A stretch of 59,242 nucleotides of DNA, counting the filler, from Diploschistes diacapsis (Eukaryota), in the NCBI GenBank assembly GCA_023645945.1. It is 6 parts of 6 records of this genome, joined end to end, with 100 filler letters (N's around TTAATTAATTAA, not from the genome) between each part and the next. Parts side by side here need not be neighbours in the genome. Positions count along the whole stretch, not along the records: positions 39,594 to 49,368 come from JALAIB010000996.1; 5 more parts are not named here. One strand, 5' to 3'. A program made the translations under genes and the position numbers. The notes beneath the pieces were generated by a model that was given only the letters and a program-made list of their open reading frames with translations, did not search any database and had not been told where the DNA came from. Shown here one piece after another: positions 1-59,242 of this stretch; position 1 is the first letter of the stretch; every line of letters starts with the position of its first letter.

Positions 1-189
1 ATATACGTCTCTGGATTAAAGGCCAATCTCATATCGAAAATAAAAGTTATATAAAAGAAATTACGGGGGAATTTTGATTAAAATGGCTTATATTTACACG
101 ATAACAACGGACGGATCATTCTTATATTAAAAAAAATAGAATCTATTACTCGAACAAGATTATAAAAAAGACATACGTATAAAGCAATA

Positions 190-1466
190 CAGTACTAGTC
201 CAAAAGTAATGGTCCCTCGGTTAAATCGGTGCAAATAAACAATAAATGCTTACTATTATTTTTACAATAATGCAACCATATCGTCGTTTGAAGCTCTGGG
301 AGCGCTCTGAGCTTATAGGCGCATATAGATCAGGTGTTATTCTAAAAAATGCAGCCAATAGGTTAAATATTCCTTATTTTATAGCCAAAAAGATAATAGT
401 AAAGGTTTTAGAACGTGATAAAGATCAAGATGATCTGAAGCGTTCCGGAAGACCTCGAACAACGTCCGAAAATCAAGAAAATAGGTTTTATCGAACGGCT
501 AGACGTCATCTAGAATCTAAATGGTTTGAATTGTTCGATATCTCGTCTATTAGTAAAAATATAGTGCGTAGAAGATTCCGCGATATCGACCTTTTTTTAA
601 AAAAATATAGGATGCGGTGGAAGTCATATTTAGAACTTAAAGATGCGGAAAAACGTTTGAGGTATTCTCGAATATATCGAACTTGACGCGCCGAAGATTT
701 TATTAATATTTGATTTATCGACGAGTGCTTCATAATAATAGGAAATAATAAAGTACGAAAATGGGTATAGAGATATATAGGAGAATAATGGCTTCCCGAT
801 CATCTAGCAAAAACGGCTAGAAATAAGAAAAATATCATGTTTTGGGCTGGTATGAAAGCCGATGGACGCGTCGTGTGATGTTTTTTCGAAGATTATTATA
901 TAAATGGACGAAATGCTACCGCCGAGGCTTATTATACTTTATTAAAGGATATTTTGCCCTAAATCTACGAACCTGGATAAGGTTTTTTGCAGAATAATGC
1001 TTTTATACACATTATAAACGCTATTAAAACGCTTTTAGAAAATCTCGGCGTCTAGGTTCTCGATTATTTATTATATAGTCTAAATTTAAACGTTATAAAA
1101 TATCTTTGGCTTAAATTAAAAGAAAAAATATTTCGGCTTCATCCAGAGCTTAAAACAATACGTGAAAACAAAGATAATAAGAAACAGGCTTTAAAAGCTA
1201 TTATTATCGAAACATTTGGTCAAATTACGATAGATAGGAAGTAAGATTTGCCTGCTCGATTAATTTATTCGATACCTACGCGAATTCAGGCTATATACGA
1301 CGCGCAGGGGTGGTAAACAAAGTATTAATAGATACTACGATTAAAGGGTATCAAAATTATCTAAAAAGCGCATTTGTAGGACATTATTTGGGTGCGCATC
1401 GCATCTCCAAAGTTGGTGATGTCTACTGCAATTTAGGTAGGGACCATTACTTTTGGCACGTGACTG
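190..1466 (+). mobile_element. Tc1/mariner (impala-like, DD34E) DNA transposon, RIP-inactivated, 1277 bp
   Basis: 28-bp terminal inverted repeats at 190-217 (cagtactagtccaaaagtaatggtccct) and 1439-1466 (reverse complement cagtcacgtgccaaaagtaatggtccct). TA on both flanks (188-189, 1467-1468). Internal transposase remnants and an AT-rich interior. Confidence 0.9.
270..1328 (+). pseudogene. Tc1-family transposase pseudogene with multiple stops
   Basis: N-terminal HTH region with RSGRPRTTS. Degenerate catalytic motifs 'I*FIDEC', 'MFWAG', 'FLQNNAFIH' (QDNA) and 'YSLNLNVIKYLW' (SPDLNPIExxW). Changes are mostly G>A and C>T, as in RIP. Confidence 0.85.
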
Positions 1467-1520
1467 TACAACACTAGATCCTCATCCAAGGTACTGTGTA
1501 CCCTACACAAAGCGTCCATC

Positions 1521-4500
1521 TCACCTCTCAATCCTCTCAACAACCCAACTCCCCCGCGCATCCCTCTTCTGCAACACCTTCAGCGCCGGCAAAGGCCACG
1601 CCCTCCCCCCAGCGCCACTCCCACTCGTCATGCTCGGGACCACCCACGCGATCCTCTTATCTCGCTCCCCCTCCACTTCGAGTACCTTTCCCACCGGCTT
1701 GCCATATTCCAGCAGTGGTGTTCCCTTCGCCAGCGTGGAAAGCTGCATCCCCGTGACAGCCGTGAGCGGGTGCATTCGCGTCTTCGGGATTTTAGAGCCT
1801 GCGATCGTCGAGGGGATCGAGCGCTGCAGGTGGGAATAGACAAGGTATTGCGGAAGATCTTTTGTCGAAGAATGTGCGAGGACGCTGGATGGATGGATGA
1901 ACACGGCCAGGGAGTCGAGTGACTCTGTTTTGCCTTCGTGGGTTGGGAATAGAGTGAGGTATGGGACGTCAATAGCTCGTTTAGGTGATCTCGGCATGTT
2001 GAATTGCTGTGGATAGAGGTCGGCGCGGATCGCAACTTGGTCGATGAAGCCCGCTGCTACTATTTGCTTCAGAGCTGCGATCTGGGTGTTTGACGGCGGA
2101 AGGAGGGTCAGTCTGGAGATATCGACCGAGCCGGGATGATTCACAGCTATAACACTAAGAAGCAATCTATAGAGGAGAAGAGACTCTTTCATCGCCTTCG
2201 TGCGGAGGAACCTCGACGTACAGAAAGCTTCTGTTTCATTAGAGTTAGAAGCCCACATATAGGCACAGAATGCGGAGAGGAGCTTCAACGCATCCGATTG
2301 TCTGTCCTGTGCGCTGAAGGCATGATGCGTTTTGTTATAATCCTGCTTCTTCTGGTTCTGGGTTGTATTATTTATGTGATTTACGTTGGAATATGTTTCG
2401 CCGTCGCTGTCGCTACCTCCTAGGTTCAAGAGTGGCTCGGGAACGAAAAGCTCTGGAATTGCCAATGCAGCTACAACTGCTACTGTATAGTGAATGCACT
2501 CATGTTGATGTCCAATAGCGAGCATTTTGGCGAATCTGGGACCCAAGGGGAAAATAGACAAGTCTCGGCCTAAGGGTGTAACCTTGCCATCTTGATCCAA
2601 AGCTCCAAGGTAGGCGAGAATCCTCTCAGCTTTCGAAATAGCCTGTCTGTCTGGAGGTGTAGGAAATGGAAAGTTGATCGTATGCCGTAGGTCCATTGAT
2701 TTCAGTTGTAATACGATTCCTTCGACTGGGCTTCGCAAGATTTCCGGTGTGGTATGCTCAGCAAAGTCTCGCTCGTAGACCGCCGAAGAGTACAGCCTGT
2801 AGCAGTGACCTGGACCCGTACGACCCGCTCGACCTGCTCTTTGAGTTGCACTAGCCTTCGAAATCCACGCAACCTGAAACGTCTGGACACTGCTAGTCTC
2901 GTCGTATACCTTTTCTTTAGAACGTCCACAGTCGATCACGTATCGAATGCCCGGGATTGTTATACTAGTTTCTGAAGGTAAGGCATGTCAGTCTTTGTAA
3001 TGGGATAGTCTACAAGGGGGCTCGCTTACCTGCCACGTTCGTAGCCAGTATGATGGGACGTGTGTTCTCTGGCGGCGGTTCGAAGACTCGAAGCTGTTCC
3101 TGCGTTGGTAGTTGCGAGTATAGCGGTAATATCAAAGCTTTAGAAGAAGCCTCTTCAAAGTCCTCAATCTCGAATTCCTTTTCTTCATCCTCCGAGTTCC
3201 CGCTAACCTCGTCCGGGTAGATCATGCTCGTCATGTTTTCACCAAGATCCATATCGTCGACCTCCAAAGGAACATTTTTTGCAGCAATCTTTATGCCTGG
3301 CATAGTTTGTGAGGTTTGGTGTACTTGGAGCTTCTGGCTCAATCTCTTTGCTAATTCAATAATCTCACTCTGTCCCGTCAGAAACACCAGCATTCCTCCA
3401 GGTGGTAGCTTTCGGTGGCCCCTAGTTATCTTTGTAAAGGCATCGTCAAGATATTGCCTTTGGGTCCGGCGCGCAAAATGCATTGTCACAGGATATTGAC
3501 GACCCTCGCTTTCTACCAAAGGAGGCTTACCCCTAGGGAACAGGTTCGAATTGCTAAGGAAGGCGTCCGTCATCAAAGTGGCGGACATTATAATAAGTTT
3601 CAGAGGCTTCACCTCTGCATTTTCTTTGCTCAATCTCGCCCGTAGGTCAACTATCCTGCTGACCATTGCTATCAGAATATCAGTATTGACGCTTCTTTCA
3701 TGCGCCTCGTCGATCACGATCGCAGAGTATCTTGACAGAATAAAGTCCTGAGAGATCTCCCGTAGCAGGATGCCGTCGGTCATGAACTTGATTGCAGTCT
3801 TTTTACCAACCGTAGAATCGAATCTTATCTGATACGAACTAGCATTGACATTGCCCAGCTCTTCGCCAACCCGCCGCGCCATTGTCACAGCTGCCACCCT
3901 TCGAGGTTGGGTGACACCCACCATACCCGGGTTAGGACTATCAGGGCTACCATAGCCAGCTTCATAGAGGAATTGAGGAACCTGCGTTGTCTTTCCACTT
4001 CCAGTAGCTCCGCATACGATCACTACGGGATTATTATGAATGGCTTCCATGATCTTCTGTTCCTCAGCCACTATGGGGAGTTTCGAGCGCGCCTCCTCGA
4101 TCTCTGGCTTTCGAGCCACTTGGACGCTAAAAGCCTTCCGCTGTACAGCATCCGCATCGACATGGAGCTCCTGGGGTAAGGGATCCTGCTCTGGACTTCG
4201 CAGACGGACAGACCCGACAGGTGCCTCTTGTCTTTCATCCTGGGATTGCACAACTGGAGCGGATGGTGTGAAGTCTTTCGCTTCGTTCATCTGCTGTGTG
4301 GCCCAGACCTTGAATTCGGAGTTTGCTCTAGGTACTATATGGGATGACGGTGGTTTTTTGGGAGGATACTGAGCGAAAGAGAACAGGGGCATTGAGTCCG
4401 ACTCGTCCGACTCGGATTCGGTATTTGAGCCTTCCTCTTCCGAATCAGCGGGGTCCGGATCAGATTCTGACCCTGAAGATGTCGTTCCGCTAGCGTCTAT

Positions 4501-5239
4501 GCCGTCCTCGACCTCAGCCTCGGAGTCAAACCCGTCCCAAGGGATCTCTTGAGGATCGTGAGCCACCTCCGACCATGTGCTCAAACGTTGGCGTCTCTTG
4601 ATCACTGGGTTGCCCGTGTCATCCACCTGAAGCGGCCTTTTGAGACCGCTCCCTAACACCGCGTTTCGTTGATTGGCCTGAAGTTGCGCGGGTAGACCAT
4701 CGGAAGAAGTAGACTCAAGCCTCTCGTCCCGAAGCTCATCTGAAAGTTCCCGGTAATTCAAGGAGCTGCCTGGCGCAAAAGAATCAGGGGTTGACACATC
4801 CAAGTCCTCATCACTCTCTACGCTCTCATTTGAACTCGGAGGTGCGTTCTTCGACACACTTCGCTTAGATGCTTTCTGTCGGCTTATGTCCTTCGAGCTT
4901 CGTAGTAAAGAAGTATCAAACTTCGCACTCCCTAATTTCTTAAGCAATTCCAGGTTCTCTTCTTTCCTTAATTTGGTATCCTATGCCTAATTCAGCATTC
5001 TGCTGTGCCCAGGCCATAACGCAACTGACGATGTAATGATCGAGTCGTTTCTTTTTCTTGCTCGACATGTTAGGCTGCTGGGACCGAATATTCTCCCGAG
5101 CTTCCTCATGCTTTCGCTTCCTAGTTGCTTGATCGGGCGGAAGTATTTCCACCGCATTTGGGTCATGGTCACTTCCAGCATGCTTAGTTTCCTTTTTTCG
5201 AACTTTGTGCTTCCGCTCTCGTTTTTTATATGGAGCCAT
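1521..5239 (-). CDS. DHR1: DEAH-box RNA helicase Dhr1/Ecm16 (DHX37), 3 exons
   Basis: Motifs GATGSGKTTQVPQF, TQPRRVAA, IDEAHER, MSAT, ATNVAETSITIPGI and QRAGRAGR. Lys-rich N-terminus SSKKKKRLDHYI. Introns at about 4981-5029 and 2972-3030. Confidence 0.93.
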
Positions 5240-6443
5240 TATGCGAGTAGTTTGGCCGCTCACTTCCTATAGCGATTGCAATGTCATCGTATCGTGAGCT
5301 CTAACAAGACCTTTTGCGACTTTCTGCTTTTCATAAGCGTTGAAGCATGTTTTGTCGATGTCGGGCCACTACTGGAATTATTTTTGACATTGGAATCCAC
5401 CGGAGTTTAGCCGAACGCTCAGCCCTACGGTCTTGATAGATCTTCATCTTCCGTGCTGTACCAATCGATGTTACATATTATCAAAGGACGAAGCCGAGAT
5501 TGATATCCAGTCCGCACACTGTGCAGCAGTCTCCCGCGTGAAAATGCTCCGCGATTTCAAGACGTGCTTTGAAGGCAGTACTTCGATTTGCATGGTAAGC
5601 AGTGGGCTCACAGGTTGGCATAGCTCAGTTATGCCTTGGTTGACTTTCAATATGAGACCTGTGCAACAGCTCCTTTGCTAGGAATGACTTCAATCGCCAT
5701 AGCAGTTTTTAAAGGGATCATATCTTCACAGCGACCGGTCATATTTGCCCGCTCCTGGTAATATCCTCCCGGTGACTGGATCTCCGCCAGCATTGCGCCG
5801 ACGTTGAAAATCACAGCGGCTCTTTTTGAACAGCTCCAAGCGCCTGTTCTCTGCATGCATTGCTACAGAGCACCAGGGCCCTCGTCCGAACTGCCTCTGT
5901 AGCTGTGTTCTGATTCATCCAAGGCTACATCAGAGGCATACCCATATCTCGCGAATAATACAAGGGTGTCGGAGCGAAGTTCAAGTTAAGCGCCGTGATT
6001 CTACTATTCTACGTGACCCGATAGCAACACTACTACTCGATTTAACTTTTACCAGTCTCACCTCGATACTAGCAAGCCTCTTCTCCAGCATCAAATATTC
6101 GAGCCATATAACAAAAGCATGTCAGGTAGATTCACTCTCTTCCTAAGATGTCCGTGAAGCAGTGCTTACACAAGTTCCTTCGCTATGCGCTTTCTTTTCT
6201 TTACTAATTGCGGTGCTTTCTACACGCACCTTTGGGTGCAACCAAGTGGTTTGGGACTGCGCTGAATGCTCTGGTGGGTACATTAGCGGTGTTTCCAGCG
6301 ATCGTCATCGACCCCGCTATTCAAGAAAGGGTGAGAACTTGAAAGCTTTGTGTACATGTACTGGATAGAACTTCAATATACGCGAACAGGAGCAGTCAGA
6401 GCATAATTCTAGTGTCAAGCAAAGACCATTCCCTAGAGGAACC

Positions 6444-7031
6444 ATGTCAGGCCCCAAGTCCTTCCGCGAGCTAATCGGCGTCCCCCCCTCAACCGCCTCG
6501 CCAGCAGATTCCACTTTGATCATCATCGACGCTCAGAACGAGTACGCGGACGGCCATTTGAAGACCGCCAACATCAACTCCACCCGCAAAGCCATCTCCA
6601 ATCTCCTTACCACCTACCGCAAAGCCAGCTCGTCGTCAAACATCATCCATGTAACGCACCATACGCCTGAAGGCGCGCCGGTCTTCACCTCCGGCACGCC
6701 GCTCGCGCAGGAATTCGCGGAGCTGAAGCCAGAGGAGGGTGAACATACAGTGTCAAAGCAGACGCCGGGGAGCTTTACGGGCACGGATCTCGCTGGGATC
6801 TTGGAGCAAGGGGGTAGGAAAAAGGTGGTGCTCACGGGATATATGGCGCATGTGTGCGTGAGTACGACAGCGAGGCAAGCGGCGGAAAGAGGGTACGACG
6901 TGATTCTGGCGAAGGAGGCCATCGGAGACCGAGACATTCCCGGGGCGGAGGCGGCGCACGTGGTAGAGGGGAGTTTGAGGGAGCTGGCGGATGCGTTTGC
7001 GACGGTTGTCAGTGTGAACGATATCAAGTAA
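6444..7031 (+). CDS. Isochorismatase-family cysteine hydrolase
   Basis: Catalytic D/K/C motifs [23 protein letters not shown] and [15 protein letters not shown]. Intact 195-aa ORF. Confidence 0.9.
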
Positions 7032-7268
7032 ACTTTACTTAATTGATGACATGTACGATAGTAAAGCTTCTAGATTGTTCATGTTAGTTTACAGGGTGCA
7101 GCCGATGTGGCAGCCGCTAGAATATTTGGAAGCTTTGGAAATTTTAACCACCCTGAAAACTGTAGAGTGAAGTATCTCATAGACATTTGGGAACAAGTTC
7201 ATTTTCCTTGGCTTGAAAAACCCAGCCTCTAGCAAATCATCACAACTCTTGAAGAGTCTCACTGTCTC

Positions 7269-7811
7269 ATGGGTACGACATACACACCCCATGTAAATGG
7301 CTACGCCAACACGCCCTATCCACTGCGCCTCAAGCAAAGCTTCGGCCCCGTCGACAACATCCCCACCAACGTCGCCGTCTACTCCTTCACCGACAAAATC
7401 ATGATCACCGTCTCCCAAGAAGGCATGCTCGCGCAATGGGTACACTTCCCCTCCGCGTCTCCCCTCTTCCTCCTTTTCCATCAACCCCCCATCTCCTCTC
7501 CATCTCACCCCCCAACCTAGATTCAAGTCTCCCTCGACCCCTCGCACCCCTCCCGTGGACACAACACCCTCCCCTCCGATCCCGACGACATGCTCCCCTC
7601 GGCCGATCTGGATGTCAGGACGCTTCTGGGCGGCGGCACCCCGGACCGCGAGGCCATGGGCAAGCTATACGCCAGCCAGCTCGCCACGATGATCGCGGCG
7701 AAACATCCGGAGGAGGCGAGGCCAGTGCTTGTGGGACTGGGCTTGCGCGGGGCTGAGGCGGGGCAGGAGCAGTTTTTGGATCTGATGGAGCTTGTTGTTA
7801 AGTGTTTGTGA
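7269..7811 (+). CDS. Proteasome assembly chaperone 3 (PAC3/Irc25-like), 2 exons
   Basis: FTDKIMITVSQEG.LAQW and LLGGG...LYASQLA...PVLVGLGL motifs. An in-frame GT-AG intron at 7440-7520 joins the two ORFs. Confidence 0.7.
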
Positions 7812-8257
7812 AGGAGCGAAGTTCGCGAGGTAAGTACTTGGGAGGCTGGGTGGGAACGACGTGTTCGTATGGTATGGGCTGGCATTGACGGGCGCATGTT
7901 TGGGGCTCAGATACTTACCTGGAAGGGGTAGAGGGAGATTCGATGATTCCGGAGACGGCTGTCAAACGCTGTCCATGGCACTGGATTACCAACATGCTCG
8001 ATTCCGCTACGCTAGTGCGCTCAGGCTCTCCGAATGATCAGCAGCACTTCCACAATGTGCACTACCAGGCCCGACTAACAGCAGCCGCACTCTTTCCAGA
8101 ACCTCCATGGCCTAACACGACAACTCTCGCACCGCTCTCTCTCTCGCGCGCCTAGCCACCCTGCCCCGACACTCACCAGCCATACACGCACCATTTGACC
8201 ACGAATCGTCAACCCACTACCGCCCATCACCAACCGTCAGCCGCCAATCATCGCCCA

Positions 8258-8667
8258 TTAAATAAGCCTAAACATATTTTCCTTCACCCCCCTCTTCATC
8301 GCCACCGGCTTCCCACCCTCCAGCTCCAGCCCCGCCTCGCCGCCGTCCCCGGACCGCGCCTCCAGCTTCTGCCTCAGCTCCTCGTCCAGCTCGGCGACCG
8401 TCTTCTTCTTCCGCGGCTGCTCGCCTGGAGCCTGGTTTCCTAACTCAGAGGACTGGAGGGGTTTTTAAGGCGGGGGATAATTAGAGGAAGGTTGGAAGGG
8501 CGGCTTACTTTGGTCTCATGGCTGGTGTTAGCTGGCGCTTTGGCGGGGGCGTGGGTGGGAGTGGCGGAGTATGCCAGTCGGCCCGACCGCGGTAGTATGT
8601 ATGCTTGTACTGGTTTGGTGGCGGCGACGACGGGGAGATGGATGCTTTTTGCTAGGGCGTGGCTCAT
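8258..8667 (-). CDS. Small conserved hypothetical fungal protein (~117 aa), 2 exons
   Basis: Exon 1 is MSHALAK...HETK. Intron 8453-8508 (GTAAGC...CTAAT...CAG). Exon 2 is SSELGNQAPGEQPRKKKTVAELDEELRQKLEARSGDGGEAGLELEGGKPVAMKRGVKENMFRLI*. The C-terminus resembles a Pezizomycotina family I recall. Confidence 0.65.
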
Positions 8668-9056
8668 TACCGCGGACGGCGGCGGTCAGTGTCTGGCTTC
8701 GGTAGTAGATATTTCGATTACGACTTAGGGGACTTCTCAGGTAGGGCTGTGGGTAATTTGGGGCAGTGGCCTTTTATTGCCTTATTAATTCGAAATATAT
8801 CTGTAATTCCTACGTCAGATTTCCAAGTCCGCTTGTTCATGTCCAGGGCTTGGCATTTAGTCGGGTTCGAAGCTTAGCGTGGCAAGCGCCGCAGCACACA
8901 AAGCCTCTTGGAGCTAGTACCCAGATCAGCTAACTCGGTTCATATACACGGACATATCGCACTTAAGCCCATCCTCCAAGAAAAAAGCCTATTCAGCTAG
9001 AGCACCTCCAACTTCCTCCATCCTCCTCCTCCGCCAGGCTGCCCTAGACCAATGGC

Positions 9057-9825
9057 ATGCCCCGCCTCACCCTCGGCCTAATCCGTACCGGCTACAGCAT
9101 TCACCCGCTCCTCCCCTACCTCCTCCCAGCATGCCGCGACCTCCCCTCCGCCCTGCAAGAACTGCGCTGGCTCCAGCAGCACGTCGCCAAAACCCAGCTC
9201 CTCCACGCCCGCCGCAACAAAATCCGCAAACCCCGACTTAACGATCCCTCTCCCTCTCCCTCGAATCCCCACCCTCCATCCCTTCTCCGCCTCTGCCGCC
9301 GCCGCCACGCCGGCGAACCCCTCCAATACATCCTCGGCTCGCAGCCCTTCGGCCCCTTGCATGTCCTGTGCCGGCGCGGTGTCTTCGTCCCGCGCCCCGA
9401 GACGGAAACATATGCTCTTGCTCTGGCCGCGCGCTTGCTGGCACACCAGGAGCTCATCAGCCGCGGCATCGATGTCCCCACCCACAACCACAGGGGCAAC
9501 CACAAGGTCGGTATCGATGTCGAGCTCGCAGCACGTGCACGCCCCACCCTTTCCTCACAGAGGCGGAAAGAGAAGCAGGAGCGAGGAGGAGGACGGGGCC
9601 TCGTGGTCATCGATCTGTGCGCCGGCACGGGCTGCATAGGGCTGGCGCTGTATGCGCTGCTGGGCCGCGCGTTCGCGGGGATGAGCGTGTGCGCGGTCGA
9701 TCGGAGCCCGCGGGCAAGAGAGGTGGGGTTGAGGACTGCTTGGCTGAATTGGAGGCTTGGGCGGTTTGGGCTGGAGACAGTGGCGGCTGGGAGTGAAAGG
9801 CAGGGGAAGGTTGTGGGTATGGGGG
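9057..9825 (+). CDS. MTQ1: HemK/PrmC-family N5-glutamine methyltransferase (Mtq1-like), 3'-truncated by contig end
   Basis: GEPLQYILGSQPFG, VFVPRPETE and the SAM-binding motif IDLCAGTGCI. Confidence 0.85.
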
Positions 9826-9925
9826 NNNNNNNNNNNNNNNNNNNNNNNNNNNNNNNNNNNNNNNNNNNNTTAATTAATTAANNNNNNNNNNNNNNNNNNN
9901 NNNNNNNNNNNNNNNNNNNNNNNNN
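9826..9925. other. Artificial contig linker N44-TTAATTAATTAA-N44
   Basis: Exactly 100 bp with a six-frame stop cassette. Identical at five positions. Confidence 0.98.
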
Positions 9926-11320
9926 CCCATAACCCACAACCCTCTGTCCCCACCTACTCTGCTCCCAACCCCCTGGAACACCATGACCGTCCCGTTCCCC
10001 GCCACGCTTGCACTCGCCGTCGGTCCACTTCCACTTCCAGGTCCGTTCCCACTCCCCACCCCCGCCGAGCTCGTACCCGTCGTCTGCGCCAACGCCGCCG
10101 TCGACCTTCCATCCACAATGACATCTCCACCTCCCGGCACGAGCGAGAACGTGTCCGGCCCGACCGTCACCGCCGGGCCGCCGGGCGTGAGCGTCTGCCC
10201 CGAGAGAACGAGGTCGGAGCCCGTGGCGGAGAGGGTGAAGAGCTGGCCGTCTGCGGAGAGGGTCAGCAGCGAGGCGGTGGCGATGGCGTCTGCTGCTGTC
10301 GCCGCGGCTGCAATAGGCGGTAGGGCTGTGGTGTGGCCGTTTATGACGATGCTGCTCGCTCCGGGAGGGAGGGAGTACGTGGTGCCGTCTACGGTTATGG
10401 GCGAGCCGCCTGGTGTCAGGGTCTGACCGGAGATCACCAGATCCGGGCCCGGGTCCCCACCGTTGGAGGCCGGGATCGGGGTGAATGTGGCGCCGCCTAC
10501 GGTGATGGGCGTATCGGGGTTGGGGACAGGGGAGTTGGGGTTTGAGGGCAAGGGGACGGTGGAGGAGCCGTCGATCACGATGCTGCTTGCGCCGGGGGGG
10601 AGAGAGTAGATTGCTCCTCCGACCATGATGGGCGAGCCGCCCGGTGTAAGGGTTTGGCCGGATATTATCCAGTCGGTGCTTGAGCCAGGACCAGAGCCTG
10701 CAGGTTGGGGGGTAAATGTCGCGCCAGCCACTGTGATTGGGGAGGAGCCGGAACCTGCCATGGGCGTGGGCACTGGTAGGGCTACGGTAGAACCGCCGAT
10801 GACAATTGAGTTGGGCAGACCTCCGCCGCTACCACTGCCACTACCAGAGCCAGGGGCAGGAAGAGATATTGCAGTGCCGGAAACGGTCATGGCTGGGCCA
10901 CCTGGTGTGAGGGTCTGACCGCCCACAGCGACACCAGAGGGAACGGGCGTAAATGTTATGCCCGAGATGGTCACAGCTGACGGTGGGGAACCACTGCCGT
11001 TACCGTTGCCGCTACCGGGAACCGAAGGGGAGCCAGAACCTGGAAGGGCGATGGTCGATGAGCCGACGACTACGGCTGTCGCGCTGGGAGCGAGGGAGAC
11101 CGGCGTGCCGGAAATAGTTACAGCTGGAGCGCCGGGCAATATAGTGTTGGTGCCAATGATCAGAGCCGAGCTGTCGAATATAGCTGTCGCAGAGCCAATC
11201 ACGAGCGGTGCAGGAGGCGGAGCCGGCGTGATGCCTGGGCTCGCGGCGGGGCCCGCGGGAGATGGCTGAGAGCCCGACTGAGAGCCTGGACCAGAGCCCG
11301 AACCAGAGCCCAAATCAGAG

Positions 11321-11375
<55 letters not shown>

Positions 11376-13167
11376 CAGAACCAGGATCACTACTACCAGG
11401 ACTTGAACCGGAGCCCGATGAACCTGAACCGGAACCAGAACCAGAGCCAGGATCTGCCGGAAGGCCTTGCGAGGGTGTTGCTGCCCACGATTTCTGAGGC
11501 ACAGGGTTGAGCGAAGCAGCAGGTGAGGGGTTGAACATGCTCTGCGTTGGCTGGGTATCAGGTACGGGCTGGGGCGACGCAGGTGTGGGTGCTGGGTCGG
11601 GCGCCTGAGTCGTGATCCAGAGGGAGCCTTCAGGCGTCAGAGGTTGCGGCGGGTCCCACAGGTCGCAGCCGGGAAGCCAGCAGCTTGCGAACGCCGGATC
11701 GAGGGCCTGAATCTGCGTCAAAGGCGCAATGAACGGCTGGTAGCCGCAGGATCCGTCGTTCCAGCCGTTCCTGTAGAGAACGTCTGGAGGCGGACAGGGT
11801 AGGTCGTTGAAATCCAAGGCTCTGGTCGAACCCACCCGAAATTCCACGGTTGACAGTTCCCCGGGCAAAAAGCTATACCTGATGTTGCTGTACGAGCCAC
11901 CAACTCTACCGCACTCGCCTTTGCCTGCTGTAGCGTAAACACTTGCAAGTTCAACGTAGATGTAGGGCGAGGTATAAGTGAAACCATCAGACCCGACTGC
12001 GTAGTTTATCTGAGACCCGCCGTTTCCGTTGCTTACCGTAACTGCGGATTCGTCCGCAGCTCTGCCTATAATTGGTAGCTCAGAGTACTGTTGCGGAACG
12101 AGGTAACTCTCTGTGGAAGAGGTCATGCTTGTAGTGGTGGAAGTATCCCGAGGAGTCGAAGTGTGAGGGGTCGGGCTAGGGGTGGTTGACGAGCCTGGAA
12201 CATCCGTAGAAGAAGGCTGGCCCCCTCCATTCTGCTCCGTGGTTGTCGGGCCAAGCGGAGGGGTATAACTGGGCATAATCGGAGACGAAGAACTTGGGAT
12301 ATTTGTACTCGAACTTACGGCAGCCGAACTTGTTGAGATGGAAGCAGGCGAGATTGACGAGGTAGCCAGCGAACTTGATGGCGTAGCTGTCGAACTTGAG
12401 GATGGCGAAGTTGCAGTAGGTATATTTGAGAAGAACGTGCTGCCAGAGCATGACGCCAGGCAGGCCGTGTTGGGGGTTCCTGAAGGCCAATATCTGATCG
12501 CTGGCCGGAATATGGGCAAGCTGCAGACACCGCAACATCCTGCCAGGGCATCTTGGGTTGGATAAGCGGCAGGATCGGTGAAGGTTGTGGTAGTGGGCCC
12601 GGTTAGGGTAAAGGTGAAAGTAGGGTGAGTGATGACTCCAACCGAATTGGTGTATGAATCTTGTCCCGTAACCACGCTCGTTGCCACGCTTCCAGGAGGT
12701 GCAGTCATTATGAAGACTCCCACAGAGGCAAAATTCGTAAGTACAGAGGTGTTGTGGGCGCTATAATAGGACATGGCGTTCGAAGTACACTGTGACGAGT
12801 TCCGGTAGGGTATGCCGGTGACATTAGGTGTGAAAAATGGAATGGAGGCGGAGAAGACGGTGGAGACATTGCTGGACCACGCCGTGGCGTTTGGCCACGA
12901 TAACGTCTGGGTTGCTGTGACGGAAGTATTGACGGTAAAAGGCGCCGACGATGTCACGGATACGTTTGCACCTGAGGGGTAAGACGATATTGTCGAGGAT
13001 GCTGATATGTTTAGACTGGGTCGGGAGGTGCTTGGCCAGGCTGTACTCGACAGGCTGTTACTGGTAGACCATGTTGTCGAGGAGGACGGACTGGTGCTGC
13101 CAGATGTTGTTGTCGTCGAAGAGTCATTCAAGCTCGTAGAGGCGTTCCCATATGAAAAGGCTGTCAA
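9926..13167 (-). CDS. Large Ser/Thr/Pro/Gly-rich mucin-like cell-wall protein with a Cys-containing central domain and repeated GQTLTPGG modules (start uncertain, C-terminus at contig end)
   Basis: ORF of more than 1070 aa. S/T-rich N-part with many NxS/T sites. Cys domain [10 protein letters not shown]...LPCPP...DPAFASC...DPP. (GS)n linker and several '[20 protein letters not shown]' repeats. GPI-signal-like end. Confidence 0.8.
11255..11452 (-). repeat. Coding (TCTGGC)n hexamer repeat encoding (Gly-Ser)n
   Basis: Tandem ccagag/ccagaa units on the + strand inside the mucin-like ORF. Confidence 0.9.
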
Positions 13168-16134
13168 CAGGTCAATTCATTATCAAGCAAGCTCTCGGCT
13201 AGAAGAACAAACCTTCAGAAGGATTACAGAGAATGGCCGCGAGAAGCCATGGCAGGCTTGACACAAGAGAAGCGTGCATCTTGTGTGGTCTTCAGAGTCT
13301 TGTGACGGACGTCCGGGTAAACAATGAGCGACAAAGTTCAGGGCTTCAACGCAAGACACGGCAACTTCACGTAAAACGGTCATGACAGACAGCACAGCGA
13401 TCAAAGAAGTATGAAAGGTCAAGCAACATGTGGTTATAATAGAAATCTGCTCTACCACTGGCAGTGACATCCTGACGTGTGCGGACAGCAGGTGGGCCTA
13501 CACCTTCTTCCAACGGACTGGGCAAAAGAACGTTCAGCAGCGCGGTCAAAATTGCTGAAACCAGACTTCAATCTTCAGCCCATCTCCACACTCGATGCAA
13601 CGGCAGACGGCGATTGGGCTTGGGCGCGCAGAGTCCACATTGTCTTCGACCAGATATCCGTAAAAACTTTGGTCTGTAAGATTGAGGCTGAGGCACCAAA
13701 GTCTTGATGGAAGTTGCTAGTTCAGCCTTAGACAAGCTTAACAGGCACAGGAACAGGCACAGGAACAGGCACAGGCATAGGCACAGGCATAGTCACAAGT
13801 CACAGCCATCAAAGCTCAATCTCGCCAGAACCTTCTTTTTTAGTCCATGGAGTAAGGACTCCGAGAGGAAGGAAGACTAAGAGATGTTTCTGTTTCTCTG
13901 TTTCTCGTAACATCACGAAAACCAAATGAGGATGCAAGGTAGAGTCTGACCACCGTCAGCCCGTCAGCAAAAGTCGGCACGGCACGATACATGATTGGAA
14001 TGGCCAGGGAAAAAACCCGTGCTCTGTCAGCGTCGGATTTTGACTTGCAAGCCCTATGGATTCAGTCCACGCTCTATAATGTCCCAGGGCTATGCGAGAC
14101 AGGCCACCACCATCTTTTTCAGCCTAGAACATGTTCGTCTGTTCTACGGCGCGAGGCGAGGAGTGGATGCATGGCTTGCCTCTCCCTCATTATCTTCCGC
14201 CGCGGATCTTAGTATGCACGTGGTCTCCTTGCTTAATTGTTTCTCCTTCCTTGGTTTCCACGCCCTCGGGGCTACTTGCTCAATGCGGGCGGGAAACGCT
14301 ATTTGCGACAGTAGGAGGAATAGTTGTCGTTTGGTATAATTGAAGCAGTAAGCCAAGACGGGTGTTTATTTCATCCTCGTTGTCGTTCAACTGTTAGATC
14401 TCCTGCTCCAGCAGCCTAAATAGGTTAGCGCCCGCTGCCGATGTTCACTCTCCGATATTTTTTATTATCGATACTTTAGATCTTTATTAATAGAAGCATT
14501 TTTTCAATTTTTTTTATTAACTTTTTTTGTTTCAATATTTTTTCAAAGTAATCAAATTCTAATAATTACAATCTTTCCTTCATGTATTTTCTCCATAAAT
14601 GTTCTTTGAATCGAATTATCTAGTCAGTTATGCAGCAGCAGCCTAAGCGTTCAGGGGTTCAAGGGTCAACCCTTATAGGGCTGATCTGGAGTGTTTATAC
14701 TCTGCCCATCCCCCCCAGATAGTTTCTTCTCTAGCTTTTCGAATATTGCAGCGCAGCCCTTGGGCACTGGAACAGGGGTACGGAGTACATACCAGGCACA
14801 ATACTGCTGAGGAGAGAACTAAGTGGGAGCACCACAATATGAATTATAACTTCAGCGGCTTTGGATGGCTCTGAACTGATCGAATCTCCAGCAGTGCCAT
14901 TTGTCCATCTGGGACTTTTTTCTGCAGAAGTTACGTGTTATATCCTCTACGGGGTCGTCGCCAATCGAGGAGTAGATTGCTAGAAAGCAATTTCTCAGGA
15001 ATCAACTTCAATTTCCACCCCCCGCATAAAGGCACATGGAAAGATATATGAATGATTGATATATCTGTAACAAAACATACGGTTGTGATAGGAGTATAGA
15101 TTGGATAAAAGCGTTTCCTTTTACCCCCCTTTTTGCTTTAGCCCGCCCTGGGGACAACACCTTCACTTTGCAGAATCATTATTTATGTACAACCAACCCA
15201 CCCTCCAAAACCATTGTTCCATTGTCTATTGTATACGACATCTCTCTCTCTTCAGCAGCCAGAGAATGCTCGTGTAGCCATAGCCCATCTTGCTCGGCAA
15301 ATTAGTCTATAGAATCTTGCTTCAGACCCTCCTCGACCGAAACAGAAACATCGGGAAGGGTTACCATTCGAGAACCAAAAGAAGCTACCTACTTTGTAAC
15401 CGACTAAAACCAAAGGTACCACGCTACTCAAGCCAAAAGTCAGCCCTTCAAACTCCGCAGCCACAATATGCTAAAAATCCAACTGCAATATCGCATATTG
15501 GACTTGCTGCTATTGCCTGATATCAAGCTTCTTCTGGGTGCATGGCACTGTGTGCCGAAACTGCAAATCATCAGTGCTGCCGACGAAGCAGTCCGAAGCT
15601 CCGTTGATTGAATGATTGCCCACCAAAGCCAGAGAGGTAAGTCCATTTTGCGAAGCAATCTGATTGAAAAGAGGTGGAGGAGGTGAACGGAAGAGGCAAG
15701 GTAAGAGCTTGGTAGACATGGGCTGGGCGTAGCTATAGAATTCAAAAATGAAAAAAGAAGGGAGAAGAGAGTGTAGCGTCAAATGTAGTTTGTTGTTTCT
15801 TTGGAAAGGTATCTGAAGTGTTGGCATATTTTACACTAAGTAAGTTACGCGCTCGACCATTGCTTTCAGTTTTTCATGCTCAAGTGACTTCGGTCGTCTT
15901 GCTTCATTAGGGGAGTGATCGTATGCCGAGAACGTCGTAGTGGTTGTAAAGCTTGTGCTGCGGGAGTAGGAACATCAGTTGCTGGGAATGAAATGATGGG
16001 AGTGATTCCATCATCAAGCTGGTATTAAGCAGGCGTGATAGTCAAGGGGAAACGGTGTTGACGGGGTGGGTCGATGAGCTGGAACCCTTGGGTATGGAGA
16101 CTTTGAAGCTCTATCTCGCCGGCTGTCATATGCT

Positions 16135-17303
16135 TCAAGGTTCCAGTGGGAATTCGCTCGGCTCGTGCCTATCTGACCACTCAGTGGTCTCAGCACCGGC
16201 TCCGGCGATATCAGTCCTCATACCGGTCAGTGTTGCGCTAGGGATCTGCGGCAAGTTATGAGTATTGCTTTTGGGCAAGTCATCCATATTCCAGTATTTC
16301 CGCGCCAGCTTGAACCTCCATAGCCTAGAGACCTCATGTCGTGCGGGAGAGTTGTTCGATGAGGTCGCAACGAAATATGAGCGAAACGCAGACATGGAAA
16401 CCATGATTACAGCTATGTTGCATTCTTGCTGTTGCCAGAAACAGCCCCAGACATTGTCTGCCACGTCCCCGTTGAGTTTGATGCCAGTGATCTTAATCAC
16501 AGGTACAATGGCCATGACAAGAAAGAGGCAGAGAGATAACCCCAAGCCAATCTTCTGTCGAAGCTTGAGGTGGACCCTCGAAAGGAGCATGATAGGGATT
16601 GAAATCAGCAAGATATCGCTTGCGATATCCATTGCCACTGCAATGGCAGTATCACGAAGGACGGTGTATGTAGCATCAGGCCCTGAGCATACTGGCAGAA
16701 AGGAACAGTCAGCCATGCTACCAATAGGCACAACAGCACTTACTGATGATTCCATATATGTTGGTATAAGGGCAGGTGAACCAGCTAGCTGCAAGGGAAA
16801 CGAGGCCGGCCAGAAGTGTGAAGACAACCACAAAATACCACCAAATTCTCAGATCTCGGACACGGTAAACCAGCCGTCGGAAGAAGAACAGGAAGGCAAG
16901 CTTGACTTGAAAGATAACAAACCAGTTGATGGTGTTCAGAGCCTCCTCTTCTTTGATAGTGCGCAGAATGTCATTGACGACACCCAGCAGCAAGGTCGGA
17001 TCAACACCATTAAATATCACTGCAAGTAAATCGTACCGGTGTTGCAAGCTCGCAAAATACAAGCCTGTGACGGCTATTAGACAAATAACGGCGAACAGAA
17101 GGATGATGTCGTCGGCCAGTAATTTCTTCAGTATTCGGGCACGGATATAAGTACGAGTTGCATAAGTAATAATGGCAATGCTGAATAAGGTAGCAGTAAC
17201 CCCCTAAAGAGATCATAAGTTTAAACCAGCTGAGAGCAAACAAGTTTGATACCATATTGGCAGCTTCGGCAATGCGTGGCTGGGATAATATGTGCTCAGA
17301 CAT
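16135..17303 (-). CDS. PTH11-like (fungal rhodopsin-family) 7TM integral membrane protein, 3 exons
   Basis: RTYIRARI...ADD, VKLAFLFFFRRL, DIASDILLISIPI.LL....L..RQKIGL and ECNIAVIMVS motifs. Introns at about 17203-17252 and 16693-16744. Confidence 0.8.
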
Positions 17304-17698
17304 GATGAAAACTTGGCGAAATAACACGACGGACTTGAAATCGGTAGGCAAGACTAAAGAGGAGACTGAAAAGAGGACTGGGCAACAGGAAAGCAGAGAA
17401 AAGAAAAGGGGGGGTAAGACTGGCTTAAAGATTCTCTTTCTCTTTCTCTTTCTCTTAATTCGATGCAGTCCCCTGTGTGCTGTGCGATCTCATACGCACG
17501 CAGCAGAAGGCTTGATGCGCCGTGGAGATATTGATAGGTCGGGGTAATATTGCCCATCCTGCAATACTGAAAATAGGACGCGGAACAGCAAAGCGACATG
17601 GAGGCAGTCGGACACTTCTCTGTATAAAATAGCGGGAGGCGGGAGAGCGAGTTTGTAGTAAACAAGACAGCGGACGCAAGCCTCATCGGCCCACCTAC

Positions 17699-19220
17699 AA
17701 TGGCTCAATGGGTCATGGCTCTCCTACAAATTCTTCCACCTTCAGCTGCAACTATTTTGTTATGACTGGTGCTGCTGGATCGGCTCTACACTCCACGGCA
17801 ACCCGTCCCAGGGCCACCTCTGGCTCCCTGAGAAATCCCATATATCGGTATTACCGGGAAATAAGGTATCGTCCAAACGTAATTCATCGACGTCTAAAGG
17901 CGCTAATATATATCTTCAAATAGCGAGAGCTGCAAACACCCGATTTACGGCCTCAAACATGCTCAATGGCAAAGTCCACACCGTGACAGCTCCTGACTTG
18001 GTGACCACCGTTAACCGCAACTCGAAGATTTTGGCTCTCAAACCCTTTCATCGCCTAGATAGCGAAGCGGATGGCAGGCCATGACGAGGCCACAAGCCAG
18101 ATTGTTCAGCGCAACTTGATTGACGTGCACGATAGGATCGGATTTGCGCTATCCTCAGGACCAAATCTTGAGAACATGGTGCGGCCAATGCTTCGGGCAA
18201 TCTCTCCATTTCCGCTTCGCTCAGCGCTACCACCGGAGGTTGAGCTCTTTGCTTGCGCTCGGAGGATGATGACTGTGTGCAGCGTTACAACAATCCACGG
18301 TCTGCCGAATCCCTTCACTGAGCATCCTGATTACTGTGATCTATCCTGGTTAGTATCTACTTATCTTCCCCTATCAACTGGACAGGGACTTCAACCATGA
18401 CCTCAATATGCTGATGGTCGACGTGCTCCCAAGCATCGCGGCACCAAAAGGCGCAAAGGCTCGTTCTGTGCTAGGCAATGCATTTCGAAAGCAAGTTGAT
18501 GATTATGATCCAGATCGAACGCATAGCTCCGCCACACGTGAAATCAAAGTCGACTTAAAGTCGGCACCCTCCTTGACATTCTTGCCAACACCATCCCTAC
18601 AGCTTTGTACATGCTAGTCCATATCTACTCTGATAAGAAGCTGCTCCGGAGCATCCGTGACGAGCTGGAGCCCGCTCAGTTTCGATTCCGGAGAATGCGA
18701 CACAAACGCTGCACGTGCAGAATGTCCGCGAGAAATCACAGCTCATGTCATCAATATGGCAGGAGCTACTGAGAGTCCATGCGCGCGGCGTGAGTAGCCG
18801 TTTTGTCCTCGAAGATACCATCAAAAGATACCTGCTTAAGAAGTATATGGTCGTCCAGGTGCCAATGACAGCCATGCACACAGACCCTGCGCATTGGGGA
18901 AACGGTGCTCAGTCTCTCAACCTCGGGCGTTTTTTGAAGCAAGAAAATAGCCGTCAGGATATCAAAACCAGCGGAGCAGCCTATCGGCCGTTTGGTAAAG
19001 GCACATCAATGTGCCCGGGGAGGCATCTGGTGACTCTGGAGATCATAGCGTTGACGGCTTATCCGGTGCTGCAATTTGATACGACACCGTGCGATGGGCA
19101 ATTGGTCATATCGACGCGGAAGCAAGAGAACTTAGCGACCAATGTGTTTCCTCCGAGATAGTTCTACGTCGAGGCTTTGAAGGTGTACAAGTGGTAACTT
19201 CAATGCTTGGCGAACATTGA
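17699..19220 (+). pseudogene. Cytochrome P450 (CYP7/CYP8-like) pseudogene
   Basis: K-helix QELLRVH and heme motif PFGKGTSMCPGRH in ORF 18715-19161. Upstream P450-like fragments lie in several frames with stops. Confidence 0.8.
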
Positions 19221-19720
19221 GTAATCGGCGGACTGGCCCAGCAAAATCTCAAGTGTAGAAGAAGACAGGATTCCACGGATTCATACAAGGGATTTCAAAA
19301 TCACGCTATTAAAAAATAAATATCTACAGACAATCAAGGACAGTCCCTACTCGGGGTGATTTTCCGAAGTTGCACAGCTGTACAAGCTCCGTTCATCGTT
19401 TTGGGCTCTCCCGTTGCGACAAAAGTGCACTAGAACTAGAAGTAATCGGGAGAATCAAAATGGGGTGTTAATAAATGGATGTGTTGTCGGGAATAAATTG
19501 CTGTCGAACCAAGTATCTAGTTCAGTATCGCAAGCTCCAACACCTCCTCCTCACTCCAACCATTTAAACAATTCTCTCTATCGGGGGCAGCAGCCCAGCA
19601 GAAAGAATCCTCTCTCTTTTGCTTTCTTAAATCCCTTCCCGCCTTCTGGATTTCCCCGATCCCCGATCAAGATCGAAGCCGAGGACTCGATCCCCACCCC
19701 CCGTGTTGCACGTTTGGGTT

Positions 19721-19820
19721 NNNNNNNNNNNNNNNNNNNNNNNNNNNNNNNNNNNNNNNNNNNNTTAATTAATTAANNNNNNNNNNNNNNNNNNNNNNNN
19801 NNNNNNNNNNNNNNNNNNNN
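19721..19820. other. Artificial contig linker
   Basis: N44-TTAATTAATTAA-N44. Confidence 0.98.
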
Positions 19821-21882
19821 ATATAGTTTTTATGGCTATATAACTTACTTTATAAATCATTATAGGCACGATAATAATAAAATTATATTTCTTTTATATT
19901 TAATTTTATATAGTTTTACGTATTTTTATAAATAACATATATTTGTATACAAATTATATAAAGATCTAGGTACCTGGCAGAGCCACAGCGAGCTAGGCAG
20001 AATGCATCACTAGGGCGCCACCAAATATGTTACATAATTTTACAGTAGGCAGAATAGCACATACCCCCAGCAGCCCTACAACCCCCAGGATCTCATTAAA
20101 TCAGAGACTCTACACAAAGAGATCCAAGTTTCTCCTAAACGGCCTGATCTTAAAGTCATACTAGCGCATTTTATATTCAATGATCTGTCTCTGAATCTAT
20201 GCTCGTGAGAATGCTATTCGCTTTGGCTCCAGTCACAAATATCCCAGAACCGCATTCAAATCTGTTTTAACCTCTCAAGCTAAGGCTCAATCGATAAATC
20301 TTTACCATGAGCGGGAGTCTCAATCTTAAAAGATATAGCGTCTGGCGCTGACCAACCAGGCATAAGATGAGAAAAGGCGCTCCAAGAAAGACGATTAATG
20401 GTATAAGAGCGAATGACGAGGAATATTTTCAAGGCTATAGGAAATGAGGAAGCCGATAGAGGTAGGATAAACCGAGCTGGCTGGATGCATATTAGGCTAC
20501 CTAGCGATAAACGGATCTGCAGAGGAATAGGATGATGCCTAAAGAGCAAGCAGTGTACAAATACCTAGTCAAGGACAGGAGAGTAAGATGTTAGACACCG
20601 CGTTGACTGAAAACCACTGTACGGTCTTACTGCCTACAGCACGCAACAATGCTGTCAAAAACGGCATTTGAAATTTGCGCCAACCACAATACCTGCCGCC
20701 AATCGAGAAACACGAAGGTTTCTGGGGTACCTAATGATGGTGAGCACTCTGAACGACAGAACAAGCGAAGCTGTTAATGATACAAGAGATGACAAGAGAC
20801 ACCATCACCATCCATTCGAGAAAAGGAAGCAGCAGGCATGTTCACGATAGGCAACCATACTGGGAAACTCTTTTCCTTCTTCGCTCACTATCATTGGCCG
20901 GAGGCTGCATCCCCCCCCCCCAGAGTCTGAGATTGCCTTTTAACGAAGAGCTCGCTATCACCATATCGCCATAAATGACGACTCCTCGTTTTACGATACT
21001 GTTCTTAGCCTCAGGATCGCGAAAGGCAACGGGACACACGGGCCCGAACCAACCACGACAATAGTTGGTATGAATACTGGTACAACATTACCCCCTCCCA
21101 AGTTCAGAATGATTGGGTCGTAAATCCAGATGCATGTAGCAGGCAGCTTCGGATGTGGATGAACATCATGATCAGAGACTCCAAGCCATTGCAGATAGAG
21201 AGGTGGCTGAATTCCAGGCGGGAAAAGCTACAAGGCTCGGACCCGCAACCTTAGAGAGAAAGAAGATGTCTTACATAAGATGAGTCGTAGAGCTGGTGGA
21301 CTTCAGACAGAGGAGAGAACGCAGCAGGGACGCATAGGCTTGAAAAAAGAAACGGACTACCCATTGCCCGATAATGAAACCATTGTAATCTATACTTTGT
21401 GAAGCCGGAACATTTCACCGATTGAAGCACGTTGCAACACTGCAAGATTGACATTGACTATACTCCCGTCACCTACTCTAAGCTGAAGGATTGGATCTTT
21501 GAAAGGGAACAGACGGAGCAACGTACGACGCATTGCTGGAAGCACAGGGCTGCACAAGTCCGAAGTCTAAACAGCGCTTGGACCAGTTTTCATTTAATCA
21601 TCTTGAATTGGCCACTTATGTGCTGCTTGCTGGCTCCATCAAAGACCCAGAGGCCGACGGACCATTCCCAAATGGACACAATCGTTTGCACCAGACTAAG
21701 CTTATCTCTTTTCATTGCACTTGCCTTCAAGTCTCCCACATAGTATACTCCTTTCTCTCTCCCTCCTCAAGCATACCACGTTCAGTCCTTCTACTGAGCA
21801 GCTCCGCCAAGAATCGGAATCCCATTTTGATCAGGGGTTTCTCCGGAGATCGCTACGTCGGAGTCCGACAACAAAAGTCAAC

Positions 21883-22863
21883 ATGCCACTATGCGGTGGA
21901 AGCAAAACCGTGCAGCGCAAGCTCGTGCTGTTGTGAGTGCTGCATTATATTCAGGCGCACTATGTTGCTGACACAGGTTGCAGAGGAGACGGCGCTTGCG
22001 GTAAAACTTCGTTGCTCAATGTCTTCACTAGAGGGTAAGCTCTCATACCAAGATGGTAACCGGGTGGTGGATATGGTGAGCTAATGGAGCTATAGATATT
22101 TTCCTACAGTATAGTATGTCGTGAAAACAACACTTCGCGTACATATCACTGACAATTCTGCGCTACAGTGAACCAACAGTATTTGGTCAGTTAGCAGGAA
22201 CTCTTCGGCTCTTGCAACACTGACTTATTCCCAGAAAATTACGTCCACGGTGAACTCTAGCCATACAACAACCACAGCTCCTTTGCTGACCTTGACATAA
22301 GATATCTTCGTGGACAACGTGCATATAGAACTCTCGCTATGGGATACCGCCGGGCAAGAGGAGTTCGACCGCTTGCGTTCACTCTCCTATGATGACACAC
22401 ATACCATTATGCTCTGCTTCAGCGTAAGACACTAGGGAGCCAGTAGTCTGACGGTGCTCATAATGCTCAGGTCGATTCAAGGCAGTCGTTAGAAAACGTC
22501 GAGACCAAGTGGGTGAGCGAAATCGCAGACAATTGTGCAGGCGTTAAACTGGTGCTTGTTGCGCTCAAATGCGATCTGCGGGAGAGACATAATGAGAACG
22601 AGGAAGGCGAGATACACGAGCCAGGCTCGGAAAAGAGCTACATTGACTACGATACTGGCCTGGCCGTAGCCAAACGGATTCAAGCACTGCGATATCTAGG
22701 TGGGGTCTGTAATCGATGTGGCATGACTGAGCTAACTGCCTTTGAAGAATGCTCCGCTAAGCGCAACCGTGGCGTCAACGAGGCCTTCACAGAAGCCGCG
22801 CGGGTTGCATTATCAGTCAAGGGTCCGAGTACGTCCAGTGGATCTAAGTGCACATTGATGTGA
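21883..22863 (+). CDS. RHO3: Rho3 small GTPase, 8 exons including three microexons
   Basis: Spliced product [55 protein letters not shown]...[17 protein letters not shown]...ECSAK...CTLM (CAAX). Seven GT-AG introns reconstructed. Confidence 0.95.
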
Positions 22864-23171
22864 TCGACTTTTATAAAGCACTCGTTTTGCGGCATAATGA
22901 CATTGCGGCGTTGAGGGTCTTTAGTACCGTACAAGGGTCGAGATCAAGATTAACGAAGATGTGCGAACTATTGACAAGGATCTTTTCGTTGGCGCAAAGG
23001 GCGACGGCGCATTGTTATCGGGTTAAAACGCATTCGTCAATGCCTTACGATTGCATGTATTCTATGGGGATTGCTCTCAAGAGTAAATAGGGGTAGTTGG
23101 GAGAAAATTTGTGTTATGTACAACCATCGAAAACTCCGGTATCCGGGTCCATTTAACTCCCAGATCATCAT

Positions 23172-23718
23172 TCATTTTTCTTGCCGCTGGCTTAATATAA
23201 TAGGGTATCGATTTGCCCGGACAAGTGCTTGGTATGCTATGGGCGAAGAATTTGGTCGAGCTTCTGTCCTTATCACGCTTCCAATTGACATGAAGAACCT
23301 GCAAAATTAGCATATGATCTCGTCTTCCTCCAAACTCAGGCGTACCCAAATGTTGCCCCCGATCCCAGCATATATTGGCCTAAGGTCCTTAATGGCCCAT
23401 TTGTCCCTGCACCGAATCTCATAATGCTATAGCCACCTGCACGTTTCAACGAAGCTCCTCTCGTGCGAATGTCTTGTGCTCACTCACCATATATGAAGCC
23501 CATGATCAGCCCAACAGCTAGACAAGGGGTCAGCGATCCGTCCAAGCTTGATACAGGAGCAAGCTTACAGCCTCCCATCATGGCACCCATCTTCCCTAAA
23601 GGCAAAGTCAATACAGGTTCAGTTTTGGATGCGCTCTGACTGAACGGCCACACGTACACTTGTCGAATGTGGACGGCCCACGCATGCCGCCCTGGCTCGG
23701 CGCTGGCATTGGCGGCAT
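23172..23718 (-). CDS. MGR2: Mgr2/Romo1 TIM23-associated mitochondrial membrane protein, 5 exons
   Basis: Exons 23658-23718, 23569-23595, 23488-23517, 23346-23436 and 23172-23298 splice to ...GPSTFDKWKMGAMMGGSVGLIMGFIYGGYSIMRFGAGTNGPLRTLGQYMLGSGATFGFFMSIGSVIRTE... Confidence 0.92.
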
Positions 23719-24530
23719 ATTGAAGGTCCTTGTGGCAAATGTTAAAGACAAACTAATGAGGCAAATAATACCTAGTGCTAAACAGCTTGAGGATGAAGCT
23801 TGTCTAGGGGTTACGAGGGTTATCTCCGGTTGAACAGCACCACCCGAAAACGGTCACAGTCTTGGCAGAGGTACGTGTCACGTGCGCAATATCGTTGATG
23901 CAGTTTCAGATCCAGGGATCATGAGGGGCGGAAAAATACTGGTGGCAGAAGTATAGTATGATATGTGAACATTGTCAGTTACACAGGGGAGTTGAGAGCG
24001 CGAAAACAATCTCGTTGCTGTTCTGTGCAGACGCTGTTCATTTACTGGGCGCTAAGACTGAGGTCACATTATTACTGTACTGATCGGCACCTCTCCCGCT
24101 TCACCGGCCGACGAAAAAGACAATCCACCTCCTAAACTGAATTCAAATCAACCACATCAGCAGCACGCGGATTAGGTCGACGCTCGGTGTCAATCGGATC
24201 GCTGTCAAGTATACACTTTCCAAAGGCCAGTACCTGCCATTCGCCTGGCGCTGGCCTAGACTTTACACGCTAGAGGTCGTGTTGCTGTTCTCCGCACCTA
24301 CGTTACCGTCATCCTACAATCGCCTGATCTGACGTCCTACAAAGTTCAACTTCACCACTTCACTCGCTTCTTATTTACGTGAGACCTATGTGTGAGCCGG
24401 AAAGAGCCGAAGCACCTGTTTGAGTAGTCAATTGTTGGTGGTTGGCGAGCGTTCGTGGCTTACAAAAGAAAAGAAGCTTGCGGAAAGAGACTTGATTGAG
24501 ATAACAAGAATTACAACTGAAAAACTCCAG

Positions 24531-26914
24531 ATGACTGCTGTCGCATCTCCCCCCAACTTAGAGCCCTTGCCGCGCTTGGGATGGAATTCTTCTGAGAATG
24601 GAGGTCAGGGTGGTCTGAGTGCGGAGGACGTTTCTCGCATGTTCGTGCCGAAGAAAACCCCACAGAGTACGAGTTCGGCATCGTCGCTTTCCTCAACAAC
24701 TTCGGTGTCGTCGAAAACCCCGAACCCTACCGTCGCGATTGTTGACTCAAAGGTTCAAAAGGAGCCACCGAGTGCAGGAGAAGAGAAGGAGGGTTGGGGA
24801 GGACCATCGAAGTTCAGTCGGGGCTTCTGGCCGCAGTCGAAACCAGCGGTTGTCAATACCTCTTCAACTTCTGCTGTAGTGAACGGGCGATCTCAAGCTA
24901 ACGGAACGACCTTATCCAACTCAGCTGCTGTTCAGACAGCTTCCGCTCTCAGCCAAACTACTCCACTTGTCCCTTCCCAGAAGATGGTGCAGCCTCCACC
25001 GCAAACAAATGGCGTCAGAACGCCTGTGCCGCCCGCAGCAGGCTCTGATCCTCCTGCACTGCTTGTTCTCTTACCTATGAATGGAACCTTTGAGAGAAAG
25101 CAGATCAACGTTCCTCAATTCCCAGAAATCCTACGCATCGGGCGACAGACAAACGCTAAGACGGTTCCAACGCCCACCAACGGGTATTTCGATTCCAAGG
25201 TTCTCTCTAGGCAGCATGCAGAAGTTTGGGCGGATCGGACTGGGAAGATATGGATTCGGGATGTCAAATCATCGAATGGTACTTTTGTCAACGGGATGCG
25301 TCTTTCACCTGAGAGTAGGGATTCAGAGCCCCACGAGTTGCGCGAGAACGATGTTCTAGAATTGGGCATTGATATCGTAAGCGAGGATCAGAAGAGCATC
25401 GTCCATCATAAGGTCTCTGCCAAGGTCGAGCATGCCGGTATCCCGACGAATGCAGCGAGCGTGCTTGATTTGAATTTTGGGGACATAGAGCCTGGCTCAG
25501 GGGGTGCACTCTCCTTCTTGTCACCGAACTTACAAGCGAGAGGGCGCTTGGGGAGTCAAGGATCACACGGGTCAAATGGCCGTGGTCCTCCATATGGCAT
25601 AGGAGCAAATAATTTAGGCGGTTTTGGCGTACAAAGGCATATGGGAGCATGGCTAAATCCCGTTACTATTGAGCAAGTTGTGAAAAGACTAGCAGTGAGT
25701 GCATTCGAGAGCTTGGAATGATTGTTCTAATGTAGCTCCAGATTGAGCTTCGGCAAGCGAAACAGCAGTCGCAAGAGTTAAACCGCGCCGGCGATTTTGT
25801 TAGTGCGCTACTTCACAGCGAGCCTGGCCAAGGATTACCCAAACCGTACGCTGATCTTCTTCCCTCCGTGCCGGTCGTCAACGGAACATCACCCCAAAGG
25901 ATCGAGGTCCTGTCGCCCTTTTCTCAGCCACCCGCACCTCCGCCACAGTTCCCTCTGCCCAAAAAGCCCGATGTTGCACGTTCGATGTCGTCCGAATCTG
26001 GTATTGCATTAACTTCAAAGCGCAATGACGCGGAAAAGATCCAACTGCCCAATAATTTATCGCCTACGAGACTGGATTCGCCTTCGAGCCAAATTACGTC
26101 TTTAATGAGGGATTTGACGAGTGCAAGAATGGAAACTGACTCTCAGCGTAATCGCGTTAGGCAACTAGAAGAGCAACTGCAGCAGGAGAGAAGAGCACGC
26201 GAAAGTGCAGAGGAGCGTGCGAGGCATCTTCTCGACCGATCGAAAGTCGTTTTCAATGGGTCTGATGTCGCGGTCGCTCAAGATGATGCAGTAAGCGTCG
26301 CAAGCGATGATTCTCATATTACAACAATCCAGGGTCCCGAGGAAGCAGACGATGAGATTATGAAGAAGCCGACCTCTAACATAGTGGAATTGCAGAAGGA
26401 CAGCGGGAAAACCGACTCATCAGCCTCAACGTCAAAAGACCGTATCGATTCATTGTTGCGGGAGATGGAGCAGTTAAGAACACAGATGAAAAGTTACAAA
26501 GATCGTGCAGAGAACGCGGAGAAAGAACGAGAGACCCTCGCCGATATGGTGGAGCGCATTCGTCACCAGGGGGAATCAAAAGCCAAATCACGCGAAGGCT
26601 CTCTAAGAAAGAGACGCAGCAGCGATATGGCTACTCACACAGAACTTGCTCCTCCAAGAGCTAATGGTTCTGCCAATCCGGTAGAGCTCGCCAAGCATGA
26701 TGACGACCGCAATACTCTCCATGAAGCAAACGGTATAGCAGAAAACCCGAGAGTCCAGGCGAAACAGTTGCAGAGCGCAATCGCTCAAGCATTGGCGCTG
26801 CATAAAGACAATCGAATTTCGCAGTCTGCACCATACGCTTCTATGCTAGGGGTCTTACTTATTGGAGTCGGTCTCATGACATACCTTAATGGCTGGCAAA
26901 AGCTCGAGCGATGA
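24531..26914 (+). CDS. VPS64: FHA-domain, coiled-coil, tail-anchored protein Vps64/Far9-Far10 (SLMAP/PRO45/HAM-4; STRIPAK subunit)
   Basis: FHA motifs LRIGRQTN, FDSKVLSRQHA and DVKSSNGTFVNG. Coiled coils and a C-terminal TM (PYASMLGVLLIGVGLMTYLNGW). Intron 25695-25741. Confidence 0.9.
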
Positions 26915-29484
26915 AGCTAGAATTTACGAGTTACGTTCCTAGAACCAATGGGAACGCAGAAATTCGTCCCCTTTCTTGGCGCTCACGCTCGGTTAGATTA
27001 CCGCCTAGTGATGGCGGAATGCCAAGGAAAGACAGGGCGGAATCTCTGCACCCACTGGTGCCAGCGTCGGCGAGGTTGACAGTTTACATCCAGTCAATGA
27101 TCCGACCGTCATTACGGAAACTAATCCCTTATAATAACTTACTCCACCAACAGCGAATACACGTCTATAATTACTACCGCACGCTTCACAGCATTTTCTA
27201 TGTTTTACCACCCTGGTACCGGTGGAGCAGACTCGTCCTATCTCTGATCCTTACACCTTTGAGTCTCACATGCGATGGCTAGACGCCTCTATATCTACTA
27301 GTACGGTATGCGCCACAACTGTCACGCGTGCGTTAAACACCAAGATGCGTTGGCGTCAAACATCCTCCAGCCATCGGCAAAGAATTCACAGCACCCTCCA
27401 AAAGCGGAAGTTCTCATTTTGCCTTGGCAAATCTGGACTCGACCTTGATGTACTTTAATGTTAACAATCCTTGCGATATGCGACCTGATCATGTCACAAA
27501 GCCCACAGCCACCACCGCCACCAATTGTACATATCCGTTTGAAACACGCGAATACCAGGAAGTTGGAGGGAGTCATGGGGGTCATGCTACATGGTTTTTC
27601 CGATTAGACACGAGACGGCCAGGAACGGGCAGGAGCTCAAGCGTCCTCCGCTCTGCAACTGCGCTGGGCATGGTATCATGGGTGTAGGGGAGTTTTATGG
27701 TCTTGGATCGGTTGGTGGCTACGGGTCGGGGATGGGCGACTCGAGTCTGCTTGTACGTTAGCTCAGGTAATGAACCGTATCTGAATACACTGCACATAAC
27801 TACTTGATGTCTTCAAGATGCTGAGAAGCCTGCGAGGTCGTTGAAGTGCAGGACAGTTGGCGGTTTACTCAAGCTGACTATAGAAGCAGTGACAAAAGGG
27901 CCCACAGCATCGAAGAAGCCAGCAACCAGGAACGTTACACAAGAAAAAAGCGGGAGTGCTTTGGAACAGAGCAGGAGGAACGACTGGGGAGCGGCCGACT
28001 ACCTGAATTTCGAGTGGCGAATCTCTTTGTTTATCCATTTTGGGGGAAGCAAGCAGCATCAGGTCCCAGCTGTCATGGTCAGGATTAAAGTGCTGACAAT
28101 AGAGTCTACTCTTCATGCAGGCCCCGTTTCCTCATGCTTCGTCCTGGTGCCCTCTCACCTACTAAGGGAAGAGGCTCGATTGGCACACAACAGAATTGAA
28201 GGCAAAAGCTGCTTGATATATATATAATAAGAGGAGCGGCCCCCAGCCAAATTCTTTCAAAAAGACATCTACTTTTTGAACCCAGGGGATGGCCTAGTCA
28301 GGTCATTCCCTCTACGCTATAATGTTAGCTCCCTCCACGACGGGCAGATGTCCGCTTGCGTGCGTGTCTCCCTCCATCCTGTATACACGTTGTGGGTTTA
28401 TGCTGCTGTTCAACTCCAATCGATGACTGAAGTCTGCATACTTTAAGAACACCTAGGTAATCCAAGGGTCAACGTAAGTTTCATGTTAATCACGAGAGCG
28501 TCAGCATTTTATTAGTAAGGGGTGCCTATATAAGCCAGCATTCGTTGATTCCGTTCGTTTTTGCTTTTCCACTCTTTTCAATATCTTTCTTAATGTCCTC
28601 AATACTACCATTGCCACCTCTAACGATCCATATTCTCAACTACTCTGATGCTCTTTGCGCACTATTGAAAAAAGCTCACAGAACAGGCTTCATTGCGATT
28701 CTTCTCATTGGCCTTCTTGCTTCGGCAATGATCTATGGTGGCTTCCACATGGTATGCCTACCAAACAGGACATTGTCTTTTCACAAAGGGCTAATTTCTT
28801 ATGGGCTGCAGATACAAAAACTTACAACACCAGCACACCAAGTTCCCACGGTTTGTACCACTCTCATGATTGCTACTGATGTGGCGCCTACGGGGGCGGA
28901 AGGGAGACAAAGCCCCGGAGGGCTGGATACGCACGTGATTACTGAGATTGGTGGTAACGTCTACACTGGCGACTTCTTCATGAAACGAGACAGCACAGAG
29001 ATCCAATTTACCCACACATAAGCTGACACCGATCGAGGACTTAGTGACTGGAAATCGAGCGTCTTGGTACGATACTATCTCTTCGTTCGCGTGTTAAACT
29101 AACTGTATAGATTGCACACCCTGTAGGATACTCTGGTACTTGGAGGGAACAGACATGGTTGGATTACCGCCGGACACGGTACTAGGAATTAGAACTTATC
29201 TTTCGCCACCCCATTCGCTTGCGAGTGGTAGTTTTTCACAGATATATTCACCTTTTGCACCCGAAAAGGTCAACAACTTGGACTCCATCGTCTGTATGAA
29301 CCCTGGGTGTAACCAATAGAGGCCTCATCGCCGTCACAAAGTCAAAGCAGAGACACACACAAAATCATTCCGCCAAGAACCGGGGACGCTTCCCAGCGAG
29401 CAAGATACTTCAAGGTCCTCCGATCAACGGTTCTTTCTTGGATGCAGCATCATTTTCCTATGCGATGTCCCACGAGCGCCCACA

Positions 29485-29522
<38 letters not shown>

Positions 29523-29607
29523 CAACAGCGGCCCTCAACACTCAACCACAGCACCCAGGCCCACCTATCATCCCGCAAATCCCATATCTTCCCCCTCCAC
29601 CTCCTCC

Positions 29608-29707
29608 NNNNNNNNNNNNNNNNNNNNNNNNNNNNNNNNNNNNNNNNNNNNTTAATTAATTAANNNNNNNNNNNNNNNNNNNNNNNNNNNNNNNNNNNNN
29701 NNNNNNN
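29608..29707. other. Artificial contig linker
   Basis: N44-TTAATTAATTAA-N44. Confidence 0.98.
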
Positions 29708-30304
29708 CTGATTCGAATGGTGATATTTGTTTTAAAGGAGCGTGGGTGTAAAAAAACTTATAATAAACATCACTTGAAAGACCCGCAAAAAGGGCGTAAA
29801 GGCTAATGGTAAAATATATATTTATTTCGGTCACAATAACTGCTCTGCCAAGAGCGCCGTTGGTTATGCAGGCCGATTCCCCCGTCTTTACTCGCATCTC
29901 CATGCCAGCCCATTGAACATTTTCCTACTGTCAATAATAACTTCAAGATACCACGGTAGGTCAGTAGGGGCTTCAAGCCCTTGGACTTTAATTTCATGTT
30001 CCATATGTATTGCGTGGTGGGCTCAACTTGTGTTCCCGTTATGACTATCTACTCGTTAACCGAGCACTTTTGCGGGGGCGGTAGTCCATTGGCGCGGCAG
30101 ATACGTATACGAAGCACGAGCACAACAGATAGGTATGAGGACAAAAGTCTAAGCATGGCTGTTTGGTTTTGTCAGAACAATTCATTCCGTTTGTTTCATC
30201 TGTCTAGCAAGCTTCCCCAAACTTGAGTCAATGCATGCTCAATCTCTAACATGTTGCCTGGCCTGATACCATAGCTTGTATGTCGCACTTTCCATCCAGC
30301 GAAC

Positions 30305-30813
30305 CTAGTAGCCGGGGTTGTTGAATTGGTCGGGCTGGCCATACTGGTTGGGGTCGTACTGGTCGGCGTTCTGGCGCTGTTCGTAGTGTTGCTCGTACAT
30401 GTTGCGAGCGTTGTCCTTGGCCTGCTCGTGGGCCCTGATCTTGTCGTACTCGTTCATGCCGTGGGTCTCGGCGAGCTTGTCGACTTCGCCACCAACGAAG
30501 CCAGCAAGGAGCTCCTTTGCGAAGGCATGGTTAACAGTCTTGCCTGCAGGGATTTCAGTGGGAGGTCATGCGATGTCTACTCAGCAGACCAACCTTCGTT
30601 GCGTTGGTGGTTCTCGTAGACCCTGAAGCCTTCGAAGGCAGCAGCTCCGGCAACGAGCTCATGAGAGAACTTTCCCTTGTGCTCAGGGTTGTCGTATCCT
30701 CCATCGGCACCGTAAACCTGCTGAGCAGCGTCCTGAGATTCGCCTTACAGGGATGTCAGTTTGGATGATAAGCAAACCTGGTTCTCTTGTGGCTACTTAC
30801 CAAAACCGAACAT
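30305..30813 (-). CDS. cipC: CipC-like protein (DUF3759), 3 exons
   Basis: The minus strand splices to MFGF...HKGKFSHELVAGAAAFEGFRVYENHQRNEGKTVNHAFAKELLAGFVGGEVDKLAETHGM...QYDPNQYG. Confidence 0.9.
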
Positions 30814-32478
30814 ACTGACTGATGGTATGGGTAGATGAAGAGGTATCTGATCAAGAAGCTCGTTCGAAGTGGATGTGGGATTGACGCTTCGTTCGGTTAG
30901 GTTGCGGGATATGGTAGATGTAAGGTTGAGAAGAAGTCTGGAAGTTAGCTGGGGTTATATAGATTTCTAGTTTCCGTCATGGTAAATGCTATGCAGATGC
31001 CCCTCACCCATTCACTGCATTCAACTACAGTGACACACACCTGGGGAATGGGTAGATTGCTAAATAACAGAGACTTCAGACCCCACTTTCCAGGAACAGG
31101 CCGAATACACGTCAATCGGTCGAGACACACAGCATAGCGACTGCAGTCATAGAACGGAAACGAATAGACCTCAGTCTCACACTCACAACCCGGCCCAATC
31201 CCTTCTCTTGCAAGTTCATACAAGGCTTGAGGCAAGATACTGAATGCTAATAATGGTTACCTTACGCTCAGCTGGCTAAGGGAGTTCAGTTGTGATTGCA
31301 GTCAGCTGCAGTAGTAACAATCAAAGTGTCTTGCAGTCGTCAAGATTCACCTTAAGATACCTTGCATCCGCAGCATGAGCTCTCATACAAGGATGGCTAC
31401 TGGTCTGCACAATCTCAGCCCATCTGATTGGCATCTGGGCTCCCAGCTCGATCTTAAGGGATGGCGCATTGTCCTGCGGCTGCGCAAATGCTGGCAATGC
31501 TCGCATACTTAACTGACGCCGGCCAAGCGCCACGAACTGTCAGCTAGTTTCAAATAGCTATAACAAAACCGTTCCCGAACCATAGCTTTGGTAGATGTGC
31601 TTAAAACGGGCAGTATTGGCCGGTTATCAAGGTATCTCTCCGTATCTCAGACTTAGGCATATCCAGGGTACCTTGTCGATTCCCGGCTTCGCTGGTTTAA
31701 GGTAGCCAACGTTATGAATACGAATGGCCACAGTTGAAAGCCGTGCTTCGAAAGATAATTGTCATGCTATGCCTGTGAGGTTTCTGTATCTACCTGTTTA
31801 GGTAGCCAAATAGTTGCCAAATTTGGCTAGGCTCAGCTTAACGAGGCAGAAAGATCATGATCTTCCTCTCGTACACCGCAATTGGTGTTCTTAGGATAGT
31901 CATTTCATTTTCACGGTTTTGCTAGTAGATTGGACCTCGACTTGAACTATGCCGACACATCCAATTTCATTGCTCTATATCTAGAGGCTTTAATAACTTG
32001 CCAATTCACCCAAACTCGACTGAGGCAAGGCGACGGTAAGGAAGAGAATTTGTCGTCTGCTTTCAAGGACATAAAGAGCTTAAGTGTCCTTATCTAATCG
32101 GTTCTCATGTTTTCCAGCCTTTGTACATAGACATCCAGTCTACCACAAAGATATTGAAGAAGTCGTTTTTCACCTTTTTTGAGCTACAGAGCCTAGTTGT
32201 GGTGTAGCTTGTATATGCAATGGATTATAAACTGGTATATTTCAAGTTATCGTATATACACTAGACTAGCTAGCGAGCATATTATACGCGGGAGGGTAGG
32301 GTGCGTCTGAAGCATATTAGCAATAAGTCGTACCCATTTGGTCCTTATTATCCTAGTATCCAGTGGGTTTTTATTACCGTCTTTTGCGTTAACCCCTAAC
32401 AAGAAGGCTGCATCCACCGTTCGCTAGAAGGGAGTTCTACTAACAACTCGAAGGCCATATATGCCTGCGCGCGACTTA

Positions 32479-32584
32479 CAGTCAGGTGCCAAAAGTAGTT
32501 AGGTACACCATAAGCGGCAGTAAAGAGACAGTCAACTCTTTACTGCCGCTTATGGTGTACCTAACTACTTTTGGCTTAGTACTG
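32479..32584. mobile_element. 106-bp hairpin MITE of Tc1/mariner type
   Basis: Perfect 40-bp inverted arms (32488-32527 and 32536-32575) around an 8-nt loop. CAGT...ACTG ends. TA flanks at 32477-32478 and 32585-32586. Confidence 0.88.
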
Positions 32585-33068
32585 TATGATACCGGGCGTA
32601 CAACAACGATGCACAATGCTCGGTCATTGTATGCTCCCAGTGAAAGAGGCTCTTCTCAACATCGATATTCATTACCCAGATCTCGGTCGAATAGCAGTTC
32701 TAGCTTGTTCCGCTACGAAATTGGTTCCTCAGCCATTCAGAAGCCAAGCATGCCATAAACACACCACCCGCCAAGGGGCCTTGTGCAATGCTCAAGTCCG
32801 TGCATCTCACCTGAAGGAGAACATCGCTAATAAACCATACGGTTCCGAGCAATACAAGGGGGACTAATGATCGTTTCACTACTTGTAGGACATTAAACCT
32901 GTCGTATATACTTACCCCGACTACATTCGAAGTCATCGGCACTAGTAGTGGTAAAAAAGGTCAATGATTGCTATAATTTGCAAAGTTCCCTATCAGATAG
33001 CTCCATGAAATATTGCGGACACTCAAACCCATCCACATGCCTTCCTTCATGAATACCATGTCCGCATC

Positions 33069-33535
33069 CTAGCAAGTATATCGAACGCTATTTGCAGAGA
33101 ACCCGGAGACACAGGAAAGGTCACCAGCGGGCTTGCTAGATCCTTGACATCCGCTGTCAGAGTACAGAGTCACGCTTCCAGGTGCCAAATTCGTAACAAG
33201 TGCGGAGTCTGCGTTGGAGAGGCCCACGCAAGTGTTGCATTGGACGGTCACGGAGTTGGATATACCAGAGCCGCAAGACGAGCCAGACCAGTAAGACACC
33301 GCTGCCGGGGTTTCGCGAGATAGCAGACTGGCTGGAGCTGGAGCTGGAGCTGGAGCTGGAGCTGGAGCGGCGGATGAAATGGTGAGGAAGGCGGCGAGCA
33401 GAGTCAGAGTAGGCTACAAAGTTGATCAGTTAACAGGGGTTCTATAGGAGTGCAGCTTGGGTAAGAAAGTCCAATCCACAGCGAGGTAGGAAGGTGCATG
33501 GGGAAAGAAGGTGGCTGACGAACTAGGTAGACCAT
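33069..33535 (-). CDS. Small secreted cysteine-rich protein (~118 aa, 6 Cys), 2 exons
   Basis: MVYL, then intron 33414-33523, then PTLTLLAAFLTISSA (signal peptide), an (AP)n pro-region ending LLSR, and a mature domain SYWSGSSC...VTLYSDSGCQG...SVRYTC. Confidence 0.75.
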
Positions 33536-34507
33536 GATGAACGTTGGACCAGTGAATTGAATGTGGATAAGTAGGAAGATTCACTAAGATGAAAGCGTTG
33601 GGTAGAATCAAGGGGAAAGATGTATTTCTTGAGAGTCTCTGTTGCTATAACGGACACCATAGTCCAGTGGACTTAATGCTCATACTTATAGCCCTCTCCT
33701 CGATGAAATCTTTTCCGAGTCTTCTGATTGCAGTGATGAGGTTGAAAATCATTGGTCGGCATCATTGGTCGGCATCCATGACCATCTCTCAGAACCTCTA
33801 CAGCAAATCAAGGCAGCTTGTGGGATTGTGAATGAAGGACGGGACCACAGCTGCTTACCTAGGAGATTCACAGAGCAGGTAGAGTGACTCGGATGGACTG
33901 AGTCGGGCAAGATCGCCTTGGCCTGGTGTGACGACAGATCCTATGCAGCAGAATCATTCGTGCTTCCACCGTGGGCGTTCCTTGCATGACGGTAGAAAGG
34001 TGTTAGAGAGGTTAGAGAGGTTAGAGAGGGTTACAGCGCTTTCGAGCAAGCCCCGCAAGTTATAGATGCGATCTACAGCGGATAAGTCGCTTTTCGGGCT
34101 AGATGCGTAACTTTTGTTTTGTTTCCACAGCTCTGTATCATTCCCGCCTCATCGTGGCCGACATCGGTCTGTGGCCCAGTAGTAGAGGAGATGTTACTCT
34201 GACAGAGTACTGGGAAATTATCAGCGAAGAACAATTAAGGTGTGGTATGGCATCTGTCTCCTCTCTACTACTAACTACTACTACTACTTGTGTCATCATG
34301 CAGTCACGGAAGTCAGATAGAAACCGACCGGCGCTACAGGCTTGGCGACTTGAAAAAGCTTCTCTTCTCACGCATCATTACATAATATTATCATCAAATC
34401 ATCATAGCTTGTTGACAAGAACCTTGAGCTATGGTCCTTGCCATGGAAGACTCGTGAGCTAGGCCGTTGATCCCATTCCTTCTTTTTTCCCCGTATTCGA
34501 CGCCGCC

Positions 34508-35170
34508 ATGTCTCTTTCGCCCTCTTCGGCAGCCTCGCATCTCTTTCGTTCCTCTAACCGTCCATATTATTTCCCGAGAAACAAGCACACTGTGCGAAAT
34601 TTCCATCCTCCACGGATACCTGGTATCTGCAAGAACAAGCCTTTCTTGCCTATTCGCGTTTCATCGCCACACATAGAACGCACTTTCCAAGTTCCTGTAG
34701 CTCGGCGTTCCTTCCATGCCTCGCCGGCTGTTCGACATGGTCACCTCACCCCTCCCAAACTTGGCGAAGAGTACGCAGCAGTTCGCTCGTCCTCATGATT
34801 GGGTTGCTTACGGCGATGTAGGTTGACAGTGACGATAATTGATCAGCAATCCCACCCCCACAAATTCACGGTTGCGGCTGGCGATAACCTCCTCGATATC
34901 GCACAAGCCAACGAACTTGAGATGGAAGGTGCTTGTGGCGGTTCGTGTGCGTGCAGTACTTGCCACGTGATCGTCGAAGATAATGATTATTACGACAAGA
35001 TGGCTGAGCCCGACGACGACGAAAACGACATGCTGGACCTGGCATTTGGGTTGACGGAAACGAGCCGGTTAGGTTGCCAGGTGAAGATGAGCAAGGAGCT
35101 GGATGGACTGGTAGTGAAACTGCCGTCAATGACAAGAAACCTACAAAAGAGCGACTTCGAAAAGAAGTAG
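34508..35170 (+). CDS. YAH1: Mitochondrial [2Fe-2S] ferredoxin (adrenodoxin-type)
   Basis: GACGGSCACSTCHV, DENDMLDLAFGLTETSRLGCQ and an Arg/Ser-rich presequence. Intron 34771-34821. Confidence 0.95.
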
Positions 35171-35720
35171 AAAGGGAGCTGAGGAGAGTGTTTTCAAGAG
35201 CAAGCAAAACAACCTAAAGGCATATCTATGGATGATATGACTCACGACAATTCTCCTCTCCTATCCGTCTGCAGAGTCCGGTCGATCGCATTCAAAAGGG
35301 CGAGTTCGGGTATGGACCCGTGGCAAATAGCTTTGGATCGTCACATGCACTGGATATAGTTACGGTTGCATTCAATAACGAGGCAGCTGTGTGTATCTGA
35401 ATGCAAGGGCTACTAAAGATTCAACACTGTGTATCTCGAGGTCAGAGTTGTGGCATCTCGACTTTATACAGTTGATGTCCTACTGCAGAACTAGATGGGT
35501 GGGCATCGAGATCTGCATCGTCCTTGTCTCGAGTCATAGGTCTATCTTGAAGATTTTGCGAAGGACGTGCGTGATCTTGGAATCAGGGTCCGCTTGGGCG
35601 TGACTCTCGGACTCGAGCAGCCAAAACATCCTGACTGCAATACATATTCTGCAACGGGCGTACAGTAAGGTATCCTGGCTCTTGGAGCTGAGATGCAGCT
35701 TCCAGTAAGTACTCAAAAGT

Positions 35721-36079
35721 TGGTTTGACTCAGTAGCACTACCTGCTCCGCTCACTTCTCCATACGAATAATATAGGGCTGACAATTATTCTGCGTATAC
35801 GTTAAGTTAGGTCCCACATAAAATTGTATGTGTATTTGGATTTTATGTTATTTGCATAAATCACATACGCTCGTATCATGTGACAATAATCTCACTTTTA
35901 TTTATACACTTTGGAGCTCATTTTAAGAGCTTAATGTGATTTCTCGCGACATTGTTAGCTGTGACTCGTGGATGTAATGCATACAAATTACTAGGGGAGC
36001 CAGATAGAAGCTAAACTACTTGGTAGGCATATTATATGTGGAGAGTGAGCGGAGCAGGTAGTGCTCCTGAGACAACCAC
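35721..36079. mobile_element. Non-autonomous Mutator-like (MULE) MITE, ~360 bp
   Basis: Imperfect TIRs of about 50 bp (core agcactacctgctccgctcact at ~35735 and its reverse complement at ~36044-36065). 9-bp direct repeat ctcaaaagt at 35712-35720 and 36080-36088. AT-rich non-coding interior. Confidence 0.75.
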
Positions 36080-36838
36080 CTCAAAAGTCGTGGATACTAT
36101 ACCTAGGATAGAGCAAGGGAACAAAGATGCAGGAGCTACGTTGTACTGTTTTTCTTTTATATAATGCTATCCTGCCAGGCAAGAGCGATGTGCTCCGCAG
36201 CAAACAAATTGCATCCACAGACTTCTGAAAATATGTGGGTCGTTGGATGCAACTCGTATTCTAATTTTCATGGTGGTCAAAGATTCAAGGACCACCACCC
36301 ACAACAAACAACAAAACTCAGGGGCAGAATAAAGGTTGGCGCTGATTGGTGCACGCAGGGGGGTGACCTTTCACCCACAATTCATACGAAGTAATATTAG
36401 TCAGCGCTGACCGTAAAAGAACTCACTTTACTGGACGGACTGGGAAACATGAGAGATGGAATTCTGATGCTGGACCAATTGCGAGTCCGAGAAAGCAGCA
36501 TTTTGCCCCCCTTAATTAAATAAGCAGCACTGGCAACCCAAAGCAGTCTAGCATAGCCATAGCCCCCATAGCCTTTTCTTTTTTGCTCTTTCCCTTCTCT
36601 CGTCTTTGTGTCGTTCTTAACCCTCATCCCTCGTTCTCTCACCTTTCGTTTTCATACCTTCAACCTAACTGTTTTCCTCTACGGAACCCTTTTCTTTGCC
36701 ACGCTCTTTCAGCAGCATACAAGAAGCTTTTCCTTTTCCTTTTCCTTTTCCTTCCTGGCTTCTCTTCTAGCTGTAAACATACTGAACTTTTAATACTCCC
36801 CTTTTGCAAACAAGACGCCAATCAGCCTTTCGCTAAAC

Positions 36839-38255
36839 ATGCGTCTCACCATCCCCCTCGCCATGGCCTCGACGGCTTCGGCAGCTGCCCTCAAGGGCTT
36901 CAATTACGGAGCTACTCACACTGACAACTCGCCAATGGTTCAGTCGGATTTCCAAACACTCTTCCAGAATGCACAGAACCTCCCTGGTGCCTCGGGCTTC
37001 ACGAGTGCCAGGTTGTACACGACCATTGTAAGGTGGAACCCATGCATAGAGAATGACAACCGGCTTACACGTCTTCCAGCAAGCTGGCACCGCTTCCGAT
37101 TTCACTCAGGCCATTCCGGCCGCCATCGCCACCAAGACCCAGCTGCTCTTGGGAATGTGGGCTTCATCCGGTCAGACCACCATCACCAACGAGCTCAATG
37201 CTCTCAAGGCTGCTGTTCAGCAATACGGTTCCTCTTTCACAAATCTGATCGTTGGTATCTCGGTCGGAAGCGAGGATCTTTACCGTGACTCCGTTCTTGG
37301 TGTCCAGGCCAATGCCGGTGTTGGTGCCGACCCCAGTGTCGTTGCCAACTACATTACCCAGGTCAAGTCCAGCCTTTCCGGCATCGGTGTCAGCGCCCCG
37401 GTTGGTCACGTCGACACTTGGACTGCATGGGTCAACAGCTCCGTCAGTGCCGTTACCCAGGCTTCTGACTTTATCGGAATGGACGCCTACCCATATTTCC
37501 AAAGCACCATGGCCAACGGCATCAGCGTGAACAAGGAGCTTTTCGATTCTGCGTACGCTCAGACCAAGGCTGCTGTCGGAGGCAAGCCCGTCTGGGTTAC
37601 CGAGACTGGTTTCCCTGTGAGCGGTCCTCAGTCCAACCAGGCTACCCCCAGCCCTCAGAACGCCAAGACATACTGGGACCAGGTTGGCTGCGGTGAGCTC
37701 TTCGGCCAGATCAATACCTTCTGGTACACTCTCCAAGACGCTCTCCCAACCACGCCTTCTCCCAGTTTCGGTGTGGTTGCCAGCGGTACCACCCTCCTTT
37801 TCGACTTGAGCTGCTCCAACATCACTACATCGTAAGTGTGCTCATATCCACTGATATTCGGCTAGAGTCTATTCGGAACCTAACCAATCTCTAGCGCAAT
37901 TCCTACTAGCACCGGCTCTCTCACCGCTGGATCAACCGCTACCGCTACCGATGCAGGTAGCCCCGGTATCTCTGGCCACAGCATCCCAGGTGCTTCTGGC
38001 ACTGCTGGCTCCGGCTCTGGTTCCGGCTCCGGCTCCAATACCTATACCGTTGTGACCTACACCAACTCCGCTGGCGTTACCATGGCCACCTCCATGGCGC
38101 TCTCGAATGGTACCTCAGCCCCGACCGTTGGTACCCCAGTTGCTCCTACCGCCACGAACAGCATTAGTACCGTGCCATCTGGTGCGGCTGTTGCCAACAC
38201 TGGATCCTTCTTCGGTGCCATCGGTGCTGCTCTCGCAGTCGCTGCCGCCTTGTAA
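36839..38255 (+). CDS. eglC: GPI-anchored GH17 endo-1,3-beta-glucanase EglC, 3 exons
   Basis: Signal peptide, [38 protein letters not shown] and [11 protein letters not shown]-rich stalk and a hydrophobic GPI tail. Confidence 0.92.
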
Positions 38256-39247
38256 AAAGCAAATGTATGGTGACTGAGAAGGTGGGGGGCGAAAGCGGAA
38301 CAGATATATCTTCCAAGAAATGGGTATATTTCCTTGGGAAACATGAATCAGTCTAGGGCATATGAAGCGGCATCGTTTTTTTTTTGGACGGATAGATCAT
38401 TCTAATTCTTGTTTGCACGTTTGAATAGCCACCTCTATCATTCTTCGTCAAAACGTGACCTGATCCGCGAAGTGACCTTAGTTTTGCTGTGGCTTCTGAC
38501 ACTCCATGCAGATACCGATGGATGAACGACTTGCTCCGCTCTCTTGCCGACGTGACATAGCTTGGCCCAGATGAAGCTCGGTCCAGCACCTCACCGACGG
38601 CATCTGGAAACTTCCTCCAAACACGTTTGAAGCCTTGGCCTATTTAGACCGTTGTAGTACACTGGCTGCTTATGGCCGGGCCATATATGTGGCAGTATCC
38701 CAGCCGCTTTTTAATCGTTGTTGATTCGAGTTGCGAAGGCACTAGCGGGCTGACATGGTTAAGAAGCGCAATTCAAGAGATCCAACCCTCATCTACATGA
38801 CCAGCATATGAGCTATCGGGGGTTAAAAGGCATGCCTTTACTATTATATATATATATATATATTTTTTTGGTTTCTTTCCTCGGTTTACTCTCTCTCCCC
38901 GCAGCTTAAAACCAACACTCGATCGTATCACATTACACCGAGAAGTACAAACAACAACCCAGCACTGGTATCATACGACACACCCAGCAACGAGTCTTGA
39001 GAGCTGACACGTCCTCCATCTCCCTCCTTTTCTCCCCCCCCCCCAAAGGGTGTTTCCAGTCGAAGAATCTAGTGTTTGACCATTTAGTTGCATGGGCGAG
39101 ATGGGGGGGTGGAGCGAATAGGCGGCGGCAGGCAGCCGGTGAGCTGCTGGGGCAGGGACAAGTGAAAGGGAGGGGAGATTTATCTGGGAATAGCTAGCTG
39201 TGCAACTCGGGCGTTCAGAAGCCCTGCGATTCCAAGGCCAATGTGAA

Positions 39248-39251
39248 AGAG

Positions 39252-39296
<45 letters not shown>

Positions 39297-39312
39297 TGTG
39301 TGTGTGTGTGTG
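39248..39312. repeat. Compound (GA)n(GT)n microsatellite
   Basis: Directly visible dinucleotide runs. Confidence 0.95.
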
Positions 39313-39493
39313 GGTAGTCAAGGAGGAAAGGGGGGCTGGGTTTTTGCCTTGCATGGAGTCGAGCACAGCTTGCCCCCCACCCCGGCCACCAGTGAACCAG
39401 GATCGACGGCAATGCAAGTTCGTTGATGGGACATGGTCGAATCACAACAACATCGCATTAAGAGCTAGGAATTCGGAAGCCCCAGGAGCAAAC

Positions 39494-39593
39494 NNNNNNN
39501 NNNNNNNNNNNNNNNNNNNNNNNNNNNNNNNNNNNNNTTAATTAATTAANNNNNNNNNNNNNNNNNNNNNNNNNNNNNNNNNNNNNNNNNNNN
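39494..39593. other. Artificial contig linker
   Basis: N44-TTAATTAATTAA-N44. Confidence 0.98.
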
Positions 39594-40393
39594 CATAGTC
39601 AAAAACAGAAAATTTTCAACCATGATTTGTTGTTGGTAAAATGGACAAAGTCAATAAAAATTATGTTTTTTTAATACAATTTTATTATGCCAATTTTTAT
39701 ACTGGTCAATTGAAACCATGCAAAAATAGTGGAATATTTGATTGGAAGCAAGATACTTTTATTCAAGTAACAGCTCTTCTCAACTTTTGTTGTTTTTAGA
39801 AGATAATACTCTGATTAAAAAGTTCTGCTACTGCTTGATGGTAAATGTGAAGTCAACCTATTGATTGCAAAGGCCATGTGAAGAAGTCAGGATACACCAA
39901 ATCTTACAGTATGTGGAGAAAAGAGGAATAAAGATTGTCACCAAACTGATGCATTTCTTACTGGAAAAGGTATTGGCGACACTTTCTTTGGCTATCTTCC
40001 TTTACCTGTACCTGTTGGAAGTGTCCAAGTCAGTAGCAACAATGTAACAATGCCTTGCACCATTCATAATGGGGCATGGCCTAGATTGGAAGACATGCCC
40101 ACCAACCAAATTCTAGATGCAGGCAAAATGCGCAGTTTTCAGGAGTTTCGAAAACCGAGCTGGCGGGGCTGATGTAAGAGTTATGAGAACTAGACAAAAT
40201 TTCATTTCATTTGTATTGAGCTGGCTTTTTTGTGGTTGGTCGTCACAGTCCGAGATTGTGATTGAATCATCATGATCATCACGAGATTGAATCTACAAAA
40301 GGCAAGAAAAATCTTTTGAATCTTATCACCACTTATGATTTGAAACAGAAATGCATATAAGACATCACAGGCAGGACAGGGTATACTCACGAC

Positions 40394-41728
40394 ATGACAG
40401 ACACTCACGACTCGTTGGTCCAAACACCTGCAGAAACCACTGATTCAACTTGTCATCGATGTCACCACACCTTTCAATCCCCATCAAAACTCAAAAAACA
40501 TCAAACAGACACCAAGAACCCATGCAAGCACGTCGTCAAGGACCATACTTGTGAACACTGCCATGCTTCATTTGAAAGCGAGAAGAGTCTGCAAAGGCAC
40601 CTGCAGCGCAACCAAGGCGTTTGTGTATTGATACAGGAGCTAAAGGCTATGCACAAGAGGGAGTTAGATCAAGTGCACCAAGAGATGGCCGTGCACAAGG
40701 AAGAGCTGGGCAAAGTACAGCAAGAGCTAGGTCTTGCCGCTACAACCGTCCTTGATTTGCAAAATAGACTCAAAGCTGCAACAAGTACCCCAGAAGCTGT
40801 ATCAGAAGCTGCTGAACGGCGGCTGATGCAGAAGCTGATAGACATTGAGCAGAAGGTGACCGATGTTGGCAAAAGCTGGGACATCAAAGCGGCTGTGTGT
40901 CCAGAGACTCATGTGCATACTGCTTTCACAACTTCTGACACGTTTGCTGAATCCTGCGAGTTGTCTATTCCAACAAAGGATGCAACCGTTGATGTCAACG
41001 ACTTCAGGAGCTTGATGAACGTGCCTGGCATTGACGGCCACAGTAATCCAAAGCCTCACCATCTAGAGGATGGTGCTGAAATCGCACGAGCTCAACAAAC
41101 AGCGCATGGGCAAGTTGCCTTTGAAAATGCCAATCTTTTGCTGTCAGCTGAATGCAGAACTGAGACATTAGCAAGTACCACAAGGTTGCAGAGGCAGTCA
41201 ATCCGTGCACACTTTTCTCATAACAAGTTTAAGCAAGAAGACTGTGACTGGACCAATCATGACTGCAAAAAGGTCATGAAGATGTTGGGTATCAAACAAT
41301 GCAAAAAGGAGCCTTGGTTGCCAGACAACTGTGTTTTTGTCAACTTGCTCAAGGAAATTCATTGCAACAAAGACTGTCCCCAGAACTGGAACTTTCTGTT
41401 GCCCTCCATTCAAAGCCCTGTTGTTTGGGTTTCCAATGGCAAGGCCTTCAACAAGAAGGCAACTGGCCGCATGATGTATCAAATGATTGGCCAGCTTGCA
41501 TTACATTTGGGCAGCCTTGAAGACAAGCTTCATGAAGGTATGAAGACCGATGTCATGAACAATATAGAGGGCTACACAGACTACTTTAGGCGATGGGAAG
41601 ATATTGCCAATGCTGAGAGTTGTGAAGGCTTTGAGTCTGAGTTCAACGCCCTGTCAATGCACATCAAGGATGTTCTCTACAAGCACTTTCTGTTTATTGA
41701 GGGTCGCAAGCTAATTGGAGGCCATTGA
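40394..41728 (+). CDS. C2H2 zinc-finger/coiled-coil protein with giant-virus-like C-terminal domain
   Basis: Two fingers, CHRCHHTFQSPSKLKKHQ...C and CEHCHASFESEKSLQRHL...C, then a coiled coil. C-terminal NKFKQED...LLKEIHCNKDCPQNWNF resembles the NxFGxE...IHFNxxxPENHNI pattern I recall from NCLDV proteins. Confidence 0.75.
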   Translation: MTDTHDSLVQTPAETTDSTCHRCHHTFQSPSKLKKHQTDTKNPCKHVVKDHTCEHCHASFESEKSLQRHLQRNQGVCVLIQELKAMHKRELDQVHQEMAVHKEELGKVQQELGLAATTVLDLQNRLKAATSTPEAVSEAAERRLMQKLIDIEQKVTDVGKSWDIKAAVCPETHVHTAFTTSDTFAESCELSIPTKDATVDVNDFRSLMNVPGIDGHSNPKPHHLEDGAEIARAQQTAHGQVAFENANLLLSAECRTETLASTTRLQRQSIRAHFSHNKFKQEDCDWTNHDCKKVMKMLGIKQCKKEPWLPDNCVFVNLLKEIHCNKDCPQNWNFLLPSIQSPVVWVSNGKAFNKKATGRMMYQMIGQLALHLGSLEDKLHEGMKTDVMNNIEGYTDYFRRWEDIANAESCEGFESEFNALSMHIKDVLYKHFLFIEGRKLIGGH

Positions 41729-42316
41729 CTGGGTGTGCTGAGCAAAGCAAAGGGAGCTGTTCTGAGTGCACGCAAATCCAAGGCAAGCATGTACATGACG
41801 TCTTTGAGCTAGCAAATGTATTTGACTACAATTTGATCACAGAAATGCATGGGTATCAAAGTTGTATCATTACATCAAGAACAAATGTCGGAATTGTGCT
41901 CAAAATGCATATAGCAGATGCTGTTAAAGCACCTATCATCATTTCGTGCAAATCGGTTAATGAGTTAATTCACCAACATGCTAATCAAATGTTGTAAACC
42001 CTTCACGACATTCATGCCAGCGACAATGCCTCAACTTTTGTTCAGTCTTTCGGATATCCCATCAGTTGCTCCGGCTTGTCCAAGCGCCTCCATATTATAT
42101 ATCTATATTGACTAGAATAGCTCCAATGCTTCAATGCTCAAAATGTGATAAGCTAATTCACCCAGAGTGTCTACAAATACCCATTTCTGAGTTTACCGAG
42201 CACAGCCATATAGGCCGCAGGTGTCCAAGGCCGGCATGCAGTGTCTTGGGCATCGCAGGGTTGTTGCAAGGGTACATTCAGCGTGACGATGATGCCCACC
42301 AGCATTGGCAGAGTGC

Positions 42317-44440
42317 CTAGCCGATTGATAAGCCTCCAAAAGGCCCCTCACGAATGTTGCATTGAGTTGCAGCAATGTATATGTTGACGGCTGCTTTCTT
42401 ACCATGCGAATGAAACGGCAGTCGTCCCCGGCTACATTTTATTTTTTGATCGACCACGAACATCAATTTGATGTTATATGCATTACAGAGCAATTCTACG
42501 TCGTCTTCACACAAAGGTAGCCTCTCTTGGCTCAAGCAGAATGCCTTGAGGGCCAGCCATGAGCTTACTATTATATTTTTTGTGTCCTGTTCCAGAATCA
42601 CGTTTGAAGCCTGATCCGTCTTGGCATGGTCCTGCAACACTGCCGCCAGATGCTGTACCCGTTGCTTGACTGCGTTGTCCACAGCACAGCACGGCTCAAA
42701 GAACTTTGTGACACCTCCATTCGCTTGCAGCAAATGGCGGATGACAGCATCCACTGTAGTATTGTTGCGTAGGTTGATGTCCTGAAATAGGCGTCGAATC
42801 ATATCACCACGAAAAACCTTGCGGATCCTGTCAGTTCTGTCTTGGCGCAAAATCCTAGTTTTCAACATACTAGAACACACCGCAAAAACGAACTGATCAT
42901 GCCCAGGAGGTACCTCGAATCTAATAGCTTGTTGAAGCTTGCTGTCAGAGCAGACTGTGTTTTTGAAAGTCTTCAGACATTGCTCGATAGTTTCACGCAG
43001 CCTGATCAATCCTTCCAGTTCAGTTTCACCAACGCTCTCTTTGTCATCGCCAAGCGCCTTGAGAGCTTCTTGCTGGACCTGACGCAAAGACTTATGTTGC
43101 GCGACCTTCAACATTTCGTCGATTTCTGAGTTGGTGTAGTTCTCTAGCTGTAGCTGACGACGTTGTCTCTGACTCTCACTGAGCTCTGTCAACAGTTTTC
43201 TGCGTTGATCAGCCTCTTGCTTTTGCTGTGGCGATCTGTCGCTGTCTAAGTTTACCAGTCGTGGCTCTCCTATCTGCGTCACAACCCATCCATCTGCTGC
43301 ATCCTCACCAACCTTTTTGGGAGGCCTTACGGAAAACATTTTGTGGCGTTTTTGATCCTCCGCAAGGACAAGCTCCCACTCCTTATAGCGCTTTTGCGGC
43401 CGTCGGTGAGGGCTATCCTTGCAATTGACTTTGTATCTAAAGCCTATCGGGTGCGGCCCCGACGGCTCCTTGCCGTTCATGTTGACATGGTAATCTCCTC
43501 CCACAACTGTGCAGACTTGGCGTGAAAAGTTGATACCCTCCTTGCTGAATCTATCTTTGGGCATGGCCACCCTCACCTGGTCTCCAACGTGGAATCGGGA
43601 CTTTCGCATTAAGTTGTCGTTGTACATCCCATCTTCATGTTGCTTGCGCAAATAGAATTGCTTGTGACAGTCCCCTTGAAACACTTCGTTGGGTGACCAG
43701 TATTTTCGCTTGCTTTTGGTGCTGCCATCCACACCCTCTTCCCAAGTGAACAGAGACCTGTGTTGCCTTTTATTGTACCAGTCAATAACGTCTTGTAGGT
43801 ATAAACTCCACTTGCCATCAGCGGTTTCTGTCATGTATCTGGCGAGCAGCATCTTGATGGACCTTACAGCTCTGTCAAGAATGCCTAGCTTGTTACCCCT
43901 AGTCTGGTGCTCATCCTCAGATATGAAGTTGTACATTTTGATGGATGCCCCTTGTTCCTGCTCATCCCTTCCTTGCATGTATGCCCCACGCCCATGCGTG
44001 CGATTGAATCTGTGGAAAATTTGGTTGTCAAACTGATCATCAGCAGTCACAGCGCCTGGGGAAGCCTTGTTGGGAACCAAATCCTCCTCAATGATGTTGG
44101 AATATTGTGCCTTGAGGTCATCTCCGGTCGCGCCCCTTTGCGCAGACTTTGGGAACAAAACACGAACAAAAGCCTTACGGCTCACTACATCTATCATCAA
44201 CAGAAATTGATAGCAGTTTTTATTTAGAGCCTTCAGCTCGTTGGGCATCTGTATGACATCCATTTGATAGGAAAACTCTGTCTGTGGGACTATTCTGAAG
44301 AATCTTGCAGGTCGCACATTGGTGCTGTGGTGTAGCTGATTCACTTCAAAATGTTGATAATGGGCAGGGTTGCTGAGCACTTCATTGGCAGCTCGATATG
44401 CGTCATGTCGATTAGTCATTGACTTGTACTGACAGCTCAT
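42317..44440 (-). CDS. Retroviral-like (rve) integrase of Polinton/Maverick/virophage type with long C-terminal extension
   Basis: YQMD(61), FLLMIDVVSRKAFV, VTAD(134), KLGILD(189)RAVRSIK, W..YLQDVIDWYNKRQHRSL, SP.EV, SH3-like FHVGDQVRV...KDRFSKEG..FS and YKEWEL. Intact 707-aa ORF. Confidence 0.85.
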   Translation of the reverse strand: MSCQYKSMTNRHDAYRAANEVLSNPAHYQHFEVNQLHHSTNVRPARFFRIVPQTEFSYQMDVIQMPNELKALNKNCYQFLLMIDVVSRKAFVRVLFPKSAQRGATGDDLKAQYSNIIEEDLVPNKASPGAVTADDQFDNQIFHRFNRTHGRGAYMQGRDEQEQGASIKMYNFISEDEHQTRGNKLGILDRAVRSIKMLLARYMTETADGKWSLYLQDVIDWYNKRQHRSLFTWEEGVDGSTKSKRKYWSPNEVFQGDCHKQFYLRKQHEDGMYNDNLMRKSRFHVGDQVRVAMPKDRFSKEGINFSRQVCTVVGGDYHVNMNGKEPSGPHPIGFRYKVNCKDSPHRRPQKRYKEWELVLAEDQKRHKMFSVRPPKKVGEDAADGWVVTQIGEPRLVNLDSDRSPQQKQEADQRRKLLTELSESQRQRRQLQLENYTNSEIDEMLKVAQHKSLRQVQQEALKALGDDKESVGETELEGLIRLRETIEQCLKTFKNTVCSDSKLQQAIRFEVPPGHDQFVFAVCSSMLKTRILRQDRTDRIRKVFRGDMIRRLFQDINLRNNTTVDAVIRHLLQANGGVTKFFEPCCAVDNAVKQRVQHLAAVLQDHAKTDQASNVILEQDTKNIIVSSWLALKAFCLSQERLPLCEDDVELLCNAYNIKLMFVVDQKIKCSRGRLPFHSHGKKAAVNIYIAATQCNIREGPFGGLSIG

Positions 44441-44559
44441 TTTAAATGCTGTGGTAGTTGTGATACAACCTGTAGGGGATAGTTCTAGGTATAGCTTGCT
44501 GTGCTCACAGATGTCTATATTTCACCCTACACACCTAGTCAGCATGTATGATGGCACAT

Positions 44560-46080
44560 TAGCAAGCCTGTGTCCGCAGACTATTGGTTGACATAGTCTG
44601 TGAAAACAATTCTGTGGGCTGCATGCCAAGTTTAAGCTGGGACCAAATGTCAAGTCCACTGTGCTTGAGTGACGCTCTATTTCACCATGCAGACAGAATG
44701 GAACAGGTGTGAGCTCCAGTCTGCGATTATGCTACCTGGTGGTCAGACAGTGCATGTGCCCCTGTGATTGATAGACACAATCCGCACAGATAAGTCTCTG
44801 GGATGTGCGTCTAGTTCAGCTGTGAGCTCATAGCTGCAGACCGCTGCTGAACTCGGTCTAAAACAAGATTCTTTGACTGCGCATCAATTTCGAATGTTAG
44901 TCACTTTGTCCGTTCCACTGCACAAATATAGGATTGGAGTGGTTCAGCTGTTAGCTCTTGTCAGCTGCAGTCCGCAAAAATCATTTGCTGGGCTGTACAT
45001 CAAGTTCAATGCACTGCTGCTTGTTGAGAGTCTGAACAAGTCTCTTTCTGAGGTGTACATCATGTTGAGGCTGTGAGCACATATCAAGCTCACAGCATAT
45101 CAATTACTTCTTCTGTTCAGCGTTCAATGTGGTTCAGCTGTGAGCTCATCTCTGCAAGCTGTTCCTTGACGCAGTCCGCAGAAGTCAGTCACTGGGCTGT
45201 ACATTACGTTCCAGCACATAGCTTGGTGAAGCTGTCAGCTCATTTCTGCAGGCTGTTGCCTGTCACAGTCCACACAAGTAAGTCTCTAAACTGTACATCC
45301 ACATCAAGCTGTGAGCACGTGTGAAAATGACAGTTTATCAGTCGGATTGTTTCTGCTTAGCGGTAGTCAGCACTACAGCATTCATTGGGGACATCAGCAT
45401 TGAGTACGCTCCAGCTGTGAGCTCATCCCAGACTATTGCTTGACACACTCCGCAGAAATGACTGCCTGGGCTGTGGATCCAGTTCCAGCATCAAGAGTGT
45501 ATGCTCATTTCTGCAGACTGTTGCTTGTCATAGTCCGCACAAGTCAGCCTCTGGGCTGTACATCATGTCAAACTGACAGTCTCTCAGTCATTGTTCTTGT
45601 CTAGCCGTAGTCAGCACTACAGCATTCATTGGGGACATTAGCGTTGAGTATGCTCAGCTGTGAGCTCATCTCTGCAGACTATCGCTTGACACAGTCCGCA
45701 GAAATGATCTTCTGGGCTGTACACCATGTTGAAGCTGAGAGCACATGTCAAGCTGACAGTGTCTTAGTCATTGTTCTTGTTTAGCCGTAGTCACCTCATT
45801 GGGGACATCAGCGTCGAGTATAGCTGTGAGCTCCTCTCTGCAGACTGTTGCTTGACACAGTTTGCAGAAATGACTGCCTAGGCTGGAAATCATCATGAAT
45901 GTCAGCTCATTTCTGCAAACTGTTGCTTGTCACCGTCCGCACAAGTGAGTCTCTGGGCTGTACTGTATACTAGCCACTGTATCTGTTTTGCCATAGTCAG
46001 CAGTAGAAACATTGATTCCCTTGGTTGTAAGTCAAGTTCTAGCATTTAGCATGGTTCAGCTGTCACAGTCCGCACAAACC
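44560..46080. repeat. Degenerate higher-order tandem repeat array (~70-bp A/B units plus repeated spacer)
   Basis: Core AGCTGTSAGCTCATYTCTGCAGACTGTTGCTTGWCACAGTCCGCASAA...CTGGGCTGTACATC starting near 45136, 45230, 45413, 45501, 45656, 45822 and 45901. Degenerate copies lie near 44570, 44770, 44818, 44946 and 46058. Confidence 0.88.
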
Positions 46081-46987
46081 TCTGTGAAGTCTTTTTGCAT
46101 GTTGCTTAATCTCACTAACTATGATGTGCCATGCACCTCAGCTTTGTGCCGCTTTGTAGCCGGTTTTGCATCCTCCAAAATGTGGCTTTGATATCCTCTG
46201 TGGTGCTTTCTAGGACTGCTGACAGATTAGCCAAGTCCTCCAAGATGTCCAAACACTCAATGAAATGCTCAGACGGTTTCTGGCTCATCGAAGTCCGTGC
46301 ACCTTTTGCAGAGCAATTCCTGCAGTCCGCCTTCTACTGGGACCTGTATCCATGCGGCGATCTTTTGACGATGAGCAACACCATATAGATGCAGATCCCC
46401 GTCTTTGATAATCCACATTTTGGCGTTATGGCAAGTTCATGTTGAGGTGCCAAAATGTGAAAGATGCTAGCAAGGTGTCAGCTGGATCAGACAGGCAGCA
46501 GCCCAAGTGCTTCTAGATTGTCTTGATGCAGTACTCCTGACATATCCCATTCCATCATTTGGGTATGGTTGGGCATTGAATGCTTATGTTTGTGTTCTTT
46601 GTGATCGCTGTTGTGTGTGCTGTGATCATCGTGCTTGCTGTGGTCATTGACGACATTTACACTGTGTAACACAGCTGATGAGTTTGATATAGTTACTGAC
46701 CTTGTTGTTCCGCAGTTGTGTTACAAACAGCTATTGTGGATACAAAGTCAGAAATGTACCATTGCGAGGGTACTACGGGCGCTGGGCACTTCTCTTTCTT
46801 CTCCATCTAATGTTGTTTGTTTACAAATTCATTCTGATTTGTTTTGACCTAATTTGCGGTGCGTGGCTCAAGGCGTAGGGTTCTGTGCAAATCGATGACA
46901 GCTCAATGTCAACACCTACAATGTTTGATCTGGTGACATGTGTACAATCAGCTTGCTTCAAAAATGAAGACTGTCTGCTTGGCTGCA

Positions 46988-47075
46988 GTCTGTCAGCTCA
47001 GCTGCAACATGTCAGCTCAGCTGCGACATGTCAACTCAGCTCTCAGCTCAGATGCTACTGGTCAGCTCAGCTGCA
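46988..47075. repeat. Short ~19-bp tandem repeat (TGTCAGCTCAGCTGCRACA)
   Basis: tgtcagctcagctgcaaca-tgtcagctcagctgcgaca-tgtcaactcagct... followed by decayed copies. Confidence 0.75.
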
Positions 47076-49368
47076 CTCTGTTAGTTGTTGAGAGCCTCTG
47101 CCAAGCTTGAACAGCATACCATCCCCAGAACTGTGGGCTGTACTCCTTGTAGCAATTCAGCAAAACATGGTGCATGCTGTCACAGAGCATTGGATTTGCA
47201 GCATGACACCACAGCAGCACAACGACCAATCGCTCAGGGTCATGGCAAACTTGACACAGGTTTCTTACTGAAAACTACAAATGTTCAGAAACCCAATCTT
47301 GCAACTATCAAATATTTCAATGTTCAATTTTTCTACTTTTGCAACATAAGCTGCCAAACGTCTTCGAGTGTTTCAATGTTCTGACACTAATAGTACTGAA
47401 ACAGACCTTCACATCAAAGATCACATGGCGCTCCTTGTGAATGGTGACCAACATGCCAAATGGTGTTGGCCACCATCATGGCCAACATCTCGCTAGACGC
47501 AGTGTCTAGCCAGATGCAGCAGTGATTGGTGTGCTGAGATGTGCAACACATTATTGCATCATCAACTGAGATTGTATGATCATACCTCAAATAGTCACAA
47601 AAGCCGCAAAAGCACGAGGCACAACACCTCTGCACAATGAAATGGCACAATAATGGCGCATCAACATTGCAGAGCAACATCAAACAACAATACCTCACAA
47701 TTGATAAGGAGGCAGAAGACATGAGCAGCAGTCTGACGCCTGCCTTGTCAGCCAAGGTGGGGCGGGAAGGATGCACGCACTCTCTGAACAAGTCAGGAAT
47801 GCTGCATCAGGAGCTGCATGCAACAGCTGCACTCTAAGACAAACACTGGCGCTGGAGCTGCTTGTTGCTATAACGGCTTCCAAGATGATGCCAGCTAGCC
47901 CCCTACATGCCAACAGATCAGCAGCCCTTGATATGATGCCGCTATACCTAGTATGCTTTGGGCATTGTAGCGCAAGGCAGGTCTCAGTGCCTGTGTAGCA
48001 AGGGTGACCAAAGCTGGGACAAGCTCAAGTCGCTGCAGTCTGGCTTTGTTGGTGTCAATCGGCACCAAGAAGCCCAGAGCTCCTGCTCACCATGGCACTT
48101 TCCTGCCCTGCCCATGCCCTTGCCCTGATTGCCCGTGCTGGACCCTGCAGGGAGCGCATAAGTCTAAGATGCCTTCATTGAGACTGCCATGCATTTGTGT
48201 GGCCTGTGTCTCACAGCATTCAGATCTAAGCACTGACTCCACATCTACATCTTGCGTGGGAACGGTTTCAGATCCGGTCTTGAGACCGCTGCTCAGTAGC
48301 ATTTGCACCTGCTGGCAAGCTGCTTCCACAAGGCTTGAGCTTGATGAGCAACACAACACACTCCAAGCCTTGTTGTAGCTGCACAGCAGCAAAATAGCGC
48401 AACGCCGGATCACTGAACCAGTGACTGCAGCTCACCATGGTGCATGGGGATAACATTGCTGTAATGCCTGTCCACGCCGTAGGTCACAGACCAACACACC
48501 AACTATCAAGCACACCAACCATCAAGCACGCCACAAGCACTGAAAAGTAATAAAGTGTTTACGTGTAGCTTTGAGAGCCAATGATTGAACGTCATGGTCT
48601 GCAGTTATGTGTTTAATAGAGTAGGACAGTTATGTATCGAATAGAATAGGAAGCCATGTATCCAAAACGTCTGCCCTAGATTGCTAATGAGTGTAAAGGC
48701 CAGCTGATCCGATTACTCCGAAACCAAGCAATGACGACGTGAATATGGTATATGCCACGTTAAATTGATCATCTATAATTTTCGAACGCTCAACTTGAGG
48801 ACAGCAGCCTGAAACATGACGAGCTGGACAAAGCTGCGTTTGAAAGAAAAAACAAATTTCACTAGCAAAGATGCTACACAGCGCCTTTCAGTCATCGTAC
48901 ATGTCTGTACTGTAGGGAATAATGAGCCTTGCATCCACAAATCCGCTTTGAATCAGCCGTGTAAAGACAGCTGGAGCAGGCACTTATGTAGCAAGCGAAG
49001 AAATTAACTGTCTATCATTTTTCACTGGATTTGAGCATGGCAGTCTGAGATATTATGGTGTCGCTGTCTTTACATGGCCGGTTGAAGGCGGATTTGTGGA
49101 TGCAGGGCACATGAAACCCTGCAGTACACACCTATAGGATGGCTACAATCCCTTCTGCAGCACTGTTGCTTGCATTGTTTTTGGTTTTTTCAAACATGCA
49201 CAGCGACCGGAGTAGGCAACTGTGCAAATGTCTGCAAATGTGTGCACTGTGACAAGTTTGGAAAGTGACAGCCGAATGTTTTGCCTTGACACCGGGCTTG
49301 ACTGATGGTCATTGCGGCTTGAGCAAACTCTGTCAATGATCATCAATCAGTCTTGGTGCTGACTGTAA

Positions 49369-49468
49369 NNNNNNNNNNNNNNNNNNNNNNNNNNNNNNNN
49401 NNNNNNNNNNNNTTAATTAATTAANNNNNNNNNNNNNNNNNNNNNNNNNNNNNNNNNNNNNNNNNNNN
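49369..49468. other. Artificial contig linker
   Basis: N44-TTAATTAATTAA-N44. Confidence 0.98.
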
Positions 49469-49813
49469 GAGGAGGAGATGGAGCGGCCGCCGAAGGAGAG
49501 GGAGGTGTGGGGGAGTATGGATTCAGGGAGGGGGACGCCCGCGAGGGCCAGGGGCCCGGAGTGGGGCGTTTGAGCGGAGGGAGAGAGCGGGAAGAGTGGC
49601 GAGTGGCGAGTTAATGTAAGGACGGGTCAGAGAGTGTACTGTAGGCTTCAGCGCTGACCGGAGCTTTCGTTGTACGTTTGATGGATTCGGTACTAAGACG
49701 ACAAAGTGCTTTTGAGGAACATTTCTTCATGTGAAGCCGACTTCCAGCATCTTCTATATGGGTGAGGGAACAGTACCCGGGTATATATGTACATAGAGTA
49801 GGGAAAACACGGG

Positions 49814-51246
49814 TCACTTTCTCCTGTTCATCGTCTTTACGCACATCTCGACCAGCCCATCCTTAGCCTCCGAGTCAGGGAAACTATTCAGAGCATTTAC
49901 CGCTTTGTCGGCGTAATCCTGCGCAAGCGCCCTCGTCTGCTCGAGCCCTCGGCTCTGCAGCACTAATTCACGTGCCTGCTCATCACTTAGCGTCTCTTAT
50001 CGCGGCTAGCTCTGTCGAAGGGGATGCTCACCTGTTGTACATCGCCCTCTCGCGAGAACTTGCGGCCGACAAGCTCTCCCAAAGCAGAATTGTCCTTCCA
50101 AGCGAACAAGAGAGGAGCCGTGGCCAGGCCAAGCTGAAGGTCAGCACCAGCAGGCTTGCCGAGTTCTACGTTGCGGCTCGTGTAGTCAAGCATATCGTCT
50201 ACGAGCTGGAAGGCAAGGCCAAGATTCTTTCCGTACGCATAGGCAGCCTCCACGATTGCTGTAGAACTTTGGCCTAGCAAAGCAGCAGCCCGACAAGACT
50301 TGCTTATAAGGCTTGCTGATTTGAGATATGTTTTCTGAAGGTAGTACGTTAAGGTATCCTCTGTCCATACCGGGAACTTTTCATCCAGGGCTGTATTTTT
50401 CAATTGCATGAACTCGCCCTCAACCAGGTTTGCAATGACTGTGGCCAGCAATTCTATCACCTCTGCATCTCGCAGCCGAGCAAGCGCCACCGAAGCCCTT
50501 CCTAGAAGAAAATCGCCTGCTAATACCGCCATTTTGTTCCCAAAGGCAACATTTGCAGATGGGTTTGATCGTCGAGACTCCGAATGATCTAAAACATCAT
50601 CGTGAAGTAAGGAGGCAGTGTGTATAAGCTCTGTTATCTCGGCCAAGCGTCTTTGCTGTGGTAGTATATCCGAGTTTTGTTGTTCATAGGCAGCGTCGAA
50701 TGAGGGTGATGAAAGGGGGTTGGAGACTGGAGAGGAAGGATTCACATCGGCAAGGACTTGCGAAGGGGTGATGGAGTTGTCAATGTTCTCTGAAGGAATA
50801 GGAGCGCCTGTCCGAAAGCTTTTTGGCGCAGAAGCTGTAGCTCTGGACATCAACAGTACTAAAAGAGGCCGCACATGCTTCCCTTCGGACTGTGTGTAGT
50901 ATTTGGAGACCGTGTCCAGCATGGGGTGACCGGAGCCTAACAATTGTCGAATATTCCTTGTTAGAAACTTCATTTCCTTTCCCACTACCATAAGAGGATC
51001 GACTGAGATGCCGGCCAATCGCGGATCCACCTTCTTCTGGTTGAGGATAATCTGAGCCTGTGACCATGCTTGCGCAGGCGACCACTGAGTGCGTGCACCT
51101 CGCACTCCGCCCCGTCTTGTCACCGCATTTCTAAAATCAAGAGTCGCAGGCAGGACCTTGTGGCAGGCCGGGCAGATATTCGCGAGCGGAGCGGAGCTAC
51201 TTATAAAGCTTGCGTTGAATCTTGCTGGAGTCACTTGAGGCCTCAT
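49814..51246 (-). CDS. COQ1: Trans-polyprenyl diphosphate synthase Coq1, 2 exons
   Basis: GKHVRP, ELIHTASLLHDDVLD, AVLAGDFLL and GLAFQLVDDMLD. Intron 49976-50031. Last exon ends ...TMNRRK*. Confidence 0.95.
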
Positions 51247-51578
51247 GGTAATCTACAGACCTGTCCAAGGGTAATCTAACCTTGTCATTCTTCTTGTCAA
51301 CGACCTAGAATAGAGAACTTAGGAAAGAAAAGCGAGCAAGGGAAAAATGAGTGTCCATGGATCATTGGTCGCAAGATACAATGCTGAAGATGAAAATAAA
51401 GAAAATTTGGCTGACTTCATGGAACGCCGCAAAAGAAGGCGCCGACTTTCACCGAGAAGTTTGTCCGCAGCCTCTTAGCCCTCGGCAACTTTCCATTCTT
51501 GTCATTACTGTTATATACGAGGTCTTTCCTACAATTTACGTGTCTCGGCGCTGCACTTCCTCCTTCACACGACGCAGA

Positions 51579-52471
51579 ATGGTGCTTCTGACCGTGACCG
51601 AGTCTATGCTATCGGCCATGAAGTATTGCTCCGAGTACCAGGTGCAGGGGTGGCCCCTTGAGCAGCTCGAGGGAGAACCGTCACTGAAGCATGCAAACAT
51701 AGGACAGCCAATCGCTCATGGTCAGGTCATTGCCTTATCTCAATGTCTATGGAAGAGGTTCGAACTGCACAAGAATGAGGGAAATGGAAGGCAACCGAAG
51801 GGCATCACGTACGACCTTAATGGGCTTCTACGAGGCTCTAAAGTTTACAGCGAGCCTCCGAAGCCCAAGAAAGAGCCTGTGAGTTATACATCTAGTAATA
51901 ATATGGAGAGTATTGACGACTGCAGACGTCAGAGTTCAAGGCATTGATGGCGAAGCTTCGGGAAGAAGAGGAAGCCCTAGCTTACGAGCGCATGATGAAT
52001 CCACCTTCCCAGGCCGAGACATTCAGCCAGCGCTTTTCCGCTTCATCTTATGCTCAACTATTCCCAGCCAACCTTCCACTTAAAGAGCAAGATGACGAGA
52101 TAACCTTTGCAGACATTAATCGCCAAATGGCACTCATAATCAATGTCTTGGTTTCGATAATTGCTTGCAGTGTCGCCATATGGATGGCCGCTAGTCACTG
52201 GAGCACACCTAAACGATTGGGCTTGAGTATGGGAGGGAGCGGTATTGTAGGCATAGCTGAAGTTGTTGTATACGTCGGCTATCTCAGAAGAGTAAAAGAA
52301 TCAAAGGAGAAGGAAAAGAAGAAACCCGAGGTCAAAGAGATAATTGGAACCTGGGTCATCAACTCAGACAAGCAGGAGCTGAAGCATGAGAAGAGCAAGG
52401 CGCTCAGAGAGTCCAAGCCAGAAGCCAATGCACTAAGGAAACGAGTCTTTAATCAGAACGATGATACTTAA
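51579..52471 (+). CDS. VMA12: V-ATPase assembly factor Vma12/Vph2 (TMEM199), 2 exons
   Basis: MVLLT..., LLRGSKVY..PPKPK.EP|TSEFKALMAKLR...YERM and two TM helices (IINVLVSIIAC; VGIAEVVVY). Intron 51879-51925. Divergent from COQ1 across about 330 bp. Confidence 0.85.
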
Positions 52472-52945
52472 TTTGGCTCGTTTCTACGTGGGCAGAGAAT
52501 ATCACGTATGAGAACTTCTCAAGAACATTGTCTCAGCTTTTTGTTTTACTCAGCTCAGCCTCGTTTGCTCAGTTGTTTCTTGATCACATGGCGACGTGGC
52601 CCATGCGTGTTTCCTTTCTCCTTTGTCTCTTGTGCTGTCATTTGAGTGTGTTTCTTTATAATAACTACATATTCTACCTAGTAGACCCCAGCTATTGCCT
52701 CTTATAATATTCCTATGTTTACAGAAAAGCGTGATATTTCAGGCCAGCCGCGATTCGAAGCAGGAGCTTTTCAAATGTTCTCGTTTTTCTAATTTTGCTC
52801 TGAATATCGGCATCCACCAACTTGAATATCCAAAAATCATGGTCAGAATTTCTGCCAGGGGCTTAGAATATGCGTTAATTTTTTGTGAATTAAGCAGGTG
52901 CGGTTAAACGACACAGGAGGAACTGATTAACCCATTGACAGCGAA

Positions 52946-53506
52946 ATGTGCCATCTCATTCTAGTTCGGTGCCCGAAATGCAACAGTAGCATCAGACACC
53001 CTCGATATTGCTCGGTCGGTGTTGAGGATGCAGACATCAAATACAAAGAGCGATCCGCAGGGCCCGTATGCAAGGCAACCGGTCGACTTCTCACTGTGTG
53101 TCTCGACACAGCCATGTGCGATGACTGTTTGCGCTTTCGTCGTGCCGAGGAGAAGAGGCGGGCAATCTATGAGAAGAGGAAGAACGATTGGGGGCCCCCT
53201 GAACTAACAAACGGCAAGGGCTTGGGGATTGATACCGATCAAAAATTCAGAAGCAGAGACGAGAGCCACAGGCTACTATTAGAATTTTGGCATAAAGACG
53301 TTGAGGAGCAAGGGTTGCAAACAGTTTCGAAGAAGCAAGCAGGTACGCCTATGTTATTGTATACACAAAGACGAAAAAAGTATCTTGATCAGACACCAGC
53401 CCAAACATCTAGCAACCCGTCGCTGAAGCCTTTGCCTATAGGTACTCAAATTGGTAAACTAGGATCTGCAGCTGATGCTAAGAAAGCTTTTAACACAGCA
53501 TTGTGA
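52946..53506 (+). CDS. Hypothetical protein with Cys-rich (putative Zn-binding) N-terminus
   Basis: Intact 186-aa ORF beginning MC...CPKC...C...C...C...CDDC, followed by a charged helix. Confidence 0.5.
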   Translation: MCHLILVRCPKCNSSIRHPRYCSVGVEDADIKYKERSAGPVCKATGRLLTVCLDTAMCDDCLRFRRAEEKRRAIYEKRKNDWGPPELTNGKGLGIDTDQKFRSRDESHRLLLEFWHKDVEEQGLQTVSKKQAGTPMLLYTQRRKKYLDQTPAQTSSNPSLKPLPIGTQIGKLGSAADAKKAFNTAL

Positions 53507-54130
53507 TGCCACAGCTCACTGGCCAAAAATCTGCATGGTGGAAAGGGGAAGCAATTGGCTCTGGCAGCAATCGCAAGTTGTATTGTTTCGCTAAGGCTCG
53601 AGTTCATCGCCACGGAGCTGCCCGAGTTATTCTACAGGTTTAGTGGCAGAGTATCGTTGGAAACCACCTACAACTAGTTAGCACAGTGATGGTGGATATT
53701 GAGGAAAAGGGTAGCGGACCTGGCAGCGCCATAGCAGTATCTTACCCAAACCACCTACCTATTTCTTTAACATGCGTGAGGAAATTCGTAACGCCAGCTT
53801 TAAACATCGATTCTCACCTCTGCAGTAGGTTGTGCATTATCAATGGCAGCTTGACTTCGCGGCACTAGGAACTGCGACCCCATATTTGATAGAGAACCTG
53901 CAAGACTAAAGGTGCACGGTGAATATTTGTTCCGTCATGTGTTATTTATGGGTGATTTCTTCCCACATATTGCTTCTTCTACCTTTGGATACCTAATCAA
54001 GGATCTAAGTATTTAACAAAATCTGCTTTCCAATGTGCGCTTGATAGTCTGATGTAGGATAAATATACCGGAATATACCTTCTGCAGTTTTGGCCATTGA
54101 ACACCCTCCGGAGGGGACCATTATTTGACA

Positions 54131-55909
54131 ATGAATCCTCAAGGGCAGCTAGCAAATGGCGGCGCCTTGCTACCTACGGACAAGTTGATAAAGCCACAGC
54201 AAGTGTATAACTTGGCGTTCCTTAACCCAGAGAATAAGCAGTCATACCATGAAGGGGTCTCTTCTCTTTGGAGGAAGATGGACCTCCCGGAACAGCACCC
54301 AGAACGTATGCAGGCCCATCGGAAACTGACGGAGTTATCCACCAAACTGAAGCATCAAATGCTCAAATGGAAACAAGAGACTGGCCAGCCAATACAGGGA
54401 GGCCAGATGAGATATATGATGCCGAATCAGCAAGATCCAGCGATGATGATGGCGCAACAAGCAAACGTGCGTCCAGCAGGGCAGCACACCGGTATGGAAT
54501 TCAGTGCTCGAGTAAGGCACGAAGCCAACAGTTTCCAGCCAGCTATTCCGCAAGAGGTTCGACAGAGGAGTATAGAGGACCAAAAGACGTGGATAGCCCG
54601 CCAGAAACGTCAATACGCCATATTGCTTCAGAAGTTTGACTCAATTAAGACTCAAGCAGACCAGTTTACTGCGCAAGTCCACGCACGACAGCAGGAACGG
54701 GGACTCAACCAACATGAGCACCAAACAGCACAGGCAAAGATCACACAGATGCGTGATTTTCAGCGGGATGCGCAAAACGCGATCCTAACTTTCAAGCGCC
54801 AATACGAACAGGCCAACCAGCAAGTTCAAGCGCAAGCGAAAGCGCAACAACAAGCCCAGCAACAAGCTCAGCAACAGCAAGCGCAGATTCAACTGAGCAA
54901 CCAACTAATAGTTGATCAGCAGCATCCGCAGGAGCAGGAGCTCCCTGAGCCAGACTCTACAGTGCCTATAAAAACCGAAATCGAGAACAACGAACAAATC
55001 GATACAATAACTCGACCTTCGACCGGTGTACAGGATCAGAACTCTAAAGTAACTCAATCTCAACCCGCTGAAACAAATTTGCCTCCGACCACCACAGCAC
55101 CACAGAACACAAAACCTGTTACACAACCCTCTTCTCAAGGTCCTCCAGCCGGAAGTACAGGTTCGGCGGCATACCCTCTTTCCCATCAAGCAGCCATTAG
55201 TCGAGCTGTTTCCAATAACCCATCTTCCACACCAAACAACGGTCACCCAGCAACCTTGGTCCAGGCGCCGAATATTCAGCGGGAGCCAACCGGGCCAAGT
55301 ACCAGCGTAAGCCATCAGCGCCCTCCGACTCGACCTCTCAACATTTCACCGTTGACCGCCGCCGCGATGGCGCCCGCACGCCCCACCCTCCCAGGCGGCC
55401 AAGGTCCAGTGGGTCAGATGGGACAGCCAGCCATCCAGACCTTCCCAGGCTATATGTTACGAGGTGATGGCGACCGCGTCTTGAGCAAGAACAAGCTTCA
55501 AGAGCTTGTTCGCGAAGTTACTGGTGGGGCCGGCGGAGAGGGGGCTGAGACCCTCGATCCGGACGTTGAAGAGGTAAGTCTGGGCTCGTCTTGTCCTTTC
55601 CGGTGGATGGGACTGCCTGCAATTCCAAACGTAGATGCTTACCGTCTACAGACTCTGCTTGATGTTGCAGACGAATTCATCGACAACGTTATCGCGTCTG
55701 CCTGTCAGTTGGCCAAGATTCGCAACGCTGATACCCTCGATCTACGTGATATTCAAATCATTCTCGAGCGCAACTACAATATCCGCGTCCCTGGTTATGC
55801 ATCGGATGAACTACGCACCGTCAAGCGCATCCAGCCTACCCAAAGCTGGACCCAGAAAATGAGTGCTGTTCAAGCAGCCAAGGTTACTGGTGGCAAGGCT
55901 GACATATGA
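54131..55909 (+). CDS. TAF12: TFIID/SAGA subunit Taf12, 2 exons
   Basis: Gln-rich N-part. Histone fold RVLSKNKLQELVREV...DVEE|TLLDVADEFID...LAKIR...DIQIILERNYNIRVPGY. In-frame intron 55574-55651. Confidence 0.93.
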   Translation: MNPQGQLANGGALLPTDKLIKPQQVYNLAFLNPENKQSYHEGVSSLWRKMDLPEQHPERMQAHRKLTELSTKLKHQMLKWKQETGQPIQGGQMRYMMPNQQDPAMMMAQQANVRPAGQHTGMEFSARVRHEANSFQPAIPQEVRQRSIEDQKTWIARQKRQYAILLQKFDSIKTQADQFTAQVHARQQERGLNQHEHQTAQAKITQMRDFQRDAQNAILTFKRQYEQANQQVQAQAKAQQQAQQQAQQQQAQIQLSNQLIVDQQHPQEQELPEPDSTVPIKTEIENNEQIDTITRPSTGVQDQNSKVTQSQPAETNLPPTTTAPQNTKPVTQPSSQGPPAGSTGSAAYPLSHQAAISRAVSNNPSSTPNNGHPATLVQAPNIQREPTGPSTSVSHQRPPTRPLNISPLTAAAMAPARPTLPGGQGPVGQMGQPAIQTFPGYMLRGDGDRVLSKNKLQELVREVTGGAGGEGAETLDPDVEEVSLGSSCPFRWMGLPAIPNVDAYRLQTLLDVADEFIDNVIASACQLAKIRNADTLDLRDIQIILERNYNIRVPGYASDELRTVKRIQPTQSWTQKMSAVQAAKVTGGKADI

Positions 55910-56627
55910 AGGGAAAGTAGAGGTGCATGTTTGTTTGAGTATTGGCCGGCGTTAGATCACATGGTGCTTCTTTTCAACACAGGTCGTTTAGGGTCATGAC
56001 ATGGGGATTATGTTATCGGACTGCATTGATGCTCTGGGGTCAGGACTTCTGAATTGCGGTCTGCATGCCGAATGACTCTGCACTTCTTTTTGGGAACTAT
56101 GGGACAAATGCGTGTGAGAGGTCTATTGCATAATTGACTTTATATGGAACGTACCCCGTGTACACTTCTGCCTTTGTAGTAATGACAATTGCTTTTTTGG
56201 CAGTCTCCAACCTACTAATACCTTTCCTTCGCATACAATTGTAAACCGAATCGAGATTCAACCAGCGGGCATTGGAGTGTTTCCGCCCTGTTCGGATATA
56301 CCGCGATGGATCGTCACGGACTCGAGGAGCCCAAAAGAGGCATAAACCGCGCCACTCAAGCTAGACTAGATGCCACAAAAGGTTAGTGTTTCATATACTT
56401 GTAATAGCCCTTTCCAACCTCCCCAGTCTGCCTCTCTAGCCGGCCAGCCTCGTTGATCAAGATGACTTCCACAGCTGATGTCTTGAATGTGACTAAATTT
56501 TGGAAGGCATCGAGTCTCTTACTCTCACGTGTACTGCAGCCTAGCGCGTCTATTATTTCTACGAAGTTTCTGGCATCATCTGCCATTTACCCACATTCGT
56601 GCTTCATGAATAGTTACCTCAACGGTT

Positions 56628-58938
56628 ATGGACGCACAACAGCATCTGGAGAGCCAGGCTGAGAACAGAACCGACGAAGGTCCGAATCCAAATCCAAATC
56701 CAAATCCAAATCCACGTAGGTCCATTGACGAGCGGCCACAAGCAATACGGTCTCCATTGACCTCTCGTATCTTTTCTTCCCTTTCCGAGCAGGGATCGGT
56801 ACGCTCACGAAGCCCGCTGCGTGATGAATGGCACATCGAGGAGCCGCAACGTCCATATAGAGCCAGACGACAAGCGCCCTGGCGACGCCCAAAGAGCCCG
56901 GGTTTGCGGTGGTACAAGTCGTATACGGACCATAACGTCAAACACGGGCGGGTACTTGTGGTAGACTATGTGAAGCAAGAGCTGAGCAAGGACGGTATGA
57001 GGAAGGTTGCCGCACAGGAGATCAATAATCTTGAGGGGTTGGAGAAGCTCTATGGCAACTGCAACAGAAGAGACGAGGCTGTGCTTCGCCTCTTCCACGT
57101 TCAGAACGCACGCTGGGCAACTCATTTTTTCTTTAAGAAGTTCAACATGACACCGGGCGAGCTCGTCGGAAGCGATTTTGGAAGATACGCCAAATCTGCA
57201 AAGCCCGAACGACGAGGCGGACGGCCGCTCCTCAAGGCCAAACTTTGGCCCACACAGCACGATCCGTGGCGCAAGATATCTCGGACGGCTTTTTCGTTCG
57301 ACTACCTGGAGATGTACAAAGTACGCGATCCGCTAGGAAAGGCCGAAGACAAGTATGGGAAATTCATGGAGCTAAATTGCTTTGATGAGGAGGACAACCC
57401 TAAATATGGATACGATGTCTATCCACAAAGTACGGTATGTTATTTTACCAAGCAATCACATTATTCCTAACGGATGACAGAGCTGCTATATCCAACATCA
57501 GGAAGAGGATATGTCCGACGCACCCACGAATGCGGAAATCAAGAACCCATACGAGGGCAGCCCCGCGGCGATTGAGGATATGGATAACGGAAATGCAATA
57601 ATCATCTTCGAGAACTCCAAGTCATGTTCAATCGAGGACACATTGATTCCTGCCAGGCGAGAATTCGAGTCTCGGTGGAGGCGATTACCTTTCTACCTTG
57701 CCTATGAAAACCATGATGTCTCGAAAGACGACGAGCTAGCCGTACAGTGTATGAGGGTTATTCTGCAGGACATCTGGACTTCGCTTTCGCTGTCGTGGGA
57801 AAGAATGCTCGACATGGCTGACCATCATATCGCGATCCTGGAAGACAAGATCTTCGAGCACCCAGCAGACGAATCCCGAGCGGATGAGATCTGGGCCAAC
57901 TCAAACAACTGGGCGAAAGTAATGAGACTAGTCATAACTCATTCAAACGTGGTGCAGCAACTTAACATCAACCTTCGGGAACTGGTCGAGTCTGCGGCGG
58001 ACAACCAGTGGTTAGAGGCGAGCACGCAAGCTTTCCAGACCCTGACCTCGAGGATACAGGAGGGCCTCATAAAGCCAACTGACAGTCTGAACGACTTAAT
58101 GTACAAATCTGTAGGCATCAGAGACACACGTCATTCCTTGGAACTGAACGAAAGCATGGCGAGACTTTCGTGGATCACGTTCATCTTCCTACCTCTGACA
58201 TTCACTGTGGGTTTCTTTGGCATGAATGTGGACGCATTCGCAAACGATCCCAGCTTGAAATGGTATTTCATATCGGCTGCACCTATGATGGTTCTCGTCA
58301 TATTTCTCTACTGGTTCATCAAGTACTACATTACTCGGTCACGGCAGACGCCTTACTCCCGTGGTCTGTACGAGCATTTCTTCCACGATCTTGCAGCGCA
58401 ATACCCACTGCTGTGGACACGGCTTGGCCCGCGAGATAACGTTGCTCCCCGTAGCAGGTGGAAGAAGCTTCAGTGGCATCTAATACAGGACTGGAATGAG
58501 CCAAGCAGGACCATCAGAACCTCGCAACGCGAAGATCAGTTCGTGGAACTGGGCACCTGGCAGCGTTGCAAGCGAATGCTGACGCGGCGCTGGACAGAGA
58601 GTCTGAACATATCCGCGGAGGTCAGCCTGAAAGACCCCTGTGTATACGAAGAAGGTCCTGCAGAGAAGTTCGCGGATGTGGTCCAGGAGGTCACGGATAT
58701 TCTCCACGCGCCGGAAGCCAATGGAGACATGGCCGGTCAAGGCTTTGGTTCACTGGGTCCTGTGATGCTTAGGGTTCCTAATGAGCTTGACCAGAGGGCT
58801 GGCCCAGGGATCAACCAACGATTTTCGGTGGCTTCCAGTGGGGGCAGGCCAAGCAGTCAGGGAACAATTAGTGTTGGCAGGAACAGTGTCATTATGGTCG
58901 AGGAGGAGAGGCCGGATTGGCTCTGCAGGAAGAATTGA
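56628..58938 (+). CDS. CorA-like Mg2+ transporter-domain protein, 2 exons
   Basis: SMARLSWITFIFLPLTFTVGFFGMN (GMN motif) followed by a second TM helix. Intron 57435-57480 joins the two ORFs in frame. Confidence 0.85.
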
Positions 58939-59242
58939 TAAAATTATGTGTCGGTTGGCCTGCAGCTTGTACATGGACATTACGACCAATTTCGCATCCT
59001 TTCGGAGATGCACACTGCCACCCTAAAGAAAGAAACAGTAGAATCATCTATATTATTATTAGTCTTTATAGGTTGCGCAATTAATGAGATCTCAAATCAA
59101 GCTAAAACTTGGGAAGATCATGAATTTGCTCGTCCTTGATGGGCCTTTCCGCGCTTTAGTGTTCCGATAGTCAACACCGCCACTTATTATTATTTTTGGT
59201 CATGGTAGTTCAGGCTACGTTACCTATTAACAAGTTTATAAT

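Follow-up and report, generated by a model that had tools for sequence, protein, structure and literature searches.

A truncated integrase and BAH-PHD unit among repeat fragments in DNA of a lichen photobiont

The window analyzed here is 59,242 nucleotides of the Diploschistes diacapsis assembly GCA_023645945.1 and consists of six stretches of ∼9.8 kb each with N spacers between them. One of these, contig 5 (39594..49368; 9775 nt, strand not assigned), was originally predicted to be a compact, virus-derived integrating element. We find that it is nuclear DNA of a Trebouxia-type green alga and a mosaic of repeat fragments. As one joint explanation, we consider it probable, though well short of certain, that contig 5 comes from a repeat-rich region of the lichen's Trebouxia photobiont, and that its mosaic reveals a low-copy, undescribed family of integrase + BAH-PHD elements. 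Because a broken copy of the integrase repeat is joined to pieces of other repeats, the contig is probably an accidental junction and not a compact virus-derived element. The “foreign contig” would then be the lichen's algal partner, and its striking gene pair a product of that junction. In the family itself, a virophage/Polinton-like integrase is coupled to a BAH-PHD reader, and no other viral component was found with it.

Algal origin and gene content of contig 5

The CpG o/e of contig 5 is 0.48, compared with 0.78–0.98 in the other five stretches. TpG (1.56) and CpA (1.54) lie above the 0.93–1.18 found there, and the tetranucleotide correlation with the other stretches is 0.13–0.64. The contig is thus a compositional outlier, CpG-poor and TpG/CpA-rich, as had been judged by eye. 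The CpG o/e of host-like flanks at other Trebouxia loci is 0.44–0.60; CpG depletion is genome-wide in the alga and nothing peculiar to the integrase element.

Proteins of contig 5 are 84–98% identical to Trebouxia sp. proteins. ORF B (described below) has 13 homologues in this range, three of them named Trebouxia sp., and the named matches are to Trebouxia sp. C0009 and C0005. The contig is therefore algal, and the green-algal partner that had been suggested as its source is borne out. Fourteen sequencing runs hold 65–98% of sampled contig 5 words. In all, 20 rows contain some part of the contig; they come from 11 studies, several of them labelled lichen metagenome.

The two long, open, convergent ORFs and the repeat array noted earlier are present: ORF A (444 aa, plus strand), ORF B (707 aa, minus strand) and an array at 44577–45976. 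Among 32 further stop-to-stop ORFs of at least 60 aa, two matched Pfam, one as a PHD remnant and the other as a weak EF-hand_Zip. No polymerase, ATPase or capsid gene was found among these 32 by Pfam, which is weak for capsids; to that extent the original observation that the contig lacks visible pPolB, ATPase and capsid genes holds. Scans of contig 5 for tRNAs and Rfam families found none.

A divergent integrase with a D-D-D triad

ORF B (42317..44440, minus strand) has a divergent rve integrase and an SH3-like domain in residues ∼25–320 and a helical extension in residues 381–707. Searches with ORF B found 232 representative clusters at E≤1e-3; for residues 381–707 only close, Trebouxia-type relatives were found. 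ORF B gave no rve match to PF00665 even at E≤1, and 25 of 45 aligned relatives match this profile weakly, all below the 32.6-bit cut-off (best E 3e-7). A profile of the integrase family matches the Ty3 integrase (E 4e-4).

The structural model is confident over residues ∼40–320, with a pLDDT of 80–97 across most of residues 40–300, and folds as an RNase H-like catalytic core followed by an SH3-like domain. It matched 133 PDB chains at E≤1e-3 in Foldseek, led by the integrases of PFV, Ty3 and RSV (E 1e-7 at best). Among viral folds, the integrases of a MELD virus (E 6e-11) and of mavirus (E 4e-8) ranked first, ahead of the retroviral ones, and identities to the viral structural matches were only 15–17%. 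MELD stands for midsize eukaryotic linear dsDNA viruses. Language-model neighbours are mostly virus clusters, Nucleocytoviricota and Preplasmiviricota (score 0.96), which we take as a lead only.

The catalytic triad is conserved among 52 aligned sequences: D61 in 49, D134 in 50 and D189 in 47. D189 aligns with the catalytic E of Ty3, and E occupies this third position in 0 of the 52. No column with at least 50% Cys/His, as an N-terminal HHCC zinc finger would give, was found in the first 59 residues of the same alignment; in the model the N-terminus forms two short helices. Some relatives of the algal integrase carry a chromo or PHD domain at their C-terminus. The fold matches, with those to MELD virus and mavirus at the top of the viral ones, uphold the earlier assignment, and as modeled ORF B is a genuine but divergent rve-type integrase with a D-D-D triad. 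The “F.VGD.VR” tail, previously read as diagnostic of Polintons, loses that meaning, as the same stretch aligns in the Ty3 integrase. Among copies the dN/dS of the integrase is 0.23–0.30. The Trebouxia-specific C-terminal extension of 330 aa is also constrained (0.36–0.40).

The integrase + BAH-PHD unit and its truncated copy

Loci homologous to contig 5 were fetched, labelled from L001 onwards and compared by blastn. The unit is more complete at L005 (9792–14294), where it spans at least 4.5 kb and holds two convergent genes, the integrase and a full BAH-PHD gene (12115–13272; BAH E 6e-8, PHD E 1e-5). The BAH-PHD gene adjoins the integrase in L005, L002/L003, L004, L012 and L013, and its dN/dS is 0.38–0.42. 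The L005 unit starts with TG (TGACCTCC...) and finishes ...CAGTCA. The same left end, TGACCTCC, occurs without a change in three flank contexts that are unrelated to one another (L005/L007/L018, L004/L015 and L012). The right end was seen in only two contexts, L005 and L002/L003; the CA is present in L005, and in L002/L003 only if the sequence is read ∼10 nt past the blast break. Since the right end coincides with the BAH-PHD start codon and L012 carries sequence homologous to L005 14514–15007 beyond its truncated copy, the unit may extend further or have other boundaries. The L005 flanks read ...TGGTG before the unit and TGGTG... after it, a 5-bp duplication that rests on the single copy with both ends and could be due to chance. 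Beyond TGAC/GTCA, no terminal inverted or direct repeats were found in the L005 unit (alignment scores 20 and 17; shuffle mean 19, max 25). The unit holds no reverse transcriptase and no direct terminal repeat, and no empty site was found for it.

More than one copy is present in assemblies JAABUP (L006, L015 and L016) and JAABUK (L004 and L012), and some “copies” from separate metagenomes could be orthologues of distinct algal species. Contig depth summed over the integrase is ∼1–4x that of its neighbours, indicating a low copy number. Several copies are internally deleted or frameshifted. L012 and L003 have frameshifts, and L015 carries an inserted LINE with an endonuclease domain, of which the reverse transcriptase at that locus is part. 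Outside the ∼4.5-kb unit, independent copies sit in unrelated sequence, which contains either host-like genes (ferric reductase, DUF1232, DUF6737 and an IIGP-type GTPase) or other mobile DNA, namely a LINE and a Crypton-like element.

The copy in contig 5 is truncated. Its homology to 15 loci is restricted to 42126..44457 (minus strand; L005 12309–9976), with sharp breaks common to all 15, and it is missing 184 nt at its left end and ∼2 kb at its right. The right-hand break falls inside the PHD finger of the BAH-PHD gene, leaving a C-terminal remnant at 42126..42320 (plus strand) with half a PHD finger and the tail (PHD E 4e-5 on 41985–42317). Integrase-bearing copies have flanks in common among themselves that differ from those in the window.

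ORF A (40394..41728, plus strand) combines two weak C2H2 zinc fingers with a coiled coil and, at its C-terminus, a conserved domain of unknown fold. The zf-C2H2 match, in two stretches, scores 20.9 bits against a Pfam gathering cut-off of 25.2 (E 5e-4), and the CxxC...HxxxH spacing is recognisable in the sequence; the AlphaFold model is poor (pLDDT 44.8). Its zinc finger had been called giant-virus-like. Database searches returned relatives only on metagenome and NCBI contigs without names (Atlas score 0.88), and we do not retain that label. Between ORF A and the L005 copy the dN/dS of the zinc-finger gene is 0.40. The surrounding fragment (40265..42072, plus strand) is homologous to L005 1831–4421 at 86–89% blastn identity. 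By this homology, ORF A belongs to a repeated unit with a convergent M.HhaI-like C5 DNA methyltransferase, separate from the integrase unit and truncated in the window. The full-length counterpart is the L005 ORF 4379–5467, which matches PF00145 (E 2e-33). The 3′ tail of the methyltransferase lies at 41959..42072 (minus strand; L005 4308–4421); of the gene only the last ∼9 codons are left, and a stop stands in place of the W of the L005 copy.

The last methyltransferase codons and the half PHD finger thus face each other as tails 53 nt apart, across a filler (42073..42125, no strand assigned) with no homology to any fetched locus. At the second junction (44456/7) the integrase unit meets a separate repeat (44456..46006, no strand assigned), and one loose contig end lies at 44456. 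This repeat carries a degenerate 61–89-nt array whose units (44577–45976) each contain an imperfect palindrome. Ten copies of a 61-nt unit are 61–79% identical to the reference copy at a spacing of 75–204 nt. The usual left flank of the repeat differs from that in the window.

Contigs of run X15, taken as RNA by guess only, cover both ORFs at ∼99% identity. Contigs of a polyA RNA run cover 41850–43936 at 90–95% identity and continue into BAH-PHD sequence at 42134. The integrase ORF in the window is intact and probably transcribed. In the DNA both ORFs are intronless, as had been stated; for ORF A this may fail at the RNA level, where one X15 contig skips a possible intron of 152 nt with GT..AG ends (40856..41007, plus strand; joint 40853 to 41006, cut +2). 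Removal of this stretch shifts the frame and gives a 162-aa product.

Alternative explanations and related systems

The original prediction offered two origins, a reduced two-gene element or the edge of an endogenous virus. A compact, self-contained element of integrase, zinc-finger protein and array, built from giant-virus mobilome parts, would account for two intact, convergent ORFs that may both be transcribed at the locus, and L001 reproduces their arrangement (99% identity across 40395–44155), with most of the contig present in many runs. However, the simplest view of L001 and these runs is that they represent this one locus in a single algal species. The two ORFs share a strand in L005, with ∼6.5 kb between them, and each has a convergent partner of its own there; in the window those partners survive only as the truncated tails between the ORFs. 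L004 and L012 carry the integrase with no zinc-finger gene within 9–10 kb. The array is no constant neighbour of the integrase either: in L004 it has the opposite orientation and lies at a distance of 3.6 kb, and near the integrase of L005 and L012 it is absent. No terminal repeats surround the ORF pair in the window. These arrangements contradict a two-gene element, and the array as a part of one, and we regard that reading as very improbable.

A degraded endogenous PLV, virophage or giant-virus insertion, with the integrase, zinc-finger gene and methyltransferase as leftover accessories and the capsid and replication genes off-contig or decayed, would agree with the viral fold matches, the language-model lead and the CpG-undepleted methyltransferase less than 6 kb from the L005 integrase. 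According to passages of PMC10120064, rve integrases and methyltransferases are usual cargo of such insertions. Pfam detects PLV capsids poorly, so that negative capsid scans are weak. But an edge fragment of a virus is unlikely, given that independent copies lie in unrelated surroundings with host-like genes or other transposons, and the same sequence comparison argues against a conserved PLV/virophage block of 15–30 kb. No ORF exceeds 137 aa between the L005 methyltransferase and integrase, and none of 107 flank ORFs (12 + 95, six loci) matched capsid, pPolB, primase-helicase, packaging ATPase or protease families in Pfam. No relative turned up in pattern scans of IMG/VR for the integrase, for its relatives or for the zinc-finger family. 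A host gene family, in which a domesticated integrase-derived gene and its BAH-PHD neighbour are segmentally duplicated and the window holds a rearranged paralogue, seems to us improbable as well. Purifying selection on both genes and on the C-terminal extension, low copy number, related copies in polyA RNA contigs and absent terminal repeats would all suit it. It does not fit one TG... left boundary in three unrelated flanks, copies broken by frameshifts, deletions and a LINE, or the retention of all three catalytic acids, as expected of an active enzyme.

In the explanation that we prefer, the junction of broken repeats, ORF B would be the integrase of a low-copy, mobile-looking unit. The window copy is an internal fragment that, having lost its left terminus and everything right of the PHD break, cannot be moved by an end-acting integrase. 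The two unit fragments and the repeat array were probably joined through illegitimate recombination or deletion. In intact units the integrase would process the TG...CA ends and insert by a short staggered cut, giving the 5-bp duplication, and the BAH-PHD protein may act in trans to target chromatin, a function for which relatives have a fused chromo or PHD domain. Here transposition, the role in targeting and the length of the duplication are inferred. A bolder version is tentative and more doubtful than not: an undescribed small DNA transposon of lichen photobionts, derived from a PLV/virophage integrase that shed its virion and replication genes, with a D-D-D site acting on TG...CA ends, a separate BAH-PHD reader steering integration and some copies active. 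If mobile, the unit would be another integrase escaped from a virus or retroelement into a minimal transposon, and would offer a natural way to test integration guided by a reader in trans.

ORF B has the same RNase H-like core and SH3-like domain as integrases of mavirus-type virophages, Polintons and MELD viruses. In contrast to these, its third catalytic residue is D rather than E, it has no N-terminal Cys/His motif, and no gene diagnostic of those viruses was found around any algal copy. The Polinton/Maverick set of pPolB, packaging ATPase, protease and capsid was not found beside the algal integrase by Pfam (weak for capsids), and instead of long TIRs and a 6-bp duplication the L005 unit has no TIR and a single 5-bp duplication. 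Ginger1, Ginger2 (TDD) and GingerRoot are, like the algal unit, small and have an rve-type integrase as sole enzyme. As far as passages of PMC6839031 describe them, Ginger termini are 5′-TG...CA-3′, which the L005 ends resemble; the duplication is 4 bp in Ginger1 and 6 bp in Ginger2 and GingerRoot, GingerRoot TIRs are 100–150 bp, and Ginger1 has H2C2 and YPYY motifs. Compared with Ginger proteins by description only, the algal unit differs in its 5-bp duplication (one copy), its lack of TIRs and Cys/His motif, and BAH-PHD as its second gene. With Ty3/chromovirus chromodomain integrases it has in common the family-profile match, including the “GD.V” stretch of the C-terminal domain, and the idea of a chromatin reader guiding integration. 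It differs from them in having no reverse transcriptase and no LTRs, and its reader is a separate convergent gene and not fused.

Further along contig 5, a tandem 19-nt minisatellite (46968..47093, no strand assigned) is dispersed in many Trebouxia loci. A 775-bp insertion/deletion difference lies at 47615..48389 (no strand assigned), where contigs of DNA run X6 and of X15 join 47614 to 48390; no TIR was found at its ends. The M.HhaI-like methyltransferase of L005, within 6 kb of the integrase, is of prokaryote/virus type and its CpG is undepleted (o/e 1.04). We flag it here as such a gene in a strongly CpG-depleted algal genome.

Composition and algal origin of contig 5

The window consists of six ∼9.8-kb stretches with N spacers between them. 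Its fifth stretch, contig 5 (39594–49368), contains two long convergent ORFs and a repeat array, which confirms from the sequence what had been read by eye. ORF A (40394–41728, + strand, 444 aa) is the zinc-finger ORF, and ORF B (42317–44440, − strand, 707 aa) is the integrase ORF. The degenerate array at 44577–45976 holds 10 irregularly spaced copies with units of 61–89 nt and 61–79% identity to the reference copy, and an imperfect palindrome is present in each unit. A 19-nt tandem array lies at 46968–47093. When 32 further stop-to-stop ORFs of at least 60 aa on contig 5 were compared with Pfam, two had matches: a PHD remnant and a weak EF-hand_Zip. Searches of contig 5 for tRNAs and Rfam families gave no match. 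A motif of 17 nt from the array units (GTTGNTNGTCACAGTCC-like, family D12) occurs again, perhaps by chance, just upstream of the zinc-finger unit (40235–40251) and within the integrase ORF (43657–43673).

ORF B has 13 homologues with 84–98% identity. Three of them belong to Trebouxia sp. C0009 or C0005, where the contigs reach 721 kb. For ORF A, 16 homologues were found. At least half of the sampled words of contig 5 were present in 14 public runs, and at least part of the contig was found in 20 rows from 11 studies, several of them labelled lichen metagenome. The guess that the DNA came from a green algal partner was thus right.

The CpG o/e is 0.48 in contig 5 versus 0.78–0.98 across the other five stretches, and TpG and CpA are at ∼1.55 versus 0.93–1.18. 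The CpG-poor, CpA/TpG-rich look suspected by eye is therefore real, but it is not a property of the element. Since CpG o/e is also low (0.44–0.60) in host-like DNA flanking other Trebouxia loci, this composition is the general signature of the alga. The first stretch opens with a GC of only 0.34 (window 1–1000), which agrees with the earlier remark on a RIP-mutated transposon there.

The integrase and its relatives

ORF B did not match Pfam rve even at E≤1, its sequence search against PDB returned only a chance-level match, and PHROGs and NCBIfam searches with ORF A and ORF B gave nothing. At E≤1e-3, an exhaustive HMMER search with ORF B recovered 232 representative clusters. The relatives are mostly 300–500 aa long and align with residues ∼25–320 of ORF B at 30–39% identity. 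PF00665 was matched below cut-off by 25 of the 45 aligned relatives (best E 3e-7); three carry a C-terminal chromodomain and one a PHD finger. The family profile of ORF B matched Ty3 integrase (E 4e-4). This match includes the “GD.V” stretch, so the “F.VGD.VR” tail is not the Polinton mark it had been taken for.

With the family alignment as input, the AlphaFold model of ORF B was confident for most of residues 40–300. Its fold matches in PDB were the PFV, Ty3 and RSV integrases. Among predicted viral structures, the top match was “Integrase [MELD virus sp.]” (E 6e-11, TM 0.64 on target); the mavirus rve integrase ranked third (E 4e-8) and retroviral Pol proteins ranked lower. Fold, HMMER relatives and the Ty3 profile match agree that ORF B is an rve-type integrase, as originally predicted. 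Its Atlas neighbours are mostly virus clusters, which we take as a lead only. The fold model of ORF A was too poor for a fold search (pLDDT 44.8), and in Atlas this ORF reached only 0.88 to virus clusters.

The triad of ORF B is D61, D134 and D189; 47 of 52 sequences have D at the third position and none has E. No conserved Cys/His column was found at the integrase N-terminus in the 52 sequences. Residues 381–707 found relatives only among close, Trebouxia-type proteins. Although the model of this helical part is poor, its dN/dS of 0.36–0.40 shows constraint. Between intact integrase copies, dN/dS is 0.23–0.30.

The integrase and BAH-PHD unit, and the probable mosaic in the window

A scan of metagenome contigs found 19 loci. 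For 15 of these, homology to the window is limited to 42126–44457 or a section of it and breaks off sharply at either end. Homology runs on into the array in loci L009 and L016, and array sequence is matched in L004 as well, where it is inverted; at L001, identity is 99% across 40395–44155. The other integrase copies have quite different flanks in common with one another.

In L005, where the unit is more complete, the integrase (9878–12118, + strand) is convergent with a BAH-PHD gene (12115–13272 plus upstream exons, − strand; BAH E 6e-8, PHD E 1e-5), and the same neighbour was found in L002/L003, L004, L012 and L013. The left boundary of the unit, TGACCTCC..., is identical in three unrelated flank contexts. 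The candidate right boundary, ...CAGTCA at L005 14294, was seen against L002/L003 only and falls on the BAH-PHD start codon. In L012, a truncated copy is followed by sequence resembling L005 14514–15007, so the right limit is provisional. TGGTG borders the L005 unit on each side, and in a TIR/LTR search of this unit, terminal repeats, whether inverted or direct, stayed at chance level.

Several assemblies contain two or three copies of the unit in different contexts. Between intact BAH-PHD copies, dN/dS is 0.38–0.42. Other copies have decayed: those in L012 and L003 are frameshifted, L004 has lost the PHD finger through an internal deletion in its BAH-PHD gene (11049–11657, − strand), and L015 carries a LINE. 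In L015 (10729–19474), this LINE (12716–16192, 1159-aa ORF with endonuclease and RT) breaks the integrase copy after 279 aa. At L015 17681–19474, a GCR1_C protein and an adjacent 319-aa ORF presumably represent a Crypton-type element.

The window copy corresponds to L005 9976–12309 only. It is without the first 184 nt, which hold the TG end, and stops at a break within the PHD finger, everything further right being lost; the PHD remnant (42126–42320, + strand) still scores as PHD. At 41959–42072 (− strand), a methyltransferase gene survives only as its 3′ UTR and last ∼9 codons, and a stop replaces a tryptophan. Two truncated gene tails, 53 nt from each other, therefore separate the intact ORFs A and B.

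ORF A is part of a different repeat. Its L005 homologue (1925–3415, + strand) adjoins an intact, convergent C5 DNA methyltransferase gene (4379–5467, − strand, 362 aa; PF00145 E 2e-33, M.HhaI E 1e-16, TIGR00675). This homologue and the integrase share one strand in L005, ∼6.5 kb apart. The CpG o/e of this methyltransferase is 1.04 versus 0.34–0.69 in all its surroundings, host-like DNA included; the gene may be a recent viral or bacterial arrival, or may be shielded from methylation.

The array makes up a third repeat. Its L004 copy has the opposite orientation and is 3.6 kb away from the integrase, and the usual left flank of the array (in L004 and at a loose end in public run X2) is unlike that in the window. 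Read by eye, the junction at 44456/7 has just 2–3 nt common to both partners, as expected from illegitimate joining. Pieces of window 46585–47209 recur in other loci. A 775-bp stretch (47615–48389) is missing from contigs of public runs X6 (DNA) and X15, and its ends show no TIR and no obvious duplication. The contig 5 locus is probably a mosaic of repeat fragments, among them a copy of the low-copy integrase and BAH-PHD unit that is internally intact but immobile; the locus itself is ordinary repeat debris.

Most integrase copies have a 19-nt minisatellite (CTGTCAGCTCAGCTGC-like) in their vicinity, at distances between a few hundred bases and a few kb. It was seen at window 46968–47093, L004 3109–3442 and 13589–14187, and L005 7123–7427 and 9266–9605, as well as in L007, L010, L014, L018 and L019. 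It could be a preferred target or merely an abundant satellite.

Possible viral source, proposed mode of insertion, and expression hints

A degraded endogenous virus as the source would fit the integrase, which looks closest to virophage and MELD integrases. Against this, the flanks of independent copies are unrelated past ∼4.5 kb, which is a stronger argument than the Pfam negatives. Two sets of flank ORFs, of 12 and 95, were scanned against Pfam; the larger set was drawn from 159 ORFs of at least 100 aa in seven loci, leaving out previously scanned ORFs, antisense ORFs within known genes, and L010 as a duplicate of L007/L018. No capsid, pPolB, primase-helicase, ATPase or protease family was matched in either set, a search that is weak for PLV capsids. 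The matches were host-like (ferric reductase, DUF1232, DUF6737, PDDEXK_3, IIGP-type GTPase) or came from other transposons (LINE EN/RT, a GCR1_C protein of Crypton kind). Pattern scans of IMG/VR, run with the zinc-finger family as well as the integrase and its relatives, and weak because near-exact short peptides were required, gave pattern matches and no relative confirmed by tblastn. We consider a viral source improbable. Of the original prediction, the algal host and the integrase type stand, the two-gene element was wrong, and an edge fragment of an endogenous virus is unlikely.

Among integrase-driven elements, the family behind the locus is a variant of modest novelty. Its integrase is most like those of virophages and MELD viruses, but none of the other Polinton/PLV features examined was found in the unit. 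Intact units would be inserted by the integrase at TG...CA ends with a 5-bp duplication. The BAH-PHD protein might target chromatin in trans, an arrangement that would have its counterpart in the fused chromo or PHD domains of integrase relatives. A complex prediction for the integrase C-terminal part with BAH-PHD, in which alignments were unused, scored 0.00 and is uninformative either way. Going by the portion of PMC6839031 consulted, which gives Ginger termini and target-duplication lengths, the unit resembles Ginger-type integrase transposons in its way of working, but is without the TIR, duplication-length and zinc-finger features described there. Our literature search, which did not extend to the element lists of PMC10120064 that possibly cover green-algal hosts, found no description of an integrase and BAH-PHD element in Trebouxia.

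Expression hints come from contig coverage, which carries neither strand nor level, and only the parts of contig 5 with cover in the RNA runs count as evidence. In run X15, which is only guessed to be RNA and has very uneven depth, contigs span 40581–44288 at ∼99% identity. One of these contigs omits 152 nt with GT..AG ends within ORF A; the predicted product would then be 162 aa. PolyA metatranscriptome contigs span 41850–43936 and derive from other copies, as indicated by their 90–95% identity and their continuation into BAH-PHD sequence at 42134. Across window 42514–42728, polyA-RNA contigs of related copies show gaps of 80 nt and 81 nt in the integrase C-terminal extension. Because these gaps have no GT..AG ends on either strand, they are copy variants and not introns.
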